In this document: positions 1 to 64,000 of the stretch, piece by piece
Numbering within the stretch: position 1 is the stretch's first letter
Layout of the letters: the number at the start of each line of letters is the position of its first letter
Assembly (NCBI GenBank): GCA_016186495.1
Contig: JACPLO010000002.1
Span: 6,857 to 70,856 of the forward strand
Reading direction: 5' to 3'
DNA length: 64,000 bases
Source: Candidatus Niyogibacteria bacterium
GTDB lineage: Bacteria > Patescibacteriota > Minisyncoccia > JACROR01
Translations under genes and position numbers: made by a program
The notes under the pieces: generated by a model
Databases searched by the model: none
What the model was told of the DNA's origin: nothing
Seen by the model: only the letters and a program-made list of their open reading frames with translations

Positions 1-77
1 CTTTTATTTCTAAAACCGCGGTTTCCAAGCTTCCTTATGGCACAGGAAGGAGTTTTAGTTTTTTAATCGTAATCTCC

Positions 78-545
78 GTGGTTATTTTTATTATTTCTTT
101 GGGATTTTTGGCCGGGGCGTGGTTTTATCAGGGTGTTTTGGAAAACGATCTGCGGATTTTAAGCGGCGATTTAGATAAAATTAAAAAAGAATTTGATCTT
201 GTCTCTTTGGGAGATTTTTCCAAAATCGCCGATTCCATAGAAACAGCCAAGACGGTTTTAGGCGATCATAAAGCCGTTTCCCGCGTTTTTGATTTTTTGG
301 AGAAAAATACTTTGCCGGAAGTAAGGTTTTTAAATTTCAATTATGAATCCGCGGAACAGTCATCTTTGGCGTTCAGCGGAGAAGCTAAAGGGTTTTTGGT
401 TTTAGCCCAGCAAATTTTAATTTTGAAAAAAAATGAATTTTTGAAAAACATATCACTGTCCAATCTTTCTTTGAAAAAAGAAGGGCTGGTCGGTTTTACC
501 CTGACGATGATTTTAGATCCGAAATTAATAAAATACGGCCCGTAA
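78..545 (+). CDS. Membrane-anchored type IV pilus assembly protein, PilN-like (tentative)
   Basis: N-terminal TM helix then soluble domain. It sits directly upstream of a PilO-like gene and pilB. Confidence 0.35.
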   Translation: MVIFIISLGFLAGAWFYQGVLENDLRILSGDLDKIKKEFDLVSLGDFSKIADSIETAKTVLGDHKAVSRVFDFLEKNTLPEVRFLNFNYESAEQSSLAFSGEAKGFLVLAQQILILKKNEFLKNISLSNLSLKKEGLVGFTLTMILDPKLIKYGP

Positions 546-548
546 TTT

Positions 549-1097
549 ATGAAACAAATAATTATCGCCATTATTTTTATCGGAGCGGCCGGAGGAATTT
601 TTTTCGGCTGGAGCGTGCCGATTACCGAAAATATCAAAAATTTATCAAAAGATATTAAAGATTTAGAAGGTGTTTTAAGCCGTTTTTACGATTTAAGAAA
701 ATTCAAAAATGAATTGATGGGAGTCTATAATTCAATCAGCGCCCGGGATTATAATCGTATTCTTGAAATTGTTCCTTTAGCCGCCGGCGAAGGGAATTTA
801 GTGGTGGAATTTGGAAATTTAGCGAAGGAAAATAATCTTCTTCTTAAAAAAATTGACGTGAAATACGCCGTTGAAAGCGAAAAAAAGGCGGTGGTCATAA
901 AAGAAAAATTGCCTTATGAAACCGCGTCTATTTCTTTATCGCTGGACGGCTCTTATAATTCTTTAAAATCTTTTCTTTCCAAATTGGAAAATTCTTTGCG
1001 GATTATTGACATAAAAACGCTGTCTTTTAACGCCGGAGCAAATGATTCTTATGAGTTTAATATTTCGGCCCAAGCCTATTTTCAAGCGAGGGAATAA
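549..1097 (+). CDS. Type IV pilus assembly protein, PilO-like (tentative)
   Basis: Single N-terminal TM plus coiled-coil segment. The start lies 4 bp after the previous stop, inside the pilus operon. Confidence 0.35.
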   Translation: MKQIIIAIIFIGAAGGIFFGWSVPITENIKNLSKDIKDLEGVLSRFYDLRKFKNELMGVYNSISARDYNRILEIVPLAAGEGNLVVEFGNLAKENNLLLKKIDVKYAVESEKKAVVIKEKLPYETASISLSLDGSYNSLKSFLSKLENSLRIIDIKTLSFNAGANDSYEFNISAQAYFQARE

Positions 1098-1115
1098 AAT
1101 GAAAATATTAATTTT

Positions 1116-1415
1116 ATGAAAAATAATATTTTAATAACAATTTTAGCCATTGGAGCGTTGGCAGCCGCCGGCTTTTGGTATTTTAATTTTTTTTCTTCCG
1201 GCCAGGCCGAAGTCGTGGAAAAAGTTTTATCGGCAAATGAATTATCGGGTGAACCGAGGGAATTGCTCAACGCATTGGCAAAAATGCAGAAAATAAAGAT
1301 AAATACCGCTTTTTTTGAGAATCCTCTCTATCTTGGATTGATTGATTTGTCGCCGACTATTGAAATTCCGGAAATGAAAGGGAGAAAAAATCCTTTTTTA
1401 CCGATCGGAGATTAA
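1116..1415 (+). CDS. Small membrane-anchored pilus-operon protein (PilP-like?)
   Basis: 99 aa with N-terminal TM helix, lying between the PilO-like gene and pilB. Confidence 0.25.
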   Translation: MKNNILITILAIGALAAAGFWYFNFFSSGQAEVVEKVLSANELSGEPRELLNALAKMQKIKINTAFFENPLYLGLIDLSPTIEIPEMKGRKNPFLPIGD

Positions 1416-1476
1416 AATTAAAATCCTAAATTCAATAAAAATTAGAAATTGAAAATTGAAATAGAATTTCGCTTAT

Positions 1477-3186
1477 ATGGATATTCGATTTGCTGACCTT
1501 CTCGTGGAGAAAAATATAATCTCCGGAGAAGAATTAAATAAAATAAAACAAGAAGCGGCTTCCCGAAGCGTTCCTTTAGAGGATATTCTTTTGGAAAAAA
1601 AAATACCGGAGATTGAAATTTTAAAATCTAAAAGCGAAATTTTGGGAGCGCCGATCATATCTTTAAAAAAAGGTAAAATTCCTTTTGATGTTTTAAAATT
1701 AGTGCCGGAAGAATCCGCCAAACATTATCGGTTTATTCCTTTTGCCGTCAGCGAAGGCGTTTTAGAAGTGGGAATGGTGGATCCGAATGACATCATCGCC
1801 CGGGAAGCTTTGAATTTTATTTCCGCCAAGATTAATATGCCGTATAAGATTTTTTTAATCAGCAAATCTGATTTTACGGCGGTGTTTGAAGATTATAAAA
1901 GTTTGGGCGGCGAAGTAACCCAGGCGTTGGGAGAATTGGAAAGTATGCTGATAGAAGCGGAAAAATCAATGCCGAAAGAGGCGGAAAAGGTTTTGGAATT
2001 CGTTGAAGAAACGCCGGTTATTAAAGTGGTGGCGGTGATGCTCCGCCATGCCGCGGAAGGAAACGCTTCTGATATCCACATTGAACCCCAGCGCGATCAT
2101 TTAAGAATAAGATTCAGAGTGGACGGCATTCTTCATACAAGTTTAGTTTTACCTCTTAAGGTTCATGAGGCGATCGTTTCCCGCATTAAAATTTTAACCA
2201 ATATGCAGCTTGACGAGAAACGGAAGCCGCAAGACGGCCGGTTTTCCGCCAGTATTGAGAAAAGGCAAATTGATTTTAGAGTTTCCACTTTCCCCACTTT
2301 TTTCGGAGAAAAAGTCGTTATCAGGATTTTGGATGTTGAAAAAGGAATAAAAACGCTTGAGGAAGCCGGATTTTCAGGAAATAATCTGGCAGAAATTAAA
2401 AAGGCGCTTGATCGCCCTTACGGATTGATTTTAATTACCGGTCCGACCGGTTCGGGTAAAACCACCACGCTTTACGCGATGCTTCAGATTTTAAATGAAG
2501 AGGGAAGTAATGTGGTAAGTTTGGAAGATCCGGTGGAATATAACGTGGAAGGAGTCAATCAATCCCAAGTAAAGCCGGAGATCAGTTATAATTTTGCCAA
2601 TGGCTTGCGTTCAATTTTACGCCAAGATCCGGATGTGATTATGGTGGGCGAAATAAGAGATAAAGAGACAGCCCAGCTGGCTATTCATGCGGCTTTAACC
2701 GGCCATTTGGTTCTTTCCACTTTGCATACCAATTCGGCCACGGGCGTGATTCCTCGTTTGATTGATATGGGCGTTGATTCTTATTTAATCGCTCCTACTC
2801 TTGTTTTAGCGATGGCTCAAAGGTTATCCAGAACTCTCTGTCCGGAATCGCGGAAAGAAATTCCGGCTGCCGGAAAAATAAAAGAAATTCTGGAAAAAGA
2901 AATGGCGGAAATTCCTTTGGAAATTAAGAAGAGCATAAAAATACCTTCAAAAATTTATCAAGCAATGCCTTCTGCTTCTTGCCCTAAAGGCACGAAGGGA
3001 CGCATCGCGATCAGCGAAGTTATCGCGATGACGCCGGCGCTGGAAAAAGCCATTCTTTCTGACCCGACTGAACCTAATATTATGAAAGCGGCGCGCCAGC
3101 AGGGAATGATTAAAATGCGCGAAGACGGAATTTTAAAGGTTTTGGAAGGAAAAATCGGGCTTGAAGAATTAACGGAAATTATTTAA
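1477..3186 (+). CDS. pilB: Type IV pilus assembly ATPase PilB/GspE
   Basis: Walker A motif GPTGSGKTTT, GspE N-terminal domain, and a C-terminal Cys cluster. 569 aa. Confidence 0.9.
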   Translation: MDIRFADLLVEKNIISGEELNKIKQEAASRSVPLEDILLEKKIPEIEILKSKSEILGAPIISLKKGKIPFDVLKLVPEESAKHYRFIPFAVSEGVLEVGMVDPNDIIAREALNFISAKINMPYKIFLISKSDFTAVFEDYKSLGGEVTQALGELESMLIEAEKSMPKEAEKVLEFVEETPVIKVVAVMLRHAAEGNASDIHIEPQRDHLRIRFRVDGILHTSLVLPLKVHEAIVSRIKILTNMQLDEKRKPQDGRFSASIEKRQIDFRVSTFPTFFGEKVVIRILDVEKGIKTLEEAGFSGNNLAEIKKALDRPYGLILITGPTGSGKTTTLYAMLQILNEEGSNVVSLEDPVEYNVEGVNQSQVKPEISYNFANGLRSILRQDPDVIMVGEIRDKETAQLAIHAALTGHLVLSTLHTNSATGVIPRLIDMGVDSYLIAPTLVLAMAQRLSRTLCPESRKEIPAAGKIKEILEKEMAEIPLEIKKSIKIPSKIYQAMPSASCPKGTKGRIAISEVIAMTPALEKAILSDPTEPNIMKAARQQGMIKMREDGILKVLEGKIGLEELTEII

Positions 3187-3190
3187 AAAT

Positions 3191-3637
3191 ATGAAAATAA
3201 GAAAAAAATTAGGGTTTACGATTTTGGAAATTTTGGTTGTTTTGGCGATCGGCGCTTTAATTCTTTCTTTTGTTTTTTGGGGCTATCGCGATCTTAAAGC
3301 CAAAAGCCGCGATTCCAGAAGAGAACATGATATTAAAGAAATTCAAAATTCCCTTGTTCTTTACGTGAATGAGGCCGGTGTTTTTCCTTGTACTGGAGAA
3401 GGAGAAATAATTATCGGCGTTAATTCTTGTTTAAAAGACGCGCTTTTGGGAATCGGCGTTATTCCCGCTTTACCCATTGATCCTTTAGGAGGCGCCAGCG
3501 GCAGTTGCGGCAATCCTGCTTCTTACGTTTATTGTTATCAATCTTTGGAAAATGGCTTTAATTATCAAATAAGATATAATTTAGAGACCGACAGCATTTT
3601 AGGCAAAGCAAAAGGCCTTCAAAGCGTATCGCCTTAA
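3191..3637 (+). CDS. Prepilin-type N-terminal cleavage/methylation domain protein (pseudopilin)
   Basis: N-terminus KLGFTILEILVVLAIGALIL is a class III signal, followed by a Cys-rich C-terminus. Confidence 0.7.
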   Translation: MKIRKKLGFTILEILVVLAIGALILSFVFWGYRDLKAKSRDSRREHDIKEIQNSLVLYVNEAGVFPCTGEGEIIIGVNSCLKDALLGIGVIPALPIDPLGGASGSCGNPASYVYCYQSLENGFNYQIRYNLETDSILGKAKGLQSVSP

Positions 3638-3673
3638 AATGCCCCAGAATAAAAATAAAAAATTTATTGGAAA

Positions 3674-4741
3674 ATGAAAGATTATCAAAAAGAATTAACG
3701 GAACTGATAATGATAATGGTTAAAGAGAGCGCTTCCGACCTCCATATTTCAGTGGGGCGCCATCCGACGATCAGAGTCGCCGGCGAGCTTATTCCGCTTG
3801 TTAAAAGGCCGGTGTTGACTCCGGAAGACACCGCGGGGCTGATTTTTACGATGCTTAATGAAAGCCGGCAAAAAGAACTTTTTGAAAAAAGAGAGATTGA
3901 TTTTTCCTATAATTTTCAAGATAAAGTAAGATTTCGGGTCAATGCTTTTTATCAGAAAGGTTTCTTGGGAATAGCTTTGCGGTTTATTTCTGTGGGAATT
4001 AAAGATGTTAAATCTCTTAATTTGCCGGAAACGCTTTTATCTTTTACCGGAAAAGGGCAGGGTTTTTTTCTGGCGGTCGGCCCGACCGGCCACGGCAAAT
4101 CCACGACTTTGGCCAGTATGATTGATGTCATTAATCATGAAAGAGCCGAGCATATTATCACGGTGGAAGACCCCATAGAATACATATTTATTCAGGACAA
4201 ATCAATCATTGACCAGCGTGAAGTCCAAAGTGACACTCATGATTTCAAGCGCGCTTTAAGGTCAATGTTCAGGGAAGACGTTAATGTGGCAATGATCGGC
4301 GAAATGCGCGATTACGAAACCATTTCCGCCGCGGTCACCGCCGCGGAAACCGGCCATCTTATTTTTTCTTCCCTCCACACCAATAATGCCGCTCAAACTA
4401 TTGATCGCATTCTTGATTCTTTTCCGCCCACCCAGCAAAATCAGATTCGTTCCCAGCTGGCCAGCACCATTATCGGAATTTTTTCCCAACGTTTGGTCCC
4501 GCGGGTTTCCGGCGGCCTTATTCCGGCTTACGAACTTTTGATCGCCAATCATGCTGTTCGAAATTTAATTCGGGAAAATAAAGTCCATGAAATTGATATG
4601 GTGATTGAAACCAGCTCTGATCTGGGAATGGTAAGTTTTAACCGTTCTTTGGTGGAATTGGTCAGGCAGGGAGAAATTACCATGGAAAACGCGCTGGCTT
4701 ATTCTTTGAATCCTTCCGGCTTGCAAGCGTTGTCAAAATAA
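3674..4741 (+). CDS. pilT: Twitching-motility / pilus retraction ATPase PilT
   Basis: Walker A motif GPTGHGKSTT, PilT-family length of 355 aa, and a GEMRD motif. Confidence 0.88.
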   Translation: MKDYQKELTELIMIMVKESASDLHISVGRHPTIRVAGELIPLVKRPVLTPEDTAGLIFTMLNESRQKELFEKREIDFSYNFQDKVRFRVNAFYQKGFLGIALRFISVGIKDVKSLNLPETLLSFTGKGQGFFLAVGPTGHGKSTTLASMIDVINHERAEHIITVEDPIEYIFIQDKSIIDQREVQSDTHDFKRALRSMFREDVNVAMIGEMRDYETISAAVTAAETGHLIFSSLHTNNAAQTIDRILDSFPPTQQNQIRSQLASTIIGIFSQRLVPRVSGGLIPAYELLIANHAVRNLIRENKVHEIDMVIETSSDLGMVSFNRSLVELVRQGEITMENALAYSLNPSGLQALSK

Positions 4742-4798
4742 TTTCAAAGCTTGGAGCGCTGCCATAAGAAAATGAATTTTACAACATTAGTATAAATT

Positions 4799-6007
4799 AT
4801 GCTTTTTAATTATCAAGCCCGCACTCCGCAAGGGGAAATAAAATCAGGCAATATTGACGCCGCTTCCACGGAAGGCGCTCTCGCTTCTCTTCAACGCCGA
4901 AATCTTATCGTGATTTCTTTGGAGTCGGTTGAAAAATCAACGCCTTGGTATAAAAGAGGCATTACTTTGTTTGAACGCGTTAAGATGCGCGATGTGGTTA
5001 TTATTTCCCGCCAGCTTTCCACGCTTTTTGAAGCCAAGGTGCCGGTGGTGGAATCTTTAAAAGTTCTTGTTTCTGAAACCGCCAGTCCGGTTTTAAAGAA
5101 ACGTTTAGCCGCGATTTTGGAAGACATTGAAAGCGGCACTTCTATTTCCGAAGCTTTAGGCAAGTATCCTGAAATTTTTTCAAAATTTTACGTTAATATG
5201 GTTAAATCCGGAGAAGAATCCGGAAAACTAAACGAGGTTTTTTCTTATTTAGCCGATTATCTGGAACGTTCATATGATTTGACCGTTAAAGCCAGAAACG
5301 CTTTTATTTATCCGGCTTTCGTTTTAACGGTTTTTACGGTCGTGATGATTTTAATGTTGGTTATGGTGATTCCGCGGCTTTCAACTATTCTGACCGAAAC
5401 CGGCCAATCCCTTCCTTTTTACACAAAAATTATTATCGCTTTCAGCAATTTTTTAAGAAATTTCGGCATTTTACTTTTAGTTTTTTTGGCAATCGGCGTT
5501 ATTTTTCTCTGGCGCTATCTTCAGACCGGCGCGGGTAAAATGGCTTTTTCCCGTTTTCAACTGTCTATTCCGATTGCCGGTGAGCTTTATAAAAAATTTT
5601 ATTTGGCAAGAATAGCCGATAATCTGCAAACTCTTTTGGCGAGCGGGGTTCCCGTGGTGCGCGCTTTGGAAATTACTTCCGATGTGGTGGGCAACGAAGT
5701 TTACGCGGAAATTTTAAAAGAAACTATTTCTATGGTTAAATCCGGCAGTCCGATTTCCGAGGCGTTTTCTCGTTATGAAGAAGTTCCTTTATTGATTTCC
5801 CAATCCGTAAAAATCGGCGAAGAAACCGGCAAGCTGGATTTTATTTTAAGCACAATGGCGCGTTTTTACCGCCGGGAAGTGGATAATGCTGTAGATAATA
5901 TCGTCAGTTTAATTGAGCCGGTGATGATCGTGCTTTTAGGTTTGGGAGTCGGCGTTTTGGTGGCTGCGATTCTTGTTCCAATTTATAACATTTCAACGGG
6001 ATTCTAA
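4799..6007 (+). CDS. pilC: Type IV pilus platform protein PilC/GspF
   Basis: Two GspF-type repeats, three TM segments, 402 aa. Confidence 0.88.
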   Translation: MLFNYQARTPQGEIKSGNIDAASTEGALASLQRRNLIVISLESVEKSTPWYKRGITLFERVKMRDVVIISRQLSTLFEAKVPVVESLKVLVSETASPVLKKRLAAILEDIESGTSISEALGKYPEIFSKFYVNMVKSGEESGKLNEVFSYLADYLERSYDLTVKARNAFIYPAFVLTVFTVVMILMLVMVIPRLSTILTETGQSLPFYTKIIIAFSNFLRNFGILLLVFLAIGVIFLWRYLQTGAGKMAFSRFQLSIPIAGELYKKFYLARIADNLQTLLASGVPVVRALEITSDVVGNEVYAEILKETISMVKSGSPISEAFSRYEEVPLLISQSVKIGEETGKLDFILSTMARFYRREVDNAVDNIVSLIEPVMIVLLGLGVGVLVAAILVPIYNISTGF

Positions 6008-6123
6008 ATAATTTTCAATTTTCATTGAATTTACAATTTAATAATTTACAAACTAACGGGATAAATGAGATAATTAATGAAATAAGGTCGATAAAATAAA
6101 AATAATAAAATATACACGCAGAT

Positions 6124-6618
6124 ATGTTTTTAAGAAAAAATAAAGGTTTTACGTTGATTGAGCTTTTAGTGGTGATTGCCATTATCGGCATTTTGGCTTC
6201 GGTGGTGCTCGCTTCCTTGAATAGCGCGCGCAAGAAAGGCCGCGACGCCCGCCGGGTGGCGGATATCAAACAAATTCAGCTTGCTTTAGAGTTGTATTTT
6301 GACGCCAATAAGGAGTATCCGGACGCTCTTAGCGGAAAATTAAATCCCACTTATTTGCCGGCCGTGCCTGATGATCCTTTGAGTGGCGCTTATTTTTATG
6401 ACGCTTACACTACTTCCACCAATCCTCCGGTGGCGGGAGACGATTGCACGGAAGCCAGCGAGATGTGCCTTTCTTATCATTTAGGCGCTGATCTTGAAGA
6501 AAATACCAATCCGGCTTTAAACGCGGATATGGATGCGGACGGAAATACGATTGACGGGCCGGATGCGGATGGATGCGCTGATGCGGCCGGACGTTATTGC
6601 TATGATGTTAGGCCATAA
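6124..6618 (+). CDS. pilA: Type IV major pilin (PilA-like)
   Basis: N-terminus KGFTLIELLVVIAIIGILASVVLASL is a canonical N-methyl-Phe prepilin signal. The C-terminus is Asp-rich and carries a Cys pair. Confidence 0.85.
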   Translation: MFLRKNKGFTLIELLVVIAIIGILASVVLASLNSARKKGRDARRVADIKQIQLALELYFDANKEYPDALSGKLNPTYLPAVPDDPLSGAYFYDAYTTSTNPPVAGDDCTEASEMCLSYHLGADLEENTNPALNADMDADGNTIDGPDADGCADAAGRYCYDVRP

Positions 6619-6642
6619 TTATTCTGATTTTCAGGTATTTTA

Positions 6643-6682
6643 AACCTCTCCCTCTGGTTAGCCGGAAGGGGAGGTTTTATGT
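6643..6682 (+). terminator. Rho-independent terminator after pilin gene
   Basis: Stem aacctctccc / ggggaggtt followed by ttttatgtttt, 25 bp after the pilA stop. Confidence 0.6.
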
Positions 6683-7491
6683 TTTGTATTTGGCGGATAA
6701 CAAGTTATTATTTAATTATGGCGGGGATTTTAATTTTTATTTTAGGACTAATCATGGGCAGTTTTCTAAATGTGGTCATCTTTCGGCTGAATACCGGAGA
6801 ATCCGTTGCGAAGGGGCGTTCCCGATGTTTTGCCTGCGGCGCGGAGCTGAAGTGGTTTGAACTTATTCCGATTTTTAGTTTTTTGGTTCAAGCCGGCCGC
6901 TGTCGGGCCTGCCAAAGCAGAATATCTCGGCAATATCCGGCCGTGGAGCTGGCCGTGGCTTTGATTTTTTACGCTTTATATTTAAAATGGCTGGTAATTT
7001 GGCCGCCGAATATTCCGGTGTTTATCTGGTGGCTGGTTTTCTGGTCAATTTTTTTGACGCTGGCGGTTTATGATTTTCATCATAAAATTTTGCCTGATAT
7101 TTTAGTTTATCCTTTAGGAATTATCGCGGTTTTGGGCGGAGCGGTTTTTTTTAAAAAAGATTTTTGGCCGGCTTTGGCGATCGGCGTTTTATTTTTCTTG
7201 TTTTTTGCCGGCCTTTGGCTGGTTTCCAGAGGAAAATGGATGGGGCTGGGGGATGCTAAATTATTTTTCAGCGTCGGCGTTTTTTTAGGCTGGCCTTTGG
7301 CGCTGGTGGCGATGTTTTTTTCTTTTTGGCTTGGCGCTATAATAAGCGGTATCATAGTTATTTTAAAAAGGTCGTTAAATTTAAAAAGCGAGATCCCTTT
7401 CGGCCCTTTTATTTTTTTGGGAGCAATAATTGCTTTTTTCTGGGGGGATCTTGTATTTTCTTGGTATTTAAAAATAATTTTTAACGTATGA
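6679..7491 (+). CDS. pilD: Prepilin leader peptidase / N-methyltransferase PilD (peptidase A24)
   Basis: CxxC...CxxC zinc-finger region (CFACGAEL...CRACQSRI), multiple TM helices, 270 aa. Confidence 0.85.
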   Translation: MFCIWRITSYYLIMAGILIFILGLIMGSFLNVVIFRLNTGESVAKGRSRCFACGAELKWFELIPIFSFLVQAGRCRACQSRISRQYPAVELAVALIFYALYLKWLVIWPPNIPVFIWWLVFWSIFLTLAVYDFHHKILPDILVYPLGIIAVLGGAVFFKKDFWPALAIGVLFFLFFAGLWLVSRGKWMGLGDAKLFFSVGVFLGWPLALVAMFFSFWLGAIISGIIVILKRSLNLKSEIPFGPFIFLGAIIAFFWGDLVFSWYLKIIFNV

Positions 7492-7492
7492 A

Positions 7493-7570
7493 CCCCGTTA
7501 GAAATCTTCATAAATAAGGTTTCAAGCGGGGAAATGATTATGCAAAACAAAAAACAAATTTCTAACGGAG
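7493..7570. repeat. Palindromic repeat unit: ccccgttagaaat...atttctaacggag
   Basis: Inverted copies of the window-wide 9-mer. They flank the start of the 7534 CDS directly after the pilD stop. Confidence 0.7.
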
Positions 7571-7995
7571 TGAATATAAACATAAAAAAAGCTTTTCTCC
7601 AGATTTTTATCGGCGCGATAATTATCGGCGGATTGTTTTTTGTCGGCTTATCGCCGCGAGGCCAGAAATTTTCTTCAAATCCGGATAGCGTTAAGAACGG
7701 AGAAAAAAAATATTTTTTAACGCTTAATTACGGCAACGGAAAAATAAGAAAATTCAGCAGCGAAATGGCGGAGGAAAAGACCAGGGCGTGGAATCTGCTC
7801 CAGCTAGCCTCGGCCCAATCGGCGGTGTCAGTGGAAATTGAAGATGGATTTCTTCCCCGTTCCATTGATGGATTTAAAAACACCGATCAAAACAAATGGG
7901 TTTTATTCGTGAACGGAGCAAGGCAAACAAACGGCCCTTTTGAGGTGTTTGTCAAAAAGGGAGATTTGGTGGAGTTTAAGTATGAAAAACAATAA
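7534..7995 (+). CDS. Hypothetical membrane-anchored protein in pilus operon
   Basis: N-terminal TM then a beta-rich domain. No motif recognised. Codon 10-12 is the repeat-encoded SNG. Confidence 0.5.
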   Translation: MIMQNKKQISNGVNINIKKAFLQIFIGAIIIGGLFFVGLSPRGQKFSSNPDSVKNGEKKYFLTLNYGNGKIRKFSSEMAEEKTRAWNLLQLASAQSAVSVEIEDGFLPRSIDGFKNTDQNKWVLFVNGARQTNGPFEVFVKKGDLVEFKYEKQ

Positions 7996-8626
7996 AATAA
8001 ATTTTTTAAGGAGATTTACCCCATTAAATAGTTGCAAAGCAAATTTAACGGGGTTTACGGTTGTTGAAGTGTTGATTACCATGGGAGTTTTTGCGTTAGT
8101 TAGTTCAATGGTTTTGGCGAATTATCCCAAATTTTCCGAGCGGCTGACTCTGGAACAAACCGCTCAAAAAATCGCTTTATCTTTCCGGGAGGCAAAAATC
8201 CTCTCTTTAACGGTCGGAGAATCTGAAATTGGAACGCGAATTTTTCCCGGTTACGGCGTGCATTTTGACGCCGGTGAAAGCGGAAATAATAAAAGATATT
8301 TGATTTTTTCCGATCTTAACGCCGATAAAAAATATGCGGAGCCGGACGACGGAGAAAAAGATATTTTTGGAATCCAAAGCTCCGCTTTTATTTCAGGAGC
8401 TTGTTTCGGGGAAGAAGACGCCGGCAGTTTAAGCGAATGCCAAAGTTATAATCAAACGAAAATTTTAGATATAGTTTTTACTAGGCCAAAACCCAGCATT
8501 GATTTTTATGACGGCGAAAGAAGCCAGTGGCGAGGTGAGCAGAATGTCGGCATTTTTATCGTTAATCCCGAAGGCGATATTAAAAAAATAATTATCTGGA
8601 AAACCGGGCAGATAATGGTTGAATGA
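7940..8626 (+). CDS. Minor pseudopilin (prepilin-type cleavage/methylation domain)
   Basis: The track ORF starts at 7940; the start is uncertain. The mature end GFTVVEVLITMGVFALVSSM begins at ~8049. An unusually long leader, FTPLNSCKANLTG, is encoded by repeat DNA. Confidence 0.7.
   Translation: MRCLSKREIWWSLSMKNNKINFLRRFTPLNSCKANLTGFTVVEVLITMGVFALVSSMVLANYPKFSERLTLEQTAQKIALSFREAKILSLTVGESEIGTRIFPGYGVHFDAGESGNNKRYLIFSDLNADKKYAEPDDGEKDIFGIQSSAFISGACFGEEDAGSLSECQSYNQTKILDIVFTRPKPSIDFYDGERSQWRGEQNVGIFIVNPEGDIKKIIIWKTGQIMVE
8021..8058. repeat. Palindromic repeat (ccccattaaat...aatttaacgggg) overlapping pseudopilin leader
   Basis: Inverted-repeat pair of a family variant. The right arm encodes the L-T-G-F-T cleavage motif. 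Confidence 0.6.
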
Positions 8627-8640
8627 GATTTTATAATTAA

Positions 8641-8708
8641 TTCAAAAGTCAAAATGCAAAATTCAAAATTTCAATTCAAAATTCAAAAGTTTTATTTTTA
8701 ATTTTCAA
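8641..8708. repeat. AT-rich tandem TTCAAAA heptamer run
   Basis: About 6 direct copies of (a)ttcaaaa upstream of the PilV-like gene. Confidence 0.5.
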
Positions 8709-8710
8709 AT

Positions 8711-9229
8711 ATGGCTTATCCAAAATCCGGCAAAGGTTTCAGCTTATTAGAGACGCTTGTGGCTTTGGCGATTTTAAATGCCGCGATTTTAGGGCCAATC
8801 AGTCTGGCTTATGTCAGCATCCGTTCAGCCAGTTTGTCTCATAACATCACGATTGCCGCTTTTTTAGCCGAGGAAGGAGTGGAATTGGCGCGCAGTCAGC
8901 GCGAAAAAAATATTTACAGCGGCAATGATTGGCTTAATAGCCTTGCCGGTTGCGCGGTTGGCAGTCCTTGCCGAATCGCGACTGCCGCGGACGGCGAAAT
9001 CAGCGTTGTTTCTTGCGGCGGATCATGCGCGCCCCTTAATTATGATTCAGATATCGGTCTCTACTGGTATGAGAGCGGAAATGCTTCAATTTTTACCAGA
9101 AGTTTTACGGTTGAGGAAATAAAAGAAAACAAAGAAGCAAAAGTGACGATGACGGTCAGTTGGAAAGAACGTTTTTTAAGCGGCAATCAAAATATTCAGT
9201 TAGAAAGCCATCTTTCCAATTGGCATTAG
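8711..9229 (+). CDS. Minor pilin, PilV/GspI-like
   Basis: N-terminus GFSLLETLVALAILNAAILGPI. Confidence 0.7.
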   Translation: MAYPKSGKGFSLLETLVALAILNAAILGPISLAYVSIRSASLSHNITIAAFLAEEGVELARSQREKNIYSGNDWLNSLAGCAVGSPCRIATAADGEISVVSCGGSCAPLNYDSDIGLYWYESGNASIFTRSFTVEEIKENKEAKVTMTVSWKERFLSGNQNIQLESHLSNWH

Positions 9230-9235
9230 AAATTT

Positions 9236-9892
9236 ATGGCTGAAGATTTTAAATTTAAAAAATTAAGGCGCGGGTCGCGGTTTCTAACGGGGTTTACCCC
9301 AGTTAAATCTTTCGCTTCGCGAAATTTAACGGGGTTTACCCCGTTAAATAGTTGCGAAGCAAATTTAACGGGGTTTACTCTGCTGGAGATGATTGTGTCT
9401 TTGGGAGTTTTTTCCGCGGCGATTTTGATTATTTTAGGGGCTATTTTGTCCATTAATGACGCTCAAAAGAAAATGATTAATATTCAGGCCGTTGAAGATA
9501 ATTTGCGTTTCGCTTTGGACGCAATGTCCAGAGAGATTCGGACCGGATCTGTCTATAATTGCGAAGGAGGAGGTTCGGCGTCCGATTGTCCGGCCGGATC
9601 GCCAATTTTCGCTTTTGATTCCATCAGCGGGGGAAGGATTATTTATCGTTGGAACAGCGTTAATAAAAGCATTGAAGAATCGGAAGACAATGGCTCAACT
9701 TATTATCCGATAACCGGCAACGATCTGAAAATAGAAAAATTAACTTTTTATGTTTTTGGAACAAGAACGATTGATTTTAAACAGCCGCGAGTGACAATGA
9801 TTATAAAAGCATTTGCCGGAGAAGAAAGAGTTAAAACTCGCTCGGAATTCAATATTCAAACCACGGTTACGCAAAGAGAATTAGATTCATAA
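9236..9892 (+). CDS. Minor pilin, PilW/GspJ-like, with triplicated leader
   Basis: Mature end GFTLLEMIVSLGVFSAAILIIL. The N-terminal extension contains three LTGFT repeats encoded by tandem palindromic repeats. Confidence 0.65.
   Translation: MAEDFKFKKLRRGSRFLTGFTPVKSFASRNLTGFTPLNSCEANLTGFTLLEMIVSLGVFSAAILIILGAILSINDAQKKMINIQAVEDNLRFALDAMSREIRTGSVYNCEGGGSASDCPAGSPIFAFDSISGGRIIYRWNSVNKSIEESEDNGSTYYPITGNDLKIEKLTFYVFGTRTIDFKQPRVTMIIKAFAGEERVKTRSEFNIQTTVTQRELDS
9284..9378. repeat. Tandem palindromic repeat array (taacgggg-ttta-cccc(a)gttaaat x3)
   Basis: Three nested hairpin units of the TAACGGGG family inside the 5' end of the PilW-like ORF. Confidence 0.75.
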
Positions 9893-9897
9893 TTTTT

Positions 9898-10353
9898 ATG
9901 TTAAAAGGAAAAAACAAAGGAATCGCGCTTTTATTTTCAATTTTAATGCTAAGCATGGTTTTTACCGCCAGTTTGGCGATTTTTCAGATTGTTTTTACCG
10001 AGTTGAAACTTTCCGAAGGCGTGCGCGATTCCCAGCTTGCTTATTATGCCGCGGATTCGGCCGTGGAATGCGCGCTTTATGTTGATTTAGAGAGTGAAGA
10101 ATTCGGCCAGTCGGGAAAACCGAAAGTGCAGGATGATTGTTCGGGCGTTGATTCTAATGATATTCAAAAATTTGAAAATAATTGGTCAAACGGCGCTATT
10201 TTTACGGTGAATTACAGTAATGGTTCTTGCGCCGATGTGACGGTGGATAAAACCGGCGTGGGAGGATACGGAACATTCATCACCGTTTTAGGATTTAATA
10301 CCTGTGGAAACGCGGCAAGAAAAGTCAACCGCAGTTTGGAAGTGAAATACTAA
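9898..10353 (+). CDS. Minor pilin, PilX N-terminal-domain-like
   Basis: N-terminus KGIALLFSILMLSMVFTASLAIF with a conserved Cys pair. Position follows pilV/W as in fimU-pilVWX operons. Confidence 0.55.
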   Translation: MLKGKNKGIALLFSILMLSMVFTASLAIFQIVFTELKLSEGVRDSQLAYYAADSAVECALYVDLESEEFGQSGKPKVQDDCSGVDSNDIQKFENNWSNGAIFTVNYSNGSCADVTVDKTGVGGYGTFITVLGFNTCGNAARKVNRSLEVKY

Positions 10354-10359
10354 TTTTAA

Positions 10360-12444
<2,085 letters not shown>

Positions 12445-12656
12445 ACGCTTATTGTAAAATTTATTTTCTTATGACAGTGCTCCAAGCCTTGAAAATTATA
12501 GTCGTTTTGTTTCGGAAAAATTACGCGGTACCCCGTTCCTCCTTCGCTTCGCTCAGGATTTTCCGACCGCTATTTTTCCTCGTAAAACTTCTTAATTTTC
12601 AAAGTCTTTCCGCAAGTCAACAAAAACGAATTTTACAATAAGTGTTATATTGTAAT

Positions 12657-12944
12657 ATGGACATCAAAAAATTATCCCAATTGGCGCGGATAAAATTAAA
12701 TAAAAAAGAACAGGAATCTTTCGGTAAAGATTTAGAATCTGTTTTGGGTTACATCGGAAAATTAAAAGAAGCAAAAATAGAAAATGTTCCAGAATTAACT
12801 CATATTTTAGCCGCGAAAAACGTTTTTCGCCTTGACGAGGCGCCGGTTGAGTCGTTCGGAAATTCCGCGGAATTGCTGGAAGCAGCGCCGGAAAAAAAGA
12901 AAGGGTTTGTGAAAGTTAAGAAAGTTTTTAATGGCCAAGATTAA
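12657..12944 (+). CDS. gatC: Asp/Glu-tRNA amidotransferase subunit C
   Basis: MDIKKLSQLARIKLNKKEQE..., ~95 aa, immediately upstream of gatA. The track ORF begins at GTG 12642. Confidence 0.8.
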   Translation: MDIKKLSQLARIKLNKKEQESFGKDLESVLGYIGKLKEAKIENVPELTHILAAKNVFRLDEAPVESFGNSAELLEAAPEKKKGFVKVKKVFNGQD

Positions 12945-14370
12945 TCTATCGGAATTATCAATCGCGAAAGTCCGGGAGCTTTCAATCTTCGGCGGTTTTT
13001 CCGCGCGCGAGCTGGTGGAAATTTATCATCGTCAAATTGAAGAAAAAGACAAAGATATTCACGCTTATTTGGAAATTTTCCAAGACGCTTACCAGCAAGC
13101 CGAAGAATTGGATAAGCGCGTTAAACAAGGAGAATCGCCGGCAGAACTTTTTGGCGTTCCGTTCGCCGTTAAAGACAATATCTTAATCAAAGATAAAAAA
13201 GTTAGCGCCGCTTCTAAAATTTTGGAATCTTATCACGCCTCTTACGATGCTTCGGTGATTAAAAAACTTCGCGCGGCTGGCGCGGTATTTTTAGGCAGGA
13301 CTAACATGGATGAATTTGCGATGGGATCTTCCTGTGAAAATTCCGCTTTTGGCCAGACCAAAAATCCTTATGATTTGGAGCGGGTGCCCGGCGGTTCTTC
13401 CGGTGGTTCGGCCGCGGCCGTCGCCAGCCAGATGTGTTTAGCGGCGTTGGGGTCTGACACAGGCGGTTCAGTGCGCGAGCCCGCGGCTTTTTGCGGAATT
13501 GTCGGATTAAAACCCACTTACGGCGCAGTTTCGCGCTTCGGTCTGATTGCGATGGCTTCTTCTCTTGATCAGATCGGCCCTTTGGCTAAAAATATCGGCG
13601 ACGCCGAGGCAATTTTTAATGTCATTAAAGGCCGGGATCCGAAAGATTCCACTTCCGCGGATTACAAAATAAAAAAATGCGGAGCTAAACCGCGGGTGGG
13701 CGTGCCTAAGGAATTTTTTTCTCTTAAAGAAAAAGGGAAAAAAGGCCTTGATCAGGATGTTTCCGCGGCGATAAACCGGGCAATAGAAATATTGCGTTCT
13801 TTAGATTGCGAAATAAAAGAAGTTTCTTTGCCTTCCAGTGAATACGCTCTGGCTTGTTATTACATCGTGATGCCGGCTGAAGTATCTTCTAATTTGGCGC
13901 GTTATGACGGCGTTCGTTTTGGCCAGCGCGCTCAAGGTAAAATTTTAGAGGAAATTTATGCCAAAACAAGAGGGGAATTGCTCGGCCAAGAAGCGCGCCG
14001 CCGCGTTATTCTGGGGACTTACGCGCTTTCCGCCGGTTATTACGAGGCTTATTATGGCCGCGCGCAGAAAGCGCGCTGGCTGATAAAAAAAGATTTTGAA
14101 AAAGTTTTCCAGGATGTTGACATCTTGCTTTCCCCGACCACGGCAGCGCCGGCTTTTAAACTTGGAGAAAAATCGCTTGATCCCTTATCAATGTATCTTT
14201 CGGATATTTTTACGGTTCCCGCCAATTTAGCGGGAGTGCCGGCTTTGTCTCTTCCTTTCAGCCAGACCGGCGATGAAAAAAGATTGCCGATCGGCATTCA
14301 ATTAACGGCGCCCTGGTTTTACGAAGGGACTTTATTTGAAACCGGAAAACTTTTAGAAAAAAATAATTAA
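12931..14370 (+). CDS. gatA: Glutamyl-tRNA(Gln) amidotransferase subunit A
   Basis: Amidase signature GGSSGGSAAAVA and a Ser-cisSer-Lys triad context. 479 aa. Confidence 0.9.
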   Translation: MAKINLSELSIAKVRELSIFGGFSARELVEIYHRQIEEKDKDIHAYLEIFQDAYQQAEELDKRVKQGESPAELFGVPFAVKDNILIKDKKVSAASKILESYHASYDASVIKKLRAAGAVFLGRTNMDEFAMGSSCENSAFGQTKNPYDLERVPGGSSGGSAAAVASQMCLAALGSDTGGSVREPAAFCGIVGLKPTYGAVSRFGLIAMASSLDQIGPLAKNIGDAEAIFNVIKGRDPKDSTSADYKIKKCGAKPRVGVPKEFFSLKEKGKKGLDQDVSAAINRAIEILRSLDCEIKEVSLPSSEYALACYYIVMPAEVSSNLARYDGVRFGQRAQGKILEEIYAKTRGELLGQEARRRVILGTYALSAGYYEAYYGRAQKARWLIKKDFEKVFQDVDILLSPTTAAPAFKLGEKSLDPLSMYLSDIFTVPANLAGVPALSLPFSQTGDEKRLPIGIQLTAPWFYEGTLFETGKLLEKNN

Positions 14371-14426
14371 GAAAAGAAATTTAGGAGTATTTTCGCAATT
14401 GATAGTAATTGATAACATATTAAATT

Positions 14427-14945
14427 ATGGATTTAATTGAAATTTTAAGAAATTTTTTTCCATTTTCTTCAGAATCTTTTATCGCAGGATTCAAGATTTT
14501 TTCTTTTGCCGCTTCCTTTATTTTTATTGCCGTAATTTTTTACAGTTTAACGAAGATTTATAAGATTTTTTCCAAAAAACATTTGGCTGATTTTTTGGAT
14601 GTCTGGAGCGAATATCCGGCGGAGGCGAGAAATTCCCGCTGGCAGGAAGTAAAGAAAAGATTGAAATCGGAAAATGCCTCGGATTGGAAATTTGCTGTTC
14701 TGGAAGCAGACAGTATTTTAGACGACGTGATGAAGAGAATCGGCTATCCCGGAGCTAATTTGGGCGAACGATTGATTGGCGTTGAGCCGAGCGATTTTGA
14801 TTCTTTGAGCGAAGTTTGGGAGGCGCATAAAGTAAGGAATCGCCTTGCTCATGAAGCCGCTGATTTTAAATTTTCCAAAGAAAGAGCCGAAGAAGTTATC
14901 GCGCTTTACGAAAAAGGCCTCAAAGAACTGGAATATATTTCTTGA
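14427..14945 (+). CDS. Hypothetical membrane-anchored protein
   Basis: N-terminal TM. No family recognised. Confidence 0.45.
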   Translation: MDLIEILRNFFPFSSESFIAGFKIFSFAASFIFIAVIFYSLTKIYKIFSKKHLADFLDVWSEYPAEARNSRWQEVKKRLKSENASDWKFAVLEADSILDDVMKRIGYPGANLGERLIGVEPSDFDSLSEVWEAHKVRNRLAHEAADFKFSKERAEEVIALYEKGLKELEYIS

Positions 14946-14958
14946 ATAAAAAATAAAA

Positions 14959-16233
14959 ATGGAAAATTTTTTCAAGCGGATTCAAAATGAATTTAAGGAA
15001 GCAGCGGCAAAAAATAATTTTGCCGCTGATTTAATCGCAAAACTGCTTACTTGCGACCGGAATCTCTCTTTTGATATTTCATTTCAAAAGAAAGATGGAA
15101 GCGCGGGGACCGTAAAAGGATACCGGGTGCAGCATAATAATATCCTCGGCCCTTATAAAGGAGGATTGCGCTATCATTCTGATGTTTCAATGGATGAAAT
15201 GAAAGCACTCTCTTTTTTGATGACGTTTAAAAATGCCGTGATTGGCGTGCCATTCGGCGGCGGAAAGGGCGGGGTAGCGATTGACCCGAAAACATTAAAC
15301 GAACAGGAGTTAGAAAATTTAACCAGAGCGTTCACTCGGCAGCTCGCTCCCTATATCGGTCCGGAAAAAGATGTGCCAGCTCCGGATATGAATACCAATT
15401 CAAAAATTATGGCGTGGATTTTTGATGAATACGCTAAAATAACCGGCCAATCGGCGCCGGCGGTGGTTACCGGCAAGCCGATTGAATTGGGCGGTTCCGA
15501 AGGGCGCCTTGAAGCAACGGGTTACGGCGGAGTTTACGCTCTTTTGGCGATTTTAAAATTATTAAAAAAAAAGCCGGAAGATTTCACGGTGGCGGTGCAA
15601 GGTTTCGGCAATGTCGGGCAATACGCGGCGGAGTCGTTGCGGCAAAACGGTTTTAAAGTTGTCGCGATTTCCGACTCAAAAGGCGGAATTTATATTCCCG
15701 AAGGCATTTTAGACATTAAAGCATTGGTAAAATGTAAGGCCGAAAAAGGATTTCTTGCCGGATGTTATTGTTTAGGTTCTGTTTGCGATATCCGTAATAA
15801 GCGGATAATGAAAGGGCAGGAGATAGCGCCTGAAGCGGTTTTAACGCTTCCGGTTGATATTATCGTTCCGGCTGCTCTTGAAAATGTGATTGATGAAAGC
15901 AATGCTCGCGATATTCACGCCGGCATTATTCTTGAAATGGCAAACGGCCCGCTGACGGACAAAGCGGATAAGATTCTCGCCGGAAAAAACATTATGATTA
16001 TTCCGGATATTCTTGCCAATGCCGGCGGAGTGGCGGTCAGTTATTTTGAGTGGTATCAAAATATGCGCGGCGAGCGATGGACAAAAGAAAAAGTTTTTTC
16101 AAAACTCAAGAAAAAAATGGAACAGTCCGCGAAAGCCGTTTATCAAATCCATCGTCAGAAAAAAGTCACCTTGCGCGAAGCGGCATATTTGCTGGCGCTG
16201 GAAAAAATCCAGGCTAAATGGCTGAAAAAATAA
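14959..16233 (+). CDS. gdhA: Glutamate dehydrogenase (Glu/Leu/Phe/Val DH family)
   Basis: KGGLRYH...VPFGGGKGG catalytic motif and a GFGNVG Rossmann motif. Confidence 0.9.
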   Translation: MENFFKRIQNEFKEAAAKNNFAADLIAKLLTCDRNLSFDISFQKKDGSAGTVKGYRVQHNNILGPYKGGLRYHSDVSMDEMKALSFLMTFKNAVIGVPFGGGKGGVAIDPKTLNEQELENLTRAFTRQLAPYIGPEKDVPAPDMNTNSKIMAWIFDEYAKITGQSAPAVVTGKPIELGGSEGRLEATGYGGVYALLAILKLLKKKPEDFTVAVQGFGNVGQYAAESLRQNGFKVVAISDSKGGIYIPEGILDIKALVKCKAEKGFLAGCYCLGSVCDIRNKRIMKGQEIAPEAVLTLPVDIIVPAALENVIDESNARDIHAGIILEMANGPLTDKADKILAGKNIMIIPDILANAGGVAVSYFEWYQNMRGERWTKEKVFSKLKKKMEQSAKAVYQIHRQKKVTLREAAYLLALEKIQAKWLKK

Positions 16234-16251
16234 TTATATTAGATTAGAAGG

Positions 16252-16326
16252 CGGACCCGACCGGATTTGAACCGGCGATCTTCCCCGTGACAGGGGGACG
16301 TGTTAACCGGGCTACACCACGGGTCC
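16252..16326 (-). tRNA. tRNA-Asp (GTC)
   Basis: Hand-folded cloverleaf: acceptor GGACCCG/CGGGTCC, anticodon loop CTGTCAC, T-loop TTCAAAT, 75 nt. Confidence 0.85.
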
Positions 16327-16362
16327 TTTAATGATATAAATTATACATAAAATCATTAAAAA

Positions 16363-16389
16363 TTGAAATAAGCATCAAGTGATGTATAA
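16363..16389 (+). promoter_or_regulatory. Candidate sigma70-like promoter for tRNA-Met (ttgaaa...tgtataat)
   Basis: TGTATAAT sits 8 nt upstream of the tRNA 5' end. The -35-like ttgaaa lies 15 bp upstream. Confidence 0.3.
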
Positions 16390-16397
16390 TGAATTTT

Positions 16398-16468
16398 AGC
16401 GGGGTAGACCAGTAGTAGGTCGCAAGGCTCATAACCTTGAAGCGCAGGTGCAATTCCTGCCCCCGCAA
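16398..16468 (+). tRNA. tRNA-Met (CAT), elongator-type
   Basis: Anticodon stem CAAGG/CCTTG, loop CTCATAA, D-stem GACC/GGTC, T-stem GCAGG/CCTGC. It has an A1·A72 mismatch and an atypical T-loop TGCAATT. Confidence 0.55.
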
Positions 16469-16469
16469 C

Positions 16470-17435
16470 ATGAAGATATTTATTACGAGGAAAATTCCCG
16501 AAGCGGGAATTAAAAAGCTCGCGGAAAAACACGAGATTAAAATCAGTCCGCATGATCGCGTTTTATCAAAAGAAGAATTGATTGCCGCGCTGAAAAATCA
16601 GGGATACGGCGCGGTGCTTTGCCTTTTAACCGATAAAATTGATGACGATGTTTTAGAAGCGGCCGGCAAGCAATGCCGGATTTTCGCCAATTTTGCCGTG
16701 GGTTTTGATAATATTGATCTGGTTGCGGCCAAAAAACGGGGCATAATAATTACCAATACGCCGGGAGTTTTAACGGACACCGTGGCAGAGCATACTTTTA
16801 CTTTGATGCTGGCGATTTCCCATCGGATTGCCGAAGCGGATAAATTCACCAAAACCGGAAAATACGAGGGCTGGGCGCCGATGCTTTTATTGGGAAATGA
16901 TTTATCAAGAAAAACTGTCGGCATTGTGGGTTTGGGGCGGATTGGCTCGCGCGTGGCCCATCACGCGGCTAAAGGATTTGACGCGCGCGTGATTTATCAC
17001 GACCTTCAGCGCAATAAAGAATTTGAGAAAGAATTTAACGCGGAATACAGGGAAAAATTGGAAGATTTATTGAAAGAGGCGGATTATGTTTCTCTGCATG
17101 TGCCGCTTTTGCCGGCCACGCGGCATTTGCTGAACGCCGAGCGGCTGAAATTAATGAAGCCGACCGCATATCTTATAAATACTTCGCGCGGGCCGGTGAT
17201 AGACGAAAAAGCGTTAGTGGAAGCGCTGCACGCCAAAATTATCAAAGGCGCGGCTTTGGATGTTTTTGAAAACGAACCGGCGTTAGCCGAAGGATTGGCA
17301 AAACTTGATAACGCAATTTTGACGCCGCATATCGCTTCCGCCACCGAAGAAACGCGCGGCAAAATGGCGGAATTGGCGGTAGATAACATTATTGCTGCTT
17401 TAGAAGGGCGGACACCTCCTAATTTAGTGGGGTAA
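16470..17435 (+). CDS. D-isomer-specific 2-hydroxyacid dehydrogenase (glycerate DH / hydroxypyruvate reductase family)
   Basis: GLGRIGSRVA NAD-binding motif with catalytic R/E/H context. The track ORF starts at TTG 16437 inside the tRNA, so the real start is probably ATG 16470. Confidence 0.82.
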   Translation: MKIFITRKIPEAGIKKLAEKHEIKISPHDRVLSKEELIAALKNQGYGAVLCLLTDKIDDDVLEAAGKQCRIFANFAVGFDNIDLVAAKKRGIIITNTPGVLTDTVAEHTFTLMLAISHRIAEADKFTKTGKYEGWAPMLLLGNDLSRKTVGIVGLGRIGSRVAHHAAKGFDARVIYHDLQRNKEFEKEFNAEYREKLEDLLKEADYVSLHVPLLPATRHLLNAERLKLMKPTAYLINTSRGPVIDEKALVEALHAKIIKGAALDVFENEPALAEGLAKLDNAILTPHIASATEETRGKMAELAVDNIIAALEGRTPPNLVG

Positions 17436-17491
17436 ACCCCGTTAGAAATCGCGAACGCAATGTTCGCGTTCTATTTCTAACGGGGTAAAAC
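17429..17491. repeat. Long palindromic repeat: ggggtaaaccccgttagaaat-cgcgaacgcaatgttcgcg-atttctaacggggtaaaac
   Basis: Near-perfect 60-bp hairpin built from the family 9-mer. The stop codon of the upstream gene lies inside it. Confidence 0.8.
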
Positions 17492-17501
17492 AAACAATAT
17501 T

Positions 17502-18476
17502 ATGCGCGGGGCGATTATAAATTTTCCCAAACAATTTGATTATAAACCGGCGACTAAGAATAAAAGCGTTTTGAAAAAGGCGAAACATTTTGTGGTTGTC
17601 GGAATGGGCGGTTCGGGTTTGGTCGGAGATTTATTGCGTGGTTGCAATCCTCGCCTTGATCTTATTATCCATAAAAATTACGGTTTGCCTGTTTTAGCGG
17701 ACGGCGTTTTGGAAAAAAGTTTGATTGTTTTAAGTTCTTATTCGGGAAATACCGAAGAGGTTCTTGATTCCTATCAAGCGGCTAAGAAAAAAAGATTGGC
17801 GATGGCGGCGATTTCTATTGGCGGAAAATTATTGGAACAGGCTAAAGCTGACGGCATTCCTTACATTCAATTTCCGGATCTGGGAATTGAACCGCGTTTC
17901 GCTTTAGGTTTCAGTTTTCGGGCTTTGGCGGAAATAATCGGCGAAAAAAACGCGTTTGAAGAATCGGGCCGGCTGGCTGAGTTGTTAAAGCCGGAAGATT
18001 TTGAAGAAAAAGGAAAAGAACTGGCCGAGAAATTAAAAGGATTTGTGCCGCTGGTTTATTCATCGGAAAAAAATCGGGCCGCGGCTTACAATTGGAAAAT
18101 AAGATTTAATGAAACCGGCCATGTTCCCGCTTTTTGCAATGTTTTTCCGGAGTTGAATCATAATGAGATGGCGGGATTTGATTTTCAAGAATCAACGCAA
18201 GAATCAATAAAAGAACTTTCGCGGAATTTTTATTTTATTTTTTTAAAAGATTCCGGCGACCATCCGCGGATTATTAAAAGAATGGAAGTAATGGAAGCGA
18301 TTTTGCGCGATAAAAAAATGCCGGTTGAAAATGTCAGTCTTGAAGGAGAAAATTTTCTTCATAAGGTTTTTTCTTCAGTCGCGCTCGCGGATTGGACGTC
18401 TTTTTATCTTGTTCAAACATCCGGCTTTAAAGCCGAAAGCGAGTTTATTGTGGAAAAATTCAAAAAATTGATATAA
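17502..18476 (+). CDS. Bifunctional phosphoglucose/phosphomannose isomerase (archaeal-type SIS)
   Basis: VVVGMGGSGLVGDLL SIS motif, ~320 aa. Confidence 0.72.
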   Translation: MRGAIINFPKQFDYKPATKNKSVLKKAKHFVVVGMGGSGLVGDLLRGCNPRLDLIIHKNYGLPVLADGVLEKSLIVLSSYSGNTEEVLDSYQAAKKKRLAMAAISIGGKLLEQAKADGIPYIQFPDLGIEPRFALGFSFRALAEIIGEKNAFEESGRLAELLKPEDFEEKGKELAEKLKGFVPLVYSSEKNRAAAYNWKIRFNETGHVPAFCNVFPELNHNEMAGFDFQESTQESIKELSRNFYFIFLKDSGDHPRIIKRMEVMEAILRDKKMPVENVSLEGENFLHKVFSSVALADWTSFYLVQTSGFKAESEFIVEKFKKLI

Positions 18477-18483
18477 TATACTA

Positions 18484-18540
18484 GACTTCCCCTTAATCGT
18501 TTCCAAAAACAATTTGTCCGTATTTCGTAATTTAAAGTAT
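18484..18540 (+). promoter_or_regulatory. Conserved upstream motif (gacttcccc-ttaatcgtttccaaaaacaattt...)
   Basis: About 60-bp block that is >80% identical to 54812-54874 upstream of mreB. It ends in tataat 9 bp before the gap ATG. Confidence 0.45.
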
Positions 18541-18549
18541 AATAAATAA

Positions 18550-19572
18550 ATGGTTTCTCACGGATTAAAAATAGCGATTAACGGTTTTGGCCGGATCGGC
18601 CGGATATTTTTCCGGCAGGCTATCGGCGTGCCGGATATTGAAATATTGGCGATCAATGATTTGGGCAGTTTGGAAAACATCGCTTATCTTTTAAAATACG
18701 ATTCTGTTTACGGCCGTTTTGAAAAAGAGATTAAAATCAAGAATGGAATTTTAATCGTGGATGGCCGGAAGATTAAATTTTTCAGCGAAAAAGATCCCGG
18801 CCGGCTTCCTTGGAAAGAATTGGGAATAGACGTGGTGGTGGAATCAACCGGCGTTTTTGATTCCTATGAAAAAGCCGAGCCGCATCTGAAAGCCGGAGCA
18901 AAGAGAGTGGTGATTACGGCGCCAGCCAAAGACAGCGGCCTGACCAAAACCGCCACGCCTAATGTGGGAGTTGATTTTCTAAAAACCGGCTTAATCACTT
19001 CCAACGCTTCTTGCACGACTAACGCTGTGACGCCGGTAGCGGCGGTGATGATGCAAAATCCCGGCGTTAAAAAAGCGATTTTAAACACGGCGCACGGTTA
19101 TACCGCGACTCAAGGAATAGTGGATGGTCCGGCCGGAAAAGATTTTCGCCGCGGCCGCGCCGCGGGGGCGAACATTATTCCTTCATCTACGGGCGCGGGG
19201 GAAGCCGCGGTTAAAGCCATTCCCGCTTTGAAAGGAAAATTTGACGGCGTGGCGATTCGGGTGCCGGTGATTTCCGGTTCTCTGGCTGATTTTACTTTTT
19301 TGGCGGAGAGAAAAACCTCGGCCAAAGAAATTAATGATATTTTTCGCGCCGCCGCCGCGGAGCCGGCTTGGCAAGGAATTTTAACCGTCACCGAAGAGCC
19401 GCTCGTTTCCTCGGATATTTTAAGGCAGCCGTTCGGCGCGATCGTTGATTTGGCGATGACCCGGGTGGTGGACGGCGATTTGGTGAAAGTTTTTTCCTGG
19501 TATGACAATGAGTGGGGATACGGGGCGATGCTTTTAAAACACGTTGAGGCTTTAAAAACTCTTCTGTTATAA
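18550..19572 (+). CDS. gap: Glyceraldehyde-3-phosphate dehydrogenase
   Basis: INGFGRIGR and SNASCTTN active site. Confidence 0.92.
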   Translation: MVSHGLKIAINGFGRIGRIFFRQAIGVPDIEILAINDLGSLENIAYLLKYDSVYGRFEKEIKIKNGILIVDGRKIKFFSEKDPGRLPWKELGIDVVVESTGVFDSYEKAEPHLKAGAKRVVITAPAKDSGLTKTATPNVGVDFLKTGLITSNASCTTNAVTPVAAVMMQNPGVKKAILNTAHGYTATQGIVDGPAGKDFRRGRAAGANIIPSSTGAGEAAVKAIPALKGKFDGVAIRVPVISGSLADFTFLAERKTSAKEINDIFRAAAAEPAWQGILTVTEEPLVSSDILRQPFGAIVDLAMTRVVDGDLVKVFSWYDNEWGYGAMLLKHVEALKTLLL

Positions 19573-19591
19573 AATTCATTTTAATTATTTT

Positions 19592-20044
19592 ATGTTTGTC
19601 CATCTTGCCGCGGATCATGCCGGATTTGATTTAAAAGAAAAACTTAAAATTTATCTGAAAGAATTGGATTATGAAGTTAAAGATCACGGCGCTTTTGAAT
19701 ACAATGAAAAAGACGATTATCCGGATTTTATCCGTTCCGCGGCCAAAGCGGTGGCGGAAAATCCGGAAATTGACCGTGCCGTTGTTTTAGGCGGATCCGG
19801 CCAGGGCGAAGCCATGCTCGCCAATCGTTTTCAAGGCGTTCGCGCCGCGGTTTTTTACGGCAAACCTTATTCTATAATTAAACTTTCCCGCGAACACAAC
19901 AATGCCAATGTTTTGTCTTTAGGCGCGCGTTTTTTGAGCGAAGAAGAAGCCAAAGAAGCGGCCAAGCTTTGGCTGAAAACGCCGTTTTCGGAAGATGTCC
20001 GCCATCAGAGAAGAATTAAAAAAATTGATGTTAAAAATGGCTGA
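19592..20044 (+). CDS. rpiB: Ribose-5-phosphate isomerase B
   Basis: RpiB/LacAB fold motifs (HLAADHAGFDLK...), 150 aa. Confidence 0.85.
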   Translation: MFVHLAADHAGFDLKEKLKIYLKELDYEVKDHGAFEYNEKDDYPDFIRSAAKAVAENPEIDRAVVLGGSGQGEAMLANRFQGVRAAVFYGKPYSIIKLSREHNNANVLSLGARFLSEEEAKEAAKLWLKTPFSEDVRHQRRIKKIDVKNG

Positions 20045-20672
20045 TATTATTCCCGCGATTAACGCGGATAATTTTGAAGAAATAAAAGAAAAAATAAAAT
20101 TGGTTGAATCGTACGCGAAATGGCTGCATTTGGATGTCGCGGACGGGACATTTACCAAAAATACTGTTTGGCATAATGCCGATGATCTTCAAGGATTGGA
20201 CGCTTCGCTTTTGATTGAAGTTCATTTAATGATTAACGATGTTGAGAAGCGCGTTGTTGATTGGTTTCTGCCTGTCATAAAAAGAATTATTTTTCATCTG
20301 GAGGCGGTAAAAGACGCTGATTTTATTATTGCCAAATGCCGAGAAGCGGGAAAAGAAGCGGGGATAGCGATAAATCCCGAAACTTCCTGGACCCGTCTTT
20401 ATCCTTATTTTGGAAAAGCGGATATGTTTCAGATTTTGGGAGTGCGTCCCGGCTTAGCCGGGCAAAAATTTAACGAAGAAGTTTTGCGTAAAATAGAAGA
20501 AGTGCGAAAAAACTGCCAAAATTGTATAATAGAAAGCGATGGCGGGATGAATGAAGAAACAGCTTTAAAGGCAGTTCAGGCCGGCGCAAATCTGATTGCC
20601 GCGGCCTCCGCGATATTTAACGATAATATTGAAGAATCTTTTAGAAGATTAAAATCAGCCGTTAACGGATAA
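20028..20672 (+). CDS. rpe: Ribulose-phosphate 3-epimerase
   Basis: HLDVADG(T)F and HLM(I)ND motifs. The start, ATG 20028 or 20037, overlaps the rpiB end. Confidence 0.85.
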   Translation: MLKMADIIPAINADNFEEIKEKIKLVESYAKWLHLDVADGTFTKNTVWHNADDLQGLDASLLIEVHLMINDVEKRVVDWFLPVIKRIIFHLEAVKDADFIIAKCREAGKEAGIAINPETSWTRLYPYFGKADMFQILGVRPGLAGQKFNEEVLRKIEEVRKNCQNCIIESDGGMNEETALKAVQAGANLIAAASAIFNDNIEESFRRLKSAVNG

Positions 20673-20685
20673 CCGCGTTTGGCTG

Positions 20686-21585
20686 ATGTTGATATTAATC
20701 ATGCATTTACACGACGATAAAATCAAAGGATTGGAAGAAATAGCCAATAAAATTCGGCAATCTATCATTGAAATGCTTATCAAAGCGGGCTCGGGGCATT
20801 CGGCCGGCCCTTTGGGCATGGCGGATGTTTTTACTTTGATGTATTTTCATGTTTTAAAGCATGATCCGAAAAATCCTGACTGGCCAGAGCGCGACCGGCT
20901 GGTTCTTTCCAACGGCCATATTTGTCCTGCGCAGTACGCGGCGATGGCGCACGCGGGGTATTTTCCGATAAAAGAATTAAATACTTTGCGCAAATTAGGC
21001 AGTCGCTTGCAAGGCCACCCTCATCGTTCAGCTTTACCCGGTTTGGAAACGACTTCCGGGCCTTTGGGTTCCGGCCTTTCGCAAGCCGTGGGAATGGCGA
21101 TTGCTTTGCGGATGGACAGTAAGAAAAACATCGTCTATTGCCTGATGTCTGACGGCGAACATGACGCTGGCCAGACTTGGGAAGCGGCAATGCTGGCCGG
21201 CCGCGAAAAATTATGGAATTTAATCGCGATAATGGACCGAAATAATATTCAGATAGACGGCAATACTGAAGACGTAATGCCTTTGGAACCGCTTCGCGAA
21301 AAATACGAATCGTTCGGCTGGCATGTGATTGACGCCGGCGGGCATGATTTTCAGGAGCTTAATTCGGCAATTGAAGAAGCAAAAGCGGTTTATGAAAAGC
21401 CGGCCATGATTATCGCCCACACCATTCCCGGCAAAGGCGTTGAATATATGGAGCGCGATTTTCGCTGGCACGGCAATCCGCCCGGCAAAGGTCCGGAAGA
21501 TAAATTTTTGAAAGACAAGCAAGGTCCGGAAGCCCTTAAAGAATTAAGGACATTATGGGGACGCATTAAAAGCGAACACGAATAA
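20686..21585 (+). CDS. Transketolase, N-terminal (TPP-binding) subunit
   Basis: GSGHSAGPLGMAD...SNGH motifs. A split tkt gene. Confidence 0.9.
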   Translation: MLILIMHLHDDKIKGLEEIANKIRQSIIEMLIKAGSGHSAGPLGMADVFTLMYFHVLKHDPKNPDWPERDRLVLSNGHICPAQYAAMAHAGYFPIKELNTLRKLGSRLQGHPHRSALPGLETTSGPLGSGLSQAVGMAIALRMDSKKNIVYCLMSDGEHDAGQTWEAAMLAGREKLWNLIAIMDRNNIQIDGNTEDVMPLEPLREKYESFGWHVIDAGGHDFQELNSAIEEAKAVYEKPAMIIAHTIPGKGVEYMERDFRWHGNPPGKGPEDKFLKDKQGPEALKELRTLWGRIKSEHE

Positions 21586-21637
21586 TAGAAAGTTAAAAAT
21601 TAAAATTCAATCCGTCGGCTGGCGGACAAAATTAAAA

Positions 21638-22633
21638 ATGATTAACAAAAACGTAAAATTAGTTAAAGAAATTTTTGATTTAAAAAAAATCAGCCAGGCG
21701 CCGACGAGGAACGGTTATGGCGAAGGTTTGATTGAAGCCGGAAAGAAAAATAAAAACATCGTGGTGCTTTGCGCGGATTTGACCGAGTCCACGCGCTCGG
21801 AAGCGTTTAAAAAAGAATTTTCGGATCGTTTCATTGAATTAGGCGTGGCGGAGCAAAATATGGCGTCAGTCGCCTCGGGAATGGCTCTCATCGGCAAAAT
21901 TCCGTTTATTTCTTCTTACGCTATGTTCAGTCCGGGCAGAAATTGGGAACAGATCAGAACAACGATTGCTTATAATAATACTCATGTGGTGATTGCCGGC
22001 GCGCATGCCGGAGTTTCGGTTGGGCCGGACGGCGCGACGCATCAAGCCATTGAAGATATCGCGATTACCCGAGTTATGCCGAATATGTCCGTGATCGTGC
22101 CTTGCGACGCGATTGAAGCAAAAAAAGCCACGATGGCTTCGGCGGGGTTAAAAGGCGCGGTTTATCTTCGTTTTGCCCGTGAAAAAACGCCGGTTTTTAC
22201 AACTTTGGAAACATCTTTTAAGATCGGCAAAGCGGAAATTTTCTGGGATTTTAACAAAAAGCCGGATGTGGCGATAATTGCTTGCGGACCGCTTTTACAT
22301 AACGCCATTTTAGCCGCGGCTGAACTTGAAAAAGAAGGAATCGCGGCGCGAGTCATCAATAATCACACTATAAAACCAATGGATGAGGAAACCATAATTA
22401 AGGCGGCAAAAGACGCGGGAGCTGTGGTCACCGTGGAAGAACATCAGATAAACGGCGGAATGGGATCGGCAGTGGCGGAGGTTTTGGCAAGAAATTATCC
22501 GGCGCCGATTGAATTTGTCGGCGTGGAGAACAGATTTGGAGAGTCGGGAGAACCGAATGAATTGATTGAACATTTCGGAATGGGAGTAAAACATATTAAA
22601 AAAGCGGCCAAAAAAGTTTTAAAAAGAAAATAA
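21638..22633 (+). CDS. Transketolase, C-terminal (pyrimidine-binding) subunit
   Basis: Transketolase Pyr and C-terminal domains, adjacent to the N-terminal subunit gene. Confidence 0.9.
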   Translation: MINKNVKLVKEIFDLKKISQAPTRNGYGEGLIEAGKKNKNIVVLCADLTESTRSEAFKKEFSDRFIELGVAEQNMASVASGMALIGKIPFISSYAMFSPGRNWEQIRTTIAYNNTHVVIAGAHAGVSVGPDGATHQAIEDIAITRVMPNMSVIVPCDAIEAKKATMASAGLKGAVYLRFAREKTPVFTTLETSFKIGKAEIFWDFNKKPDVAIIACGPLLHNAILAAAELEKEGIAARVINNHTIKPMDEETIIKAAKDAGAVVTVEEHQINGGMGSAVAEVLARNYPAPIEFVGVENRFGESGEPNELIEHFGMGVKHIKKAAKKVLKRK

Positions 22634-22641
22634 ATAATAAA

Positions 22642-23637
22642 ATGTTTGAACAAAAGTTTGATTTTATCGCGATTGGCGACACGACCACCGACGCTTTCAT
22701 CCGTTTAAAAGAAGCGTCGGCGCATATTGATATTGACAAAGGCGCGAGGGAAATTTGTATGAAATTCGCGGATAAGATTCCTTATGAAGAAGTTATTGTC
22801 GTTCCGGCGGTGGGGAACAGCGCGAATGCTTCTGTGGCCGCGGCGCGCCTCGGATTGAAAAGCGCGCTCGTTTCCAACATCGGCGGTGATTATTTTGGCA
22901 AAGAATGTCTTGCTGTTTTAAAAAAAGAAGCCGTTGCCTTAAAATTCATTAAAATCCATAAAGGCCAAAAAACGAATTACCATTATATTTTATGGTTTGA
23001 GGATGACCGGACTATTTTGATAAAACATGAAGAATTTAAATACGAATTACCCGACATTAACAGCCCCGGCTGGATTTATTTATCGTCTCTTGGCGGAAAT
23101 TCTTCGTCTTTTCATAAAAAAGTTGAAGAATTTTTATCCGAACATCCGAAGATTAAAGTCGCGTTCCAGCCCGGAACTTTTCAGATGAAAATGGGCGTGG
23201 AAGCGCTGAAGGAGATTTATCGGCGAAGCGACGTTTTTTTGTGCAATAAAGAAGAATCGCAGAGGATTTTAAAAACAGAAGAAAATGACGTTAAAAAACT
23301 TCTTTTTATGATTCGGGAATTAGGGCCGAAAATTGCCGTTATTACCGACGGCATTAAAGGCGCGTACGCTTTTGACGGCGTGAATGCCTGGTTTATGCCG
23401 CCATATCCTGACCCGAAGCCGCCTTTTGAAAGAACCGGCGCGGGCGACGCTTTTTCTTCCACTTTTGTCGTCGCTTTGGCTTGCGGCCAATTCATTGAAG
23501 ATGCGCTTCGCTGGGCTCCCATTAATGCTATGTCCGTGGTTCAGCAGGTTGGCGCGCGAGCCGGCCTTCTTTCCCGTTCTCAATTGGAACAATATCTGAA
23601 AGAAGCCCCTTCATACTATAAGCCGGAGAAAATTTAA
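22642..23637 (+). CDS. PfkB-family carbohydrate/ribokinase-like kinase
   Basis: GAGDAF anion-hole motif near the C-terminus and GG dipeptide motifs. Confidence 0.7.
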   Translation: MFEQKFDFIAIGDTTTDAFIRLKEASAHIDIDKGAREICMKFADKIPYEEVIVVPAVGNSANASVAAARLGLKSALVSNIGGDYFGKECLAVLKKEAVALKFIKIHKGQKTNYHYILWFEDDRTILIKHEEFKYELPDINSPGWIYLSSLGGNSSSFHKKVEEFLSEHPKIKVAFQPGTFQMKMGVEALKEIYRRSDVFLCNKEESQRILKTEENDVKKLLFMIRELGPKIAVITDGIKGAYAFDGVNAWFMPPYPDPKPPFERTGAGDAFSSTFVVALACGQFIEDALRWAPINAMSVVQQVGARAGLLSRSQLEQYLKEAPSYYKPEKI

Positions 23638-23641
23638 TTAT

Positions 23642-24505
23642 ATGGCGGACTTAAACGGATTTTTAAAAAAAGCGGCAGAAGAGGGCTGGGCCTTGGGGCA
23701 TTTTAATATTTCCAATCTGGAGCAGCTGCGCGCTATTTTAAACGCAGCTCAATCCGCGATGGCTCCTATTCATATCGGCACCTCCGAAGGAGAACGTGGT
23801 TTTATCGGCTTAAAGCAGGCGGTTTATCTGATCAGGGCTTTTCGCGAAGAAACAGGCCTGCCGATTTTTTTAAACGCGGATCATTGTAAAAGCGTTGCTT
23901 CGGCTAAGGAAGCGGCGGATGCCGGATACGAATCAATTCATATTGATCTTTCAACCGAGCCGTTTGAAGAAAATATCAAAGGGACGAAAGAAGCGGTGGA
24001 ATACGCCAAATCTAAAAATAAAAATATTTCCGTGGAAGGCGAACTTGGTTTTTTAAGAGGCGAATCAAAAATTCAGAAAGAAGTTGTTGAAATAAAACCG
24101 GCAGATTTTACAAAAATAAAAGAAGCCGAAGAATTCGTCAAAAAAACCGGTGTAGACCGTCTGGCGCCGGTGGTCGGAAACATTCACGGCATTGCCGCCA
24201 ATGAACCGAAATTGGACATTGAACGGATCAGAAAAATTCACGAGGCATTGCCGGAAATTACTTTGGTTCTTCATGGCGGCTCCGGCATTCCCGATGATCA
24301 AATAAAAGAAGCGATTAAAGCCGGCATTAGCAACATTCACGTCAATACGGAAATAAGAGTGGCTTACAGCGCGGCTTTGCGCCGAACTCTCGCACAAAAA
24401 CCCGAAGAAACCACGCCTTATAAATTATTTTCGGAAGCAATTAAGGCCGTGGAAGAAAAAGTAAAAGAAAAATTAACGCTATTCAACAGCGTCAATAGGA
24501 TTTAA
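23642..24505 (+). CDS. fba: Class II fructose/ketose-bisphosphate aldolase
   Basis: N-terminus EGWALGHFNISNLEQLRAIL and HGGSG motifs of the class II FBA family. Confidence 0.8.
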   Translation: MADLNGFLKKAAEEGWALGHFNISNLEQLRAILNAAQSAMAPIHIGTSEGERGFIGLKQAVYLIRAFREETGLPIFLNADHCKSVASAKEAADAGYESIHIDLSTEPFEENIKGTKEAVEYAKSKNKNISVEGELGFLRGESKIQKEVVEIKPADFTKIKEAEEFVKKTGVDRLAPVVGNIHGIAANEPKLDIERIRKIHEALPEITLVLHGGSGIPDDQIKEAIKAGISNIHVNTEIRVAYSAALRRTLAQKPEETTPYKLFSEAIKAVEEKVKEKLTLFNSVNRI

Positions 24506-24558
24506 AATTGATTAAACAGGCAGTTGATTTTTTAGCTGTTTTTTATTAAACTGTTTTT

Positions 24559-25257
24559 ATGCTGCTAAAAGTTCAGGAACGGAAAATTAAAGGAAAAAAA
24601 GTAAAAACTTTGCGCCAGCAAGGCTTGATTCCCGCTGTTCTTTACGGCGGAAACGAAAAAGAGAATACGCTTTTCAGCGTGGAAAATAATGAATTTAAAA
24701 AAGTATGGAATGAAGCGGGCGGTTCTTCGGTGATAGAATTGGAAACTCCGGCCGGAAAAAAAAATGTTTTAATCCAGGATGTGGCGTTTAATCCTTTAAA
24801 AGGCGAGCCGCTTCATATTGATTTTTACGCCGTTAGAATGGATAAACTTATTACAACGGCCGTGCCGATAGTTTTTAAAGGGGAATCTCCGGCGGTGAAA
24901 AATTTAGGCGGCATTTTGGTAAAAGTCGTGCATGAGCTTGAAGTTGAAGCCTTGCCTCAGAATTTGCCTTCGGAAATTTTAATTGATATTTCCGGCTTGG
25001 CGAATTTAAACGATCATTTTATTGTCGGCGATCTTGATTTGGAAAAAAGCGTTAAAATCAAGGCGGAAAAAGACGAAGTCATCGTTTTGGTTAAAGCGCA
25101 GGAAGAAGAAAAAGAAGAAGAAAAAGAACTCGCTCTTGAAGATATTGAAGTGGAAGCGAAAGGTAAAAAAGAAAAAGATGAAGAAGCCGGCGCAACGGCG
25201 TTATCGGAAAAATTGCCGGAAAAGCCGTTGGAAAAATCAAAAAGTGAAAAAAAGTAA
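24559..25257 (+). CDS. rplY: 50S ribosomal protein L25 (Ctc-type) with acidic/Lys-rich tail
   Basis: N-terminus KGKKVKTLRQQGLIPAVLYGG, plus a low-complexity E/K-rich C-terminus. Confidence 0.85.
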   Translation: MLLKVQERKIKGKKVKTLRQQGLIPAVLYGGNEKENTLFSVENNEFKKVWNEAGGSSVIELETPAGKKNVLIQDVAFNPLKGEPLHIDFYAVRMDKLITTAVPIVFKGESPAVKNLGGILVKVVHELEVEALPQNLPSEILIDISGLANLNDHFIVGDLDLEKSVKIKAEKDEVIVLVKAQEEEKEEEKELALEDIEVEAKGKKEKDEEAGATALSEKLPEKPLEKSKSEKK

Positions 25258-25264
25258 AAGCGTA

Positions 25265-26707
25265 ATGTTTTTTAGAAAATTTCAAACTTTTGTTTTAATT
25301 TTTATTTTTATAACGGGCGCTTTTTTAAGCGTCCGTTCCGCGTTTTCTCAAAGCCAAACCGTTGACCCCGTTAGAGGTAAGATTCCGGAGGAATCTGCCG
25401 GTTTGCCGTTAGCAAATCGGACCTCTAACGGGGTTGATCCGGCCGCGATTTTGGAACAACGGGCTAAACTGCTGGAAGAAGAAAAGGAAGTGGAAGAACA
25501 GATTGGCGGATTGATGGTTATTATTCAAAATAAACAAGGGGAAACCGCCAGTTTGGAGCGCGATATCGCCATTATTAACGCCGAGATTAAAAAAGCAAAA
25601 CTGGCCATTAAAGCCAGAACTCTGACGATTGATAATCTTAATTCATCAATCGGAGAAAAATCTAAATTTATTGTTAAACTTTTAGACAAACAAGAGCGCG
25701 AAAAAGAATCTTTAGCCGAGCTTTTGCGGCAATTGAATGAATTTGGAGACACCACTTTAGTGGAGATTATTTTGGGTTATGAAAATCTTTCCGATTTTTT
25801 CGTGAATATGGATTCTTTGGATTTTCTTCAAAAATTCATTCAGGATTCTTTTGACGAAATTAAAATAACAAAAGAGAATACTGAAGAAGAGAAGTCTATT
25901 CTGGAAGAAAAAAAGAAAGAAGAATCAGAACTCCGTTATTTGCAGGAGCTTGAGAAAAAAAGAACTGAAGAAAGAGAAAAAGAAAAGAAAAAGATTTTAG
26001 AAATTACGCGCGGCGAAGAAAATGAATACCAAAAGCTTTTGGCCAGTCGGAAGAAAGATATTGCTCAAATCAGAAATCAACTTTTTATTTTGCGTGGTTC
26101 GGACGCCATTCCTTTTGAAAAAGCCATTGAATACGCCAATATCTCATTTAAGGCAACAGGCGTGCGCCCAGCTTTTCTTTTGGGAATAATTGCCGAAGAA
26201 TCCGAATTGGGCGCTAATTTAGGGTCCGGAAATTGGAAAACTGACATGTACGATTGTTATCGCCGAATCGGCTACAATAAGTCGGCGGAAAAACAAAAAA
26301 CCGCTTTTTTAGCGATTATTTCAGAATTATTTATTGACAGTCCTGATTCAAGGCCGGTTTCCAAAGCGCCGTATTACGGCTGCGGCGGAGCCATGGGGCC
26401 GGCGCAGTTTATGCCCGCTACTTGGTGGGATCCGGTTGGCAATACGGGATATAAAAAATTGATCGCTCAATATACCGGCCATAATCCTCCGGACCCGTGG
26501 AGTCCGGAAGACGCTTTTATGGCCGCGGCGCTTTTGCTTAAAGACAACGGCGCGGCGGCCGGAGGATTTACCGCGGAACGCCGGGCAGCTTTAAGATATT
26601 TAGCCGGCGGCAATTGGAATAAGCCGGCTTACGCTTTTTACGGCGACGACGTGATGGCTTTGGCTAAAAAATATCAAGATCAGATTGATATTTTAACGGA
26701 ATCTTAA
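25265..26707 (+). CDS. Secreted coiled-coil protein with C-terminal lytic-transglycosylase (SLT/lysozyme-like) domain
   Basis: Signal/TM, long coiled coil, then EESELG (catalytic E-S) and [13 protein letters not shown] motifs. The track ORF 25022 is a 5' over-extension. Confidence 0.55.
25365..25434. repeat. Palindromic repeat inserted in-frame in CDS (accccgttagaggt...acctctaacggggt)
   Basis: 14-bp perfect inverted repeats 42 bp apart. It encodes DPVRG...TSNGVDP in the linker of the transglycosylase protein. Confidence 0.8.
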
Positions 26708-27579
26708 TTTTTAAAAGCTTCAATAATTGGATCAAGATCGCCGGCCATTATTTTATCCAGATTATGCCAAGATTTCTTAAGCCGGTGGTCGGTGACGCGG
26801 TCTTGAAGAAAATTGTAAGTTCTTATTTTTTCCACCCGTTCCTGGGCGCCGATTTGCTCGCGCCGCGCTTCGCGCGATTCTTTTTCTTCTTTTAAGCGCT
26901 GTTCTTCCAAAAGTTTGGCTTTCAAAATGCTCATCGCTTTTTCGCGATTTTTTTGCTGGCTTCTTTCGGCGGAAGAAAAAATGATCAGTCCGCTGGGTTT
27001 ATGAAGAAGACGGACCGCTGTTTCCACTTTATTGACGTTTTGGCCGCCCGGCCCGCCCGCTCGCGTAAAACTGATTTCCAGATCATTTGGTTTTATTTCC
27101 AAATTTTTTTCCGGATAAACGGGAAGAATCGCCACGGAAGCGGTGGAAGTGTGGATGCGGCCGCTTTTTTCCGTTTTTGGCACGCGCTGGATGCGATGGA
27201 CGCCGCTTTCATTTTTAAGGCGCGAGTAAACGCCTTTTCCTTCAATTTCGTAAACCGCTTCTTTACAGCCGCCTTGTTCGCTTTTTGATTCGTTGATTAA
27301 GGAAATTTTATAACCTTTTTTCCCCGCGTATTTTACATACATCGCGGCCAGATCATTGGCAAAAAGAGCGGCTTCTTCGCCGCCGGCGCCGGCCCTGATT
27401 TCAAAAATAATCGTCTTAGGATTTTCTTCCGAAGCTGTTTCTTCTTTTTTTGAAATTTGAGCAATTGATCGGGAAAGTTCCTGCAGTTTTTGGGATTTTT
27501 CAGAAGTCCAATTTTGCGAGAGTTCTTTAATTAACCGGTCATACTCTTGTTTTAATTTTTCAGATTCCGGATTATTCAT
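26704..27579 (-). CDS. prfA: Peptide chain release factor 1
   Basis: GGQ motif ([16 protein letters not shown]) and a PKT tripeptide (RF1 PxT type). Confidence 0.78.
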
Positions 27580-27806
27580 TTATTTGTTTTTCGGGATTTG
27601 GCTTTGGCTTTTTCCTGGCGCGCTTTGAATTTTTCCACTCGTCCGGCGGTATCAATCAATTTTTCTTTTCCGGTGTAAAAAGGATGGCAAGCGCCGCAAA
27701 TTTCCACCATAATATTTTTTTTAACGGAACCCACGGTTTTTTTATGGCCGCAAGCGCATTCAATAACGGCCTCATTATAGTATTGGGGATGGATGTCTTT
27801 TTTCAT
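27576..27806 (-). CDS. rpmE: 50S ribosomal protein L31
   Basis: MKKDIHPQY... with a CxxC...CxxC zinc motif. 76 aa. Confidence 0.9.
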
Positions 27807-27827
27807 AAAGCTATTTTATCTTTTTAG

Positions 27828-28691
27828 TTGCAAAAACACAAGACTTCGTTTATGATATTATTTATGGTTGTAACTGACCAAGAAAATCAAAATAAAAATG
27901 AAAATAATAATTTGGCTGTCATTCAAAGCGAAGAAAAATCAGATTTAACCGCCAAAGGGCAGGAAACCGCGGTTTTAGCCGAATCCGCCATTCCCGAACG
28001 CTTTGATCAAGAGCTGGAAAAAATGTTTAAAGCCGGCGTGCATTTCGGCTATTCGCGAAGCCGGCGGCATCCTAAAATGACGCCTTATATTTTCGGTTTG
28101 CGGAACAACGCGGAAGTTTTTGATTTGGAAAAAATAAAAGTGAAACTGAAAGAAGCTTCGGCTTTTATCCGAGAGTTGGGAAAAGAGAAGAAAACCGTTG
28201 TCTTAGTGGGAACTAAACCGGCTATTCGCGATATCGTGGAAAAGGCGGCGCGAGAAGCCGGCCTGCCTTATGTGAATGAACGCTGGTTGGGCGGTTTTAT
28301 CACTAATTTTCCCGTCATCAGGAAAAGAATGGATTATTATGAGAATTTAAAAAATGAAAAAGAAAGCGGCGGCCTGGAAAAATACACCAAAAAGGAACGT
28401 TTGGAAATCGCGAAAGAATTAGCGGTACTGGGAAGAAATTTTGACAGTTTGCTGGCGTTAAAAAAACTTCCCGACGCTCTTTTAATTGTTGATCCTGAAA
28501 ATGAAAAAACAGCCGCCAAAGAAGCGGCGGATAAAAAAATTCCCGTGGTCGCTATTTTGAATAGCGACAGCAATCCGGAAAATATTTCTTATCCTATTCC
28601 GGCCAATGACGCTTCCCGGGCGAGCGTGGATTATTTATTGTCAAAAATTACCGAGGCTTATCAAGAAATTACCGATGCGCCGAAGACATGA
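27828..28691 (+). CDS. rpsB: 30S ribosomal protein S2 (with N-terminal extension or later start)
   Basis: MFKAGVHFGYSRSRRHPKM is the S2 signature. The conserved core starts ~55 codons into the ORF. Confidence 0.85.
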   Translation: MQKHKTSFMILFMVVTDQENQNKNENNNLAVIQSEEKSDLTAKGQETAVLAESAIPERFDQELEKMFKAGVHFGYSRSRRHPKMTPYIFGLRNNAEVFDLEKIKVKLKEASAFIRELGKEKKTVVLVGTKPAIRDIVEKAAREAGLPYVNERWLGGFITNFPVIRKRMDYYENLKNEKESGGLEKYTKKERLEIAKELAVLGRNFDSLLALKKLPDALLIVDPENEKTAAKEAADKKIPVVAILNSDSNPENISYPIPANDASRASVDYLLSKITEAYQEITDAPKT

Positions 28692-28732
28692 AGGCAATAA
28701 GGAAAAAAAGCAAAAAATTCTGATAAAAAAAT

Positions 28733-28862
28733 GAATCCCGTTAGAGATTAAAGACTTTATTTTTTAACGGAATTTAAAAATATCTTTAATAATGATAATT
28801 AGAAATTATAAGAATAATTTACGGAAATGATTAAAATCATTTCCTATCTCTAACGGGATGAA
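28733..28862. repeat. 130-bp palindromic element, copy A (TIR atcccgttagagat / atctctaacgggat)
   Basis: About 90% identical to copies at 43461 and 50474. It has an internal perfect hairpin, ggaaatgatt-aaaa-tcatttcc. The tsf ATG at 28858 lies in the right TIR. Confidence 0.9.
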
Positions 28863-29445
28863 GAATAATTTAGATATTGTTAAAAAATTAAGAGAAGAAA
28901 CCAATGTTTCGGTAATGGCTTGTAAAAAAGCTTTAGAACGAGCGGAAGGCGATTTTAGCCGGGCTTTGGCGTTTTTGAAAAGAGAGAGCGCCGGAATCGC
29001 GGACAAGAAGAGTGACCGCCGGACCAGTTCCGGTTTAGTGGCGTCTTATATCCATTTGGGAGGAAAAATAGGCGTTTTGGCGGAAGTAAGATGCGAGACC
29101 GATTTTGTGGCGCGAAATGACGCTTTTAAAGAATTTGCCGGAAATATCGCGATGCATATCGCGGCGATGGATCCCCATTTTTTGTCTTTAGATCAGGCGC
29201 CGTTGGAAATTAAAAAAGAAATGAGGGAAATTTTTGAAAAAGAGGCCGCGGAAACGGGCAAACCAGCGGAAATAAAAGAAAAAATTGTTAACGGCAAACT
29301 GGAAACTTATCTAAAAGAAAAAAGCCTTTATTCCCAGTTTTACGTCAAAAATCAGGATATTACGGTGGAAGAATATATCAAGGAAACTATCCAGAAATTC
29401 GGCGAGAACATCGTTGTTTCCCGTTTTGCGCGCTTTGTTGTTTAG
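28858..29445 (+). CDS. tsf: Elongation factor Ts (short form)
   Basis: VMACKKALERAEGDFSRALAFLK UBA-like N-terminus, 195 aa. It lies downstream of rpsB as in the canonical operon. Confidence 0.85.
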   Translation: MKNNLDIVKKLREETNVSVMACKKALERAEGDFSRALAFLKRESAGIADKKSDRRTSSGLVASYIHLGGKIGVLAEVRCETDFVARNDAFKEFAGNIAMHIAAMDPHFLSLDQAPLEIKKEMREIFEKEAAETGKPAEIKEKIVNGKLETYLKEKSLYSQFYVKNQDITVEEYIKETIQKFGENIVVSRFARFVV

Positions 29446-29453
29446 CTGAAATT

Positions 29454-29876
29454 ATGTTTTTTTTCTTAATTTTAATTATTGTTTCTTTTTTTGGAATTTT
29501 AACGACTATTTTCAGGCATTGGCCGCGCGTCCGTTCTTTGCCGCCGGAAGAGATTTCTTCGGTTTTAGCGGGGAGCCGTTCATTTTTGGACGGATTTATT
29601 TTTGGTTTTCTTATTCCGTCTTTCCGGCGCGTTCAGAGCAGTTGCGTGCCGATATTTTACGTTACTTCGGAAAAAACCGTCAGGCGGTCGCGCCTTTTAA
29701 TCCTTAAAATAGAGAGCCGCCTTCAAAAAATAACCGACCATTTGAAAGGCAGGCGGATTTTGAACGTCCAAAACAAAAATAATGGCCGCAATTATGAATA
29801 CTGGCAGGAGATAAACGAACATCAAAACGGTTTAAAAGAGGAAATAAAAGAAGGAGAAAAACCTAAGCCGAGGTAG
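29454..29876 (+). CDS. Hypothetical membrane-anchored protein
   Basis: N-terminal TM. No family recognised. Confidence 0.4.
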   Translation: MFFFLILIIVSFFGILTTIFRHWPRVRSLPPEEISSVLAGSRSFLDGFIFGFLIPSFRRVQSSCVPIFYVTSEKTVRRSRLLILKIESRLQKITDHLKGRRILNVQNKNNGRNYEYWQEINEHQNGLKEEIKEGEKPKPR

Positions 29877-29899
29877 CTCAAAAGCAGAGCAATGGTTTT
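29867..29899 (+). pseudogene. tRNA-like 5' half (acceptor + D-arm), partner of 3' half at 30016-30048
   Basis: GCCGAGG-TA-GCTC-AAAAGCA-GAGC-A-ATGGT... aligns to positions 1-33 of the adjacent tRNA-Thr. Its acceptor strand pairs 6 of 7 with the downstream CCTCGAC. Confidence 0.45.
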
Positions 29900-29900
29900 G

Positions 29901-29918
29901 CCCGCCCCGTTAGAAATG
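29901..29918. repeat. Left 18-bp inverted repeat ccccgttagaaatgccga flanking tRNA-Thr
   Basis: Exact reverse complement of 29993-30010. Confidence 0.85.
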
Positions 29919-29989
29919 CCGACGTAGCTCAGTGGTAGAGCAACGGTTTTGTAAACCGTAGGTCGTGGGTTCAAATCCCTCCGTCGGCT
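29918..29989 (+). tRNA. tRNA-Thr (TGT)
   Basis: Hand fold: acceptor GCCGACG/CGTCGGC, D-stem GCTC/GAGC, anticodon stem ACGGT/ACCGT with loop TTTGTAA, T-loop TTCAAAT. 72 nt. Confidence 0.8.
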
Positions 29990-29992
29990 CAT

Positions 29993-30010
29993 CGGCATTT
30001 CTAACGGGGT
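29993..30010. repeat. Right 18-bp inverted repeat tcggcatttctaacgggg flanking tRNA-Thr
   Basis: Exact reverse complement of 29901-29918. Confidence 0.85.
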
Positions 30011-30015
30011 AAACA

Positions 30016-30048
30016 GGTTGGAGGTTCGAATCTTCTCCTCGACTCCAA
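30016..30048 (+). pseudogene. tRNA-like 3' half (variable loop, T-arm, acceptor, encoded CCA)
   Basis: AGGTT-GGAGG-TTCGAAT-CTTCT-CCTCGAC-T-CCA. The T-stem pairs with two G-U wobbles. The acceptor is complementary to the 5' half at 29867. Confidence 0.45.
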
Positions 30049-30109
30049 GATTAGATTTTTTACAATCATAATTCATGCGGCTTGCTTATTTATCAATGGA
30101 GATTAAAAA

Positions 30110-30877
30110 ATGTTAATATTATGTTATGAAAGTTGTTCTGCTAACGTTCAAGTCCTCATGAAAAAACCGCGGCACATTATTTATCATTCACGGATACATC
30201 TTTTAATAACTATCGGAATAATTTTTATTCCTTTTGTTTTTCTTTTACTCTTTTCGCAATATGCAAAAATTAGCACCGCGAAGCTCTTCGCCAATCTTTT
30301 TGTTTCTTTCTTAAGACTGCTCGCCGCATATCTTATCGCGGCTGTACTTGCTTGGACGAGCGCAGTCTTACTTTATCGGGGGCGGCGAGCTCTTGTCGCG
30401 CTTCCTATTTTTGATGTCTTGCAGAGTTTTCCGACTTTCGCGGCCTTGCCGCTCGCAGTTTATCTCTGGGGGCCGTCAGCAATAACCGTTATCGTATTTT
30501 TAATTTTGACTATTATCTGGCCGATTTTTTTCTCGCTTATCAGTTCTTTAAAGCTTATGCGTAAAGATTGGGAAGAAGCCGCGGCCATTGCGGGACTTCG
30601 CGGTTTTGATTATCTTCGCCGGTTTCTCTGGCCAATCAGCCTTCCCGGCCTTATCACCGGGTCAATTATTGGCCTGGGCGAAGGATGGGAAGCTTTGGTT
30701 GCCACGGAAATAATCGTAGCGGCGCGGACCGGACTCGGCAGTTTTTTCTCTCTCTATGCTCAAGACACCTTCATAACTGTGTTTGGAATAATTGGGCTTC
30801 TTCTCTTTATATTCAGCGTTAATAAAATATTTTGGCTTCCGCTTCTTGAGCGAAGCCATCGTTTGATGGAAGAATAA
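30110..30877 (+). CDS. ABC transporter permease (NitT/TauT-type)
   Basis: 6 TM helices and the EAA-like loop (EEAAAIAGL). Confidence 0.8.
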   Translation: MLILCYESCSANVQVLMKKPRHIIYHSRIHLLITIGIIFIPFVFLLLFSQYAKISTAKLFANLFVSFLRLLAAYLIAAVLAWTSAVLLYRGRRALVALPIFDVLQSFPTFAALPLAVYLWGPSAITVIVFLILTIIWPIFFSLISSLKLMRKDWEEAAAIAGLRGFDYLRRFLWPISLPGLITGSIIGLGEGWEALVATEIIVAARTGLGSFFSLYAQDTFITVFGIIGLLLFIFSVNKIFWLPLLERSHRLMEE

Positions 30878-30890
30878 ATGGAAGAATAAT

Positions 30891-31475
30891 ATGAACTCGA
30901 TTATCTTTTCATATCTTACACATTGGCGAAGTTTGGGGTATGCGCTTGTATTTATCGGGATGATAATTGAAGGAGACATTATTTTGTTTACTTCTTCGTT
31001 TCTTGCGCATCAAGGTTTTTTTAATATCGGCGATTTAATGTTCTTTGCATTGGCCGGCGTATTAATAGGAGATTTACTGTGGTATTTGCTCGGCTGCCTG
31101 ATGGATAATCATATTAATAATAATTCCAATTTATCTTTTGTAGCCCGCTGGATAGCAAGAATCGCGAAGCCGCTTGACGCTCATCTTCTTAATCGTTCAT
31201 ACCGCACTATTTTTATTTCAAAATTTGCATTCGGCTTTCATCATGCGCTCTTAACGCGTTTAGGCATGCTTCGCTTTTCTTGGAAAAAATTTATTAAAAT
31301 TGATTTTATTTCCGCTGTGCCTTGGATGATTATAGTCGGCGGGCTCGGATATTTTTCTGGAGCAGCTTTTTTTGCTTCAAAACATTATCTTCGGTTAGCG
31401 GAAACAGGATTATTAATTACGCTTGTTCTTTTTCTTGCTATTGAACATTTCGTAATAAAGAAACTGAAACTTTGA
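30891..31475 (+). CDS. DedA/VTT-family membrane protein
   Basis: IGMIIEGDIILF...G motif region and a multi-TM topology. Confidence 0.55.
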   Translation: MNSIIFSYLTHWRSLGYALVFIGMIIEGDIILFTSSFLAHQGFFNIGDLMFFALAGVLIGDLLWYLLGCLMDNHINNNSNLSFVARWIARIAKPLDAHLLNRSYRTIFISKFAFGFHHALLTRLGMLRFSWKKFIKIDFISAVPWMIIVGGLGYFSGAAFFASKHYLRLAETGLLITLVLFLAIEHFVIKKLKL

Positions 31476-31476
31476 T

Positions 31477-32238
31477 ATGAATCCTACGCTCATTTTAAAA
31501 AATATTTCAAAAAATTTTCAGGAAGATCGCGGGCAGAAACTCCCTGTGCTTAAAGGCATTGATCTTGAAATAGCCGCTGGAGAATTTTTCATAATCCTCG
31601 GGCCCTCGGGGTCAGGCAAGTCAACGCTTCTTCGCATTATGAGCGGCCTTGAATCGGAGTATGAAGGAAAAATCGGATACGGCAGCGGCATTACGCCGTC
31701 TGATTTCAGCTTTGTATTTCAGCAATTTGCGCTCTTCCCGTGGCTTACCGTATTTGAAAATATCGCCATCGGGCTCCGAGCGCGGCATACGCCGGAAAAC
31801 ATTATTAAAGAACGGGTAGAAAATGAACTCAAACGGTTTAATCTAAAGCATTTTGCCGATTCTTTCCCAAAAGAATTATCGGGAGGGATGAAACAGCGCG
31901 TTGGCATCGCCCGGGCATTAACAACCGATCCTAAGATTATTTTTATGGACGAACCATTCTCGGAGCTTGATTCTTTCACCGCTGAAGAGCTTCGCAAAGA
32001 ATTTTCGCATATTTGGAAAGGGCGCCAGCTTGTTGAAGCTGGCGCCCGCCAAACCATTATTATGGTGACCCATCTCATAGAGGAAGCGCTGGAGCTTGCT
32101 GACAGAATCGCCGTGCTTACCCCGCGGCCCGGAAAAATAGAAAGGATTATTACGAACACTCTCGCCAAGCCGCGCAATAAACGATCTCCGGAATTCTTTT
32201 GCCTTGAAGATGAGATTTATAAATTAATAAGGCCGTAA
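31477..32238 (+). CDS. ABC transporter ATP-binding protein
   Basis: Walker A GPSGSGKST, signature LSGGMKQR, and Walker B IIFMDEP. Confidence 0.88.
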   Translation: MNPTLILKNISKNFQEDRGQKLPVLKGIDLEIAAGEFFIILGPSGSGKSTLLRIMSGLESEYEGKIGYGSGITPSDFSFVFQQFALFPWLTVFENIAIGLRARHTPENIIKERVENELKRFNLKHFADSFPKELSGGMKQRVGIARALTTDPKIIFMDEPFSELDSFTAEELRKEFSHIWKGRQLVEAGARQTIIMVTHLIEEALELADRIAVLTPRPGKIERIITNTLAKPRNKRSPEFFCLEDEIYKLIRP

Positions 32239-32250
32239 ATTCCGTAATTT

Positions 32251-32934
32251 ATGAAAAAATACATAATTTCAGCCATAATTTTAATTTTGGGCTTAAGCGC
32301 GTATTATTTTATTTATCAGCTAAAAATCGGAGATAATAATATGAAGGAAGCAAACGAAAATTCTAAGGAGGATTTGAATCCCGTTAAAAATAACGAGTTG
32401 AGCGATGTTGAGAATAGCGCCGCGAAACAGCGTAAAATTTCTAACGGGATGAATCCGCGCGCGACGCTGGAAACGAGCATGGGTAATATTACGATAGAAC
32501 TTTATCCTAAAGATGCGCCGAAAACCGTGGCTAATTTTATCGGTTTAGCTAAAAAAGGATATTATAACGGCGTTATTTTTCATCGGGTGGTAAGCGGTTT
32601 TGTCATTCAGGGAGGCGATCCGACCGGCACGGGCGCCGGCGGCAATTCCATTTACGGCGGCGATTTTGAAGACGAACTTGATTTAAATACGGAAAGTTAT
32701 CAGCGCGGATATTTAAAAGGCGCGGTCGCGATGGCTAATCGCGGGCCTGACACTAATTCCAGCCAATTTTTTATTATGCTTGAAGATAAATCTTTGCCTA
32801 AGCTTTACACTATTTTCGGCAAAGTGGCGGAAGGAGATGATGTCGTCCAAAATATCGGCCGGGTGAAAGTAGGCGCTAATGACAAGCCATTGGCGCCGGT
32901 TATCATAAATAAAATTATTGTTGAAGGAAATTAG
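32251..32934 (+). CDS. Peptidyl-prolyl cis-trans isomerase (cyclophilin type), membrane-anchored
   Basis: GYYNGVIFHRVV...GGDPTGTGAGG cyclophilin core, with an N-terminal TM. Confidence 0.88.
   Translation: MKKYIISAIILILGLSAYYFIYQLKIGDNNMKEANENSKEDLNPVKNNELSDVENSAAKQRKISNGMNPRATLETSMGNITIELYPKDAPKTVANFIGLAKKGYYNGVIFHRVVSGFVIQGGDPTGTGAGGNSIYGGDFEDELDLNTESYQRGYLKGAVAMANRGPDTNSSQFFIMLEDKSLPKLYTIFGKVAEGDDVVQNIGRVKVGANDKPLAPVIINKIIVEGN
32375..32456. repeat. Palindromic repeat inserted in-frame in cyclophilin linker (ttgaatcccgttaaaaat...aatttctaacgggatgaat)
   Basis: The ends match the 130-bp element termini. It encodes NPVKNN...ISNGMNP between the TM anchor and the PPIase domain. Confidence 0.8.
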
Positions 32935-33014
32935 TCTTATTTCTAACGGGATTGATTTATTTTTTTTATAATGATATTTTTTAAATAAATAAGTTCATTT
33001 ATATCGGAGGCGAT

Positions 33015-33644
33015 ATGGATACAGGAAAATTCATTGTTTTTGAAGGCGGGGAAGGCTGCGGAAAAAGCACCCAAGCGAATTTACTCTTTGAATGGCTGAA
33101 AAAAAACGGCTATGATGTTTTACTAACCAAAGAACCCGGAGGCGACGAAGGAATTTGCCGAGAGATAAGATCAATTCTGCTTAATAAAAATTATCAAGAA
33201 TCATTTTCCGAAAGAACGGAATTGCTTCTTTTTACGGCGGATCGGGCCCAGCATGTTGATTTTACGATTAAACCGGCTTTAGAGTCCGGAAAGTTCGTGA
33301 TCAGCGATCGTTATGAAGCTTCCACTTTTGCGTATCAATGCGGAGGCCGGAAAATCGAGCCGAAAAATTTTCTATGGTTAAACAGATATGCCGCTAAAGG
33401 GTTGCGTCCGGATTTTACTTTTTGGCTTGATCTTGATCCGAAGATCGGTTTGCGCCGGAATATGAATACGGAAAAGCGCGATCGGTTTGAAACTGAAGAT
33501 GTTATTTTTCACAATCAAGTTCGCGAAGGATTTGTTAATTATTTTCAGGCCATTAATTCTTATTCGTACAAAAAACTGGAAGGACAGTTATCAATTGAAG
33601 AGCTGCATCAATCGGTTTTAACAACAATAAGACAGTTTATCTAA
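33015..33644 (+). CDS. tmk: Thymidylate kinase
   Basis: P-loop FEGGEGCGKSTQ and the DRY motif region. Confidence 0.85.
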   Translation: MDTGKFIVFEGGEGCGKSTQANLLFEWLKKNGYDVLLTKEPGGDEGICREIRSILLNKNYQESFSERTELLLFTADRAQHVDFTIKPALESGKFVISDRYEASTFAYQCGGRKIEPKNFLWLNRYAAKGLRPDFTFWLDLDPKIGLRRNMNTEKRDRFETEDVIFHNQVREGFVNYFQAINSYSYKKLEGQLSIEELHQSVLTTIRQFI

Positions 33645-33662
33645 CTGTCTTATTTTTTTTTG
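33628..33662 (+). terminator. Rho-independent terminator overlapping tmk stop
   Basis: Perfect stem aagacagtt/aactgtctt with loop tatc, followed by a T10 run. Confidence 0.7.
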
Positions 33663-33717
33663 ATCAGAAATTTTTTTTGCTTGTTTTATTATTTTTTGTT
33701 AATTAAAATTAAAAGAT

Positions 33718-34992
33718 ATGACAACTTCTAACGGGGTAAAACAAAATATCGTTATTTTGGGAGCGGGGTTTGCCGGCGTGAGAGCGGCTTTGGATTTAGC
33801 CAGATACCTGCCTTCGGAAGCGAAAATTACCCTGATTGACCGGAATTCTTTCCATTCATACACGCCGGCTTATTACGAAGTGGCGGCCGCTTTTTTGCCG
33901 GAAAAAGAAGAGCTTTCCCGGGAACAATTTGAATTATTGGCTTCAACCGCCGCCATTCCTCTTAAAACTATTTTTGAAAAATATAAAAATGTGGAATTGG
34001 CAATCGGCGAAGTGGCGGATATTTTGCCTGAAAAAAATCAGATTGAGATAAAATCGGGCGGAAAATACCGCTATGATTGGCTGATCATCGCTTTGGGAAG
34101 CGAACAAGATTATTTCGGGTTATCGGAGATCAAAAAATATGTTTATACTTTAAAAAGCCTGGAAGGCGCGCTTAATTTGCGGAACGGCATTGATGAATTA
34201 TTTTGGCGCCGGGCTAAGCATGAAAAAATAAAAATAATAGTGGCGGGCGGCGGATTTTTGGGAAGCGAGATAGCGGCCGAACTTGCCGGTTATGTCAAAA
34301 AACTTAATCGCCAACATTCTCGGCCAAAAGAAAATTGCGAAATAAGCATTATTGAAGGAGGACAGAATGTTTTAGGAAACGCCAGCGAATGGGCGCGGAA
34401 AAAAGCGGCCGGCCGGTTGGAAAAATTGGGCGTAAAAATTTCAACAAACAGTTTAATCAGCAAAGTAACCGAAGAAAAATTGATTTTGAAAGACGGCCAA
34501 ACTGTTTCTTATGATATTTTAATTTGGACAGTCGGCGTTCGGGCTTGCGCGATTACCGGCCAACTGGTCGGCCAAGGGCAAGAATTAAAGGGCAAAGGAT
34601 GCCTGGCCGTTGACCGATATTTGCGCGTCATTCCCTATGAAAATATTTTTGCCGCCGGAGATATTGCTTACGCGTCCGATTACGAAATAAATACTTTTAT
34701 GCCGATGACCGCTCAAGTCGCTATTCTTCACGGCCAATATATCGCTTACACGATAAAAAGAATGATTCGCAAACGCCGCCCGTTCCCTTATTGGCCGCAC
34801 CAAAATAGATTTAGCATCGCGCTTGGCGGAAAATACGCGCTTTTTGACGGAAAGCGGTTTAAATTCTCCGGTTTTTTCGCCTGGCTTTTGAAACATTTGA
34901 CGACTTTAAAATATTTCGCGGGCATTCTTCCTTTTTATCGCGCTTTTTTTATCTGGCAACGGGGTTTTAAGATATATAAAGATAACGATTAA
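33718..34992 (+). CDS. FAD-dependent pyridine nucleotide-disulfide oxidoreductase (NDH-2-like)
   Basis: N-terminal IVILGAGFAGV and a second IIVAGGGFLGSE dinucleotide fold. The start codon region ATGACAACTTCTAACGGGGT is a repeat half-site encoding MTTSNGV. Confidence 0.7.
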   Translation: MTTSNGVKQNIVILGAGFAGVRAALDLARYLPSEAKITLIDRNSFHSYTPAYYEVAAAFLPEKEELSREQFELLASTAAIPLKTIFEKYKNVELAIGEVADILPEKNQIEIKSGGKYRYDWLIIALGSEQDYFGLSEIKKYVYTLKSLEGALNLRNGIDELFWRRAKHEKIKIIVAGGGFLGSEIAAELAGYVKKLNRQHSRPKENCEISIIEGGQNVLGNASEWARKKAAGRLEKLGVKISTNSLISKVTEEKLILKDGQTVSYDILIWTVGVRACAITGQLVGQGQELKGKGCLAVDRYLRVIPYENIFAAGDIAYASDYEINTFMPMTAQVAILHGQYIAYTIKRMIRKRRPFPYWPHQNRFSIALGGKYALFDGKRFKFSGFFAWLLKHLTTLKYFAGILPFYRAFFIWQRGFKIYKDND

Positions 34993-35055
34993 CCGCGGCC
35001 TTGATTTTTTTTTAAAAAAAGCGAATAATAGAAGTCGTTTAATTTTAATGATGAA

Positions 35056-36270
35056 ATGATAAAAAGGATTTATCTTGATCATGCTGCCGCCACTTATCTG
35101 GATAAGCGCGTCCGGCGGGCAATGAATTCATTTTGGGAAGAAAATTTCGGCAATCCTTCTTCTTTATATAAAGAAGGAAGAAAAGCGAAGAAAGCGCTTG
35201 ATCAGGCGCGGGCGGGCATCGCTTCGCTTATCAACGCGCGGCCGGATGAAATTATTTTTACCGGCAGCGGCACGGAAAGCGATAATTTGGCGATTTTCGG
35301 AATAGCCAAAGCGCTTGGAGTTCCGATTTCCAAGCCAAAAGGGCATATTATCACCACTAAAATAGAACATCACGCGATTTTGAACGCGGTTGAAAATTTA
35401 GAGGAAGAAGGTTTTGAGGCGACTTATCTGAATGTGGATAAAAATGGGCTGGTTGATCCGATTGACGTTAAAAAAGCCCTGCGTCCGGACACCGCGCTGG
35501 TTTCCGTAATATACGCCAATAATGAAATCGGAACTATTCAGCCTATCGCGGAAATTTCCGAAATAATCAAAGAATACCGGAAAAATAAAATGGGAATTCA
35601 GGAAAAAACTCCGTTTTTTCATTCCGATGCCTGCCAAGCCGCGGGTTATTTGGAAATGGACGTTGAAAAATTGGGCGTGGATTTGATGACGGTCAACGGT
35701 TCAAAAATTTATGGCCCAAAAGGGATAGGATTTTTATACGTCAGATCGGGCGTAAAATTAAAACCGATTATTTACGGAGGCGGCCAGGAAAAAGGTTTGC
35801 GTTCAGGAACGGAAAATTTGGCGGCGATCGTTGGTTTGGCCGAGGCCTTTAAAATCGCTCAACAAGAAAGAAAAAAAGAATCGGCGCGCCTGATAAAACT
35901 TCGCGATAAGCTGGCTCAAGGCATTTTAAAAACCATTCCTAAAACCGTTTTGAACGGCCATCCTGAAAAACGTTTGCCCAACAACGTGAATGTTTCTATT
36001 CTTGATATTGAAGGGGAAAGCACTATGCTTTATCTGGACGCTCGCGGCATTGCCGTTTCCACTGGTTCGGCTTGCACTTCACGGAGTTTAGAGCCCTCTC
36101 ATGTCATTTCCGCGCTGGGCCGGCCTTTTGAATATGGCCACAGTTCGCTGCGCCTTACCTTAGGCAGAAAAACCAGCAAAAAGGAGATAGATTATGTTTT
36201 AAAAATTTTGCCGGAAGTGGCGGGGATTTTGAGAAAAATTTCTCCTTTTTTGCTGAAGGCAAAAAAATAA
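35056..36270 (+). CDS. nifS: Cysteine desulfurase (NifS/IscS class V aminotransferase)
   Basis: PLP-lysine context SGSKIYGPKGIG and a SGSACTS active-site Cys loop. Confidence 0.9.
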   Translation: MIKRIYLDHAAATYLDKRVRRAMNSFWEENFGNPSSLYKEGRKAKKALDQARAGIASLINARPDEIIFTGSGTESDNLAIFGIAKALGVPISKPKGHIITTKIEHHAILNAVENLEEEGFEATYLNVDKNGLVDPIDVKKALRPDTALVSVIYANNEIGTIQPIAEISEIIKEYRKNKMGIQEKTPFFHSDACQAAGYLEMDVEKLGVDLMTVNGSKIYGPKGIGFLYVRSGVKLKPIIYGGGQEKGLRSGTENLAAIVGLAEAFKIAQQERKKESARLIKLRDKLAQGILKTIPKTVLNGHPEKRLPNNVNVSILDIEGESTMLYLDARGIAVSTGSACTSRSLEPSHVISALGRPFEYGHSSLRLTLGRKTSKKEIDYVLKILPEVAGILRKISPFLLKAKK

Positions 36271-36279
36271 TAAAGAAAA

Positions 36280-36741
36280 ATGAAGAAGAAAAAAAATAAT
36301 AAAAAATTTAAAAAAGACATTAATGTCGCCAATCAATTCACCGGCGAAGGATGGGTTTATTCGGAGACGGTAAAAAAACATTTTTTTTATCCAAAAAATT
36401 TATTGCTTAAAGATCCGAAACCCGGAGATTTTGACGCGGAAGGAATGGTGGGTTCTCCGGCTTGCGGCGATATGATGAGAATGTGGCTTAAAGTTGATCC
36501 TAAGACTAAACAGATTAAAAAATTAAAATGGCGGACTTTCGGCTGCGCTTCGGCCATTGCTTCCACTTCTATGTTTTCCGTAATGGCGACGGAAAAAGGA
36601 GGAATGACTATAAATGAAGCGCTTAAAATAAAACCGCAGGATATTTTGAAGCGGCTCGGCGGCTTGCCGGAGATTAAAATTCACTGTTCGGTTTTGGCGG
36701 ACCAGGCTTTCCGAAAAACCGTTGAAAATTTACCGCAATAA
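36280..36741 (+). CDS. iscU: Fe-S cluster assembly scaffold IscU/NifU
   Basis: SPACGDMMR...LKWRTFGCASAIASTS...HCSVLA, giving the three conserved Cys. Confidence 0.9.
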   Translation: MKKKKNNKKFKKDINVANQFTGEGWVYSETVKKHFFYPKNLLLKDPKPGDFDAEGMVGSPACGDMMRMWLKVDPKTKQIKKLKWRTFGCASAIASTSMFSVMATEKGGMTINEALKIKPQDILKRLGGLPEIKIHCSVLADQAFRKTVENLPQ

Positions 36742-36798
36742 ATTTGCTTCGCAAAATTAAAAAGACACCGATTGATTAATATGTTAAAATTATAAACG

Positions 36799-37032
36799 AT
36801 GGCGAATAAAAAGATTAAAATAGGCAAAATTTACGTGGATCGCGGCCTCTGCATCGGTTCGGGATCTTGCGCGGCGGTGGCGCCGGAGGTTTTTGCTTTA
36901 GATAAGGAAAATAAAGCCTATGTTTTTAATGAAAAAGGAACGGATGACGAGATGATTTTTTTAGCGGCCCAATCTTGTCCGGTTAAGGCGATTTTTATTT
37001 ATGATGAAAATAGCCGGCAAATTTATCCGTAG
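36799..37032 (+). CDS. Small ferredoxin-like protein
   Basis: CIGSGSC...C...C pattern, 77 aa, inside the Fe-S assembly cluster. Confidence 0.55.
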   Translation: MANKKIKIGKIYVDRGLCIGSGSCAAVAPEVFALDKENKAYVFNEKGTDDEMIFLAAQSCPVKAIFIYDENSRQIYP

Positions 37033-37088
37033 TTTTTAGAAATTCATTTATTATTTACGATATATCGAAAATAAAAACATTATTATTT

Positions 37089-37433
37089 ATGGAACAAAAA
37101 ATAAATCCCGTTAAAAGTTTTATAGCAAAAAAAGTATTAACTAAAAAGAAAGCCGAAGGCGAATTTGTCGACAAAAGTATGGATAACGACAAGCTCGGCA
37201 GAACTTCTAACGGGATAAAAAAAATTTTAGAAACTGAAATCGCGCCGATGCTCGCGATGCATGGCGGAAGAGTGGAATTTGTCAGTTTTGAAGAGGGGAC
37301 GGTAAAAATTCGGCTTAAAGGCGCTTGCCATGGCTGCGCGCTTTCCGAATTAACCTTGAAAGAAGGCGTGGAAAGAATTCTTAAAGAAAAAATCCGCAAA
37401 ATAAAAAGCGTGGAAAATGTTGAACCCCGTTAG
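37089..37433 (+). CDS. NifU C-terminal-domain (Nfu-type) Fe-S carrier with repeat-encoded N-terminal extension
   Basis: MHGGRVEFVSFEEGTVKIRLKGACHGC CxxC motif. The first ~42 codons are encoded by a palindromic repeat. Confidence 0.78.
   Translation: MEQKINPVKSFIAKKVLTKKKAEGEFVDKSMDNDKLGRTSNGIKKILETEIAPMLAMHGGRVEFVSFEEGTVKIRLKGACHGCALSELTLKEGVERILKEKIRKIKSVENVEPR
37103..37216. repeat. Palindromic repeat in-frame at 5' end of nfu (aaatcccgttaaaagtt...aacttctaacgggat)
   Basis: 15-bp inverted repeats ~100 bp apart. It encodes NPVKSF...RTSNGIKK. Confidence 0.8.
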
Positions 37434-37537
37434 AAGTTCAACCATGCTTTATTATATTAAAATCAAAAGTAAGCAAAGTCGCCTAACGGCTCACTTTAAT
37501 GTAAATTTTTATTATTATGACAACTTCTAATGGGGTG
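37422..37537. repeat. Palindromic repeat spanning nfu stop to nifS2 start (gaaccccgttagaagtt...aacttctaatggggtg)
   Basis: The left arm contains the nfu TAG stop. The right arm overlaps the nifS2 ATGACAACTTCTAATGGGGTG start. Confidence 0.8.
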
Positions 37538-38716
37538 AATAAATCGCGATCTAAATATATTTATTTTGATTATGCCGCCACTACGCCGGTTGACGCGGAA
37601 GTTTTGTCCGCGATGGAGCCCTATTTCAAGAAAAAATCCGGCAATCCCAGTTCTTTGCATTTAATGGGCCAAGAAGCGAGGCGGGCCGCGGATGATGCGC
37701 GCGAACAAATGAAAAATTTTTTAAATGCTTCGTCTCTTCGGGAAATTATTTTTACCGGCTCCGCGACCGAAGCCAATAATTTGGCGATTTTTGGCGTGAT
37801 TAAAGCGATGAGATATTGGCCGGCTAAATTGCCGCATATTATCACCACGGCGATTGAACATAAATCAGCGTTGGCGCCATGCCAAGAATTGGAAAAAAAG
37901 GGGGAAGCAGAAGTCACTTATTTAAAACCAAACAAAGAAGGGTTTATTAATGCTGAAGAATTAAGGCAAGCCCTGCGTCCGGATACCGCACTGGTTTCCG
38001 TAATGTACGTCAACAATGAAATCGGGACTATTCAGCCCATCGCGGAAATTTCCGAAATAATCAAAGAATACCGGAAAAATAATTTAAAAATAACTCCGTT
38101 TTTTCATTGCGACGCCGTTCAAGCGGCCGGATTTTTGGACATGGACGCGCAAAAATTAGGCGTGGATTTGATGGTTGTTTCCGGTCATAAGATTTATGGG
38201 CCAAAAGGCATTGGCGCGTTGTATGTCCGGGAAGGCGTGAAAATTCAACCCTTGGCTTACGGCGGAGAACAGGAATACGGAATAAGGCCCGGCACGGAAG
38301 CCGTGTCTTTAATCGTCGGTTTAGGCAAAGCAGCGGAAATAACCGCCAGATGGAAATTTGATAAAAATAATCTGGAAAAAATTTTAAAGTTGAGAAATTA
38401 TTTGATTGACGAATTGTTAAAAATCCCGGGAATCCAGTTAAACGGCTCGCGTGAAAATCGTTTGCCTAATAACGCAAATATCGCTTTAACCGGCTATAAT
38501 ATGGATTCTTTGCTGATTAATCTTTTTGAAAAAGGAATCTGCGTTTCTTCCGGCGCGGCTTGCGGCGCCAGAGGGCGTAACCCTTCGTATGTTATTTTTG
38601 CGATCAGCGGCGACCGGAAACGGGCGATTTCCAGTTTGCGCATTACTTTAGGGCGGGAAACAAACAAAAAAGAAATAGATTTATTTTTAGAAAAATTGAT
38701 TGGCACTCTTGCATAA
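37517..38716 (+). CDS. Cysteine desulfurase paralogue (class V aminotransferase)
   Basis: PLP-Lys SGHKIYGPKGIG and a SSGAACG active-site loop. It shares a ~100-bp near-identical DNA tract with the 35056 gene. Confidence 0.9.
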   Translation: MTTSNGVNKSRSKYIYFDYAATTPVDAEVLSAMEPYFKKKSGNPSSLHLMGQEARRAADDAREQMKNFLNASSLREIIFTGSATEANNLAIFGVIKAMRYWPAKLPHIITTAIEHKSALAPCQELEKKGEAEVTYLKPNKEGFINAEELRQALRPDTALVSVMYVNNEIGTIQPIAEISEIIKEYRKNNLKITPFFHCDAVQAAGFLDMDAQKLGVDLMVVSGHKIYGPKGIGALYVREGVKIQPLAYGGEQEYGIRPGTEAVSLIVGLGKAAEITARWKFDKNNLEKILKLRNYLIDELLKIPGIQLNGSRENRLPNNANIALTGYNMDSLLINLFEKGICVSSGAACGARGRNPSYVIFAISGDRKRAISSLRITLGRETNKKEIDLFLEKLIGTLA

Positions 38717-38743
38717 AGACTGCCAATTTGTTAAAATATTAAA

Positions 38744-40036
38744 ATGGACTTGGAAAAACTGTCTAAATTTCAAATAGTGCTGTTGACGCTTTTAGTGAGT
38801 TTTATGACTTCACTGGTTACCGGCATTGTGACCGTAACTTTGGTTAATCAGGCGCCGCCGGCGATGACCCAAACTATCCATAAAGTCATTGAAAAAGTCC
38901 CGATCTTAAAAGAAGACAATCGGCCGAAAGAAATTATTGAACGGACGAAAATCATTACCCAGGAGGATTTGATTATCGGATTGGCAAAAGAATATTCAAA
39001 CGCGGTTGTCAGCGTGATTGCCACCAAAGATTTGCCGGTGGTTGAACAATATTTTGTTGATCCTTTTGAAAATGATGATTTTTTCCAGCAATTTATTCCG
39101 CCAGAGCTTCTGCCAAAATTTCAGGTGCCCCGATACCGCCAAAAAGGAACGGAAGAAAAGCAGATTTCCAGCGGCACGGGATTTTTCGTTTCCGCGGACG
39201 GCCTGCTGGTGACCAACCGCCATGTGGTGGAAGATAAGGAAGCGGAATACTCAATCATAATGAATAACGGGCAAAAAATGTCCGTGAAAATTTTAGCAAG
39301 GGATCCTCTTCAGGATGTCGCTGTTTTAAAAGCGGAAGGCGTAAAAGGTTCGGATTTTATTTATATTCCATTGGGAAATTCGGATAATTTAAAAGTAGGG
39401 CAGACCGTGGTGGCGATCGGCAATGCTTTAGGCGAGCTTCAAAATACGGTTTCCGTGGGCGTTATTTCCGGTTTGATGCGGACGGTTATGGCGAGCGGAG
39501 CGTTGGCCGGACCGGAAATTCTCCAGGAAGTGATTCAAACCGACGCGGCCATTAATCCGGGAAATTCCGGCGGCCCGCTTCTTGATTTGGAAGGGAAGGT
39601 GATCGGCGTTAACACGGCGATGGCATACGGCGCACAAAGCGTCGGGTTTGCTTTGCCGGTCAGCATTATTAAAAAAGATATCGCCGATGTTAAAGAATTC
39701 AATAAAATAAAATATCCGTTTTTAGGCGTCCGATATTTGATCGTTAATTCTAAAATTAAAGAAGAAAAGAACTTGTCGGTTGATTACGGCGCGCTTCTCA
39801 TAAAAGATGAAAAAGGCGCGCCGGCCGTGATGGCGGGAAGTCCGGCCGCCGCCGTCGGGCTTAAAGAGGGAGATATTATTTTAGAATTCAATAAAATAAA
39901 AATTGATCAGGAAAATAATCTGGCTAAATTATTAAGCAAACATAAGGTCGGAGAAAAAGTTTCGCTTAAAATTTTACGCGATGGAAAAGAAATAAATATA
40001 GAAATGGAATTAATGGAGAGGCCGGAAAATTTATGA
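38744..40036 (+). CDS. htrA: HtrA/DegP-family serine protease with PDZ domain
   Basis: GNSGGPLLDLEGKVIGVNTA catalytic Ser motif, His/Asp upstream, and a C-terminal PDZ. Confidence 0.85.
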   Translation: MDLEKLSKFQIVLLTLLVSFMTSLVTGIVTVTLVNQAPPAMTQTIHKVIEKVPILKEDNRPKEIIERTKIITQEDLIIGLAKEYSNAVVSVIATKDLPVVEQYFVDPFENDDFFQQFIPPELLPKFQVPRYRQKGTEEKQISSGTGFFVSADGLLVTNRHVVEDKEAEYSIIMNNGQKMSVKILARDPLQDVAVLKAEGVKGSDFIYIPLGNSDNLKVGQTVVAIGNALGELQNTVSVGVISGLMRTVMASGALAGPEILQEVIQTDAAINPGNSGGPLLDLEGKVIGVNTAMAYGAQSVGFALPVSIIKKDIADVKEFNKIKYPFLGVRYLIVNSKIKEEKNLSVDYGALLIKDEKGAPAVMAGSPAAAVGLKEGDIILEFNKIKIDQENNLAKLLSKHKVGEKVSLKILRDGKEINIEMELMERPENL

Positions 40037-40058
40037 TTTAATAAATTTATTATAGAGT

Positions 40059-42749
40059 ATGCTGCCATTTTCAAATTTTACCATTAAAGCTCAAGAAGCG
40101 ATTCGCCGGGCTCACGAGCTGGCGATTGAAAGGGGGCAAAATCAGATTGACGCGCCCCATCTTTTAGCTGCCTTGTTTCTTCAGGAAGAGAGCATTGTTA
40201 TTTCTCTTTTAGAAAAAATGGAAATTGATATTGACGCTTTGTTAGACGATGTTTTAGCGGAAATTGAGGACAATTCAAAAATGGCGGTTCCGCTCGTTTC
40301 GCCGCAAGTTTATTTGAGCCAGGATTTGGGGCGCGTGATTGAAGCGGCGCAGAGAACGGCTGCGGCAATGAAAGATCAGTTTATTTCAACGGAGCATCTT
40401 TTTATCGGTATTTTGGAAACGCCTTTAAAAATCAGCGGCCTTTTAAGCCGTTATAACATCAAGCGGGAAGAAGTCATGAGAATACTTTCCGATTTAAAAG
40501 GCGCCCAGCGAGTGACCGATGTTGAACCGGAAACAAAATACCGTTCTTTAAAGAAATATACCCGCGATCTGACGGAAATGGCGAGAAAAGATCAGTTTGA
40601 TCCGGTCATCGGCCGAGATGAAGAAATTCGCCGTTTGATGCAGGTTTTGAGCCGCCGCACCAAAAATAATCCGGTTTTAATCGGCGAAGCGGGAGTGGGG
40701 AAAACAGCGATTGTTGAAGGTCTGGCTCAACGCCTGGCTTGCGGCGAAGTGCCGGAATCTTTGAAAGATAAAGAACTCATCGCTTTGGATATGGGATCGC
40801 TTATCGCCGGCACTAAATATCGGGGCGAATTTGAAGAGCGGCTTAAAGCGGTAATGCGCGAAATAAAAAAATCCGAAGGGAAAATTATTCTTTTTATAGA
40901 TGAACTTCATACTTTAGTGGGAGCGGGAGCGGCGGAAGGCGCGATGGACGCTTCTAATTTGTTAAAGCCGGCTTTGTCGCGCGGAGAATTGCGGACAGTC
41001 GGCGCCACCACTTTAAAGGAATATCAGCGCCACATTGAAAAGGATCCGGCTCTGGCTCGGCGATTCCAGCCGGTTTACGTGGATGAACCAGGAATAGAAG
41101 ATACGATTGCCATTTTGCGGGGCATTAAAGAAAAATACGAACTTCATCACGGCGTGCATATAAAAGACGATGCTTTGCAATCCGCGGTTTATCTTTCCAG
41201 CCGTTATATTGCCGATAGATTTTTGCCGGATAAAGCCATTGATTTGATGGATGAAGCGGCTTCCGCCCTTCGTTTGGAGCTGGAAAGCATGCCGGAAGAA
41301 TTAGAAACAACGGGGAATGAGATTCGGCGCCTGGAAATAGAAAAAGAGGCCTTGAAAAAAGAAAAAGGCGTGAAAAACTCGGCAAAAATAAAAAAAGTCC
41401 AGAAAAACATTGATGATCTTAAAGAAAAAATTTCCGGATTGGAACTCAAATGGAAAAATGAAAAACAAGCCATTGGTTTTATCCGCCAGTATAAAAAAGA
41501 TTTGGATGAATTGCGTTTGGAAGCGGAAAACGCCGAGCGTAAAGCGGACTTGGCGCGGGTGGCGGAAATCCGCTACGGCCGAATACCCGAATTAACCAAA
41601 AAACTTCGCGCCGAAGAAACACGGCTTAAGAAATTTCAATCTTCCCACCGCATTCTGAAAGAAGATATTACCGAAGAAGACATCGCGGAGGTGGTTTCGC
41701 GCTGGACCGGCATCCCGATTAAAGGGCTTTTAGAAGAAGAGTCGCAAAAATTATTGCGGATGGAAGAAGATTTGGCAAAACGGGTGGTGGGGCAGAATGA
41801 AGCTCTAAAAAAAATCGCCAATGCGGTCCGGCGTTCGCGCGCCGGCATTTCCGAAGAAGACCGGCCAATCGGTTCATTTATATTTTTAGGCCCGACGGGC
41901 GTGGGAAAAACCGAATTAGCCCGCACTTTAGCTGAATTTCTTTTTAATGACGAAAAAGCGCTTATTCGCGTGGATATGTCGGAATATATGGAAAAACACG
42001 CAATTTCAAAATTTATCGGTTCGCCGCCAGGTTATGTCGGATACGAAGAAGGAGGCCAGCTGACCGAGCTTATCCGTCATCGGCCTTATTCAGTCGTGCT
42101 TTTTGACGAAATTGAAAAAGCTCATCCGGAAGTTTTCAATATAATGCTTCAAATTTTAGATAACGGCCGGTTAACTGATGCCAAAGGCCGGCACGTTAAT
42201 TTTAAAAATACCGTTATTATTATGACTTCCAATATCGGTTCTGAATTTGTCAGGGAAATGGAGACTTTAGGTTTTGAAACGGAAATTAAAGACGTTAACC
42301 GGAAAAGCGATGATTTGAAAGAAAAAATAAAAAAAGCGCTGGAAAAAAAATTCCGGCCGGAATTTTTAAATCGTTTGGATGAAATTATTGTTTTTAATTC
42401 TTTAAGTGAAGATAATTTGGCGACTATTGTCGGCATTCAGCTTGATCGGGTGCGCAAACGGCTGGCTAGAAAAAACGTTTTTTTAAAAATTTCAAAAGAA
42501 GCGAGCGCGCTTTTGGCAAAACAGGGATATGACCCTCATTATGGCGCGCGTCCCCTTAAACGGCTGATTCAAAATAAAATTTTAAATCCTTTATCCGAGA
42601 AAATAGTGGCTGGAGAGATTAAAGCGGGTGATAAAGCGCATATTACCGTTGAAAACGGCGAATTAGCGATTGAATCAAGCGGCCGGAAGAACCAAATGGA
42701 AATGCCTTTATTAAGGCCGGCAAAAATTAAAACAGCGAAAACAGGATGA
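40059..42749 (+). CDS. clpB: Chaperone ClpB (AAA+ disaggregase)
   Basis: Two AAA modules ([15 protein letters not shown] and [12 protein letters not shown]), a middle coiled-coil, and Clp_N repeats. 896 aa. Confidence 0.92.
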
Positions 42750-42756
42750 TTAAGCG

Positions 42757-43458
42757 ATGGAAAATTATCAAGTTAAAATTAAACAGTTTGAAGGGCCATT
42801 TAATCTTTTATTGGATTTGATTGAAGAGCGGAAACTTTCCATCAATGAGATTTCTCTGGCGGAAGTTTCCAGCCAATATCTCGATTATCTTAGAAAACTT
42901 CCTCAATTGCCGCGCGCCGAAGCCGCTTCTTTTTTAGTTGTGGCCGCGGCTTTAATTTTAATAAAATCAAAATCGCTGCTTCCTTCTTTTGAGCTGACCG
43001 GGGAAGAAGAAGAATCCATTGAAGATTTAAAAAAACGGCTTGAACTTTACAAAAAAATGCGGCAGTTTTCATTTTATATTAATTCTTTATACGGCAAAAA
43101 AATAGTTTATAAACGTGAAGCTTTTTTGGGCGTCAAACTTGGTTTTATTGAACCGAAAGGAATCAAGATAAGCGCGCTTTGCGCGGCTCTTAAAAATTTA
43201 ATGAGAACTTTTCCGGCAAAAGAAATAATTCCAGAGAAAATAATTGAAAAAGTGGTAAAACTGGAGGATAAAATAGATGAACTGCGCCGGCGGATGGAAA
43301 AAATGATAAAAACTTCTTTTCGGGAGTTTGCCGGTTTTGAAGATAAAACCGGTTTGGTGGTCAGTTTTTTAGCGATGCTCGAGCTGGTAAAATTAGGAGC
43401 AGTTGCGGTTATTCAAAAAGAGCATTTTGGCGATATTGAAATCAGCAAATCATTTTAA
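42757..43458 (+). CDS. scpA: Segregation and condensation protein A (kleisin)
   Basis: ScpA N-terminus FEGPFNLLLDLIEERKLSINEISLAEV. Confidence 0.85.
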   Translation: MENYQVKIKQFEGPFNLLLDLIEERKLSINEISLAEVSSQYLDYLRKLPQLPRAEAASFLVVAAALILIKSKSLLPSFELTGEEEESIEDLKKRLELYKKMRQFSFYINSLYGKKIVYKREAFLGVKLGFIEPKGIKISALCAALKNLMRTFPAKEIIPEKIIEKVVKLEDKIDELRRRMEKMIKTSFREFAGFEDKTGLVVSFLAMLELVKLGAVAVIQKEHFGDIEISKSF

Positions 43459-43460
43459 AT

Positions 43461-43595
43461 AATGAATCCCGTTAGAGATTAAAACCTTTATTTTTTAACG
43501 GAATTTAAAAATAACATCAATGAAAATAATTAGAATTACAAGAATAATTCACGGAAATGATTTTAATCATTTCCTATCTCTAACGGGATGAATTT
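43461..43595. repeat. 130-bp palindromic element, copy B
   Basis: About 90% identical to copies A and C. It sits between the scpA stop and scpB. The scpB ATG at 43588 is inside the right TIR. Confidence 0.9.
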
Positions 43596-44217
43596 ATCCA
43601 ACATTATAGAATCAATTTTGTTTATTTACGGCGAGCCGATGAAAATATCGCGGCTGGCTGAAATTTTAAACAAAAAAGAAAACGAAGTGGAAGAGGCTTT
43701 GGCGGTTTTGGAAAATAATTTAGCGGAACGGGGATTAAAATTAATTAAAAACAACGGCGAAGCAACGCTGGCCACTGTTTCCGAAGCTTCCGAATTTATC
43801 CAAGGGCTTTTAAAAGAAGAATTCAGCGGTAAATTAACCAAAGCGGCTTTAGAAACTTTGGCGATTGTCGCATATTCAGGCCCTTTGCCGCGCGCGGAAA
43901 TTGATTTTATCAGGGGAGTAAATTCTTCTTTCATTTTGCGGAATTTGCTGATCAGCGGGCTGGTGGAAAGGGAAATTAATCCTAAAGACCGGAGAACTTT
44001 TATTTATAAGCCGTCAATGGATTTTTTGCGGTTTTTAGGCCTTAGTAAATTAGAAGATTTGCCGGAATACGGCGAATTTCGGAAAAGTTTGGAAGATTTT
44101 TCGTCCCTCACGCTTAATTTAAACGTGAGGGGCGAAGAAGAAATAAATCCCGTTAGAAGCCGTGATCGCTTTATGAAACAGCCGCAATCTAATGAAAATC
44201 AAAATTCATCAGAATAA
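43588..44217 (+). CDS. scpB: Segregation and condensation protein B
   Basis: Winged-helix ScpB motifs (IESILFIYGEP...), adjacent to scpA. Confidence 0.85.
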   Translation: MNLSNIIESILFIYGEPMKISRLAEILNKKENEVEEALAVLENNLAERGLKLIKNNGEATLATVSEASEFIQGLLKEEFSGKLTKAALETLAIVAYSGPLPRAEIDFIRGVNSSFILRNLLISGLVEREINPKDRRTFIYKPSMDFLRFLGLSKLEDLPEYGEFRKSLEDFSSLTLNLNVRGEEEINPVRSRDRFMKQPQSNENQNSSE

Positions 44218-44268
44218 AATTAAATTTCTATCAGATCGCCGATCACAATCTGCTTCTAACGGGATAAA
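44147..44268. repeat. Palindromic repeat spanning scpB 3' end (aaatcccgttagaagc...gcttctaacgggat)
   Basis: 14-bp inverted repeats ~105 bp apart with an internal gtgatcg/cgatcac inverted repeat. The last ~23 scpB codons (INPVRSRD...) are repeat-encoded. Confidence 0.75.
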
Positions 44269-44279
44269 TAATAAAGAAA

Positions 44280-45200
44280 ATGTTTAAAATTAAAGGTTTA
44301 ATTTCATTTCCGCTGATTTTCAGTTTTTTGTTTTTAGTTTTTATCTGGAATATTTCTTTGCCCGAAAATTTTCAGGAAGCGGCCGTGGCGGTTGACGGTT
44401 TTGCAAAATCAGGAACGGAATTTTCCGAGTTGATTGCTGAAACTAACATTGAAGGCCAGAGTTATCTTGTTTTTGATTTTTTCGGGAGAATTATTGCTTC
44501 CCGTAAAAGTGATTTACAGTGGCCGTTGGCCAGTTTAACAAAATTGATGACCGCTCTTTTAACCGAAGAAAATATCGGAAAAGAGGCGGTTATTTCCGTT
44601 TCCCGCCGGGCGATTTCAGCGGAAGGCGATGACGGTTTTTTAGCGGAAGAAATTTTCCGGCGCGATGATTTGCGCGACGCCATGCTGATCCATTCTTCCA
44701 ACGATGCCGCTTACGCGCTGGCCGAACATTTTGGCTGGGATGAATTTATAAAATTAATGAATCAAAAAGCGGCGTTTCTCGGCATGGCCCAAACATTTTT
44801 TTTCGATCCGGCCGGTCTTGATTTTTCCAAAACCAGCGCTGGCGCTTACGGTTCAGCCGGAGATTTGATGATTTTACTGGGATATTTAATGGAAAATCAT
44901 CCTCAAGTTTTAGAAGCAACGCGCTTGCCGTTTTTGAAAATTGAATCTTTGGAAGGAAATAAGCATCGTTTTACCAATACTAACCGGCTAATTTACGAAA
45001 TTCCGCAGTTTTTGGCCGGAAAGACCGGTTTTACCGACATTGCCGGCGGTAATTTGGCGGTGGTGGCGGATATCGGCATTAATCAGCCGGTGGGGATAAT
45101 TATTTTAGGGTCTTCGGAGAAAGGAAGATTTGAAGATGTGTTAAAATTATATCAGGCAACCAGAAAGTGGTTTCAAAATCATCCCTTACTCTTCAAATAA
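44280..45200 (+). CDS. D-alanyl-D-alanine carboxypeptidase (S11, PBP5/6-like)
   Basis: SLTK (SxxK), SSN and KTG motifs, plus an N-terminal signal/TM. Confidence 0.8.
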   Translation: MFKIKGLISFPLIFSFLFLVFIWNISLPENFQEAAVAVDGFAKSGTEFSELIAETNIEGQSYLVFDFFGRIIASRKSDLQWPLASLTKLMTALLTEENIGKEAVISVSRRAISAEGDDGFLAEEIFRRDDLRDAMLIHSSNDAAYALAEHFGWDEFIKLMNQKAAFLGMAQTFFFDPAGLDFSKTSAGAYGSAGDLMILLGYLMENHPQVLEATRLPFLKIESLEGNKHRFTNTNRLIYEIPQFLAGKTGFTDIAGGNLAVVADIGINQPVGIIILGSSEKGRFEDVLKLYQATRKWFQNHPLLFK

Positions 45201-45214
45201 TTGAAGGGTGAGGG

Positions 45215-46288
45215 ATGATCTTAAATGTTCTGAAAATTTTCGGGCTTTCATCTTTAGCATTTTTTATCGGCATTTTTCTTACGCCGCTTTTAACGCATTA
45301 TCTTTATAAATACAAAATGTGGAAAAAGAAGAGTGGGAAAAAAATCGCGTTAGGAGGAGGAGAAACGACGATTTTTAATGAACTGCATAAAGAAAGAGAT
45401 ACGGGCACGCCGCGGATGGGCGGAATCATAATTTGGGCAAGTGTTTTACTGACCATTATTATATTTTGGTTGATTTTTCAGTTTTTTCCGTCTGAACTTA
45501 CGAAAAAACTTAATTTTTTAAGCCGAGAACAGACTTGGCTTTTATTGTTTACGCTCGTGTTCGCTTCCGTGGTCGGCTTGATTGAGGATTTTTTAATTGT
45601 TTTTGGCCGAGGGTATAAGAGAGATTCAGGCCTGGAATTAAAAACAAGAATTTTTATCGTGCTTTTGATCGGTTTGATCGGCGCCTGGTGGTTTTTTACA
45701 AAGCTTGAAGTGTCAAGCATTATGATCCCTTTTTTGGGGCAACTGGAGCTGGGCTGGTTTTTTATTCCGTTTTTTATGTTGGTGATGCTTGCTTTGTTTT
45801 CAGGGGGCGTTATTGACGGCTTGGATGGATTGTCCGGAGGCGTAATGGCGGCTATATTTTCATCTTACGCCGGCATTGCTTTTTTTCAGAATCAAATAGA
45901 CACCGCCGCGTTTTGCGCTGTTGTTGTCGGAGGAATCCTCGCTTTTTTATGGTTTAATATCCCCCCCGCCCGTTTTTATATGTCTGAAACCGGAATACTG
46001 GGGTTGACCACAACCTTGGCGGTTGTCGCTTTTTTGACCGGCCAGGTAATTATTTTGCCGATTATCGCTTTTCCGCTTTTTATAACAACTGCTTCTAATA
46101 TCATTCAGATTTTGTCTAAAAAATTTAGAAGCGGCAAAAAAGTATTTTTGGTGGCGCCTCTTCACCATCATTTTGAAGCCAAGGGCTGGCCGCCTTATAA
46201 AGTAACGATGCGTTTTTGGATTGTCAGCGTAGTCTTCGCGATTTTAGGAATAGTCGTCGCTTTAATCGGAAAAGTGCCTCCACGCTAA
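45215..46288 (+). CDS. mraY: Phospho-N-acetylmuramoyl-pentapeptide transferase
   Basis: VAPLHHHFEAKGWPPYKVTMRFW motif and 10 TM helices. Confidence 0.8.
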   Translation: MILNVLKIFGLSSLAFFIGIFLTPLLTHYLYKYKMWKKKSGKKIALGGGETTIFNELHKERDTGTPRMGGIIIWASVLLTIIIFWLIFQFFPSELTKKLNFLSREQTWLLLFTLVFASVVGLIEDFLIVFGRGYKRDSGLELKTRIFIVLLIGLIGAWWFFTKLEVSSIMIPFLGQLELGWFFIPFFMLVMLALFSGGVIDGLDGLSGGVMAAIFSSYAGIAFFQNQIDTAAFCAVVVGGILAFLWFNIPPARFYMSETGILGLTTTLAVVAFLTGQVIILPIIAFPLFITTASNIIQILSKKFRSGKKVFLVAPLHHHFEAKGWPPYKVTMRFWIVSVVFAILGIVVALIGKVPPR

Positions 46289-46315
46289 TTAAGTCATTGT
46301 TCGCTAGTGCGGGAA

Positions 46316-47371
46316 TTATAACTCTATTTTAGAAAGCGCGCCGCCATCCAAAACATAGACGGTTTTTTGAGAAGGGCGGACGGCAAAAGTCGGATTTTTG
46401 CCTTTGTAAATCGGCTGCATATTGCGATTGCCGCGGCCGTCAATTTCTAAGGCAAAAATGCCGTTTTCCGCGGCAAAAATAATAACATCTTCTCTTAAAG
46501 GAAAGAAATCAATATTTTTGATGGGAGAACGGGTTTTGATAATCATTTCTTTTTCCGCCGACAAATAATAAGGAAGAGGGAGATTTTTTTCCAGCCATTC
46601 GGTCCAGATTTCATTGTCTTTTTCCAACCAGATTTTTAATTTTTTATGCTTGTCAAATCTGATAAATTGGCGCGCCTGATCCTCGCCTTCATTTTCGGTT
46701 AGAAGATATTCGGGAGCTGGCGCGGGAAAAGCGCGAACCGTTTTGTTTTCAAAATCAAATTCGGTTTTTAAAAAAGAACGATCGGAAAAAGAAAGCAAAG
46801 CCGTTTGATTTTCCGGCCAATAAACATCGCCTATTTTTTTAAAAGAAGAAAAGATTTTATTTATTGAGATTGAGGCGTTTGTCATAAATTCTTCGGAAGC
46901 CGGAAGATAAAAAACTATTTTTCTCATTTCGTTTTTTAATTCTTCCAGGATTAATATTTCATCAAAAGGTGAAGCAAAAACGGAGATAAAAGGTCCTCGC
47001 GCCAGAGTTTTTCCCTCCGGCGAACGGGGAATTAGGAAAGCGCGGGCTTCCGTTACCAATTGAGGATTTATTTTCAGATTTTTTTGCCAAGGCCAATAGT
47101 TTTCTTTAGCCACCAGAGCGGAATAAACATCGGGTTTTAGATTTTGGATGAAGACTCCGCCTTGCAAAAGATTTGTTTGTTTTTCCAGGTTGTTGTCAAT
47201 AAATATCTCTGAACTGGAAAGAGGAGAATAAATATAAATTCCTCCGGTTTTGGCTAAAGACCAATTATTCGCCAAGCGATAGCCGGCGGTATACAAAAGA
47301 ACAAGCGGCGTGATAATAAAAAAAACCGCGATTGAAAGAAAAAGTAATTTTCGCCGATATTTAAGAGTCAT
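46316..47371 (-). CDS. Hypothetical membrane-anchored periplasmic protein
   Basis: N-terminal TM, 351 aa. It is the only minus-strand gene in the cell-wall block. No family recognised. Confidence 0.45.
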   Translation of the reverse strand: MTLKYRRKLLFLSIAVFFIITPLVLLYTAGYRLANNWSLAKTGGIYIYSPLSSSEIFIDNNLEKQTNLLQGGVFIQNLKPDVYSALVAKENYWPWQKNLKINPQLVTEARAFLIPRSPEGKTLARGPFISVFASPFDEILILEELKNEMRKIVFYLPASEEFMTNASISINKIFSSFKKIGDVYWPENQTALLSFSDRSFLKTEFDFENKTVRAFPAPAPEYLLTENEGEDQARQFIRFDKHKKLKIWLEKDNEIWTEWLEKNLPLPYYLSAEKEMIIKTRSPIKNIDFFPLREDVIIFAAENGIFALEIDGRGNRNMQPIYKGKNPTFAVRPSQKTVYVLDGGALSKIEL

Positions 47372-47435
47372 TAATAATCATTATATCTTCTGCTTTTTCC
47401 TTGTAAAGCGCCGGAAAATAGGATAAAATTTCGGC

Positions 47436-48716
47436 GTGAGGCGATTGAACGAAGAAAAATTCATTATTAAAGGATCGGCTGGAAGGCTCAAAGGAATTAT
47501 TCCGGTCAGAGGTTCAAAAAATGCCTGTTTGAAGGCGATGGCTGCCGCGGTTTTAACCGATAAGCCGATAACAATTAAGAATGTTCCTTTAATTGAAGAT
47601 GTTTTTAGAATGCGGGAGCTTTTGGAATTTTTAGGCGCCGAAGTTAAAGAAACAGGCCGGCGTTCTTTTTTAATTTCAGCGGAAAATATAAAAAAATCCT
47701 GTCTTGATTTTGAGATCGCTAAATCTTTTAGGGCGTCTGTGGTGCTGACCGGACCTCTTTTAGCCCGTTTGGGGACTGTTTCTTTTCCTTTCCCCGGCGG
47801 CTGCGTGATCGGCAAGCGGCCGATCGATATGTTTCTTAATGGTTTTGAAAAAATGGGAGCCAAGGTTTTTACAAATGGAAAAGGAAATAATTTTACGATT
47901 AAAGCCAAGGTATTGAAAGGCGCGGAAATTTTTTTTCGGATAGTCAGCGTAACCGGCACGGAGACTTTAATGATGGCGGCAACATTGGCGCGAGGGCGCA
48001 CTGTTTTGCGCAATGCCGCTCAAGAACCGGAGATCATAAATTTAGCTGATTTTTTAAACAGTTGCGGAGCGCGAATTAAAGGCGCCGGCACCAGTACCAT
48101 CGTCATCAACGGCGTAAAAAAGCTCGGCCCCGGAGTTTTTAATACGCCGCCTGATCGGATTGAAACCGGAAGTTTTTTGATTTTAGGAGCGCTTTCAGGG
48201 GATAAATTACGCGTGATTCATTGCAATCCTCTTCATATTTTAAGTCTGATTGAATATTTGGAATCAATGGGCGTTAGTTTAAAAAAAGGAAAGGATTGGG
48301 TGGAAATAAGCCGGCCGAAATTTTTCAAGCCAGTGAACATAAAGACCAGCGAGTATCCCGGTTTTCCTACCGATCTTCAAGCGCCATTTTCCGTTTTATT
48401 GACCCAAGCTAAGGGAACAAGTTCGTTGTTTGAAACGGTTTATGACGGCCGTTTGAATTATATCAATGATTTAGTTAGAATGGGCGCGAATATTATTTTA
48501 TGCGACGCGCATCGGGCGATATTCCACGGGAAAACTTATTTAAAGGGCAGGGAAGTGGAAGCCCCGGATCTTCGGGCCGGCCTGACTTTTATTTTAGCCG
48601 CTTTGATTGCCAAAGGAAAATCTATCATTCATAATGTTTATAATATAGATCGGGGATATGAAAAAATAGAAGAAAGGCTGTGGGACGCGGGGGCGGCCAT
48701 CAAAAGAATTATTTGA
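47436..48716 (+). CDS. murA: UDP-N-acetylglucosamine 1-carboxyvinyltransferase
   Basis: GSKNA...MAAAVL N-terminal motif and the EPT fold. 426 aa, starting at GTG or a nearby TTG. Confidence 0.9.
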   Translation: MRRLNEEKFIIKGSAGRLKGIIPVRGSKNACLKAMAAAVLTDKPITIKNVPLIEDVFRMRELLEFLGAEVKETGRRSFLISAENIKKSCLDFEIAKSFRASVVLTGPLLARLGTVSFPFPGGCVIGKRPIDMFLNGFEKMGAKVFTNGKGNNFTIKAKVLKGAEIFFRIVSVTGTETLMMAATLARGRTVLRNAAQEPEIINLADFLNSCGARIKGAGTSTIVINGVKKLGPGVFNTPPDRIETGSFLILGALSGDKLRVIHCNPLHILSLIEYLESMGVSLKKGKDWVEISRPKFFKPVNIKTSEYPGFPTDLQAPFSVLLTQAKGTSSLFETVYDGRLNYINDLVRMGANIILCDAHRAIFHGKTYLKGREVEAPDLRAGLTFILAALIAKGKSIIHNVYNIDRGYEKIEERLWDAGAAIKRII

Positions 48717-48748
48717 CTTTTACTTTTTGATTTCTGAATTTTTTTATT

Positions 48749-49762
48749 ATGTCTATTTTTGTTAAAAAATTAGGGATAGATTTGGGTACGGCCAATACTT
48801 TGGTTTTCGTGCCCGGCCGGGGAGTGATTTTGAATGAACCGTCAGTGGTGGCGGTTTCGGTTCCGGATAATAAAGTAATCGCCGTGGGGAATGAAGCGCG
48901 CGTGATGATCGGCAAAACGCCGGACGACATCGTGGCTTATCGTCCGATGAAAGACGGAGCAATCGCCGATTATCGGGTAACCGAAGCCATGCTTCGTTAT
49001 TTTATCGGCAAAGCTCTTCCCAAGTGGAATATTTTTAGGCCGGAAGTGATGGTTTCCGTGCCGGCCGGCGTTAATTCCACTCAGACAAGATCGGTGATGG
49101 AAGCGGCGATGAAAGCGGGAGCGCGCGCCGCTTACGTTATTAAAGAGCCGATTTTAGCGGCGATCGGCGCCAACATTCCCATTCATGAGCCGACCGGACA
49201 TATGATTGTTGATATCGGAGGAGGAACTACGGATGTGGCGGTTATTTCTTTAGGCGGAATTGTGGTTTCTACTTCCGTAAAAATGGCAGGCAATAAAATT
49301 GACCAAGCAATCATTGATTATGCCAAGAAAGCGTTTAATTTGGCGATTGGCGACCGAACCGCCGAAGACATTAAAATTACGATTGGTTCGGCTTTAGCTT
49401 TAGGCGAAGATTTGGCTTATCAAGTCAAAGGGAGAGATTTTCTGACCGGCCTGCCCCGTTCCACGGAAATAAAAACTTTTGAAATCGTAAAGGCGATTGA
49501 ATCTGAACTTCAAGAAATTATCAAAGCGATTAAGGCGGTTCTTCAGGATACTCCGCCGGAACTTGCTTCGGATATCATTGATAAAGGAATTACGATGAGC
49601 GGCGGTTCTTCGCTTTTAAGGAATTTAGACGAATTAATCCATCGGGCGACCGGCATTAAAGCGTATTTAGCCGAAGATCCTCTGCTTTGCGTGGCCCGCG
49701 GCACGGGCATTGCTTTGGAACATTTGGATATTTATAAAAAAAGCGTCATTACTAAAAAATAA
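48749..49762 (+). CDS. mreB: Rod-shape-determining actin homologue MreB (paralogue 1)
   Basis: LGIDLGTANTLVFV phosphate-1 and DIGGGTTD phosphate-2 motifs. Confidence 0.9.
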   Translation: MSIFVKKLGIDLGTANTLVFVPGRGVILNEPSVVAVSVPDNKVIAVGNEARVMIGKTPDDIVAYRPMKDGAIADYRVTEAMLRYFIGKALPKWNIFRPEVMVSVPAGVNSTQTRSVMEAAMKAGARAAYVIKEPILAAIGANIPIHEPTGHMIVDIGGGTTDVAVISLGGIVVSTSVKMAGNKIDQAIIDYAKKAFNLAIGDRTAEDIKITIGSALALGEDLAYQVKGRDFLTGLPRSTEIKTFEIVKAIESELQEIIKAIKAVLQDTPPELASDIIDKGITMSGGSSLLRNLDELIHRATGIKAYLAEDPLLCVARGTGIALEHLDIYKKSVITKK

Positions 49763-49779
49763 TAATTGCCGCAAAAATA

Positions 49780-50478
49780 GTGCCTTACCCATTTTTATTG
49801 CAATCCCATATTAAATCCGGCCGATTGGCTCACGGATATTTGTTGATCGGTTCAATTGAACAGGCAAGAAAAATCGCGGCGGAAGCGGCCGGCCGGCTGC
49901 TTGAAAATTTCAATCAAAACCATCCTGATTTTTTTGAATTTTGCGGCGAATCTTTCGGCATCAGCGAGGCGAGAGAGTTAATCAGAAAAACTTATCTGAA
50001 AGCATTCGGCGCCGGCAACAAAAAAATATTTTTTATCGGCGCGGAAACTATAACTTTGGAAGCTGCCAGCGCGCTTTTAAAAACAATGGAAGATTTTTCA
50101 GACGCGGCGCATTTTTTTCTTTCCGTTCTTTCGGAGGAAAATTTGCCGGTTACTCTTTGTTCGCGATTGGTTAAAATCCGGATGGCTTTTGAGCCGGAAG
50201 CGGGCTTCACGGACTATTGGCGGAATTTTGAAAAGAAACCTCATATTGATAAAATGGAATATCTTAAAAAAATAGCGGATAAAAAAGATGAAAAAGAACA
50301 AAAAAAAATTTTGGACGCCCGCGAAATTTATTTTGAAGATATTTTAAAAAATAGCGGCAATGACGAACAGCGAAAAAAATCTTTGGAAAATTTGGAAAAT
50401 CTGGTTTTCGCGAGAGAATTAATGGACGGTCCGGCCGCTTATCCTAAATCTATTTTAGAATATCTGATATTAACATGA
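49780..50478 (+). CDS. DNA polymerase III delta'-like clamp-loader subunit (short)
   Basis: N-terminus HGYLLIGS... resembles HolB, but at 232 aa it is truncated relative to canonical delta'. Confidence 0.5.
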   Translation: MPYPFLLQSHIKSGRLAHGYLLIGSIEQARKIAAEAAGRLLENFNQNHPDFFEFCGESFGISEARELIRKTYLKAFGAGNKKIFFIGAETITLEAASALLKTMEDFSDAAHFFLSVLSEENLPVTLCSRLVKIRMAFEPEAGFTDYWRNFEKKPHIDKMEYLKKIADKKDEKEQKKILDAREIYFEDILKNSGNDEQRKKSLENLENLVFARELMDGPAAYPKSILEYLILT

Positions 50479-50604
50479 ATCCCGTTAGAGATTAAAACCT
50501 TTATTTTTTAACGGAATTTAAAAATATCATCAATGAAGATAATTGGAAATTACAAGAATAATTTACGGAAATGATTTTAATCATTTCCTATCTCTAACAG
50601 GATG
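50474..50604. repeat. 130-bp palindromic element, copy C
   Basis: About 90% identical to copies A and B. The holB-like TGA stop lies in the left TIR (aacATGAatcccg). The right TIR is slightly degenerate (taacagg). Confidence 0.9.
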
Positions 50605-50697
50605 AAATACGCTTTAATTATTATTTTAACATTTTTAATAATTATTTTTGTTGTTTCGGCGATAAGATTGATGATAGGAAATTAGTTTTTATTCAAA

Positions 50698-51255
50698 ATG
50701 CAAAATTATAATGATTTCTCAAAACTTGATATTGAAATTCAAAAAGCGATTCATTGGTTTGGCAATGAAATTATTTCTTTAAGAACCGGCCGCGCCAACC
50801 CCGCTTTAGTGGAGGATTTAGAGATTGATTCTTACGGTTCTAAAATGCCTTTAAAGCATTTGGCCGCGATCAGCACGGAAGACGCGCGCACTTTAAATAT
50901 CAAACCTTGGGATAAAAATAATATTCAAGCGATTGAGTTGGCGGTTCGTTCTTCCAATTTAGGGCTTCAGCCCCTGGTGGATCAGGATATTATCCGGATT
51001 ATTATTCCTGAACTTACCGAAGAGCGCCGCGGGGCTTTAAAAAAAATGCTTAAAGAAAAATTAGAGCAAGCTAAAGTTTCCGTCCGCCGAGCCAGGGACG
51101 AGGTTTGGAGCAAAATTCAGGAGAAAGAGCGCGCCGGAGAAATCAGCGAAGATGAAAAATTCCGCCTTAAAGACAAAATGCAGGAAAAAATTGACGCGGC
51201 TTTCAAAAAACTGGAAGAGATAGCCGATAAAAAAGAAAAAGAAATAAGTTTTTAG
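50698..51255 (+). CDS. frr: Ribosome recycling factor
   Basis: RRF family motifs and length, 185 aa. Confidence 0.9.
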   Translation: MQNYNDFSKLDIEIQKAIHWFGNEIISLRTGRANPALVEDLEIDSYGSKMPLKHLAAISTEDARTLNIKPWDKNNIQAIELAVRSSNLGLQPLVDQDIIRIIIPELTEERRGALKKMLKEKLEQAKVSVRRARDEVWSKIQEKERAGEISEDEKFRLKDKMQEKIDAAFKKLEEIADKKEKEISF

Positions 51256-51256
51256 A

Positions 51257-52339
51257 ATGCTGACCACTCTTTTTATTTTTTTTGTTATTTTAGTTTTATT
51301 GATTCTTTCGCATGAATTCGGGCATTTTATTTTTGCTAAATGGAATGGCGTTAAGGTGGAAGAATTCGGCTTTGGCTTGCCGCCGCGGCTTTTCAGCGTT
51401 AAAAAAGGAGAAACGGTTTATTCAATAAATCTTTTGCCTTTTGGCGGATTTGTGAAGATAGAAGGGGAAGAAATAAAAGACGATTTGCCGATCGGGCCGC
51501 GCAGTTTCGCGGCTAAAAGCATAAAAGCGCGGGCGATGATTATCGCGGCGGGCGTGTTTTTTAATCTTATCTTGGCGTTTTTTATTTTTTCTTTCGGCAA
51601 TTGGTGGGGAACGCCGGCCGCGCTCGGCGACGGAGAGAGAGCCGAAGATGAAAAAATATTTATCGTGGAAGTGCAGGAAAAATCTCCGGCGGAAACAGCC
51701 GGCCTTTTGGCGGGCGATACGCTGCTTAAGCTTAGAAGTAAAAGTGAAGAGTTGGCAGTTTCAAAAATCAGCGAAGTTCAGAATTTTATTAAGCAAAATC
51801 GCGGCCGGGAAATCACTGTTTTTTACAAAAGAGACGGGCAAGAATTAACCAGTTTGGCTAAACCGCGTTCGGAAACCAAAGAAAATGAAGGAGCGTTAGG
51901 AATCGTGATGGCTAAAATAGGGACAAAAAGTTATCCGTTCCATCAGGCAATCTGGCAAGGTTTAAAAACAACGATTTTTTTAACCGGCGCTATGGTCGCG
52001 GGCATTGTTGATTTTTTTGTGGTTTTAATCAGAGGTGAAGGAGGATTAGGGCAGATTGCCGGGCCGATAGGAATCGTCGGTTTGGTGGGAAGCGCGGCCA
52101 GTTTCGGTTTCTTATATCTTTTGCAATTTATGGCTTTTTTATCGGTTAATCTGGCGGTGATAAATTTTATTCCTTTTCCCGGGCTGGATGGCGGTCGGCT
52201 GTTTTTTTTGGCCGCGGAAGCGATCCGCGGCAAGCCGATTGGCGCTAAAATTAGCACATGGGCGCACGCGGTCGGTTTGGTTCTTCTTTTAATTTTAATG
52301 CTGATAATTACTTATAATGATATTGCGAAGATTCTTTAA
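51257..52339 (+). CDS. rseP: RIP zinc metalloprotease RseP (site-2 protease)
   Basis: HEFGH zinc motif in TM1, a PDZ, and the LDGG motif. Confidence 0.85.
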   Translation: MLTTLFIFFVILVLLILSHEFGHFIFAKWNGVKVEEFGFGLPPRLFSVKKGETVYSINLLPFGGFVKIEGEEIKDDLPIGPRSFAAKSIKARAMIIAAGVFFNLILAFFIFSFGNWWGTPAALGDGERAEDEKIFIVEVQEKSPAETAGLLAGDTLLKLRSKSEELAVSKISEVQNFIKQNRGREITVFYKRDGQELTSLAKPRSETKENEGALGIVMAKIGTKSYPFHQAIWQGLKTTIFLTGAMVAGIVDFFVVLIRGEGGLGQIAGPIGIVGLVGSAASFGFLYLLQFMAFLSVNLAVINFIPFPGLDGGRLFFLAAEAIRGKPIGAKISTWAHAVGLVLLLILMLIITYNDIAKIL

Positions 52340-52354
52340 TTTTAAGTTTAGTTA

Positions 52355-52702
52355 ATGAAAAAATTAAAAGACAGTTTTAAATTCGCTTTTAACGGTTTGA
52401 AAGAAACTCTTATTTTTGAGAGGAATTTTAAAATAATGCTTTTTGCCGCTTTATTGATGGCCGGAGCGGTATTTTATTTTGATTCCACTCGGACGGAAAA
52501 AGCGGTTATTTTTACGGCGATTTTCGCGGTTTTGACTTTGGAATTGGTGAATACCGCGATTGAACGAATTTTGGATTTTCTTGAACCGGCGCATCATGAA
52601 CAAGTGCGGATTATAAAAGACTTGATGGCCGCCGTGGTAATGGTGGCTTGTTTTGGCGCGGTTATTATCGGTTTAATAGTGTTTTGGCCGCATTTTAGAT
52701 AA
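52355..52702 (+). CDS. dgkA: Diacylglycerol/undecaprenol kinase DgkA family
   Basis: E(L)VNTAIE motif, 3 TM, 115 aa. Confidence 0.7.
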   Translation: MKKLKDSFKFAFNGLKETLIFERNFKIMLFAALLMAGAVFYFDSTRTEKAVIFTAIFAVLTLELVNTAIERILDFLEPAHHEQVRIIKDLMAAVVMVACFGAVIIGLIVFWPHFR

Positions 52703-52782
52703 AAATAAGATAAGAAAAACTAAATTAATATTATAAAAATCCAGCAAGGAATATTCTTTGCTGGATTTTTAAAACAATAGAT

Positions 52783-53343
52783 TTAAAAAAAATGGATGGT
52801 CAGAAAACCTTGAACTCTGGCGAGTTCAATAATCGTTGATAAATCATCAACGATTACAGTTTCGTTTACTTCTATGTTATTTTCAGCAATAAATGATTTT
52901 AAATTTTTGAATACGCAAATATCCGGTTTTATTTTTTTTGATTTTTTAAATTTAATGTTAATCGGCAGAGTAAATAAAAACGGCTTTATAAATAAATCCA
53001 GAATATTTTCTCTAGTTTGGATAAAATCAAAATCGCTGAATTCAAAAGGAAGATTATTTTCAAAAAAAATAATCCGATGAAGAGACCAAAGCGATCGGTC
53101 GGTCAGAAGGCCGACCAGACAATGATTTTTCTTTAATTTTTTTATGCTTTCTACCATCTCTGTCTTTATTATCACTTGCGATTTCTTATTTAAGATAAAT
53201 TCAGTAATTTCCTGGAGAAAAAGGAAAATTTTTGGCGTTCTTATTTTCATTTTTTTTGCCAGCCATCGCCATAATTTTTCTCCTTTCCCGCATTCCACGA
53301 TAACGCCGTCAAAATCCAAAACCACCATTTTTATCTGCGGCAA
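52783..53343 (-). CDS. HAD-superfamily hydrolase-like protein
   Basis: N-terminal DxDGV (VVLDFDGVIVE) motif I. Confidence 0.5.
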   Translation of the reverse strand: MPQIKMVVLDFDGVIVECGKGEKLWRWLAKKMKIRTPKIFLFLQEITEFILNKKSQVIIKTEMVESIKKLKKNHCLVGLLTDRSLWSLHRIIFFENNLPFEFSDFDFIQTRENILDLFIKPFLFTLPINIKFKKSKKIKPDICVFKNLKSFIAENNIEVNETVIVDDLSTIIELARVQGFLTIHFF

Positions 53344-53474
53344 TCAAACCACCTCCTTTTTATATTATAAAAGTGCCGTTTAATCTTTTTAATAAGATTA
53401 AGATATCGCGGCAATTATGTCAAAAAAATTATGTTTTGTTTGTTCATCGCCGGAAATAATGTTAATCTGTCAGT

Positions 53475-54722
53475 ATGCGCCAATCAAAACTTTTCGCTAA
53501 AACCGGCAAAAACGCTCCGAAAGACGAGATTACGAAAAACGCCGCGCTTCTTGTCCGCGCCGGTTTCATAGATAAATTGATGGCCGGAGTTTACACTTTT
53601 TTGCCGCTGGGTTTTCGCGCGCTTAAAAAAATTGAAGCGATTATCCGGGAAGAAATGGAAAAAGCCGGCGGCCAAGAAATTTTAATGCCCGCGCTTCAGC
53701 CGAAGGAAAATTGGGAAAAAACCGGCCGCTGGAAAACGATGGATGATCTTTATAAAATTAAAGATAAAAGCGGGCGTGAATTTGCTTTAGGCCCGACCCA
53801 TGAGGAAGTCATCGTGCCTTTGGTTAAAAAGCATATTTTTTCTTATAAAGATCTGCCGTTCTGCGTTTTTCAGATTCAGGATAAATTCAGGATGGAATTG
53901 CGGCCTAAGTCCGGCCTTTTGCGCGGCCGGGAATTTATGATGAAAGATTTTTATTCTTTCCACGCCGACCAAAAAGATTTAGAAAAATATTACGAAGAAA
54001 TGAAGCGCTATTATCGGAATATTTTTGAAAAATGCGGCTTGGCCGGAAAAACTTATCTTACTTTTGCTTCCGGCGGAAGTTTTTCAAAATATTCCCATGA
54101 ATTTCAGGCCATAACCGAAGCCGGTGAAGATACAATTTATCTTTGTGAATCCTGCCAAATTGGGGTAAATAAAGAAATTATAAACGAACAAAGCGATTGC
54201 CCCGAATGCGGAAACAAAAATTTAACCGAGAAAAAATCGATTGAAGTCGGAAATATTTTTAATTTAAAAACAAAATTTTCCGATGCTTTCGGTTTGAAAT
54301 ATAAAAATGAAAAAGGCGAAGAATTTCCCGTTTTTATGGGTTGTTATGGCCTTGGCTTGGGGCGGCTTTTAGGCGCAATCGCGGAAACGCAAAATGACGA
54401 CAAAGGCCTGATTTGGCCGAAAAATGTCGCGCCATATTCGGTTCATTTAATCAATATTGCCGGCGTTGAAAAAGAAGCGGATAATCTTTATGAAGATTTG
54501 AAGAGCCGCGGGTTTGAAATTTTATATGACGATCGCGGCGATAAAAGCGCGGGCGAGAAATTTTCCGACGCGGATTTAATCGGTTTGCCTTTCCGGGTGG
54601 TGGTCAGCGAGAAAACGATAAAAGAAAAAAAGTATGAAATTAAAGAGCGGGGCAGAAAAACGATAAAGTTGATAAATAAGAAAGAATTGTTAGAAATTTT
54701 AATTAAACAATGTGAATTATAA
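53475..54722 (+). CDS. proS: Proline--tRNA ligase (class II, compact form)
   Basis: N-terminus MRQSKLFAKTGKNAPKDE...RAGFI, class II motifs, and a Cys cluster. Confidence 0.72.
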   Translation: MRQSKLFAKTGKNAPKDEITKNAALLVRAGFIDKLMAGVYTFLPLGFRALKKIEAIIREEMEKAGGQEILMPALQPKENWEKTGRWKTMDDLYKIKDKSGREFALGPTHEEVIVPLVKKHIFSYKDLPFCVFQIQDKFRMELRPKSGLLRGREFMMKDFYSFHADQKDLEKYYEEMKRYYRNIFEKCGLAGKTYLTFASGGSFSKYSHEFQAITEAGEDTIYLCESCQIGVNKEIINEQSDCPECGNKNLTEKKSIEVGNIFNLKTKFSDAFGLKYKNEKGEEFPVFMGCYGLGLGRLLGAIAETQNDDKGLIWPKNVAPYSVHLINIAGVEKEADNLYEDLKSRGFEILYDDRGDKSAGEKFSDADLIGLPFRVVVSEKTIKEKKYEIKERGRKTIKLINKKELLEILIKQCEL

Positions 54723-54874
54723 AATACTCCTAAATTGCTTTTCTCAACGCGGTAAGAGGGAGACCCTAAATCCCCCCTATTATAACAGGTCGCAAAGCGA
54801 CCTAAAGTAGACTCCCCCTTAATCGTTTCCAAAAGCAATTTAGGAGTATTTTGTAATTAAAAGTTTTATAATTT
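54723..54874 (+). promoter_or_regulatory. Structured leader upstream of mreB2: 21-bp inverted repeat + conserved motif
   Basis: aatactcctaaattgcttttc ... caaaagcaatttaggagtatt flank a ggtcgc-aaa-gcgacc hairpin. The 3' part matches 18484-18540. Confidence 0.5.
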
Positions 54875-55927
54875 ATGCTTAATAAAATTTTTTCACTTTT
54901 TTCCCATGATATCGGCATTGATTTAGGGACAGCCAATACGTTAGTTTACGTGAAAGGCCGGGGAATTGTCATAAATGAACCTTCGGTTGTGGCGATTAAT
55001 CAGAAAACCGGGCAGATCGTGGCAATTGGCGCAAACGCCAAAAGAATGGTGGGCCGGACGCCAACTCATATTGCGGTGGTGCGTCCTTTGGTGGAAGGAG
55101 TGATTTCTGATTTTGAAGTAACCGAAGAAATGATTTCTTATTTTATCCGTAAAGTGCATTCTAACCGCGCTTTTTTGACGGCGCGGCCAAAAGTGGTGAT
55201 CGGGATTCCTTCGGGCATTACGGAAGTGGAGAGGCGCGCCGTCAGGGACGCGGCTAAAAATGCCGGCGCCCGGGAAGTTTATTTAGTGGAAGAGCCGATG
55301 GCGGCGGCCATCGGCATTAGAATGCCGATTTACGAACCGATCGGCAATATGATAATTGATATCGGCGGCGGGACGAGCGATATCGCGGTTATTTCATTGG
55401 GAGGAATTGTAAAATCCACCAATCTGCGCGTGGCGGGCGATCGTTTCAATCAAGATATTATAAATTACGTGCGCGATGAATTTAAAATTTTGATCGGTGA
55501 AAGAACCGCCGAAGACGTTAAAATGGCGATCGGTTCCGCTTATAACAACGGCGATTCTTCAGAGTCTATTATTCGGGGCCGCGATCTGATAACCGGTTTG
55601 CCGCGCGAAATATCGGTAAGCGACGCTGATATCAGAGAAGCTATTTCTAAATCCGTAAAATCTTTAATTTATTCGGTCAAGGAATTAATTGAAGAAACGC
55701 CGCCGGAACTGGTTTCGGACATTATGCATCGCGGCATTATGATGGTGGGCGGCGGATCATTTTTAAAAGGCTTAGATAGAATTATAGAAATGGAAACTAA
55801 AATACCGGTAAAAGTGGCCGAAGATCCTTTAACGGCAGTGGTGCGCGGAACCGGGATTATTCTTGAAGATATCGCGGCGATAAAAGACGTTTTAATAAAC
55901 CATGAAGACGATTTACCGCCCCGATAA
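54875..55927 (+). CDS. mreB: MreB (paralogue 2)
   Basis: IGIDLGTANTLVYV and DIGGGTSD motifs. It is followed by mreC, mreD and pbp2. Confidence 0.9.
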   Translation: MLNKIFSLFSHDIGIDLGTANTLVYVKGRGIVINEPSVVAINQKTGQIVAIGANAKRMVGRTPTHIAVVRPLVEGVISDFEVTEEMISYFIRKVHSNRAFLTARPKVVIGIPSGITEVERRAVRDAAKNAGAREVYLVEEPMAAAIGIRMPIYEPIGNMIIDIGGGTSDIAVISLGGIVKSTNLRVAGDRFNQDIINYVRDEFKILIGERTAEDVKMAIGSAYNNGDSSESIIRGRDLITGLPREISVSDADIREAISKSVKSLIYSVKELIEETPPELVSDIMHRGIMMVGGGSFLKGLDRIIEMETKIPVKVAEDPLTAVVRGTGIILEDIAAIKDVLINHEDDLPPR

Positions 55928-56693
55928 GTCTTTTAAAAGCGTTAGTTTTAAGATATTGGCAAGCGTTTTTATAGCGCTTGTTTTATTGACCGTGGCTTAT
56001 TTTGATTTTTTGGAAGCGGCTTTGGCAAATTCTATTTTTAATTTTTTCAAACCGATTTTAAATTTTTCAATCTCGGCTAAAAATACTTTAAACGGCTTTA
56101 TTTTCATTTTCGCGGATAAAATCCGGCTGGCGGAAGAAAACAAGAATTTGCAAGAAACCGCGGATGATTTGAAAGGGCGTTTGGAAAATTTAGAATTAAT
56201 TAAGAAAGAAAATAAAGAATTACGGGAAATGCTGGGCCGGATTTCCGAAGAGAAAATTTTAGCCAATGTTGTTTTATTTTCGCCGGAAATCTATGATGCT
56301 TTTATTTTAGATGTCGGCGGAGAAGAAGGCGTGAAAGCGGGGATGAATGTGGTTTCTTCGGGAGATATCTTTTTAGGTTATATTAGCGAGGTTTACGCTA
56401 AGACCAGTCGGGCAACTTTTATTTCCTATCCTAATCAGGAAACTAACATTTTTTTGGAAAATAGCGGGACGCCGATTACAGCCGTAGGATTAGGAGGAGA
56501 AATGATGAAATTTTCTTTGCCGCGCGAAGCTTCTGTTCAGGTCGGCGAAAGAGCGCTGATTATGGCTAAGACGGCGCGCTTGGTCGGTTTTGTGGAAAAA
56601 ATAGAAAAATCCAGCACGAATTCTTTGCAAAATGTTATTTTACGTTTACCTTTGAATATCCGAAATTTAAGAACCGCGTTGATTATTAAATAA
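55902..56693 (+). CDS. mreC: Rod shape-determining protein MreC
   Basis: N-terminal TM, coiled-coil, and beta-rich C-terminus. It lies downstream of mreB. Confidence 0.78.
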   Translation: MKTIYRPDKSFKSVSFKILASVFIALVLLTVAYFDFLEAALANSIFNFFKPILNFSISAKNTLNGFIFIFADKIRLAEENKNLQETADDLKGRLENLELIKKENKELREMLGRISEEKILANVVLFSPEIYDAFILDVGGEEGVKAGMNVVSSGDIFLGYISEVYAKTSRATFISYPNQETNIFLENSGTPITAVGLGGEMMKFSLPREASVQVGERALIMAKTARLVGFVEKIEKSSTNSLQNVILRLPLNIRNLRTALIIK

Positions 56694-56699
56694 ATCCCG

Positions 56700-57173
56700 A
56701 TGGCTTTAAATGTTATTTTAGAGAGAATTTTATATTTTTTTATTTTGATTTTTGGAATTTTTATTTTGCCTTGGCCGGCGTTATTTGGATTTTTTTCGTA
56801 TTTAATAGCGCGTTTTTCCTGGGCGTTTGAATTAATTATCGTCGGCATAGTGTTGGACGCTTTCAGCGGTTTGCCTTTCGGTTTTTTTTCTTTTTTATTT
56901 TTAGTAAGTTTATTGGCGATAGAATTTTTAAGATCGTTTTTTTATGAACAAGGATTTTATGTCATTCTTATCCGGGGGTTGGCGGCAATATCGGTTTTTT
57001 TTATTCTGGAAACGGCATTTTTCGGAATTTTTCAGGGAGCCGCTGTTTATGGAAACTTTGGATTTTGGAAAGCGTTATTTTTCAGTTATTTGACGGCTTT
57101 GATTGTTTTGTTTTCAGCTTTAATTTTTCATTTGATTATTTCTTATGCGGCAAAGAAAGAAAATTTTTTCTAA
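56700..57173 (+). CDS. mreD: Rod shape-determining protein MreD
   Basis: Polytopic small membrane protein between mreC and pbp2. Confidence 0.62.
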   Translation: MALNVILERILYFFILIFGIFILPWPALFGFFSYLIARFSWAFELIIVGIVLDAFSGLPFGFFSFLFLVSLLAIEFLRSFFYEQGFYVILIRGLAAISVFFILETAFFGIFQGAAVYGNFGFWKALFFSYLTALIVLFSALIFHLIISYAAKKENFF

Positions 57174-58857
57174 AAAAGACATATCTCCCGACGAAATATT
57201 TTTAGACGCCAAAAATATGCCGAATTTCAGCCGGGAAAGTTTTGAGGGAATAATGGAAAAAGCCATTATTTCCGCCAACGCTTGGGTAATGACGGCGGTT
57301 TTCGGATTGGTTTTAGCGGTTATGTTTTTGAAAGTAGGTATTCTTCAGATCAGCCAAGGAGAAATGTTTTATCAGAGAGCTAAGGAAAATCGTTTGCATT
57401 TAATGTCCCTTTTTCCGGAAAGAGGAGTAATTTATGATCGGCGCGGCCTGGAGTTGGCCCGGAATGAAAATTTTTCCAATGAAATTATCCGCGTTTACGC
57501 TGATTTGCCCGGTTTGTCGCATCTTTTAGGATATATGGGTTTTCTTTCAGAAGAAGAATTAAAAGAAGGAAATTTTGATCGGCAGTCTAAATACGGCCGG
57601 GCGGGGCTGGAAAAAGGGCTGGATAATTTTTTAAGAGGAAAAGAAGGGCAGCGTTTGGTGGAAGTTGATTCTTTAGGCAAAATAGTTTCGGAAAGTATTC
57701 AACGAGCGCCGGAAAATGGAGCTAATATCACGCTTAGCATTGACGCCGAGATGCAGTCAAAACTTTTTGAGAAAATTCAAAATACCGCCCAAGACCGAGG
57801 GTTTAAAGGGGGAGCGGGAATTGTAATGGATTCTCAAAACGGCGAGATTTTAGCGATGACCAGTTGGCCGGAATACGATCCTAACGCTTTTTCAAAAGGA
57901 GAAGCTGAAAAATTGCCTTTTTTCTTGAATAATGAGGAAAAACCGCTTTTTTTTAGGGCAATTTCCGGACTTTATTCGCCGGGTTCCTCGATTAAACCAG
58001 TTATCGCTTTAGCGGCTTTAAAAGAGGGAGTGATTGATAAGGACCATTCTATTTTCAGCGCGGGAAGCATTTCTGTGGCTAATCCTTACGATCCCGGCAA
58101 GAAATCCGTGTTTTACGATTGGAAAGCGCATGGCTGGGTGAATCTTGAAAAAGCGCTGGCGGTTTCATCAAATGTTTATTTTTACGCGATTGGCGGCGGT
58201 TTTGAAGAAATCAGCGGCCTTGGCGTTTCGCGCCTTAAAAAATATTTTGAAATGTTCGGTTTGGGGAAAAAGACCGGGCTTGAATTTTTGCCGGAAGAGG
58301 AAGGGTTTATTCCAAGCCCGGATTGGAAAGAAAAATATTTTTCAGACAAAATTTGGCGCTTGGGAGACACTTATAATTTAAGCATCGGCCAAGGATGGCT
58401 TGAGGTTACTCCGCTTCAAATGGCGGTCGTGACTTCAATCATCAGCCAAAATGGCAAAAAAATTAAACCCCATTTGGTAAAAGAGATGATTTTTACCGAT
58501 AAAAAGAATGTTCCTTTGCCGTTAAGTTTTGAGAAAATTGATATTGAAGAAAAATATTTTAAAATTGTTAAAGAAGGAATGAAGATGGCCGTGGAAGAAG
58601 GAACCGCAAAAGCGCTTTCCGGTTTAAGGGCAGAGATAGCGGCTAAAACCGGCACAGCCCAAATCGGAAGCAATAGGGTGGATTCCTGGCTTGTCGCTTT
58701 CGCGCCTTATGATAATCCTCGGCTGGTTTTAACCATAGTTTTGGAAGGAGGAAACGCCAATAATTTAATAGGCGCTCCTTTTGCGGCTAAGCAATTTTTT
58801 GAGTGGCTGATTTTAAATCGTCCCGAATATCTGGCTGTTGATAACGGGATTGACTGA
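57145..58857 (+). CDS. mrdA: Penicillin-binding protein 2 (elongasome transpeptidase)
   Basis: SSIK (SxxK), SSN and KTGT motifs, with an N-terminal TM. Confidence 0.88.
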   Translation: MRQRKKIFSKKDISPDEIFLDAKNMPNFSRESFEGIMEKAIISANAWVMTAVFGLVLAVMFLKVGILQISQGEMFYQRAKENRLHLMSLFPERGVIYDRRGLELARNENFSNEIIRVYADLPGLSHLLGYMGFLSEEELKEGNFDRQSKYGRAGLEKGLDNFLRGKEGQRLVEVDSLGKIVSESIQRAPENGANITLSIDAEMQSKLFEKIQNTAQDRGFKGGAGIVMDSQNGEILAMTSWPEYDPNAFSKGEAEKLPFFLNNEEKPLFFRAISGLYSPGSSIKPVIALAALKEGVIDKDHSIFSAGSISVANPYDPGKKSVFYDWKAHGWVNLEKALAVSSNVYFYAIGGGFEEISGLGVSRLKKYFEMFGLGKKTGLEFLPEEEGFIPSPDWKEKYFSDKIWRLGDTYNLSIGQGWLEVTPLQMAVVTSIISQNGKKIKPHLVKEMIFTDKKNVPLPLSFEKIDIEEKYFKIVKEGMKMAVEEGTAKALSGLRAEIAAKTGTAQIGSNRVDSWLVAFAPYDNPRLVLTIVLEGGNANNLIGAPFAAKQFFEWLILNRPEYLAVDNGID

Positions 58858-58895
58858 AATTCAGGAGTAAGATAAGGTGTCTAAATAAATTTAAT

Positions 58896-59384
58896 ATGGC
58901 TAATCATAATTATAATATTGAATATTTAAGCAAAGAAGGTTTTGAAAAACTTCGGGAAGAGTTGAGGATTTTAAGTAATGAACGCCGCCGAAAAATAGCC
59001 GAGCGTTTGGAATACGCAAAATCTTTAGGTGATCTTTCCGAGAATGCCGAATATCAGCAAGCTAAAGAAGATCAAACTTCCAATGAAATGCGCATCGCGG
59101 AATTGGAAAATATTCTGCAGGGAGCGGAAATTATCCAAAAATCTTCGGCCGATACTGTGGAAGTAGGCGCAAAAGTGGTGGCGGAAAAAAGCGAAACAAA
59201 AGCGGCCAAGCGCGGCGTTTGCGAATTTTTAATCGTTGGTTCAGAAGAAGCGGATCCGGCGGCTAACAAGATTTCTCACGAATCTCCCATTGGCCGCGCT
59301 TTTTTGGGAAAAAAGAAAGGAGAAGAAGTGAATGTTCTTACTCTCAAAGGCGCGGTTTATTACAAAATTTTGGATATTCTTTAA
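58896..59384 (+). CDS. greA: Transcription elongation factor GreA
   Basis: N-terminal coiled-coil with acidic tip and a C-terminal FKBP-like domain. Confidence 0.9.
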   Translation: MANHNYNIEYLSKEGFEKLREELRILSNERRRKIAERLEYAKSLGDLSENAEYQQAKEDQTSNEMRIAELENILQGAEIIQKSSADTVEVGAKVVAEKSETKAAKRGVCEFLIVGSEEADPAANKISHESPIGRAFLGKKKGEEVNVLTLKGAVYYKILDIL

Positions 59385-59468
59385 ATTCAGCCTTTTATTG
59401 TGTTATAATAATATGATAATGCTTGCCTGAAATTTGCCATTTAGCGGTATAATAACAGATTTCTAAAA

Positions 59469-60944
59469 GTGAATAGTTTTGAAGAAATTCGCCAAGGGCG
59501 GATTAAAAAATTAAACGAATTGAAAAAGGCGGGGCAAGAGCCGTTTCCGGCGGAAGTTCCCGAAATTTTATCTTTGGAAGAAATTCAAAGTTCTTTTAAT
59601 AAATTGAAAGCCAAGAAAAAGCCGTTTTGGGCCGCGGGGCGATTAATGGCGTGCCGCGAGCACGGCGGATTGCTTTTTGCCGATCTTTATGACGGAACCG
59701 TTAAAATGCAGATTTGTTTTAGAAAAGACGATTTGTCGGAAGAATTGTTCAAAATTTTTAAAGATCAAGTTGATATCGGCGATTTTATTTTAATTGAAGG
59801 AAAACCTTTTTTAACGAAAAAGAAAGAAAGAACTCTGGCGGTAAGCGCTTGGCGGATTTTATCCAAGAGTTTGAGGCCGCTGCCGGAAAAATGGCACGGC
59901 CTTCAGGATGTGGAAGAAAGATACCGCCGCCGATATCTTGATCTTTTAATGAATGATGAAATTAAAAAAAGATTTTTAGCGCGGTCAAAAATAATCAGTG
60001 AAACGAGAAATTTTTTGGAAGAGAACGGCTATTTGGAAGTGGAAACGCCGATCCTTCAGCCGCTGGCCGGAGGAGCCGCGGCCGTTCCTTTTAAAACCCA
60101 TCATCAGGCGCTGGATATTGATCTTTATTTAAGAATCGCGCCGGAACTTTATTTAAAAAAACTTTTAGTGGGAGGCCTTAACAAAATTTATGAGCTTGGC
60201 AGGAATTTCAGGAATGAAGGAATAGACGCGACGCATAATCCGGAATTTACCATGCTGGAATTTTATGAAGCTTATTCTGACGCGAAAAAACAGCGCGTTT
60301 TCGTGGAAAAAATGATCAAGCATCTTGTTAAAAAAGTTTTGAAAAAGAATTATTTGGAATACGGCGGAATAAAAATAGATTTTTCTCAAAAATTTTCGGT
60401 GATTTCTTATTTTGATCTTTTGAAAAAATATGCTTTGATTTTGGATCCAAAATCAGCTTCAAATTATGATTTGGCGCTGATTGCCAAACGGTTGGGCGTG
60501 GAGGCGGCTGATTCCGACGCTAAAGATAAAATTATGGATAATATTTATAAAAAAATTTGCCGGCCGCGGCTTATTCAGCCAATTTTCATTATTGATTATC
60601 CGGCGGAATTTTCTCCTTTTGCCAAAATAAATCCGGAAAAGCCCGAATTTATAGATCGTTTTCAGCTGGTCATCGGCGGATTGGAATTGGTTAACGCTTT
60701 TTCAGAACTTAATGATCCTTTGGAACAAAGGGAAAGATTTTTAGAACAGGATAGAAAAAGAAAAGAAGGGGAGGCGGATGTTTCGCCGAGCGACGAAGAA
60801 TATCTGGAAGCGATGGAATACGGCATGCCGCCGGCTGGCGGCGTAGGCATCGGCTTTGACCGTTTAATGATGCTTTTGACCGGAGCTCAAAATATCCGGG
60901 AAGTGATTTTATTCCCCACATTAAGGCCAAAACCCTCTCACTAA
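59469..60944 (+). CDS. lysS: Lysine--tRNA ligase (class II)
   Basis: OB-fold N-terminus and class II motifs 1-3 (FRNEG, GGLE..., GIGIDRL). Confidence 0.92.
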   Translation: MNSFEEIRQGRIKKLNELKKAGQEPFPAEVPEILSLEEIQSSFNKLKAKKKPFWAAGRLMACREHGGLLFADLYDGTVKMQICFRKDDLSEELFKIFKDQVDIGDFILIEGKPFLTKKKERTLAVSAWRILSKSLRPLPEKWHGLQDVEERYRRRYLDLLMNDEIKKRFLARSKIISETRNFLEENGYLEVETPILQPLAGGAAAVPFKTHHQALDIDLYLRIAPELYLKKLLVGGLNKIYELGRNFRNEGIDATHNPEFTMLEFYEAYSDAKKQRVFVEKMIKHLVKKVLKKNYLEYGGIKIDFSQKFSVISYFDLLKKYALILDPKSASNYDLALIAKRLGVEAADSDAKDKIMDNIYKKICRPRLIQPIFIIDYPAEFSPFAKINPEKPEFIDRFQLVIGGLELVNAFSELNDPLEQRERFLEQDRKRKEGEADVSPSDEEYLEAMEYGMPPAGGVGIGFDRLMMLLTGAQNIREVILFPTLRPKPSH

Positions 60945-60997
60945 TAAAACTATTATTTTTATTCAACGTTAAATTTTATCATTGCCGCGTAATTTTA

Positions 60998-61036
60998 ACC
61001 TCCGCACTTATGTATAAGTGCGGAGGTTTCTTTATT
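60998..61036 (+). terminator. Rho-independent terminator after lysS
   Basis: Perfect 13-bp stem acctccgcactta/taagtgcggaggt with loop tgta, then ttctttatt. Confidence 0.75.
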
Positions 61037-61051
61037 AGTGTGGTGGTAATG

Positions 61052-61145
61052 TTTTCCACAGGGGGGTATTGGAAAATTATTTGAAGTGGTATAAACTACT
61101 AACATAGTGGTAAATTGTGGATAAATCTGTGGATAGTGTGGATAA
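61052..61145. promoter_or_regulatory. DnaA-box cluster (TTATCCACA-type) upstream of mraZ
   Basis: TGTGGATAA at 61116-61124 and 61137-61145 are perfect reverse complements of TTATCCACA. TGTGGATAG at 61128-61136 has 1 mismatch. TTTTCCACA at 61052-61060 has 1 mismatch and is forward-oriented. There are further degenerate AGTGGTAAA copies. Confidence 0.6.
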
Positions 61146-61166
61146 CTTTTAAAAGCATGGAAATAT

Positions 61167-61601
61167 ATGCTAATTGGTGAATTTTTACATACTATAGACG
61201 CTAAAAAACGGATTTCTTTGCCGGCAAAATTCAGAAAAGAGATCGGTAAAGGAGCGGTCATCACCAAAGGTTTGGATAAATGCCTTTTTGTTTACCCGGT
61301 TTCTGAATGGAAAAATTTTGCCGAATGGTTAAGCGCTTTGCCGATGGGACAAAAAGACAAAAGAGATTTGACGCGGATTTTTTTAGCCAGCGCCTCGGAA
61401 GTGGAAAGCGATAAATTGGGGCGGATTTTAATTCCGGATTATTTGAAAAAATACGCCGAATTAGAAGAGAAAGCGGTAATTTGCGGAATGTACAAACGTT
61501 TGGAAATTTGGAATGAAAAAAGATGGGAAAAATATCGGGAAGAAACGGAAAAGCAAGCTGATATTCTGGCGGAAAAAATGGGAGAAATGGGAATAGCTTA
61601 A
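61167..61601 (+). CDS. mraZ: Transcriptional regulator MraZ
   Basis: Two MraZ repeats with DxxxR motifs (IDAKKRISLPAKFR / KLGRILIPDYL). Confidence 0.9.
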   Translation: MLIGEFLHTIDAKKRISLPAKFRKEIGKGAVITKGLDKCLFVYPVSEWKNFAEWLSALPMGQKDKRDLTRIFLASASEVESDKLGRILIPDYLKKYAELEEKAVICGMYKRLEIWNEKRWEKYREETEKQADILAEKMGEMGIA

Positions 61602-61604
61602 TTT

Positions 61605-62510
61605 ATGACCCATACCCCGGTTCTTTTAAAGGAAGTCGTAGAATTATTGAATGTTGAAAACGGCAAAGTATTCGTGGATGCCACGGCTGACGGCGGAGGC
61701 CATCTTCAGGCAATTTTAGAGAAACTTCCAAGAGACGGAAAAATTATCGGCTTGGATCAGGATGAAGAAATGATCGGCCGCTTGATAAAAAAATTCAATA
61801 AAAACAGCCGGCTGAAATTTATCACGGGGAATTTTAGAAATCTTGGCGATTTATTAAAAAATTACCAAGGGAAAATAGACGGCATTTTATACGATTTAGG
61901 CTTAAGTTCTTGGCAGCTTGAATTTTCCGGAAGAGGATTTTCTTTTCTTCGGGATGAACCGCTTCTAATGACCTTTAAAGCCGAGCTTGAACCTTTTGAT
62001 CTTACCGCGGAAAAAATTATCAATGATTGGAATAGAAAAGAGCTTGAAAATTTAATTAAAAAATACGGCGAGGAAAAATACGCGGCGCGAATAGTCGAGG
62101 CGATTATTGAAGCGAGAAAGAGAAAGAGAATAAGGAGAACCGGCGAATTGGCTGAAATTATTAAATTCGCAACGCCGGAAAATTATGAAAAAGGGCGCCT
62201 TCATCCCGCTACCCGCACTTTTCAAGCCTTGCGTCTCACAGTTAATGACGAGCTTAACGTTTTAAGCGAAGGGCTGGCGGCCGGTTGGGAGCTTTTGAAA
62301 AATGACGGGCGGCTGGCGGTTATTTCATTCCATTCGCTTGAAGATCGGATTGTTAAAAATTTTTTTAGAGATAAAAAACAGCAAGGAAAAGCGGAAATTC
62401 TGACCAAAAAACCGATTAGCCCTTTGCCGGAAGAAATCAGAGTTAATTTCCGTTCGCGTTCCGCCAAATTAAGAGTTGCCAAAAAATTACAATATGGCGC
62501 ATTTTATTAA
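61605..62510 (+). CDS. rsmH: 16S rRNA (cytosine1402-N4)-methyltransferase
   Basis: HTPVLLKEV...DATADGGGH SAM motif, downstream of mraZ. Confidence 0.9.
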   Translation: MTHTPVLLKEVVELLNVENGKVFVDATADGGGHLQAILEKLPRDGKIIGLDQDEEMIGRLIKKFNKNSRLKFITGNFRNLGDLLKNYQGKIDGILYDLGLSSWQLEFSGRGFSFLRDEPLLMTFKAELEPFDLTAEKIINDWNRKELENLIKKYGEEKYAARIVEAIIEARKRKRIRRTGELAEIIKFATPENYEKGRLHPATRTFQALRLTVNDELNVLSEGLAAGWELLKNDGRLAVISFHSLEDRIVKNFFRDKKQQGKAEILTKKPISPLPEEIRVNFRSRSAKLRVAKKLQYGAFY

Positions 62511-62820
62511 AATAAAAATAATGGATAATAACCGAATTTACGTCTGCGGTATTTTAGTAATTCTCGCGATTTTTCTTTCTTTTTTTTATCTTCATTTGAT
62601 CGGCGTCAGGATTCAGAAGAATTTTTCTAAAAACGAACTTAGCGAGAAATTGGATTCAGCCCATAAATATTATCAGAAAATGGAGCTTGGTTATATCCGT
62701 GAATTGGCTTTGGTCAGCGAAAAACAAAAAGAATACGGGTTTGTGGGGGCCGGCGAGGTTAAATTCGTTAGCGCTGAAGAAAAAGATTTGGCGCGCGCTT
62801 ATTTTCCCGTTAATCCTTAA
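62476..62820 (+). CDS. FtsL-like small bitopic division protein (tentative)
   Basis: Single TM plus short coiled-coil. Position between rsmH and ftsI as in dcw clusters. Confidence 0.5.
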   Translation: MPKNYNMAHFIKIKIMDNNRIYVCGILVILAIFLSFFYLHLIGVRIQKNFSKNELSEKLDSAHKYYQKMELGYIRELALVSEKQKEYGFVGAGEVKFVSAEEKDLARAYFPVNP

Positions 62821-62834
62821 ATTTGATTTCGGCG

Positions 62835-64000
62835 ATGCTTAAGATTATTGCCAGAAGAATCAACTGGGTTTTTTTATTCAGCTTTTTTTTAGGAGGGTCT
62901 TTGTTGGCTCGCTTGTTTTTTTTACAGATAATTTCGGGTGGATATTACCAATCTGTGGCGTCGCGCCAACGAAATTATTCCGCGGTGCTTGAGCCGCGCC
63001 GGGGAAATATTTATTTTCAAAATAAATCGGGAGAATTAATTACCGCGGCTGGCACTAAAGAAGGTTATGATATCTATATCAATCCGCGACTTTTAAATGA
63101 AACTAACGCTGACGCCGAAGCGCTTTATAAAAAATTAGAGGTTATTTTTCCGTTGAAAGCGGATCAGCCTTTGGCGGAAAAATTAGACCGGGAATATTTT
63201 TTCAACCGTTTAAAGCGGATAAATGATCCTTTTGAAATTATAGTTAAAAACGTAGAAGAAGAAAAAGCGGTTTTAGTCCGGGATTTAAAAATAGACGGCG
63301 TAGGTTTGGCGCCAACCGAATGGCGTTATTATCCGGCGGGAAAAACTGCTTCTCATGTTCTCGGATTTTTAGGATACAATGGCGATCAGCTTGAAGGCCG
63401 TTATGGAATAGAGCAGTATTTTGAGGAAGTGATTAAAGGCAAAAAAGGCTATATTGAAGGAGAAAAATCAGCTCAAGGATTTTTAATTGATTTGGGAAAA
63501 AAAATATTGAATTTGCCTCAGGAAGGGCAGGATGTGGTTTTAACGATTAACATTGACGTTCAGTTGTTTTTAGAAGAAACTCTCGGAAAAACGCGGCAAA
63601 AATGGAGAGCAAAAAGCGCCGCCGGAATAATCATAGAGCCGCGGACGGGGAAAGTTTTAGCGATGGCCAGCCAGCCTGATTTTGATCCTAATAAATATGG
63701 CGAAGCTGAAGACTTGAGTGTTTTTGTTAATCCGCTGGTGGAAAGAATTTATGAATTCGGTTCGGTTTTCAAACCGCTGACCATGGCGGCGGCTTTAGAT
63801 AAGGGGGTAATAACGCCGGAAACAAAATATTACGACCGCGGTTATTTGATTTTAAATAATCGGCGCATTGAAAATTATGACGGCAAAGGCCGGGGAGAAG
63901 TTGATATGCAGAAAGTCTTGGAAGAATCTCTGAACACCGGCGCGGTTTTCGCGATGCAGAAACTCGGCAAAGAAAATTTTTACGATTATATGCAAAAATA
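62835..64000 (+). CDS. ftsI: Peptidoglycan D,D-transpeptidase FtsI/PBP3-like (5' partial, runs off window)
   Basis: N-terminal TM, PBP dimerisation domain, and SVFK (SxxK) at ~63760. There is no stop before the window end. Confidence 0.8.
   Translation, partial: MLKIIARRINWVFLFSFFLGGSLLARLFFLQIISGGYYQSVASRQRNYSAVLEPRRGNIYFQNKSGELITAAGTKEGYDIYINPRLLNETNADAEALYKKLEVIFPLKADQPLAEKLDREYFFNRLKRINDPFEIIVKNVEEEKAVLVRDLKIDGVGLAPTEWRYYPAGKTASHVLGFLGYNGDQLEGRYGIEQYFEEVIKGKKGYIEGEKSAQGFLIDLGKKILNLPQEGQDVVLTINIDVQLFLEETLGKTRQKWRAKSAAGIIIEPRTGKVLAMASQPDFDPNKYGEAEDLSVFVNPLVERIYEFGSVFKPLTMAAALDKGVITPETKYYDRGYLILNNRRIENYDGKGRGEVDMQKVLEESLNTGAVFAMQKLGKENFYDYMQK

Follow-up and report, generated by a model that had tools for sequence, protein, structure and literature searches.

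A family of MITE-like elements with 13-bp termini at start codons and in frame within genes of Patescibacteria

Introduction

Patescibacteria have genomes that are among the smallest and most compact, and they are usually described as poor in mobile DNA. Short inverted-repeat elements close to genes are known from other bacteria. Correia elements (CREE/NEMIS) of Neisseria span approximately 100–155 bp, carry 26-bp terminal inverted repeats (TIRs), duplicate a TA target, form hairpin transcripts and have reported effects on the expression of neighbouring genes. To our knowledge, they are confined to Neisseria, and we know of no systematic placement of these elements on start codons and no in-frame residence in genes.

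Other families have been described within operons or coding sequences. According to PMC3184786, Rickettsia palindromic elements (RPEs; ~105–146 bp) reside in frame inside genes and are translated (citing Ogata et al. 2000), and MIRUs (40–100 bp) lie within operons, overlap stop and start codons with their ends, have tetranucleotide direct repeats and are missing from orthologous, empty sites (citing Supply et al. 1997). REP2 elements of Neisseria, in turn, sit directly upstream of open reading frames (ORFs) and carry expression signals including an ATG (PMC3184786). The elements reported here broadly resemble MITEs as described in the same source.

We analysed a 64-kb stretch of DNA, hereafter called the window, from a tiny groundwater bacterium that belongs to the Patescibacteria (CPR), as its Tsf protein is identical to one annotated in a metagenome-assembled genome of Candidatus Niyogibacteria; the G+C content of the window is 41%. 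A preliminary description of this DNA had pointed out three similar, MITE-like copies at gene junctions. Here, we characterize these copies, trace their relatives within the window and across genomes, and weigh several explanations for their placement.

Results

Three copies at gene junctions

All three copies exist and are 122–123 bp long, with pairwise identities of 89.8%, 91.1% and 95.5%. Their sites had been located correctly, but their left ends had been placed 2–6 nt off. With borders set by a model of a 13-bp TIR plus a 4-bp target-site duplication (TSD), copy 1, which belongs to a ~123-bp subfamily, occupies positions 28736–28858 (plus strand) between rpsB and tsf, with TIRs at 28736–28748 and 28846–28858 and a subterminal hairpin at 28817–28838. 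Copy 2 lies at 43467–43588 (plus strand) between scpA and scpB, and copy 3 at 50480–50602 (plus strand) at the stop codon of a holB-like gene. The neighbouring genes rpsB, scpA, scpB, the DNA polymerase III delta'-type holB and frr were assigned by Pfam and tsf by homology.

Similarity between the copies breaks off on both sides at the pentamer ATGAA, which starts at 28731, 43462 and 50475, respectively, or at the flanking TGAA direct repeat. Searching for target-site duplications yielded TGAA around all three copies, at 28732–28735 and 28859–28862 for copy 1, 43463–43466 and 43589–43592 for copy 2, and 50476–50479 and 50603–50606 for copy 3. Copies 1 and 2 begin with TCCCGTTAGAGAT and end with its exact reverse complement, forming perfect 13-bp TIRs; here the termini agreed with the preliminary description, but the right TIR of copy 3 differs by one mismatch (ATCTCTAACAGGATGAA). 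Each copy also contains the reported perfect internal hairpin, a 9-bp stem with a 4-nt loop (GGAAATGAT-NNNN-ATCATTTCC). Describing the copies as palindromic over their full length, however, was an overstatement, as only the 13–14-nt ends and local hairpins are inverted repeats. Folded as RNA, each copy formed a single long hairpin closed by its termini (−30 to −38 kcal/mol), and all three were more stable than shuffled sequences (z = −4.4 to −7.0). The longest internal ORFs comprise a few codons, leaving the copies without coding capacity.

The junctions coincide with codons that delimit the neighbouring genes, just as first noted. The ATG of tsf (28858–28860) consists of the last A of the element followed by the duplicated TG, the ATG of scpB (43588–43590) lies at the right junction of copy 2, and the left TSD of copy 3 contains the TGA stop of the holB-like gene (50476–50478) within the left ATGAA. 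At the other end of copy 3, an ATG at 50602 starts 28 codons left over from a BNR-repeat gene, which relatives have in intact form.

Empty and filled sites in relatives

Orthologous loci without the element were found for all three junctions. At rpsB–tsf, no element is present in L004, the closest of the genomes found (Tsf 90% identical), where the two genes overlap as TAATGAA, or in L008 and L010 (67% identity), where they lie 4 bp apart. For scpA–scpB, a JGI contig (L134; ScpB 94% identical) joins the exact window flanks through one ATGAA (...ttttaaataATGAAtttatcc...; in a longer reading ...tcattttaaataATGAAtttatccaac...), and L132 (85% identical) shows the usual ATGA overlap. Two assemblies of an 83%-identical genome (L138 and L139) have no element before ATGAAATACGC at the holB junction. 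L135 (Frr 90% identical) has a different subfamily member at that holB target, with variant TIRs that show the same two changes at either end (CCCGATAGTAGC...GCTACTATCGGG). The junctions are thus polymorphic for the presence of an element, rather than identical in all relatives. Altogether, seven window elements have orthologous empty sites in relatives, two of them base-exact in L134.

Since the start and stop codons are already present in the empty ATGAA targets, they are not donated by the elements, as had been proposed, but regenerated by the TGAA duplication together with the terminal A. Three assemblies made independently for the window's own species (L001–L003) all contain the copy at rpsB–tsf, which is therefore no assembly artefact. 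The terminal motif was absent from the 11–20 kb sampled from each of the close relatives (85–94% protein identity), indicating that the family is patchy and recent in the window lineage. With TIRs, a 4-bp TSD, no coding capacity and three junctions that are element-free in close relatives, the earlier MITE interpretation is supported as essentially right.

Further members in the window

The three copies are not the only ones. With up to two mismatches allowed, the window has 16 occurrences of the 14-nt terminus (0.42 expected), and at least ten full elements, a tRNA-flanking inverted repeat and three solo ends share it. Seven further complete elements have the termini YCCCGTTAGARRY and a 4-bp flanking repeat but unrelated interiors. 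The ten full elements measure 49–123 bp, are flanked by TGAA, TAAA or TTGA, and bring the family to ~1.1 kb, or 1.7% of the window.

Three members reside in frame within genes: a 68-bp member (25366–25433; TSD TTGA) in the gene for an SLT_2-domain protein, a 71-bp member (32379–32449; TSD TGAA) in a cyclophilin-type PPIase gene and a 110-bp member (37106–37215; TSD TAAA) near the N-terminus of a NifU-like gene. In every case, element and duplication together amount to whole codons (72, 75 and 114 nt, corresponding to 24, 25 and 38 codons). Three orthologues of the SLT_2-domain protein lack exactly that 24-residue peptide, and the PPIase orthologue of L004 lacks those 25 residues. For the NifU-like gene, L132 holds an exact empty site (ATGgaacagaaaaTAAAaaaaatttta), and the protein comprises 114 amino acids in the window versus 80 in the orthologue of L010.

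The remaining complete members lie at gene ends. A 111-bp member (37425–37535, plus strand; TSD TGAA) split the formerly overlapping junction of the NifU and aminotransferase genes, so that NifU now ends at a TAG inside the left TIR and the aminotransferase starts at an element-borne ATG (37517) or the junction GTG (37535), with the N-terminus MTTSNGV. The empty site in L132 reads gaaaatgtTGAAcaaaacg (gtTGAAcaaa), and the start called there is the TTG of TTGAA. At the 3' end of scpB, a 117-bp member (44148–44264; TSD TAAA) is read into by ScpB, resulting in a protein of 209 amino acids versus 184–186 in relatives; L134 contains the base-exact empty site (gaagaaaTAAAtaataaag). A 78-bp member (7493–7570, plus strand; TSD TGAA) with a degenerate right TIR separates a prepilin peptidase gene, whose TGA stop (7489–7491) lies inside the left TSD, from a DUF4430 gene; a GTG at 7570 and an ATG at 7534 share one frame through this right TIR. 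The smallest member is a minimal hairpin of 49 bp (17437–17485), and its TSD, TAAA at 17433–17436 and 17486–17489, holds the TAA stop of the upstream ORF.

Solo ends are found as well. An 18-nt right-end remnant (33721–33738, plus strand; ACAACTTCTAACGGGGTA) adds six codons (TTSNGV) after the ATG (33718) of a Pyr_redox_2 gene, creating an MTTSNGV prefix, and the orthologue in L132 begins ATGAAACAAAAT, without the 18-nt insert. Another solo terminal repeat (32939–32952, minus strand) lies directly past the PPIase stop codon. Finally, an 18-bp perfect inverted repeat encloses a tRNA-Thr(TGT) at 29905–30009 (plus strand); its outer 13 nt equal the family TIR, no TSD flanks it, and the orthologous tRNA in L004 has no inverted repeat. 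We regard this structure as an atypical relative of the family. Of 146 elements compared, it alone encloses a tRNA.

A family across many genomes

We scanned one genome per GTDB species (596 Gb) for paired termini with a 39–99-nt spacer. The pattern matched at least 120 genome stretches, compared with a handful to a few tens expected by chance according to our own arithmetic estimate. Among the matches listed, most hosts are Patescibacteria, followed by some Omnitrophota, Planctomycetota and Deltaproteobacteria and a few more; by record titles, the CPR lineages include Saccharibacteria, Nomura-, Kaiser-, Wolfe-, Kerfeld-, Doudna-, Berkel-, Moran- and Lloydbacteria, among others. These matches contain 141 elements from other genomes with the same TIR. 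When metagenomes were scanned, the left half of the 123-bp subfamily gave no match and the hairpin end matched one contig.

Mobility is also suggested by several other findings. In L145, an element with the hairpin of the window copies lies between rpoA and rplQ, with the rpoA TGA in its left duplication and the rplQ ATG at its right junction, and contains, nested within it, a 78-nt family member flanked by a separate TCCA duplication. A second sign is the different element at the holB target of L135. In addition, a Mu-like phage contig encoding a capsid protein and a MuA-type transposase bears three family copies, which suggests one route between hosts. A full-text literature search retrieved no description of MITEs, palindromic elements or TIRs in CPR/Patescibacteria, although absence there is no proof of novelty, and a search for the literal terminal motif returned nothing relevant. 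A family of this kind across many candidate-phyla bacteria is apparently undescribed.

Target duplication and placement at start codons

Perfect identical 4-mers flank 97 of the 141 elements with usable flanks among the matches listed. Their consensus is T-N-N-A, with T at the first position in 91 and A at the fourth in 88 of the 97, and the perfect duplications comprise 19 different 4-mers. From pairs of the TGAG/TGAG type, it follows that the duplication includes all 4 bp. Immediately before the left repeat, 40 of 57 T...A elements have an A, and some exact empty sites fit a 5- or 6-bp duplication equally well, with 4 bp as the minimal consistent model. Because the outside bases often mimic the terminal base pair of the element, the cut may span 4–6 bp.

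Next, we evaluated placement for elements with at least 400 nt of flank, accepting ATG, GTG or TTG as start. In 56 of 120 elements among the matches listed, an ORF of 80 or more codons starts with the terminal purine followed by the duplicated TG, compared with 4.1% of ~120,000 background TNNA sites of the same loci under this permissive test and 0.6% under a stricter true-start test. The proteins encoded downstream fall into 66 unrelated clusters among 70 in the matches listed, indicating independent insertions; this also rules out that recurrent TSDs such as TGGA represent one inherited orthologous site. In 14 of the 120 elements, an upstream stop in the left duplication or a TAG of the left TIR is combined with a downstream start at the right junction. 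Approximately 10% of the copies among the matches listed lie inside ORFs and, in line with the window members, nine of these ten copies keep the frame (length plus 4 divisible by three).

Coding-neutral termini and a hairpin-end subfamily

Both ends are open in one frame. At the left end, read as xTG-AAY-CCC-GTT-AGA, this frame encodes N-P-V-R, and the other two are blocked by the TGA or TAA of the duplication or the TAG of the terminus. The right end, TCT-AAC-GGG-RTG, encodes S-N-G-M/V in the frame of the regenerated start codon, and one other frame meets a TAA. The open frames of both ends thus come into register, making the element translatable within a gene, if its length plus 4 is divisible by three.

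Thirty elements of ~115–123 nt from many lineages among the matches listed match the architecture of copies 1–3, that is, left terminus, A+T-rich interior, a TAAnnT-like hexamer, AC, a hairpin with a GG...CC foot, T and the right terminus. In an alignment of this subfamily (A3), terminus positions 10–12 and six of seven hairpin pairs change on both sides and stay paired. Overall, 98.4% of cells were paired, versus 39–51% with the partner slid by 1–3 columns, with the hairpin value inflated by selection, as elements entered the set only with a perfect hairpin of 5 bp or more at this place and with R/Y classes at the terminus. The diversity of the stems and the complementarity at terminus positions 10–12 are free of this inflation. 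Even between distant phyla, the TIR is identical at ten to twelve positions. The combination of fixed TIR positions with a covarying inner TIR and subterminal hairpin is unusual for a simple transposase-binding end and could instead reflect a mechanism that depends on structure in single-stranded DNA or RNA.

Comparison with described families

Measured against general MITE features, the elements have TIRs, a TSD that varies between copies, small multicopy units without a transposase gene, and filled versus empty sites (seven). The likeness to Correia elements drawn in the preliminary description stands as a functional resemblance, extending to size, the possession of TIRs, a short target duplication, many gene-proximal copies and long hairpins. 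It does not extend to membership: the TIR here is YCCCGTTAGARRY rather than the 26-bp Correia repeat, the duplication is 4 bp (TNNA) rather than TA, and the hosts are mainly Patescibacteria.

Like RPEs, the elements are palindromic and can reside in frame within protein-coding genes. RPEs, however, are set apart by their description, with no sharp 13-bp TIR plus 4-bp duplication and an occurrence in Rickettsia only, and the present copies are mostly at start codons, with only ~10% inside ORFs among the matches listed. The position between operon genes with overlap of stop and start codons recalls MIRUs; in contrast, those are tandem variable-number repeats with small ORFs and imperfect inverted repeats, of unrelated sequence and from another phylum. 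REP2 differs in having no TIRs and in bringing its own promoter, ribosome-binding site and ATG, whereas here the start is re-formed from the duplicated target. Membership in the RAYT-mobilised REP/REPIN group, which is characterised by a missing target duplication, a GTAG-type head and linkage to a RAYT gene, was rejected in view of the 4-bp duplication. The present elements are not members of the Correia, MIRU or REP/REPIN families and probably not of the RPEs.

Discussion

A probable trans-mobilised family of MITEs

We consider it highly probable that the elements are non-autonomous DNA transposons (MITEs) of a large family defined by the 13-bp TIR YCCCGTTAGARRY, mobilised in trans and equipped with ends that do little harm. 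A trans-acting transposase would bind both ends and, cutting T-N-N-A targets with a 4-nt stagger, insert the element there; gap repair would then duplicate the 4 bp. The terminal purine and the duplicated TG re-form the ATG or GTG start of the downstream gene; a duplicated TGA or TAA together with the TAG inside CCCGTTAGA stops two incoming upstream frames. The third frame, open through both ends (NPVR...SNG[M/V]), allows translation within genes when length plus 4 is a multiple of three. Such low-harm ends in a compact genome may explain why copies persist mostly at start or stop codons or in frame. The placement on start codons itself may reflect target choice or survival after insertion.

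As no transposase was found, this mechanism is partly inferred. We searched ~0.9 Mb of flanks for TIR pairs 300–7000 bp apart with matching duplications or an enclosed large ORF as candidate autonomous elements. The search returned no long TIR-bounded element with a matching duplication, and the long pairs were only chance pairings of separate MITEs. IS1380 elements and piggyBac make duplications of 4–5 bp (TCGA-like and TTAA, respectively, both of the T..A type), piggyBac has 13-bp TIRs, and the ends of these elements begin with CC or CCC. The CC(C) ends, 13-bp TIR and 4-bp T..A duplication of the present family may point to enzymes of this type, as a lead only. A single-sequence phmmer query, and thus a weak one, with the ISEcp1 (IS1380-family) transposase from plasmid pCTX-M3 gave no hit to the 2,561 ORFs (100 amino acids or longer) of the loci. 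An IS1380/piggyBac-like DDE enzyme is our best guess for the putative transposase.

Alternative readings

The strongest alternative holds that the elements act as mobile 5' expression cassettes, that is, MITEs kept at starts for a promoter or leader, or for translational coupling preserved by a long transcribed hairpin that brings the upstream stop and downstream start together. Orientation and position would then reflect function and not harmlessness alone. In line with this, the ...CCT-RYY-TCTAACGGG end, bearing the hairpin or extended arm, adjoins the start in ~35 of 40 start-associated elements of at least ~112 nt by hand count among the matches listed, and a cruder automated hairpin test gave 15 same-side versus 6 opposite-side cases. 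Among these matches, 30 elements spread over many lineages have a −10-like TAAnnT that precedes the hairpin by 2–3 nt, the stem covaries, and the 14 of 120 elements that pair a stop at the left end with a start at the right junction fit preserved coupling. The promoter-like match in copy 1 is weak, however (9/12), no Shine–Dalgarno sequence precedes the junction ATG although the organism uses GGAGG elsewhere, and many members lie inside ORFs or at stops, where such a role is inapplicable. The orientation bias of the hairpin end may come from either oriented target choice, which would yield it equally, or selection for the expression signals supplied. We therefore treat a cassette function as a tentative, rather doubtful possibility. 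The transcribed hairpin may still influence the expression of tsf and scpB.

A second alternative is movement as single-stranded DNA by a domesticated Y1 transposase (RAYT or IS200/IS605-like) that reads the subterminal hairpin, as for REPINs. The hairpin covaries around a conserved foot (GG...CC, flanked by AC and T), minimal members are little more than a hairpin, and no transposase is linked to any copy in the loci searched, all of which would suit such a process. IS200/IS605 and REPIN elements, though, are not known to duplicate their target or to carry terminal inverted repeats, whereas perfect 4-bp duplications that vary between copies flank 97 of the 141 elements among the matches listed and the empty sites hold a single 4-mer. 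This makes the reading improbable.

Vertical inheritance of a cis-regulatory RNA, a terminator or processing stem, or a DNA-uptake-type motif in inverted pairs could account for the very stable RNA hairpins, the occurrence of the motif as single ends and the one pair that flanks a tRNA. It is contradicted by seven orthologous sites that are empty in close relatives with base-exact joints, by flanking duplications that vary, and by elements that precede unrelated genes. Furthermore, only three tRNAs in the whole window reach the Rfam gathering score, a relaxed Rfam search with copy 1 gave nothing better than E about 1, and the single strict terminator-like tail in the region scanned lies outside the element. 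With the empty sites, this reading is essentially refuted, and we give it hardly any credence. An integron attC site was also rejected: attC has outer RYYYAAC ... GTTRRRY boxes in that order and adjoins gene cassettes, whereas the box order here is reversed (CCCGTTAGA...TCTAACGGG) and the neighbours are the core genes rpsB, tsf and scpAB.

As remote as vertical inheritance is the idea that in-ORF copies are never translated but removed by intron-like splicing or bypassed by ribosomes, as in phage T4 gene 60 or the mitochondrial 'byp' elements; identical take-off and landing 4-mers do flank a stable hairpin, yet no ribozyme or intron family matched, and nine of ten in-ORF copies elsewhere (among the matches listed) and all three in the window are stop-free in the host frame with length plus 4 divisible by three, a constraint with no purpose if the insert were spliced out or bypassed.

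Implications

The preferred reading of trans-mobilised MITEs has consequences for how these genomes are interpreted. The family repeatedly remodels the ends of core genes, including tsf, scpB, nifU and a cysteine-desulfurase-type aminotransferase gene, and adds peptides of 24–38 residues inside proteins. In annotations of metagenome-assembled genomes (MAGs), the elements shift called starts and create spurious N- and C-terminal extensions, and they are likely break points in short-read assemblies. As presence or absence separates strains at 94% protein identity, the elements may serve as population markers, and a search for the responsible transposase can build on the conserved 13-bp end.

Nearly half of the sampled copies lie exactly on a start codon. 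If this results from target choice, the family would have an unusual integration specificity; if it results from survival, it would offer a clean natural experiment showing the insertions that can be tolerated in a streamlined genome. More speculatively, and with the odds against it in our judgement, a single, hitherto undescribed MITE superfamily across much of the CPR and several other phyla might actively target start codons (NTG-RA), with ends that evolved to be invisible to translation, and perhaps serve as a movable 5' cassette by which operon coupling is rewired in bacterial genomes of the highest gene density. Together, the spread across phyla, the strong association with start codons and the coding-neutral ends indicate that this family is more than an ordinary MITE.

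A tRNA gene framed by the family terminus

Only one of 146 elements contains a tRNA, namely tRNA-Thr(TGT) in the window, which is surrounded by an 18-bp perfect inverted repeat (29905-30009). The repeat consists of the family terminus extended by GCCGA, the initial five bases of the tRNA, and no flanking duplication is present around it. The orthologous tRNA in the relative's stretch L004 lacks the inverted repeat but is preceded by TTAGAAAT, matching the inner portion of the family terminus. Between tRNA-Thr and the PPIase gene, the window also holds about 2.3 kb that is extra relative to L004 (30010-32250), encoding an ABC permease-like BPD_transp_1 protein, a VTT-domain protein and an ABC ATPase. 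Right behind the tRNA, at about 30017-30050, the sequence resembles the 3' portion of a second tRNA (GGTTCGAAT...CCA); this may be a remnant of integration at a tRNA.

Remodeled gene ends in the window

To the left of copy 1 (28640-28735), rpsB stops at 28691, and another frame runs on (EGNKEKKQKILIKK) up to the TGA of the ATGAA bordering the element. The S2 tail of relatives is lysine-rich and its end overlaps tsf; together with the frame left open to the edge of copy 1, this suggests that rpsB was truncated by a frameshift in the window lineage.

The ORF following copy 3 (50602-50688) comprises 28 codons (MKYALIIILTFLIIIFVVSAIRLMIGN*) and is the N-terminal remnant of a gene for a BNR-repeat protein of about 343 aa, the remainder of which is deleted in the window; the complete gene lies between holB and frr in the relatives L135 and L138. 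In L135, another member of the subfamily (4845-4961) occupies the holB target site used by copy 3, with matching changes in both termini (CCCGATAGTAGC / GCTACTATCGGG) and an imperfect left duplication (ATAA versus TGAA).

The 3' part of scpB carries a 29-nt palindromic segment (TCCCTCACG-N11-CGTGAGGGG; 44104-44132) where the 94% identical relative L134 has 5 nt, a net gain of 24 nt in the window that stays in frame. This segment may represent some other small hairpin insert, or one that has degenerated. At 9283-9296, inside the initial 20 codons of the ORF at 9236-9892, lies a solo sequence resembling the terminus (TTTCTAACGGGGTTTACCCC); no partner was found for it.

Nested, phage-borne and paired copies

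At the rpoA-rplQ junction of stretch L145 (763-968), a 78-nt family member (duplication TCCA) is nested within an element carrying the window-type hairpin. Three further members reside on a Mu-like phage contig (IMGVR_UViG_3300038429_000794; L140, L142, L143) that encodes a capsid protein together with a transposase of the MuA type. One stretch in L140 harbors a pair of minimal units, each about 27-29 nt long and hardly more than both termini. In stretch L034, two 92-nt copies in inverted orientation (2167-2258 and 4942-5033), with their own duplications TAAA and TTTA, enclose the gene of a 693-aa Ig-like-domain protein. This pair looks like a composite transposon, but more probably represents two separate insertions.

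What the first reader, a model, noticed from the sequence alone, without database searches (positions are those of the whole stretch)
29867..30048. tRNA-Thr nested between perfect 18-bp inverted repeats inside a split second tRNA-like gene
A complete tRNA-Thr(UGU) at 29918-29989 is bracketed by exact 18-bp inverted repeats (ccccgttagaaatgccga / tcggcatttctaacgggg) carrying the family 9-mer. Immediately outside are a tRNA 5' half (acceptor + D-arm, 29867-29899) and a tRNA 3' half (T-arm, acceptor, encoded CCA, 30016-30048). Their acceptor strands are mutually complementary (GCCGAGG/CCTCGAC, 6 of 7) and carry compensatory changes relative to the inner tRNA. Either a palindromic element carrying a tRNA inserted into the anticodon region of a paralogous tRNA, or this is an unusual intervening-sequence or permuted-tRNA arrangement.
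Basis: seen in the sequence. Interest (0 to 1): 0.8.

Follow-up and report, generated by a model that had tools for sequence, protein, structure and literature searches.

The report
tRNA gene nested inside broken tRNA
In an uncultured groundwater bacterium, the usual threonine tRNA gene has been split at its anticodon by a small palindromic mobile element that carries a complete working copy of the same tRNA; I found no precedent for this, but it is not a new way of making tRNA.

Summary
A canonical tRNA-Thr(UGU) lies at 29918-29989. It sits between perfect 18-nt inverted repeats, which are flanked by the two halves of a second tRNA-Thr(UGU).

Six related Patescibacteria/Niyogibacteria loci carry one uninterrupted tRNA-Thr at this syntenic position (tsf, small ORF, tRNA). 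Five of them align with the window up to base 29900, the G35 of the outer gene. So the outer halves are the resident gene. It is now a pseudogene: it lacks the D-loop GG, has a C2-A71 mismatch, and is missing 3 nt of the anticodon stem.

The repeats belong to a lineage-specific family of about 13 short palindromic elements in the window (arms YCCCGTTARAnnn). These have 4-nt target duplications (TGAA, TAAA, TTGA) and empty sites in relatives. Several sit in frame inside genes, much like Rickettsia palindromic elements.

The tRNA-bearing copy is atypical. Its arms are 18 nt long, it has no left duplication, and its cargo keeps the leader (TTAGAAAT) and trailer (CAT) seen at the orthologous locus of other species.

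Both junction halves recur in eight independent assemblies. The intron, split-tRNA and permuted-tRNA readings are not supported. No transposase lies in or beside the window. How the element acquired the tRNA remains inferred.

The parts
29867..29900 (+). Outer tRNA-Thr(UGU) 5' half: acceptor, D arm, 5' anticodon stem and loop up to G35. This is the resident gene, now a pseudogene. Its D loop reads AAAAGCA where relatives have AATGGCA.
   Evidence: It is 32/34 identical to the 5' halves of the intact tRNAs in L005 and L006. Homology of L004-L008 to the window runs from tsf and ends exactly at 29900.
29901..29904 (+). CCCG filler at the left junction, where a TAAA target duplication would be expected. 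Unexplained.
   Evidence: Every other complete element has identical 4-nt flanks. This one has CCCG on the left and TAAA on the right.
29905..29922 (+). Left arm of the palindrome. It consists of the 13-nt family terminus CCCCGTTAGAAAT (29905-29917) plus GCCGA, the first 5 nt of the inner tRNA. TTAGAAAT is also the native leader of tRNA-Thr in L001 and L004.
29918..29989 (+). Inner tRNA-Thr(UGU): complete, canonical, no encoded CCA. Presumed to be the working gene. It has one U50-U64 mismatch in the T stem.
   Evidence: ARAGORN; Rfam RF00005 at 76.5 bits against a gathering score of 29
29990..29991 (+). CA trailer. The trailer reads CAT, as in L001.
29992..30009 (+). Right arm TCGGCATTTCTAACGGGG, the exact reverse complement of the left arm.
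   Evidence: I1
30010..30047 (+). Outer tRNA-Thr 3' half. It comprises TAAAC (positions 36-40; TAAA is the family's target 4-mer), then AGGTT, the T arm GGAGG/TTCGAAT/CTTCT, the acceptor strand CCTCGAC, discriminator T and CCA. The CAT of the 3' anticodon stem is missing.
   Evidence: Alignment to L004 and L005. Restoring CAT makes ARAGORN call tRNA-Thr(tgt) at default settings.
29454..29876 (+). Conserved 140-aa membrane ORF downstream of tsf. Its stop codon TAG lies inside the outer tRNA (29874-29876). This anchors the synteny and probably supplies transcription of the tRNA.
17437..17485 (.). Family member with the same 13-nt arms (CCCCGTTAGAAAT), flanked by TAAA/TAAA, just after the stop codon of a dehydrogenase gene.
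25366..25433 (.). Family member flanked by TTGA/TTGA. It is a 72-nt in-frame insertion in the SLT-domain ORF. L001 has the empty site.
28736..28858 (.). Family member of the 123-nt subfamily, which also has copies at 43467-43588 and about 50479-50600. It is flanked by TGAA/TGAA at the tsf start codon and is absent in L001, L004 and L005.
32379..32449 (.). Family member flanked by TGAA/TGAA, in frame in the N-terminal part of the cyclophilin gene. L001 and L004 have the empty site.
37106..37215 (.). Family member flanked by TAAA/TAAA, in frame (38 codons) in the N-terminus of NifU. L007 has the empty site.

Best explanation
The locus is the resident tRNA-Thr(UGU) gene of this Niyogibacteria-like bacterium, broken between G35 and U36 of its anticodon loop by a 109-nt insertion (29901-30009). 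The insertion is one copy of a lineage-specific family of short palindromic, MITE-like mobile elements. Where other copies have 23-97 nt of unrelated filler, this one has a complete tRNA-Thr(UGU) gene.

Shown:
- The outer halves are orthologous to the single intact tRNA at this site in relatives.
- The arms belong to a repeat family with target-site duplications and empty sites in relatives.
- The inner gene is a canonical tRNA.
- The outer gene can no longer fold into a valid tRNA.

Inferred:
(1) The inner tRNA is the functional gene. It would be transcribed with the tsf-ORF unit through the dead 5' half, cut out by RNase P and a 3' nuclease, and completed by the CCA-adding enzyme. The 13-18 bp arm helix would act only as a leader-trailer stem.
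(2) The element arrived in the TAAA of the anticodon loop, the family's preferred 4-mer, already carrying its cargo. No cell ever lacked tRNA-Thr(UGU), and the resident copy then decayed.
(3) The cargo was captured from an orthologous tRNA-Thr locus of the L001/L004 type. Capture would have used short homologies between the inner edges of the arms and the tRNA's leader (TTAGAAAT) and trailer (CATTT). The right arm was later extended to match GCCGA by palindrome-templated correction.
For: Synteny: tsf, 140-aa ORF and one uninterrupted tRNA-Thr(tgt) are found together in L001-L008.

Breakpoint: BLAST homology of L004-L008 to the window ends exactly at 29900. The outer 5' half and its CCTAA leader match L005, the sister taxon.

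Outer gene: the joined outer sequence aligns with the L004/L005/L006 type at 60/73 positions. It is called tRNA-Thr once the missing CAT is restored.

Family: there are 26 motif hits in the window against about 2 expected. There are none in any locus of a related species. The other complete copies have 13-nt arms and identical 4-nt flanks. Empty sites in L001 and L007 were confirmed for four copies.

Cargo: it has 8 nt of leader and the CAT trailer, identical to L001.

Reality of the arrangement: both junction halves were recovered in eight independent Logan contigs from seven sequencing runs.

Inner tRNA: 76.5 bits against Rfam tRNA.
Against: - The left junction has CCCG instead of a second TAAA. 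This is the only complete copy without a matching duplication, so the insertion may not have been a canonical transposition.
- No transposase or integrase gene lies in the 64-kb window or about 8 kb of extra flank. Mobility of the family is therefore inferred only from duplications and empty sites.
- No second cargo-bearing copy and no donor locus was found.
- The inner tRNA is only slightly closer to L001 (61/73) than to L005 (59/73).
- L005, the sister taxon, has a resident tRNA with only 4 of 7 acceptor pairs. The resident copy may therefore already have been dispensable. In that case, an insertion of the same tRNA species would be partly coincidence rather than the product of selection.
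- No independent contig spans the whole palindrome.
Confidence: 0.7

Rival explanations
1. Two-step formation in place. A plain family element first inserted into the anticodon loop of a resident tRNA-Thr that was already redundant. Its interior was later replaced by a tRNA-Thr fragment, taken from a second locus or from imported DNA of a relative. The replacement occurred by microhomology-mediated recombination or template switching at the arm edges.
For: The cargo leader TTAGAAAT overlaps the arm by 8 nt, and the L001 trailer CATTT overlaps the right arm. The L005 resident tRNA is already degenerate, which suggests redundancy in the common ancestor. The window encodes a type IV pilus and competence-like machinery. 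The left junction is irregular.
Against: It needs two rare events at the same 100 bp. Nothing would direct the capture to this particular copy out of the dozen or more in the window alone. No plain element in a tRNA was seen in any relative.
Confidence: 0.2
2. A functional intervening sequence, split tRNA or permuted tRNA. The inner tRNA would be excised, and the outer halves, held together by the 18-bp helix, would be joined or would act as a two-piece tRNA.
For: The outer halves can form acceptor, D and T arms and end in an encoded CCA. The arm helix would hold them together.
Against: The organism is bacterial, with RF, S2 and EF-Ts genes. There is no group I or other intron match. ARAGORN intron mode finds nothing. 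The joined halves lack 3 nt of the anticodon stem and the D-loop GG, and carry C2-A71 at a ThrRS identity pair. The arrangement is unique to one strain lineage, whereas six related loci have a plain gene.
Confidence: 0.02
3. Footprint of a tRNA-targeting integrative island. The outer halves would be att-site duplications left by site-specific integration of the three-gene ABC/VTT block downstream.
For: The block 30110-32238 lies between tRNA-Thr and the cyclophilin gene in the window but is absent from that position in L001 and L004. The region downstream of this tRNA differs in every lineage.
Against: There is no integrase in the window. Integration leaves an intact tRNA at one end and a partial direct repeat at the far end of the island, not two halves nested around a complete gene. 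The flanks of the inner gene are family arms, not att repeats.
Confidence: 0.03
4. Assembly chimera. Two loci that share the inner tRNA sequence were joined wrongly in the MAG.
For: All eight independent contigs break inside the inner tRNA at 29941-29973, and none spans it.
Against: The two halves carry exactly complementary 18-nt arms and the complementary halves of one tRNA. That is expected only if they are one structure. The breaks are centred on the palindrome midpoint (about 29957), as expected for a hairpin or a conserved tRNA k-mer in a k=31 graph. The MAG contig spans the whole structure.
Confidence: 0.04

Closest known systems
Rickettsia palindromic elements (RPEs; Ogata et al. 2000, from my own knowledge; mentioned in PMC1458961 and PMC1166351, which the paper search listed but I did not read)
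   Same: They are short palindromic repeats present in many copies in a small genome. They insert into intergenic DNA and, in frame, into protein-coding genes, and are tolerated there as extra peptide segments. I also recall, unchecked, an RPE inside an RNA gene.
   Different: RPEs are conserved along their whole length and carry no gene. Here only the 13-nt arms are shared, the interiors are unrelated, and one copy carries a whole tRNA. Clear 4-nt duplications are seen here. There is no sequence similarity.
Bacterial MITEs such as Neisseria Correia elements, and IS-derived MITEs generally (own knowledge)
   Same: Terminal inverted repeats, short target duplication, non-coding, 50-150 bp, lineage-specific bursts, frequent position at gene starts and ends.
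   Different: No parent IS with matching ends was found. Cargo of a complete functional gene is not a known MITE feature. The tRNA copy lacks one target duplication.
tRNA-targeting integrative elements and prophages that carry a replacement tRNA 3' end (own knowledge; examples described in PMC3119063)
   Same: A mobile DNA interrupts a tRNA gene yet leaves the cell with a working copy, because the element brings the replacement sequence.
   Different: Those elements use an integrase and replace only the 3' part, by recombination within the gene. That leaves one hybrid gene plus a distant partial repeat. Here a whole second gene is nested inside the first, and no integrase is present.
Bacterial group I introns in tRNA anticodon loops, and archaeal BHB introns or split tRNAs (own knowledge)
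   Same: An interruption in the anticodon loop, with a helix that could bring the two exon halves together.
   Different: There is no ribozyme core and no BHB motif. The host is bacterial, the exons cannot form a valid tRNA, and the arrangement is not conserved.

Membership tests
MITE-like / palindromic repeat element | Short, non-coding, with terminal inverted repeats | tested here: met
   Elements of 35-123 nt share 13-nt arms YCCCGTTARAnnn. The tRNA-bearing copy is 105 nt with 18-nt arms.
MITE-like / palindromic repeat element | Many copies in the genome, more than chance | tested here: met
   26 arm motifs in 64 kb against about 2 expected; about 13 elements plus solo arms.
MITE-like / palindromic repeat element | Target-site duplication | tested here: inconclusive
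   Met for the family: TGAA, TAAA or TTGA on both sides of the other complete copies. Not met for the tRNA-bearing copy itself, which has CCCG on the left and TAAA on the right.
MITE-like / palindromic repeat element | Presence/absence polymorphism with empty sites in relatives | tested here: met
   Empty sites exist for the copies at 25366, 28736, 32379 and 37106. For the tRNA site, the anticodon loop is intact in L004, L005 and L006. The motif is absent from all relatives' loci.
MITE-like / palindromic repeat element | A related autonomous element encoding a transposase with the same ends | tested here: inconclusive
   There is no transposase among the 68 ORFs of the window or in the extra flanks. 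The rest of the genome could not be searched.
Functional tRNA (inner gene) | Cloverleaf and conserved positions scoring above the Rfam threshold | tested here: met
   76.5 bits against a threshold of 29. G1-C72, C2-G71 and the UGU anticodon are present. Expression was not tested.
Functional tRNA (outer gene, halves joined) | Valid cloverleaf after removal of the insert | tested here: not met
   Not called by ARAGORN at default or in intron mode. It is called only at a lowered threshold, with a defective anticodon arm.
Group I intron in a tRNA | Conserved ribozyme core and a match to Rfam intron families | tested here: not met
   No such match at the gathering threshold or at E up to 10. The insert is 109 nt and is mostly a tRNA.
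Archaeal-type intron / split / permuted tRNA | Archaeal or eukaryotic host with a splicing endonuclease; exons that form a tRNA | tested here: not met
   The gene set is bacterial and the taxonomy is Patescibacteria. The exons are defective. The BHB motif was not formally scored.
Integrase-mediated island at a tRNA gene | Integrase gene, and a partial tRNA direct repeat at the far end of the island | tested here: not met
   No integrase was found. The geometry is nested rather than flanking.

The most novel reading that the evidence does not exclude
This palindromic family can pick up a complete host gene between its arms and move it. The copy studied here would then be a self-complementing insertion: the element could settle in an essential tRNA gene only because it carried a working replacement. 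If so, such elements would be vehicles for swapping tRNA genes between related Patescibacteria. L001 already shows a tRNA-Thr at this locus that differs from its neighbour's far more than the flanking genes do. A more radical version is that the family's arms themselves derive from the tRNA-Thr leader TTAGAAAT, which would make this a tRNA-derived repeat family in bacteria.
Probability: 0.25. Interest if true: 0.7.

Novelty: new variant of a known kind. Interest (0 to 1): 0.5.

Why it matters
It would be a clear bacterial case of a miniature palindromic element carrying a complete, apparently functional gene. It would also be a case of a tRNA gene replaced from within by a copy nested in its own anticodon loop. 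In addition, it shows that a member of the Candidate Phyla Radiation hosts an active family of palindromic elements that insert in frame into housekeeping genes. As far as I know and could search, that behaviour is known mainly from Rickettsia. For annotation, it is a warning that tRNA halves next to a good tRNA may be the resident gene, and that the good one may be the newcomer. It does not reveal a new RNA-processing pathway.

Tried and rejected
1. ARAGORN with introns of 0-200 nt on 29800-30120 returned only the inner tRNA.
2. An Rfam scan at E up to 10 gave weak hits to MtlS, sX4 and Plastid-ycf2. These are artefacts of the palindrome plus the tRNA, and all score far below their gathering thresholds.
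3. Viral-contig scans for the outer 5' and 3' halves found nothing.
4. A viral-contig scan for the arm-tRNA junction 16-mer gave three chance hits inside unrelated coding DNA.
5. Viral-contig scans for the inner tRNA gave no hit for its core. Five hits to its 3' end were ordinary tRNA-Thr genes of unrelated phages, so no donor was identified.
6. I looked for a transposase or integrase by running all 68 ORFs of at least 80 aa against Pfam, and by inspecting about 8 kb of extra flank. None was found.
7. Relatives of the downstream ABC permease lie in unrelated contexts without tRNA-Thr, so they say nothing about this locus.
8. I searched for closer relatives with an intermediate state using the ORF and tsf proteins. 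Only the same strain and species about 12-17% divergent exist in the databases.
9. DNA-uptake-sequence and attC-site readings of the repeat family were considered and rejected. The copies have target duplications, empty sites and whole-element insertions, and the order of the core motifs is opposite to attC.
10. Interiors of the elements were compared all against all. Only the three 122-123-nt copies are related.
11. Six successful literature searches (plus one malformed query) found no description of this family or of a tRNA-carrying MITE.

Full report
**What is in the sequence**

Bases 29867-30047 read, in order:
- a tRNA 5' half, GCCGAGG TA GCTC AAAAGCA GAGC A ATGGT TTTG (29867-29900);
- CCCG (29901-29904);
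- the left arm CCCCGTTAGAAATGCCGA (29905-29922), whose last five bases are also the start of a tRNA;
- a complete tRNA-Thr(UGU) (29918-29989);
- CA (29990-29991);
- the right arm TCGGCATTTCTAACGGGG (29992-30009);
- a tRNA 3' half, TAAAC AGGTT GGAGG TTCGAAT CTTCT CCTCGAC T CCA (30010-30047).

ARAGORN and Rfam both call the inner gene; Rfam scores it at 76.5 bits against a threshold of 29. The arms are 18 nt long and perfectly complementary. The 18-mer is far over-represented: 4 matches with up to 3 mismatches, against 0.06 expected.

**Is it an assembly artefact?**

The window comes from a Candidatus Niyogibacteria MAG. Contigs assembled independently from public runs carry the junctions.
- Three end at 29941-29952 after ORF, outer 5' half, CCCG, left arm and inner 5' part.
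- Five begin at 29950-29973 and continue through inner 3' part, TCA, right arm, outer 3' half and the ABC permease. Four have 0 mismatches over up to 4.9 kb. The fifth has 15 mismatches in 1.1 kb and so represents a second strain.

Both junctions are therefore real. None of these contigs crosses the middle of the palindrome. I attribute the breaks to the hairpin, or to conserved tRNA k-mers in a k=31 assembly graph. A residual possibility of two separate loci remains.

**Which gene is the resident one?**

The order tsf, 140-aa membrane ORF, tRNA-Thr(UGU) is conserved in L001, L002, L003, L004/L007/L008, L005 and L006. Each of these has a single uninterrupted tRNA.

BLAST of these loci against the window shows that homology of L004-L008 runs from tsf through the ORF into the outer 5' half. 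It stops exactly at 29900, the G35 of the outer gene.

L005 is the sister of the window in a neighbour-joining tree of tsf plus ORF. It shares the CCTAA leader and the GCCGAGG acceptor. L005 and L006 read GCCGAGGTAGCTCAATGGCAGAGCAATGGTTTTGTAAACCATAGGTTG....

The joined outer halves match L004 and L005 at 60/73 positions, and the inner tRNA at only 54/73. So the outer halves are the resident orthologue, split between G35 and U36.

**The outer gene is a pseudogene**

- Its D loop has AA where G18 G19 should be.
- A71 breaks the C2-G71 pair.
- Three nucleotides (CAT) of the 3' anticodon stem are missing.

ARAGORN does not call the joined halves at default settings or in intron mode. It finds them only at a lowered threshold, with a defective anticodon arm. 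Restoring CAT alone gives a default tRNA-Thr(tgt) call.

**What the arms are**

CCCGTTARA occurs 26 times in the window against about 2 expected. It does not occur at all in any locus of a related species. The hits resolve into about 13 short elements (35-123 nt) plus a few solo arms.

All complete copies other than the tRNA-bearing one share these features:
- 13-nt arms YCCCGTTARAnnn;
- interiors that are unrelated to each other, except for three 122-123-nt copies;
- the same four bases on both sides: TGAA, TAAA or TTGA.

Relatives have the corresponding empty sites with one copy of the 4-mer. For example, L001 has AAACCGTTGATCC at the 25366 element, and L007 has GGAACAAAAAATCAAAAAAATT at the 37106 element.

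Several copies lie in frame inside genes and add 13-38 residues. These are the SLT-domain protein, the cyclophilin, NifU, and a prepilin leader in which the LTGFT motif is tripled. Others sit exactly on start or stop codons, because the target contains TGA, TAA or ATGA.

This is the behaviour of a MITE-like family. It most resembles Rickettsia palindromic elements, with no sequence relationship to them. No transposase gene is present in the window or its immediate extensions.

**The tRNA-bearing copy**

Its right flank is TAAA. That is both a family target 4-mer and positions 36-39 of the resident anticodon loop. This fits a normal insertion into UUUUG|UAAA.

The copy is unusual in three ways.
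- It is the only one with a gene inside.
- It is the only one whose arms are perfect over 18 nt. The extra five pairs join the start of the tRNA (GCCGA) to a TCGGC placed two bases after the discriminator (T-C-A-TCGGC).
- It is the only complete copy without a matching left duplication, having CCCG instead of TAAA.

The eight bases before the inner tRNA, TTAGAAAT, are part of the family arm. They are also identical to the native leader of tRNA-Thr in L001 and L004 (GATTAGAAAT), where they contain the stop codon of the upstream ORF. Those species' loci contain no copy of the repeat family. The trailer CAT also matches L001.

An 8-nt coincidence at exactly this position is unlikely. By my estimate the chance is about 1e-4 or less.

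I infer that the cargo was taken, with a little of its leader and trailer, from an orthologous locus of that type. The join would have been made where the leader and the arm are alike, and on the other side where CATTT meets ATTTC. The extra TCGGC would have arisen later by palindrome-templated correction. This part is inference. The inner tRNA is only marginally closer to L001 (61/73) than to L005 (59/73), and no donor was found.

**How it most likely works now**

The inner gene has the features of a working bacterial tRNA-Thr: G1-C72, C2-G71 and the UGU anticodon. It has one U50-U64 mismatch and no encoded CCA.

In relatives the tRNA abuts the ORF with no obvious promoter. The promoter scan here gives nothing convincing upstream of it. 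The inner gene is therefore probably transcribed with tsf-ORF, through the dead 5' half, and released by RNase P and a 3' nuclease.

Thermodynamic folding favours the 18-19 bp arm helix over the acceptor stem (-73.1 kcal/mol, z = -5.1). The arms may therefore form a leader-trailer stem that has to be opened or cut first. None of this was tested.

The outer halves have no plausible function.

**Why the same tRNA species?**

There are two readings.
- If the resident gene was the only tRNA-Thr(UGU), only an element carrying a replacement could survive there.
- The resident tRNA of L005 has only 4 of 7 acceptor pairs. This hints that a second copy already existed in the common ancestor, which would make the resident copy expendable and the match partly coincidental.

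L001's tRNA differs from L004's at 17 of 73 positions, although their flanks differ by 12%. So tRNA-Thr at this locus has been replaced at least once elsewhere in the clade.

**Rivals**

- Formation in place in two steps cannot be excluded (0.2).
- A functional intron, split tRNA or permuted tRNA is essentially excluded (0.02).
- An integrase-type att footprint does not fit the geometry, and no integrase is present (0.03).
- An assembly chimera is unlikely (0.04).

**Novelty and verdict**

The components are known kinds: a MITE/RPE-like element, a tRNA pseudogene and a tRNA gene. The combination is what is unusual: a miniature palindromic element with a complete tRNA as cargo, nested in the anticodon loop of the resident orthologue. 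Six successful full-text searches (a seventh was malformed and errored) found no description of it, and I know of none.

I rate it a new variant of a known kind, of moderate interest (0.5). The descriptive core is well supported. The history of how the cargo was acquired is not.

Noticed in passing
window 7493-7570, 9296-9376, 17437-17485, 25366-25433, 28736-28858, 32379-32449, 37106-37215, 37425-37535, 43467-43588, 44148-44264, about 50479-50600: A lineage-specific family of palindromic elements with arms YCCCGTTARAnnn and 4-nt duplications. Several are inserted in frame in housekeeping genes (SLT-domain protein, cyclophilin, NifU), adding peptides that start NPV(K/R) and end (T/I)SNG. This is RPE-like behaviour in a CPR bacterium.
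   Followed up: yes
window 9236-9400: A prepilin gene has a leader in which LTGFT, the prepilin-peptidase motif, occurs three times. Two tandem 42- and 39-nt elements sit in frame in the leader. A paralogue at about 8020-8080 has a similar leader (…NLTGFTVVE).
   Followed up: partly
window 33718-33745 and 37517-37540: Two unrelated genes (a pyridine-nucleotide oxidoreductase and an aminotransferase) both begin ATGACAACTTCTAAYGGGG (MTTSNG). This is the right end of a family element, so their annotated starts and N-termini seem to be supplied by the element. L007 has a different N-terminus (MNFNNARAK).
   Followed up: partly
window 28732-28756, 43463-43487, 50475-50499: The 122-123-nt subfamily creates a mini-ORF, ATGAATCCCGTTAGAGATTAA (MNPVRD*), at its left end. 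It regenerates the true start codon (tsf, scpB) in the right duplication.
   Followed up: no
L005 1611-1686: In the sister species, the tRNA-Thr at this locus has a 5' acceptor strand GCCGAGG but a 3' strand CGCCAGC, giving only 4 of 7 pairs. It is followed by unrelated DNA and a tRNA-Tyr. It looks like a hybrid or decaying gene, so the resident copy may have been dispensable before the insertion studied here.
   Followed up: partly
L001 6455-6529 versus L004 1706-1780: Two closely related species (12% divergence in tsf plus ORF) share the leader GATTAGAAAT, but their tRNA-Thr genes differ at 17 of 73 positions. This suggests that the tRNA at this locus was replaced in one of them.
   Followed up: partly
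window 30110-32238: An ABC permease, a VTT-domain protein and an ABC ATPase lie between tRNA-Thr and the cyclophilin gene. In L001 and L004 the cyclophilin gene follows the tRNA directly. Homologues of the permease occur in unrelated contexts, one of them (L017) next to a large serine recombinase, AbiEii and RadC.
   Followed up: partly
window 29941-29973 (ends of L012-L016 and L020-L022): All eight independent short-read contigs stop within 33 nt of the palindrome centre inside the inner tRNA. Either hairpin-related coverage loss is responsible, or the inner tRNA sequence occurs in a second context in those samples.
   Followed up: partly
window 32936-32952: A solo right arm (TTATTTCTAACGGGA followed by TTGA) lies just after the cyclophilin stop codon, with no recognisable left partner.
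   Followed up: no
window 549-9892: A type IV pilus cluster: PilO-like, PilB and PilT ATPases, PilC, prepilin peptidase and several pilins. It is possibly the DNA-uptake machinery typical of CPR bacteria, and so relevant to the idea of imported tRNA DNA.
   Followed up: no

Follow-up and report, generated by a model that had tools for sequence, protein, structure and literature searches.

A cluster of consensus DnaA boxes at the head of a cell-division gene cluster raises the question of what the replication initiator might be doing there. The coupling of replication to division is still poorly understood in bacteria, and Patescibacteria, with their tiny genomes and few regulators, are mostly uncultured. 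The cluster considered here lies on a contig of a Candidatus Niyogibacteria bacterium, within a stretch of 64,000 nucleotides that was analysed as a whole and is called the window below. It stands immediately in front of mraZ in a Patescibacteria genome of the Parcubacteria type, and the initial annotation had offered two readings for it, a replication origin or a strongly DnaA-regulated promoter. With a confidence a little above even, we arrive at the reading that the cluster would be a composite operator of the mraZ (dcw/mra) promoter, made of overlapping sets of MraZ and DnaA sites.

The box cluster and its genomic setting

The boxes are located between the lysS terminator and mraZ (Table 1), in a 222-bp lysS-mraZ gap with an A+T content of 68%, compared to 58.8% across the window. 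This bears out the initial description of an AT-rich intergenic region of about 220 bp. All four DnaA boxes named in that description are in place, and the degenerate copies AGTGGTAAA and GGTGGTAAT are present too. Two perfect and two one-mismatch DnaA-type boxes fall within 94 bp, from -52 to +41 of the predicted transcription start. Counting boxes with up to one mismatch, the maximum per 100 bp was four, and none of 1000 dinucleotide-preserving shuffles of the window held more than two in any stretch of that length, which rules out chance clustering. DnaA-like near-matches at 5878/5890 and 35433 were considered as further members of a regulon and were rejected, as they lie inside ORFs and occur at chance frequency.

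Table 1 Features of the lysS-mraZ region, with coordinates given as positions in the window
Feature	Position (strand)	Remarks
lysS (class II lysyl-tRNA synthetase)	59469-60944 (+)	Pfam tRNA-synt_2 (1e-88) and anticodon OB domain
lysS intrinsic terminator	60997-61036 (+)	Hairpin 60997-61028 with a perfect 15-bp stem, followed by a T run
Degenerate pair GTGGTGGTAAT	61040-61050 (+)	Two overlapping GTGG boxes, including GGTGGTAAT at 61042-61050
Upstream DnaA-type box TTTTCCACA	61052-61060 (+), GTGG core on (-)	Centre ~48 bp before the predicted start; 8 bp 5' of the predicted -35
Predicted -35 hexamer TTGGAA	61069-61074 (+)	Aligned to TTGACn of relatives; 17 bp from the -10
Promoter-embedded MraZ-type box aaGTGG	61086-61089 (+)	In the spacer, 2 bp 5' of the predicted -10
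Predicted -10 hexamer TAAACT	61092-61097 (+)	By alignment; start predicted near 61104
MraZ-type box AGTGGTAAA	61106-61114 (+)	GTGG at 61107, +21 from the promoter box
Box D1 TGTGGATAA	61116-61124 (+)	Perfect DnaA-box complement; GTGG at 61117, +31, in the MraZ register
Box D2 TGTGGATAG	61128-61136 (+)	One mismatch; 12 bp after D1
Box D3 TGTGGATAA(C)	61137-61145 (+)	Perfect; 9 bp after D2 and 21 bp after D1
mraZ	61167-61601 (+)	Pfam MraZ (1e-34); presumed repressor binding the GTGG boxes
rsmH (mraW)	61605-62510 (+)	Second gene of the dcw operon; Pfam Methyltransf_5 (1e-93)

When GTGG cores are counted instead of nine-mers, the cluster holds five in direct orientation, at 61086, 61107, 61117, 61129 and 61138. 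They follow one another at 21, 10, 12 and 9 bp, only 61107 and 61117 being exactly 10 bp apart, and every box is about 1 bp or less off a 10.5-bp helical register. The helical phasing proposed in the initial annotation is thus confirmed, whereas the spacing of 11-13 bp given there is not, as the distances are 10, 12 and 9 bp plus the 21 bp from 61086. Boxes 61086-61145 lie about 22-81 bp 5' of the mraZ ATG (61167). Together with the D-box array, the box at 61052 forms an imperfect inverted repeat of 13 bp whose arms are 76 bp apart. The degenerate pair is not conserved in L005, the closest relative, and its function is doubtful.

The MraZ protein encoded in the window was compared with MraZ of M. 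genitalium (9qlr, solved as a DNA complex) and M. pneumoniae (1n0e). It keeps D11, K13, R15, D82 and R86 in an alignment that is free of gaps over these positions, and its two DXXXR motifs read DAKKR (11-15) and DKLGR (82-86). The exact MraZ was found on Logan contigs of up to 7.8 kb only, in which rsmH is followed by genes for a PBP transpeptidase and a Mur ligase. Samples SRR4343428 and SRR12113424 contain the organism.

Origin of replication

An oriC heading the dcw cluster was suggested by the clustering of consensus DnaA boxes in somewhat AT-rich intergenic DNA, and this reading, now refuted, had supplied much of the initial appeal of the cluster. GC skew is above zero in every 2-kb bin of the 64 kb, with values of +0.18 to the immediate left of the boxes and +0.21 to their immediate right, and the long ORFs (61 on the forward and 8 on the reverse strand) show no strand switch there. 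No AT tract of at least 13 bp flanks the boxes, where the longest pure A/T run is 10 bp and 40-bp windows reach 57-70% AT. A 13-bp A/T run at 60951 and the sole stretch of 88% AT are both found ahead of the lysS terminator.

A tblastn search with DnaA as a query gave no match in the window, in agreement with the initial statement that dnaA lies outside it, and none in the 80 related mraZ loci described below. The absence from the window is meaningful, given that this query did pick up dnaA in 16 metagenome contigs of unrelated origin, with identities of 39-58%. Of the related loci, 57 have enough flank, and 53 of these show positive skew both to the left and to the right of mraZ. In the one complete genome of the set (locus L057, CP175956.1, 1.29 Mb), mraZ is located at ~0.90 Mb. 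With skew and gene direction unchanged across the boxes, and with dnaA and an unwinding tract both absent, the origin reading is ruled out and its probability is negligible. The other half of the initial alternative, a DnaA-regulated promoter, survives and is made stronger by the comparative data.

Predicted promoter and conserved architecture

The comparison set comprised 80 Patescibacteria mraZ loci, one genome per species, with MraZ proteins 49-92% identical, and counts of boxes compare 20 kb upstream of mraZ with 441 kb of other flanking DNA of the related loci. A GTGG-NN-TAnnnT element was found in 60 of 81 sequences, with a TTGACA-like -35 located 16-18 bp upstream in 49. Based on this alignment, we infer that the window carries an mraZ promoter with a start near 61104. 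An alternative reading of the same region would be an extended -10, TGgTATAAA, at 61087-61095, and a simple sigma-70 consensus scan of the window found no promoter at the boxes. Given the predicted positions of -35, -10 and start, the boxes would extend from the spacer of the promoter through ~40 bp of early leader.

The pair GTGG-N6-GTGG precedes mraZ in 74 of the 80 loci, where it lies on the coding strand without exception, and is almost absent elsewhere. With the GTGG of the promoter set to 0, downstream boxes are found at +21/+31 or +31/+41, often with another at +62/63, and in the family to which the window belongs (L005-L016) they are placed at +21, +31, +43 and +52. No other box clusters were found in the 441 kb of flanking DNA, except at three loci in which the mraZ cluster itself had been displaced upstream by an insertion. 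Judged by these alignments, the box architecture is conserved in 80 related species.

As three boxes lie within the predicted 5' leader, the GUGGAUAA repeats could also act at the level of RNA, either in the mRNA leader as a riboswitch, attenuator or protein-binding element, or as a ribosome-binding site. The latter possibility draws on the many relatives whose last box directly adjoins the start codon (GTGGATAACTATG), where GGA could be a weak Shine-Dalgarno sequence. In the window, however, the last box is ~21-22 nt away from an ATG that has its own GGAAA. The region matches no Rfam family, folding of the leader is no better than that of shuffled sequences (z=0.18), and boxes of the same type also occur 5' of the promoter and inverted, i.e., in DNA that is not transcribed. 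An RNA-level function is therefore highly improbable.

Two classes of boxes

Since the consensus DnaA box TGTGGATAA contains GTGG, every such box automatically holds the core of an MraZ box, and the bases around the core become informative. Boxes that are followed by ATA(A) have T before the core and A/C then T behind, which makes them the DnaA nine-mer TGTGGATAA. All others have A-rich bases in front (aaaGTGG) and [G/T][A/G]AA behind, resembling the Mollicutes MraZ site. A T ahead of GTGG and an ATAA behind it tend to be found together (71/93 compared to 88/291, p=7e-15, with no correction for shared ancestry).

Perfect copies of TGTGGATAA, a box taken from the general consensus and assumed for Patescibacteria, whose own DnaA box may differ, were counted 81 times upstream of mraZ (20 kb in total) and 9 times in the 441 kb elsewhere (~200-fold enrichment), and at least one is present in 50 of the 80 loci. 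Ten of the 81 upstream copies are in the opposite orientation; the GTGG-N6-GTGG pair is never inverted there.

Numbers of this kind could be taken to mean that DnaA acts by itself, either at a DnaA-regulated promoter without MraZ or at a DnaA-titrating cluster, comparable to datA or the DnaA-box clusters of B. subtilis, that happens to precede mraZ. Two perfect and two one-mismatch boxes in 94 bp are arranged at the spacing of DnaA arrays, and perfect boxes are at chance level elsewhere in ~500 kb of related DNA, which would make this a rare strong cluster in a genome of roughly 1 Mb. The most widespread elements, however, are the GTGG-N6-GTGG pairs of the 74 loci, which lack ATAA (GTGGtgaaaaGTGGtgaat) and match the published MraZ site, and an intact MraZ is encoded in the window. 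In addition, the cluster is invariably coupled to the mraZ promoter, whose -10/start region it overlaps, and this speaks for transcriptional control rather than titration alone. We consider an exclusive role of DnaA improbable.

The box 5' of the -35 behaves differently from those downstream. It is TTATCCACA or TTTTCCACA in most members of the window's own family and flipped to TGTGGATAA/TGTGTATAA in L006/L007, and its position drifts by ~6 bp among close relatives, whereas the downstream boxes hold exact spacing. Variation within the nine-mer is informative as well. At homologous places, the N of TTATNCACA is in some cases a base that breaks the GTGG core, as in TGTGCATAA, found twice in L084, and TGTGAATAAC, found in L022 and L060. 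Variants with one mismatch that are enriched upstream of mraZ include TGGGGATAA (22 copies, A7 to C) and AGTGGATAA (16 copies, A9 to T). When compared to the B. subtilis DnaA matrix (PMC4447404 Table S3), the tolerance of individual positions agrees at 1-5 and 8 and disagrees at 6, 7 and 9. Position 6 is invariant at the mraZ boxes and variable in that matrix, which is strictest at positions 7-9. In many relatives the middle boxes are GGGGATAAC and ATGGGATAAC, which would be poor DnaA boxes by themselves. Such a mixed pattern would fit two superposed constraints, in which GG is kept for MraZ and A-T-A-A for DnaA.

Spacing of the boxes

Plain GTGG boxes in relatives are spaced by 10 (49 cases), 21 (28) and 31 bp (21). 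At the same promoters, the core-to-core distances of DnaA-type boxes are 12 (30 cases), 11 (23), 9 (11), 10 (8) and 13 bp (0), with a further 23 cases at 20 bp across a gap. As a reference, 120 metagenome contigs from diverse bacteria that contain two perfect boxes 9-13 bp apart were used. Their tandem boxes are spaced by 12 (60), 11 (46), 9 (31), 10 (8) and 13 bp (8), and they are adjoined by dnaA in 16 contigs and by mraZ in none. The contig with the lowest-identity dnaA match of these 16 (L188) carries TGTGGATAACTTGTGGATAAC at the start of dnaA, and its DnaA clusters with marine TARA sequences and is non-CPR.

With kinship among the sequences ignored, the spacing of DnaA-type boxes at mraZ promoters does not differ from that of the metagenome arrays (p=0.14) and differs from that of plain boxes (p=6e-15). 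The 12 and 9 bp seen in the window are therefore of the DnaA-array type and do not follow the MraZ period. For neighbours of mixed type, one plain and one DnaA-type, the usual distance is 10 bp, and helical phasing holds for 36 of 38 far-upstream boxes.

Spacing and box class together bear on a further alternative, an operator in which all boxes, including TGTGGATAA, are bound by MraZ alone. The likeness to DnaA boxes would then reflect the shared GTGG core and a preference for ATAA(C) spacers that is specific to the lineage and lies with either the Patescibacterial MraZ or the bent DNA. The boxes are direct and helically phased with the one embedded in the promoter, and a single MraZ assembly could explain the prevailing 10-bp distance between boxes of different class. 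Altered spacing is tolerated by MraZ in vitro. The frequent variants TGGGGATAA and ATGGGATAAC also keep a TGG/GGG core yet violate the strictest DnaA positions. On the other hand, base contacts of MraZ are limited to a core of 3-4 bp and leave the conserved nine-mer unexplained, in which T in front covaries with ATAA behind. The probability that five extra positions match the DnaA consensus by chance is ~1e-3. Neither the lone, inverted nine-mers upstream, with their drifting position, nor the GTGC/GTGA variants, which fit TTATNCACA and not GTG(G/T), are expected of MraZ sites, and the distances of 12, 11 and 9 bp between DnaA-type boxes avoid 10 bp, as real DnaA arrays do. Exclusive binding by MraZ thus appears rather unlikely, although it retains a substantial share of our belief.

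A proposed composite operator for MraZ and DnaA

The reading that we prefer, a composite operator, consists of two parts that are not equally firm. Binding of MraZ to this promoter operator is very likely, while the proposal that DnaA also binds it has only somewhat better than even support in our estimate. MraZ, encoded just downstream, would bind the boxes at 61086, 61107 and 61117 (0, +21 and +31) as an oligomer on one face of the helix. By occupying the -10/start region, it would repress its own promoter, which corresponds to the known autoregulatory loop. DnaA would bind D1-D3 (61116-61145) in the early transcribed leader, as well as the inverted box at 61052 located 5' of the -35. The inverted repeat between the upstream box and the D boxes would allow DNA looping. 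In this way, DnaA would lower, or less likely raise, transcription of the dcw genes according to replication status. As the D boxes are located 3' of the start, abundant active DnaA would be expected to repress, the same direction as reported for B. subtilis. As D1 is common to both sets of sites, MraZ and DnaA would compete or cooperate there. Taken as a whole, the arrangement probably ties the expression of division genes to replication status.

For the Patescibacteria in general, we are evenly divided on whether the division-operon promoter is hard-wired to both MraZ and high-affinity DnaA through interleaved sites, of which at least one box (D1) would be dual. If this were true, the initiator of replication and the repressor of division would meet as competitors or partners on one face of the DNA, and minimal-genome bacteria would possess a direct link, perhaps their principal one, from the status of replication initiation to division. 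According to a review from 2021, there is no species in which a DnaA-dependent transcriptional effect has been shown to be of major importance for the timing of cytokinesis (PMC8203912). Perfect DnaA boxes that are built into an MraZ operator throughout a phylum would offer a concrete hypothesis for replication-division coupling. There are also practical consequences for genome annotation. Clusters of consensus DnaA boxes before mraZ can mislead the prediction of origins on CPR genomes, and searches for MraZ sites based on GTGG will also catch DnaA boxes.

Comparison with known systems

The main known role of direct GTGG repeats before mraZ, which the initial annotation overlooked, is that of MraZ-binding repeats at the dcw promoter (PMC12957436; bioRxiv 10.1101/2022.02.09.479790). 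At its own promoter, MraZ binds three to four GTG(G/T) boxes that are in direct orientation and separated by 6 nt, with contacts made by K13, R15 and R86, and in M. genitalium, where the site is a repeated AAAGTGT-N3, transcription starts inside box 1 (PMC12957436). The repeats differ among organisms, with four AAAGTG(T/G) in M. genitalium, three GTGG[A/T]G in B. subtilis and three TGGGN in E. coli, and the three of B. subtilis are needed for repression (bioRxiv 10.1101/2022.02.09.479790). The cluster described here shares with these repeats its place 5' of mraZ, the overlap with the promoter and start, the GTGG core, the direct orientation and a register of ~10 bp, as well as the A-rich bases before plain boxes and a cognate MraZ that keeps K13, R15 and R86. 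Unlike the known repeats, it does not form a contiguous 10-10-10 array, since its boxes are found at 0, +21, +31, +43 and +52 and reach from the spacer into the leader. A second difference is that three of its boxes, plus the inverted one upstream, are nine-mers of the DnaA type, with spacings of 12 and 9 bp. By its sequence features, the site is a member of the known kind of MraZ operator in which the strict 10-bp spacing is kept only in part.

With oriC, datA and other DnaA-box clusters, the site has in common several tandem consensus TTATCCACA boxes at distances of 9, 11 and 12 bp. In contrast to those clusters, it lacks a switch in skew, an unwinding element, dnaA/dnaN and divergent transcription, and it is always found at one and the same promoter.

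The closest precedent for a link between DnaA and this operon comes from B. subtilis, where the head of the same operon, yllB(mraZ)-ylxA-ftsL-pbpB, is a proposed DnaA target with reduced expression upon perturbation of replication, which would link replication to division. DnaA is described as binding and repressing the yllB(mraZ)-ftsL promoter, with lower expression under a replication block (Goranov 2005, cited through PMC2533591, PMC8203912 and bioRxiv 10.1101/2022.02.09.479790). The site is absent from the eight regions that are stably bound by DnaA in vivo according to ChAP-chip (PMC2533591), and yllB, mraZ and ftsL are absent from the text and supplements of a study of DnaA binding in vitro (PMC4447404). 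Based on these two absences, the yllB site appears to be a weak one. The boxes before mraZ in Patescibacteria differ from it in being perfect, multiple, interleaved with MraZ boxes and found phylum-wide, and DnaA is presumed to bind them.

Literature searches turned up neither a report of consensus DnaA boxes interspersed among those of MraZ nor one on MraZ sites from the Candidate Phyla Radiation. While the MraZ operator itself is already known, the feature that would be new relative to all of these systems is the interleaving of consensus DnaA boxes with the boxes of MraZ.

Strand asymmetry and gene content of the window

Strand asymmetry is very strong across the window (positions 1-64000), both in GC skew, which is positive in 32 of 32 bins, and in ORF orientation, with the plus strand carrying 61 of the 69 long ORFs. 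The entire window is a single replichore in which transcription is co-directional with replication, and the replication origin is located past its left end.

Upstream of greA-lysS and outside the dcw cell-division cluster lies a gene for a PBP2/FtsI-type transpeptidase. A second gene of this type is found inside the dcw cluster on the Logan contig L001, where it follows mraZ, rsmH and an ftsL-like gene, so that two class B PBPs are encoded within ~8 kb.

Positions of the features discussed
Feature	Sequence	Position	Strand
PBP2/FtsI-type gene outside dcw	window	57145-58857	
PBP2/FtsI-type gene inside dcw	L001	1720-3471	
Box D1	window	61116..61124	+
First base of L001-L004	window	61116	
mraZ	window	61167..61601	
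Tandem TGTGGATAACTTGTGGATAAC	L188	2999-3021	

Surroundings of the box array

An identical MraZ is encoded on four public Logan contigs (L001-L004) from four sequencing runs. All four begin at one and the same base, the T of box D1, a DnaA-type box 51 nt upstream of the mraZ ATG, and the breakpoint of the assemblies is inside the box array. A break at this position points to a k-mer that is repeated there, or to variation between strains in either copy number or the upstream neighbour.

Among relatives, 11 distantly related loci (L019, L022, L039, L050, L055, L058, L061, L064, L066, L082 and L083) carry a hairpin some 125-220 nt ahead of mraZ, in the stretch that separates the mraZ promoter from the far-upstream DnaA-type boxes. 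The hairpin reads AATGGCTT-N4-AAGCCATT with T's after it, and its conservation extends to the sequence as well as the structure. It resembles a terminator, but the conservation of its arms suggests a protein-binding palindrome. In L032, L033 and L065 an insertion of ~300-400 bp separates the boxes from mraZ and places the cluster 350-580 nt upstream of the gene. This insertion, which may be a small mobile gene or element, has a similar GC-rich hairpin at its end. The long leaders between boxes and mraZ ATG in L072, L075 and L076 (also L064) are filled with four to nine direct and inverted copies of TTCGTA/TACGAA (e.g. ttcgtaattcgtatattcgtagag), which may form either an additional operator or an RNA element, restricted to some Moraniibacteriota. 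Tandem (tagcttat)n takes the place of these copies in L056.

Tandem TGTGGATAACTTGTGGATAAC, identical to a pair far upstream of mraZ in L044, also lies across the GTG annotated as the dnaA start codon on L188, a metagenome contig from a non-CPR marine lineage.

Last box and start codon

In many relatives (e.g. L006, L012, L014, L034, L055 and L080) the last DnaA-type box often adjoins the ATG (GTGGATAACTATG), at the place expected for a ribosome-binding site, and the GGA of this box may also act as a weak Shine-Dalgarno sequence. The window differs from these relatives in that its last box lies 21 nt from the ATG, which is preceded by a separate GGAAA.
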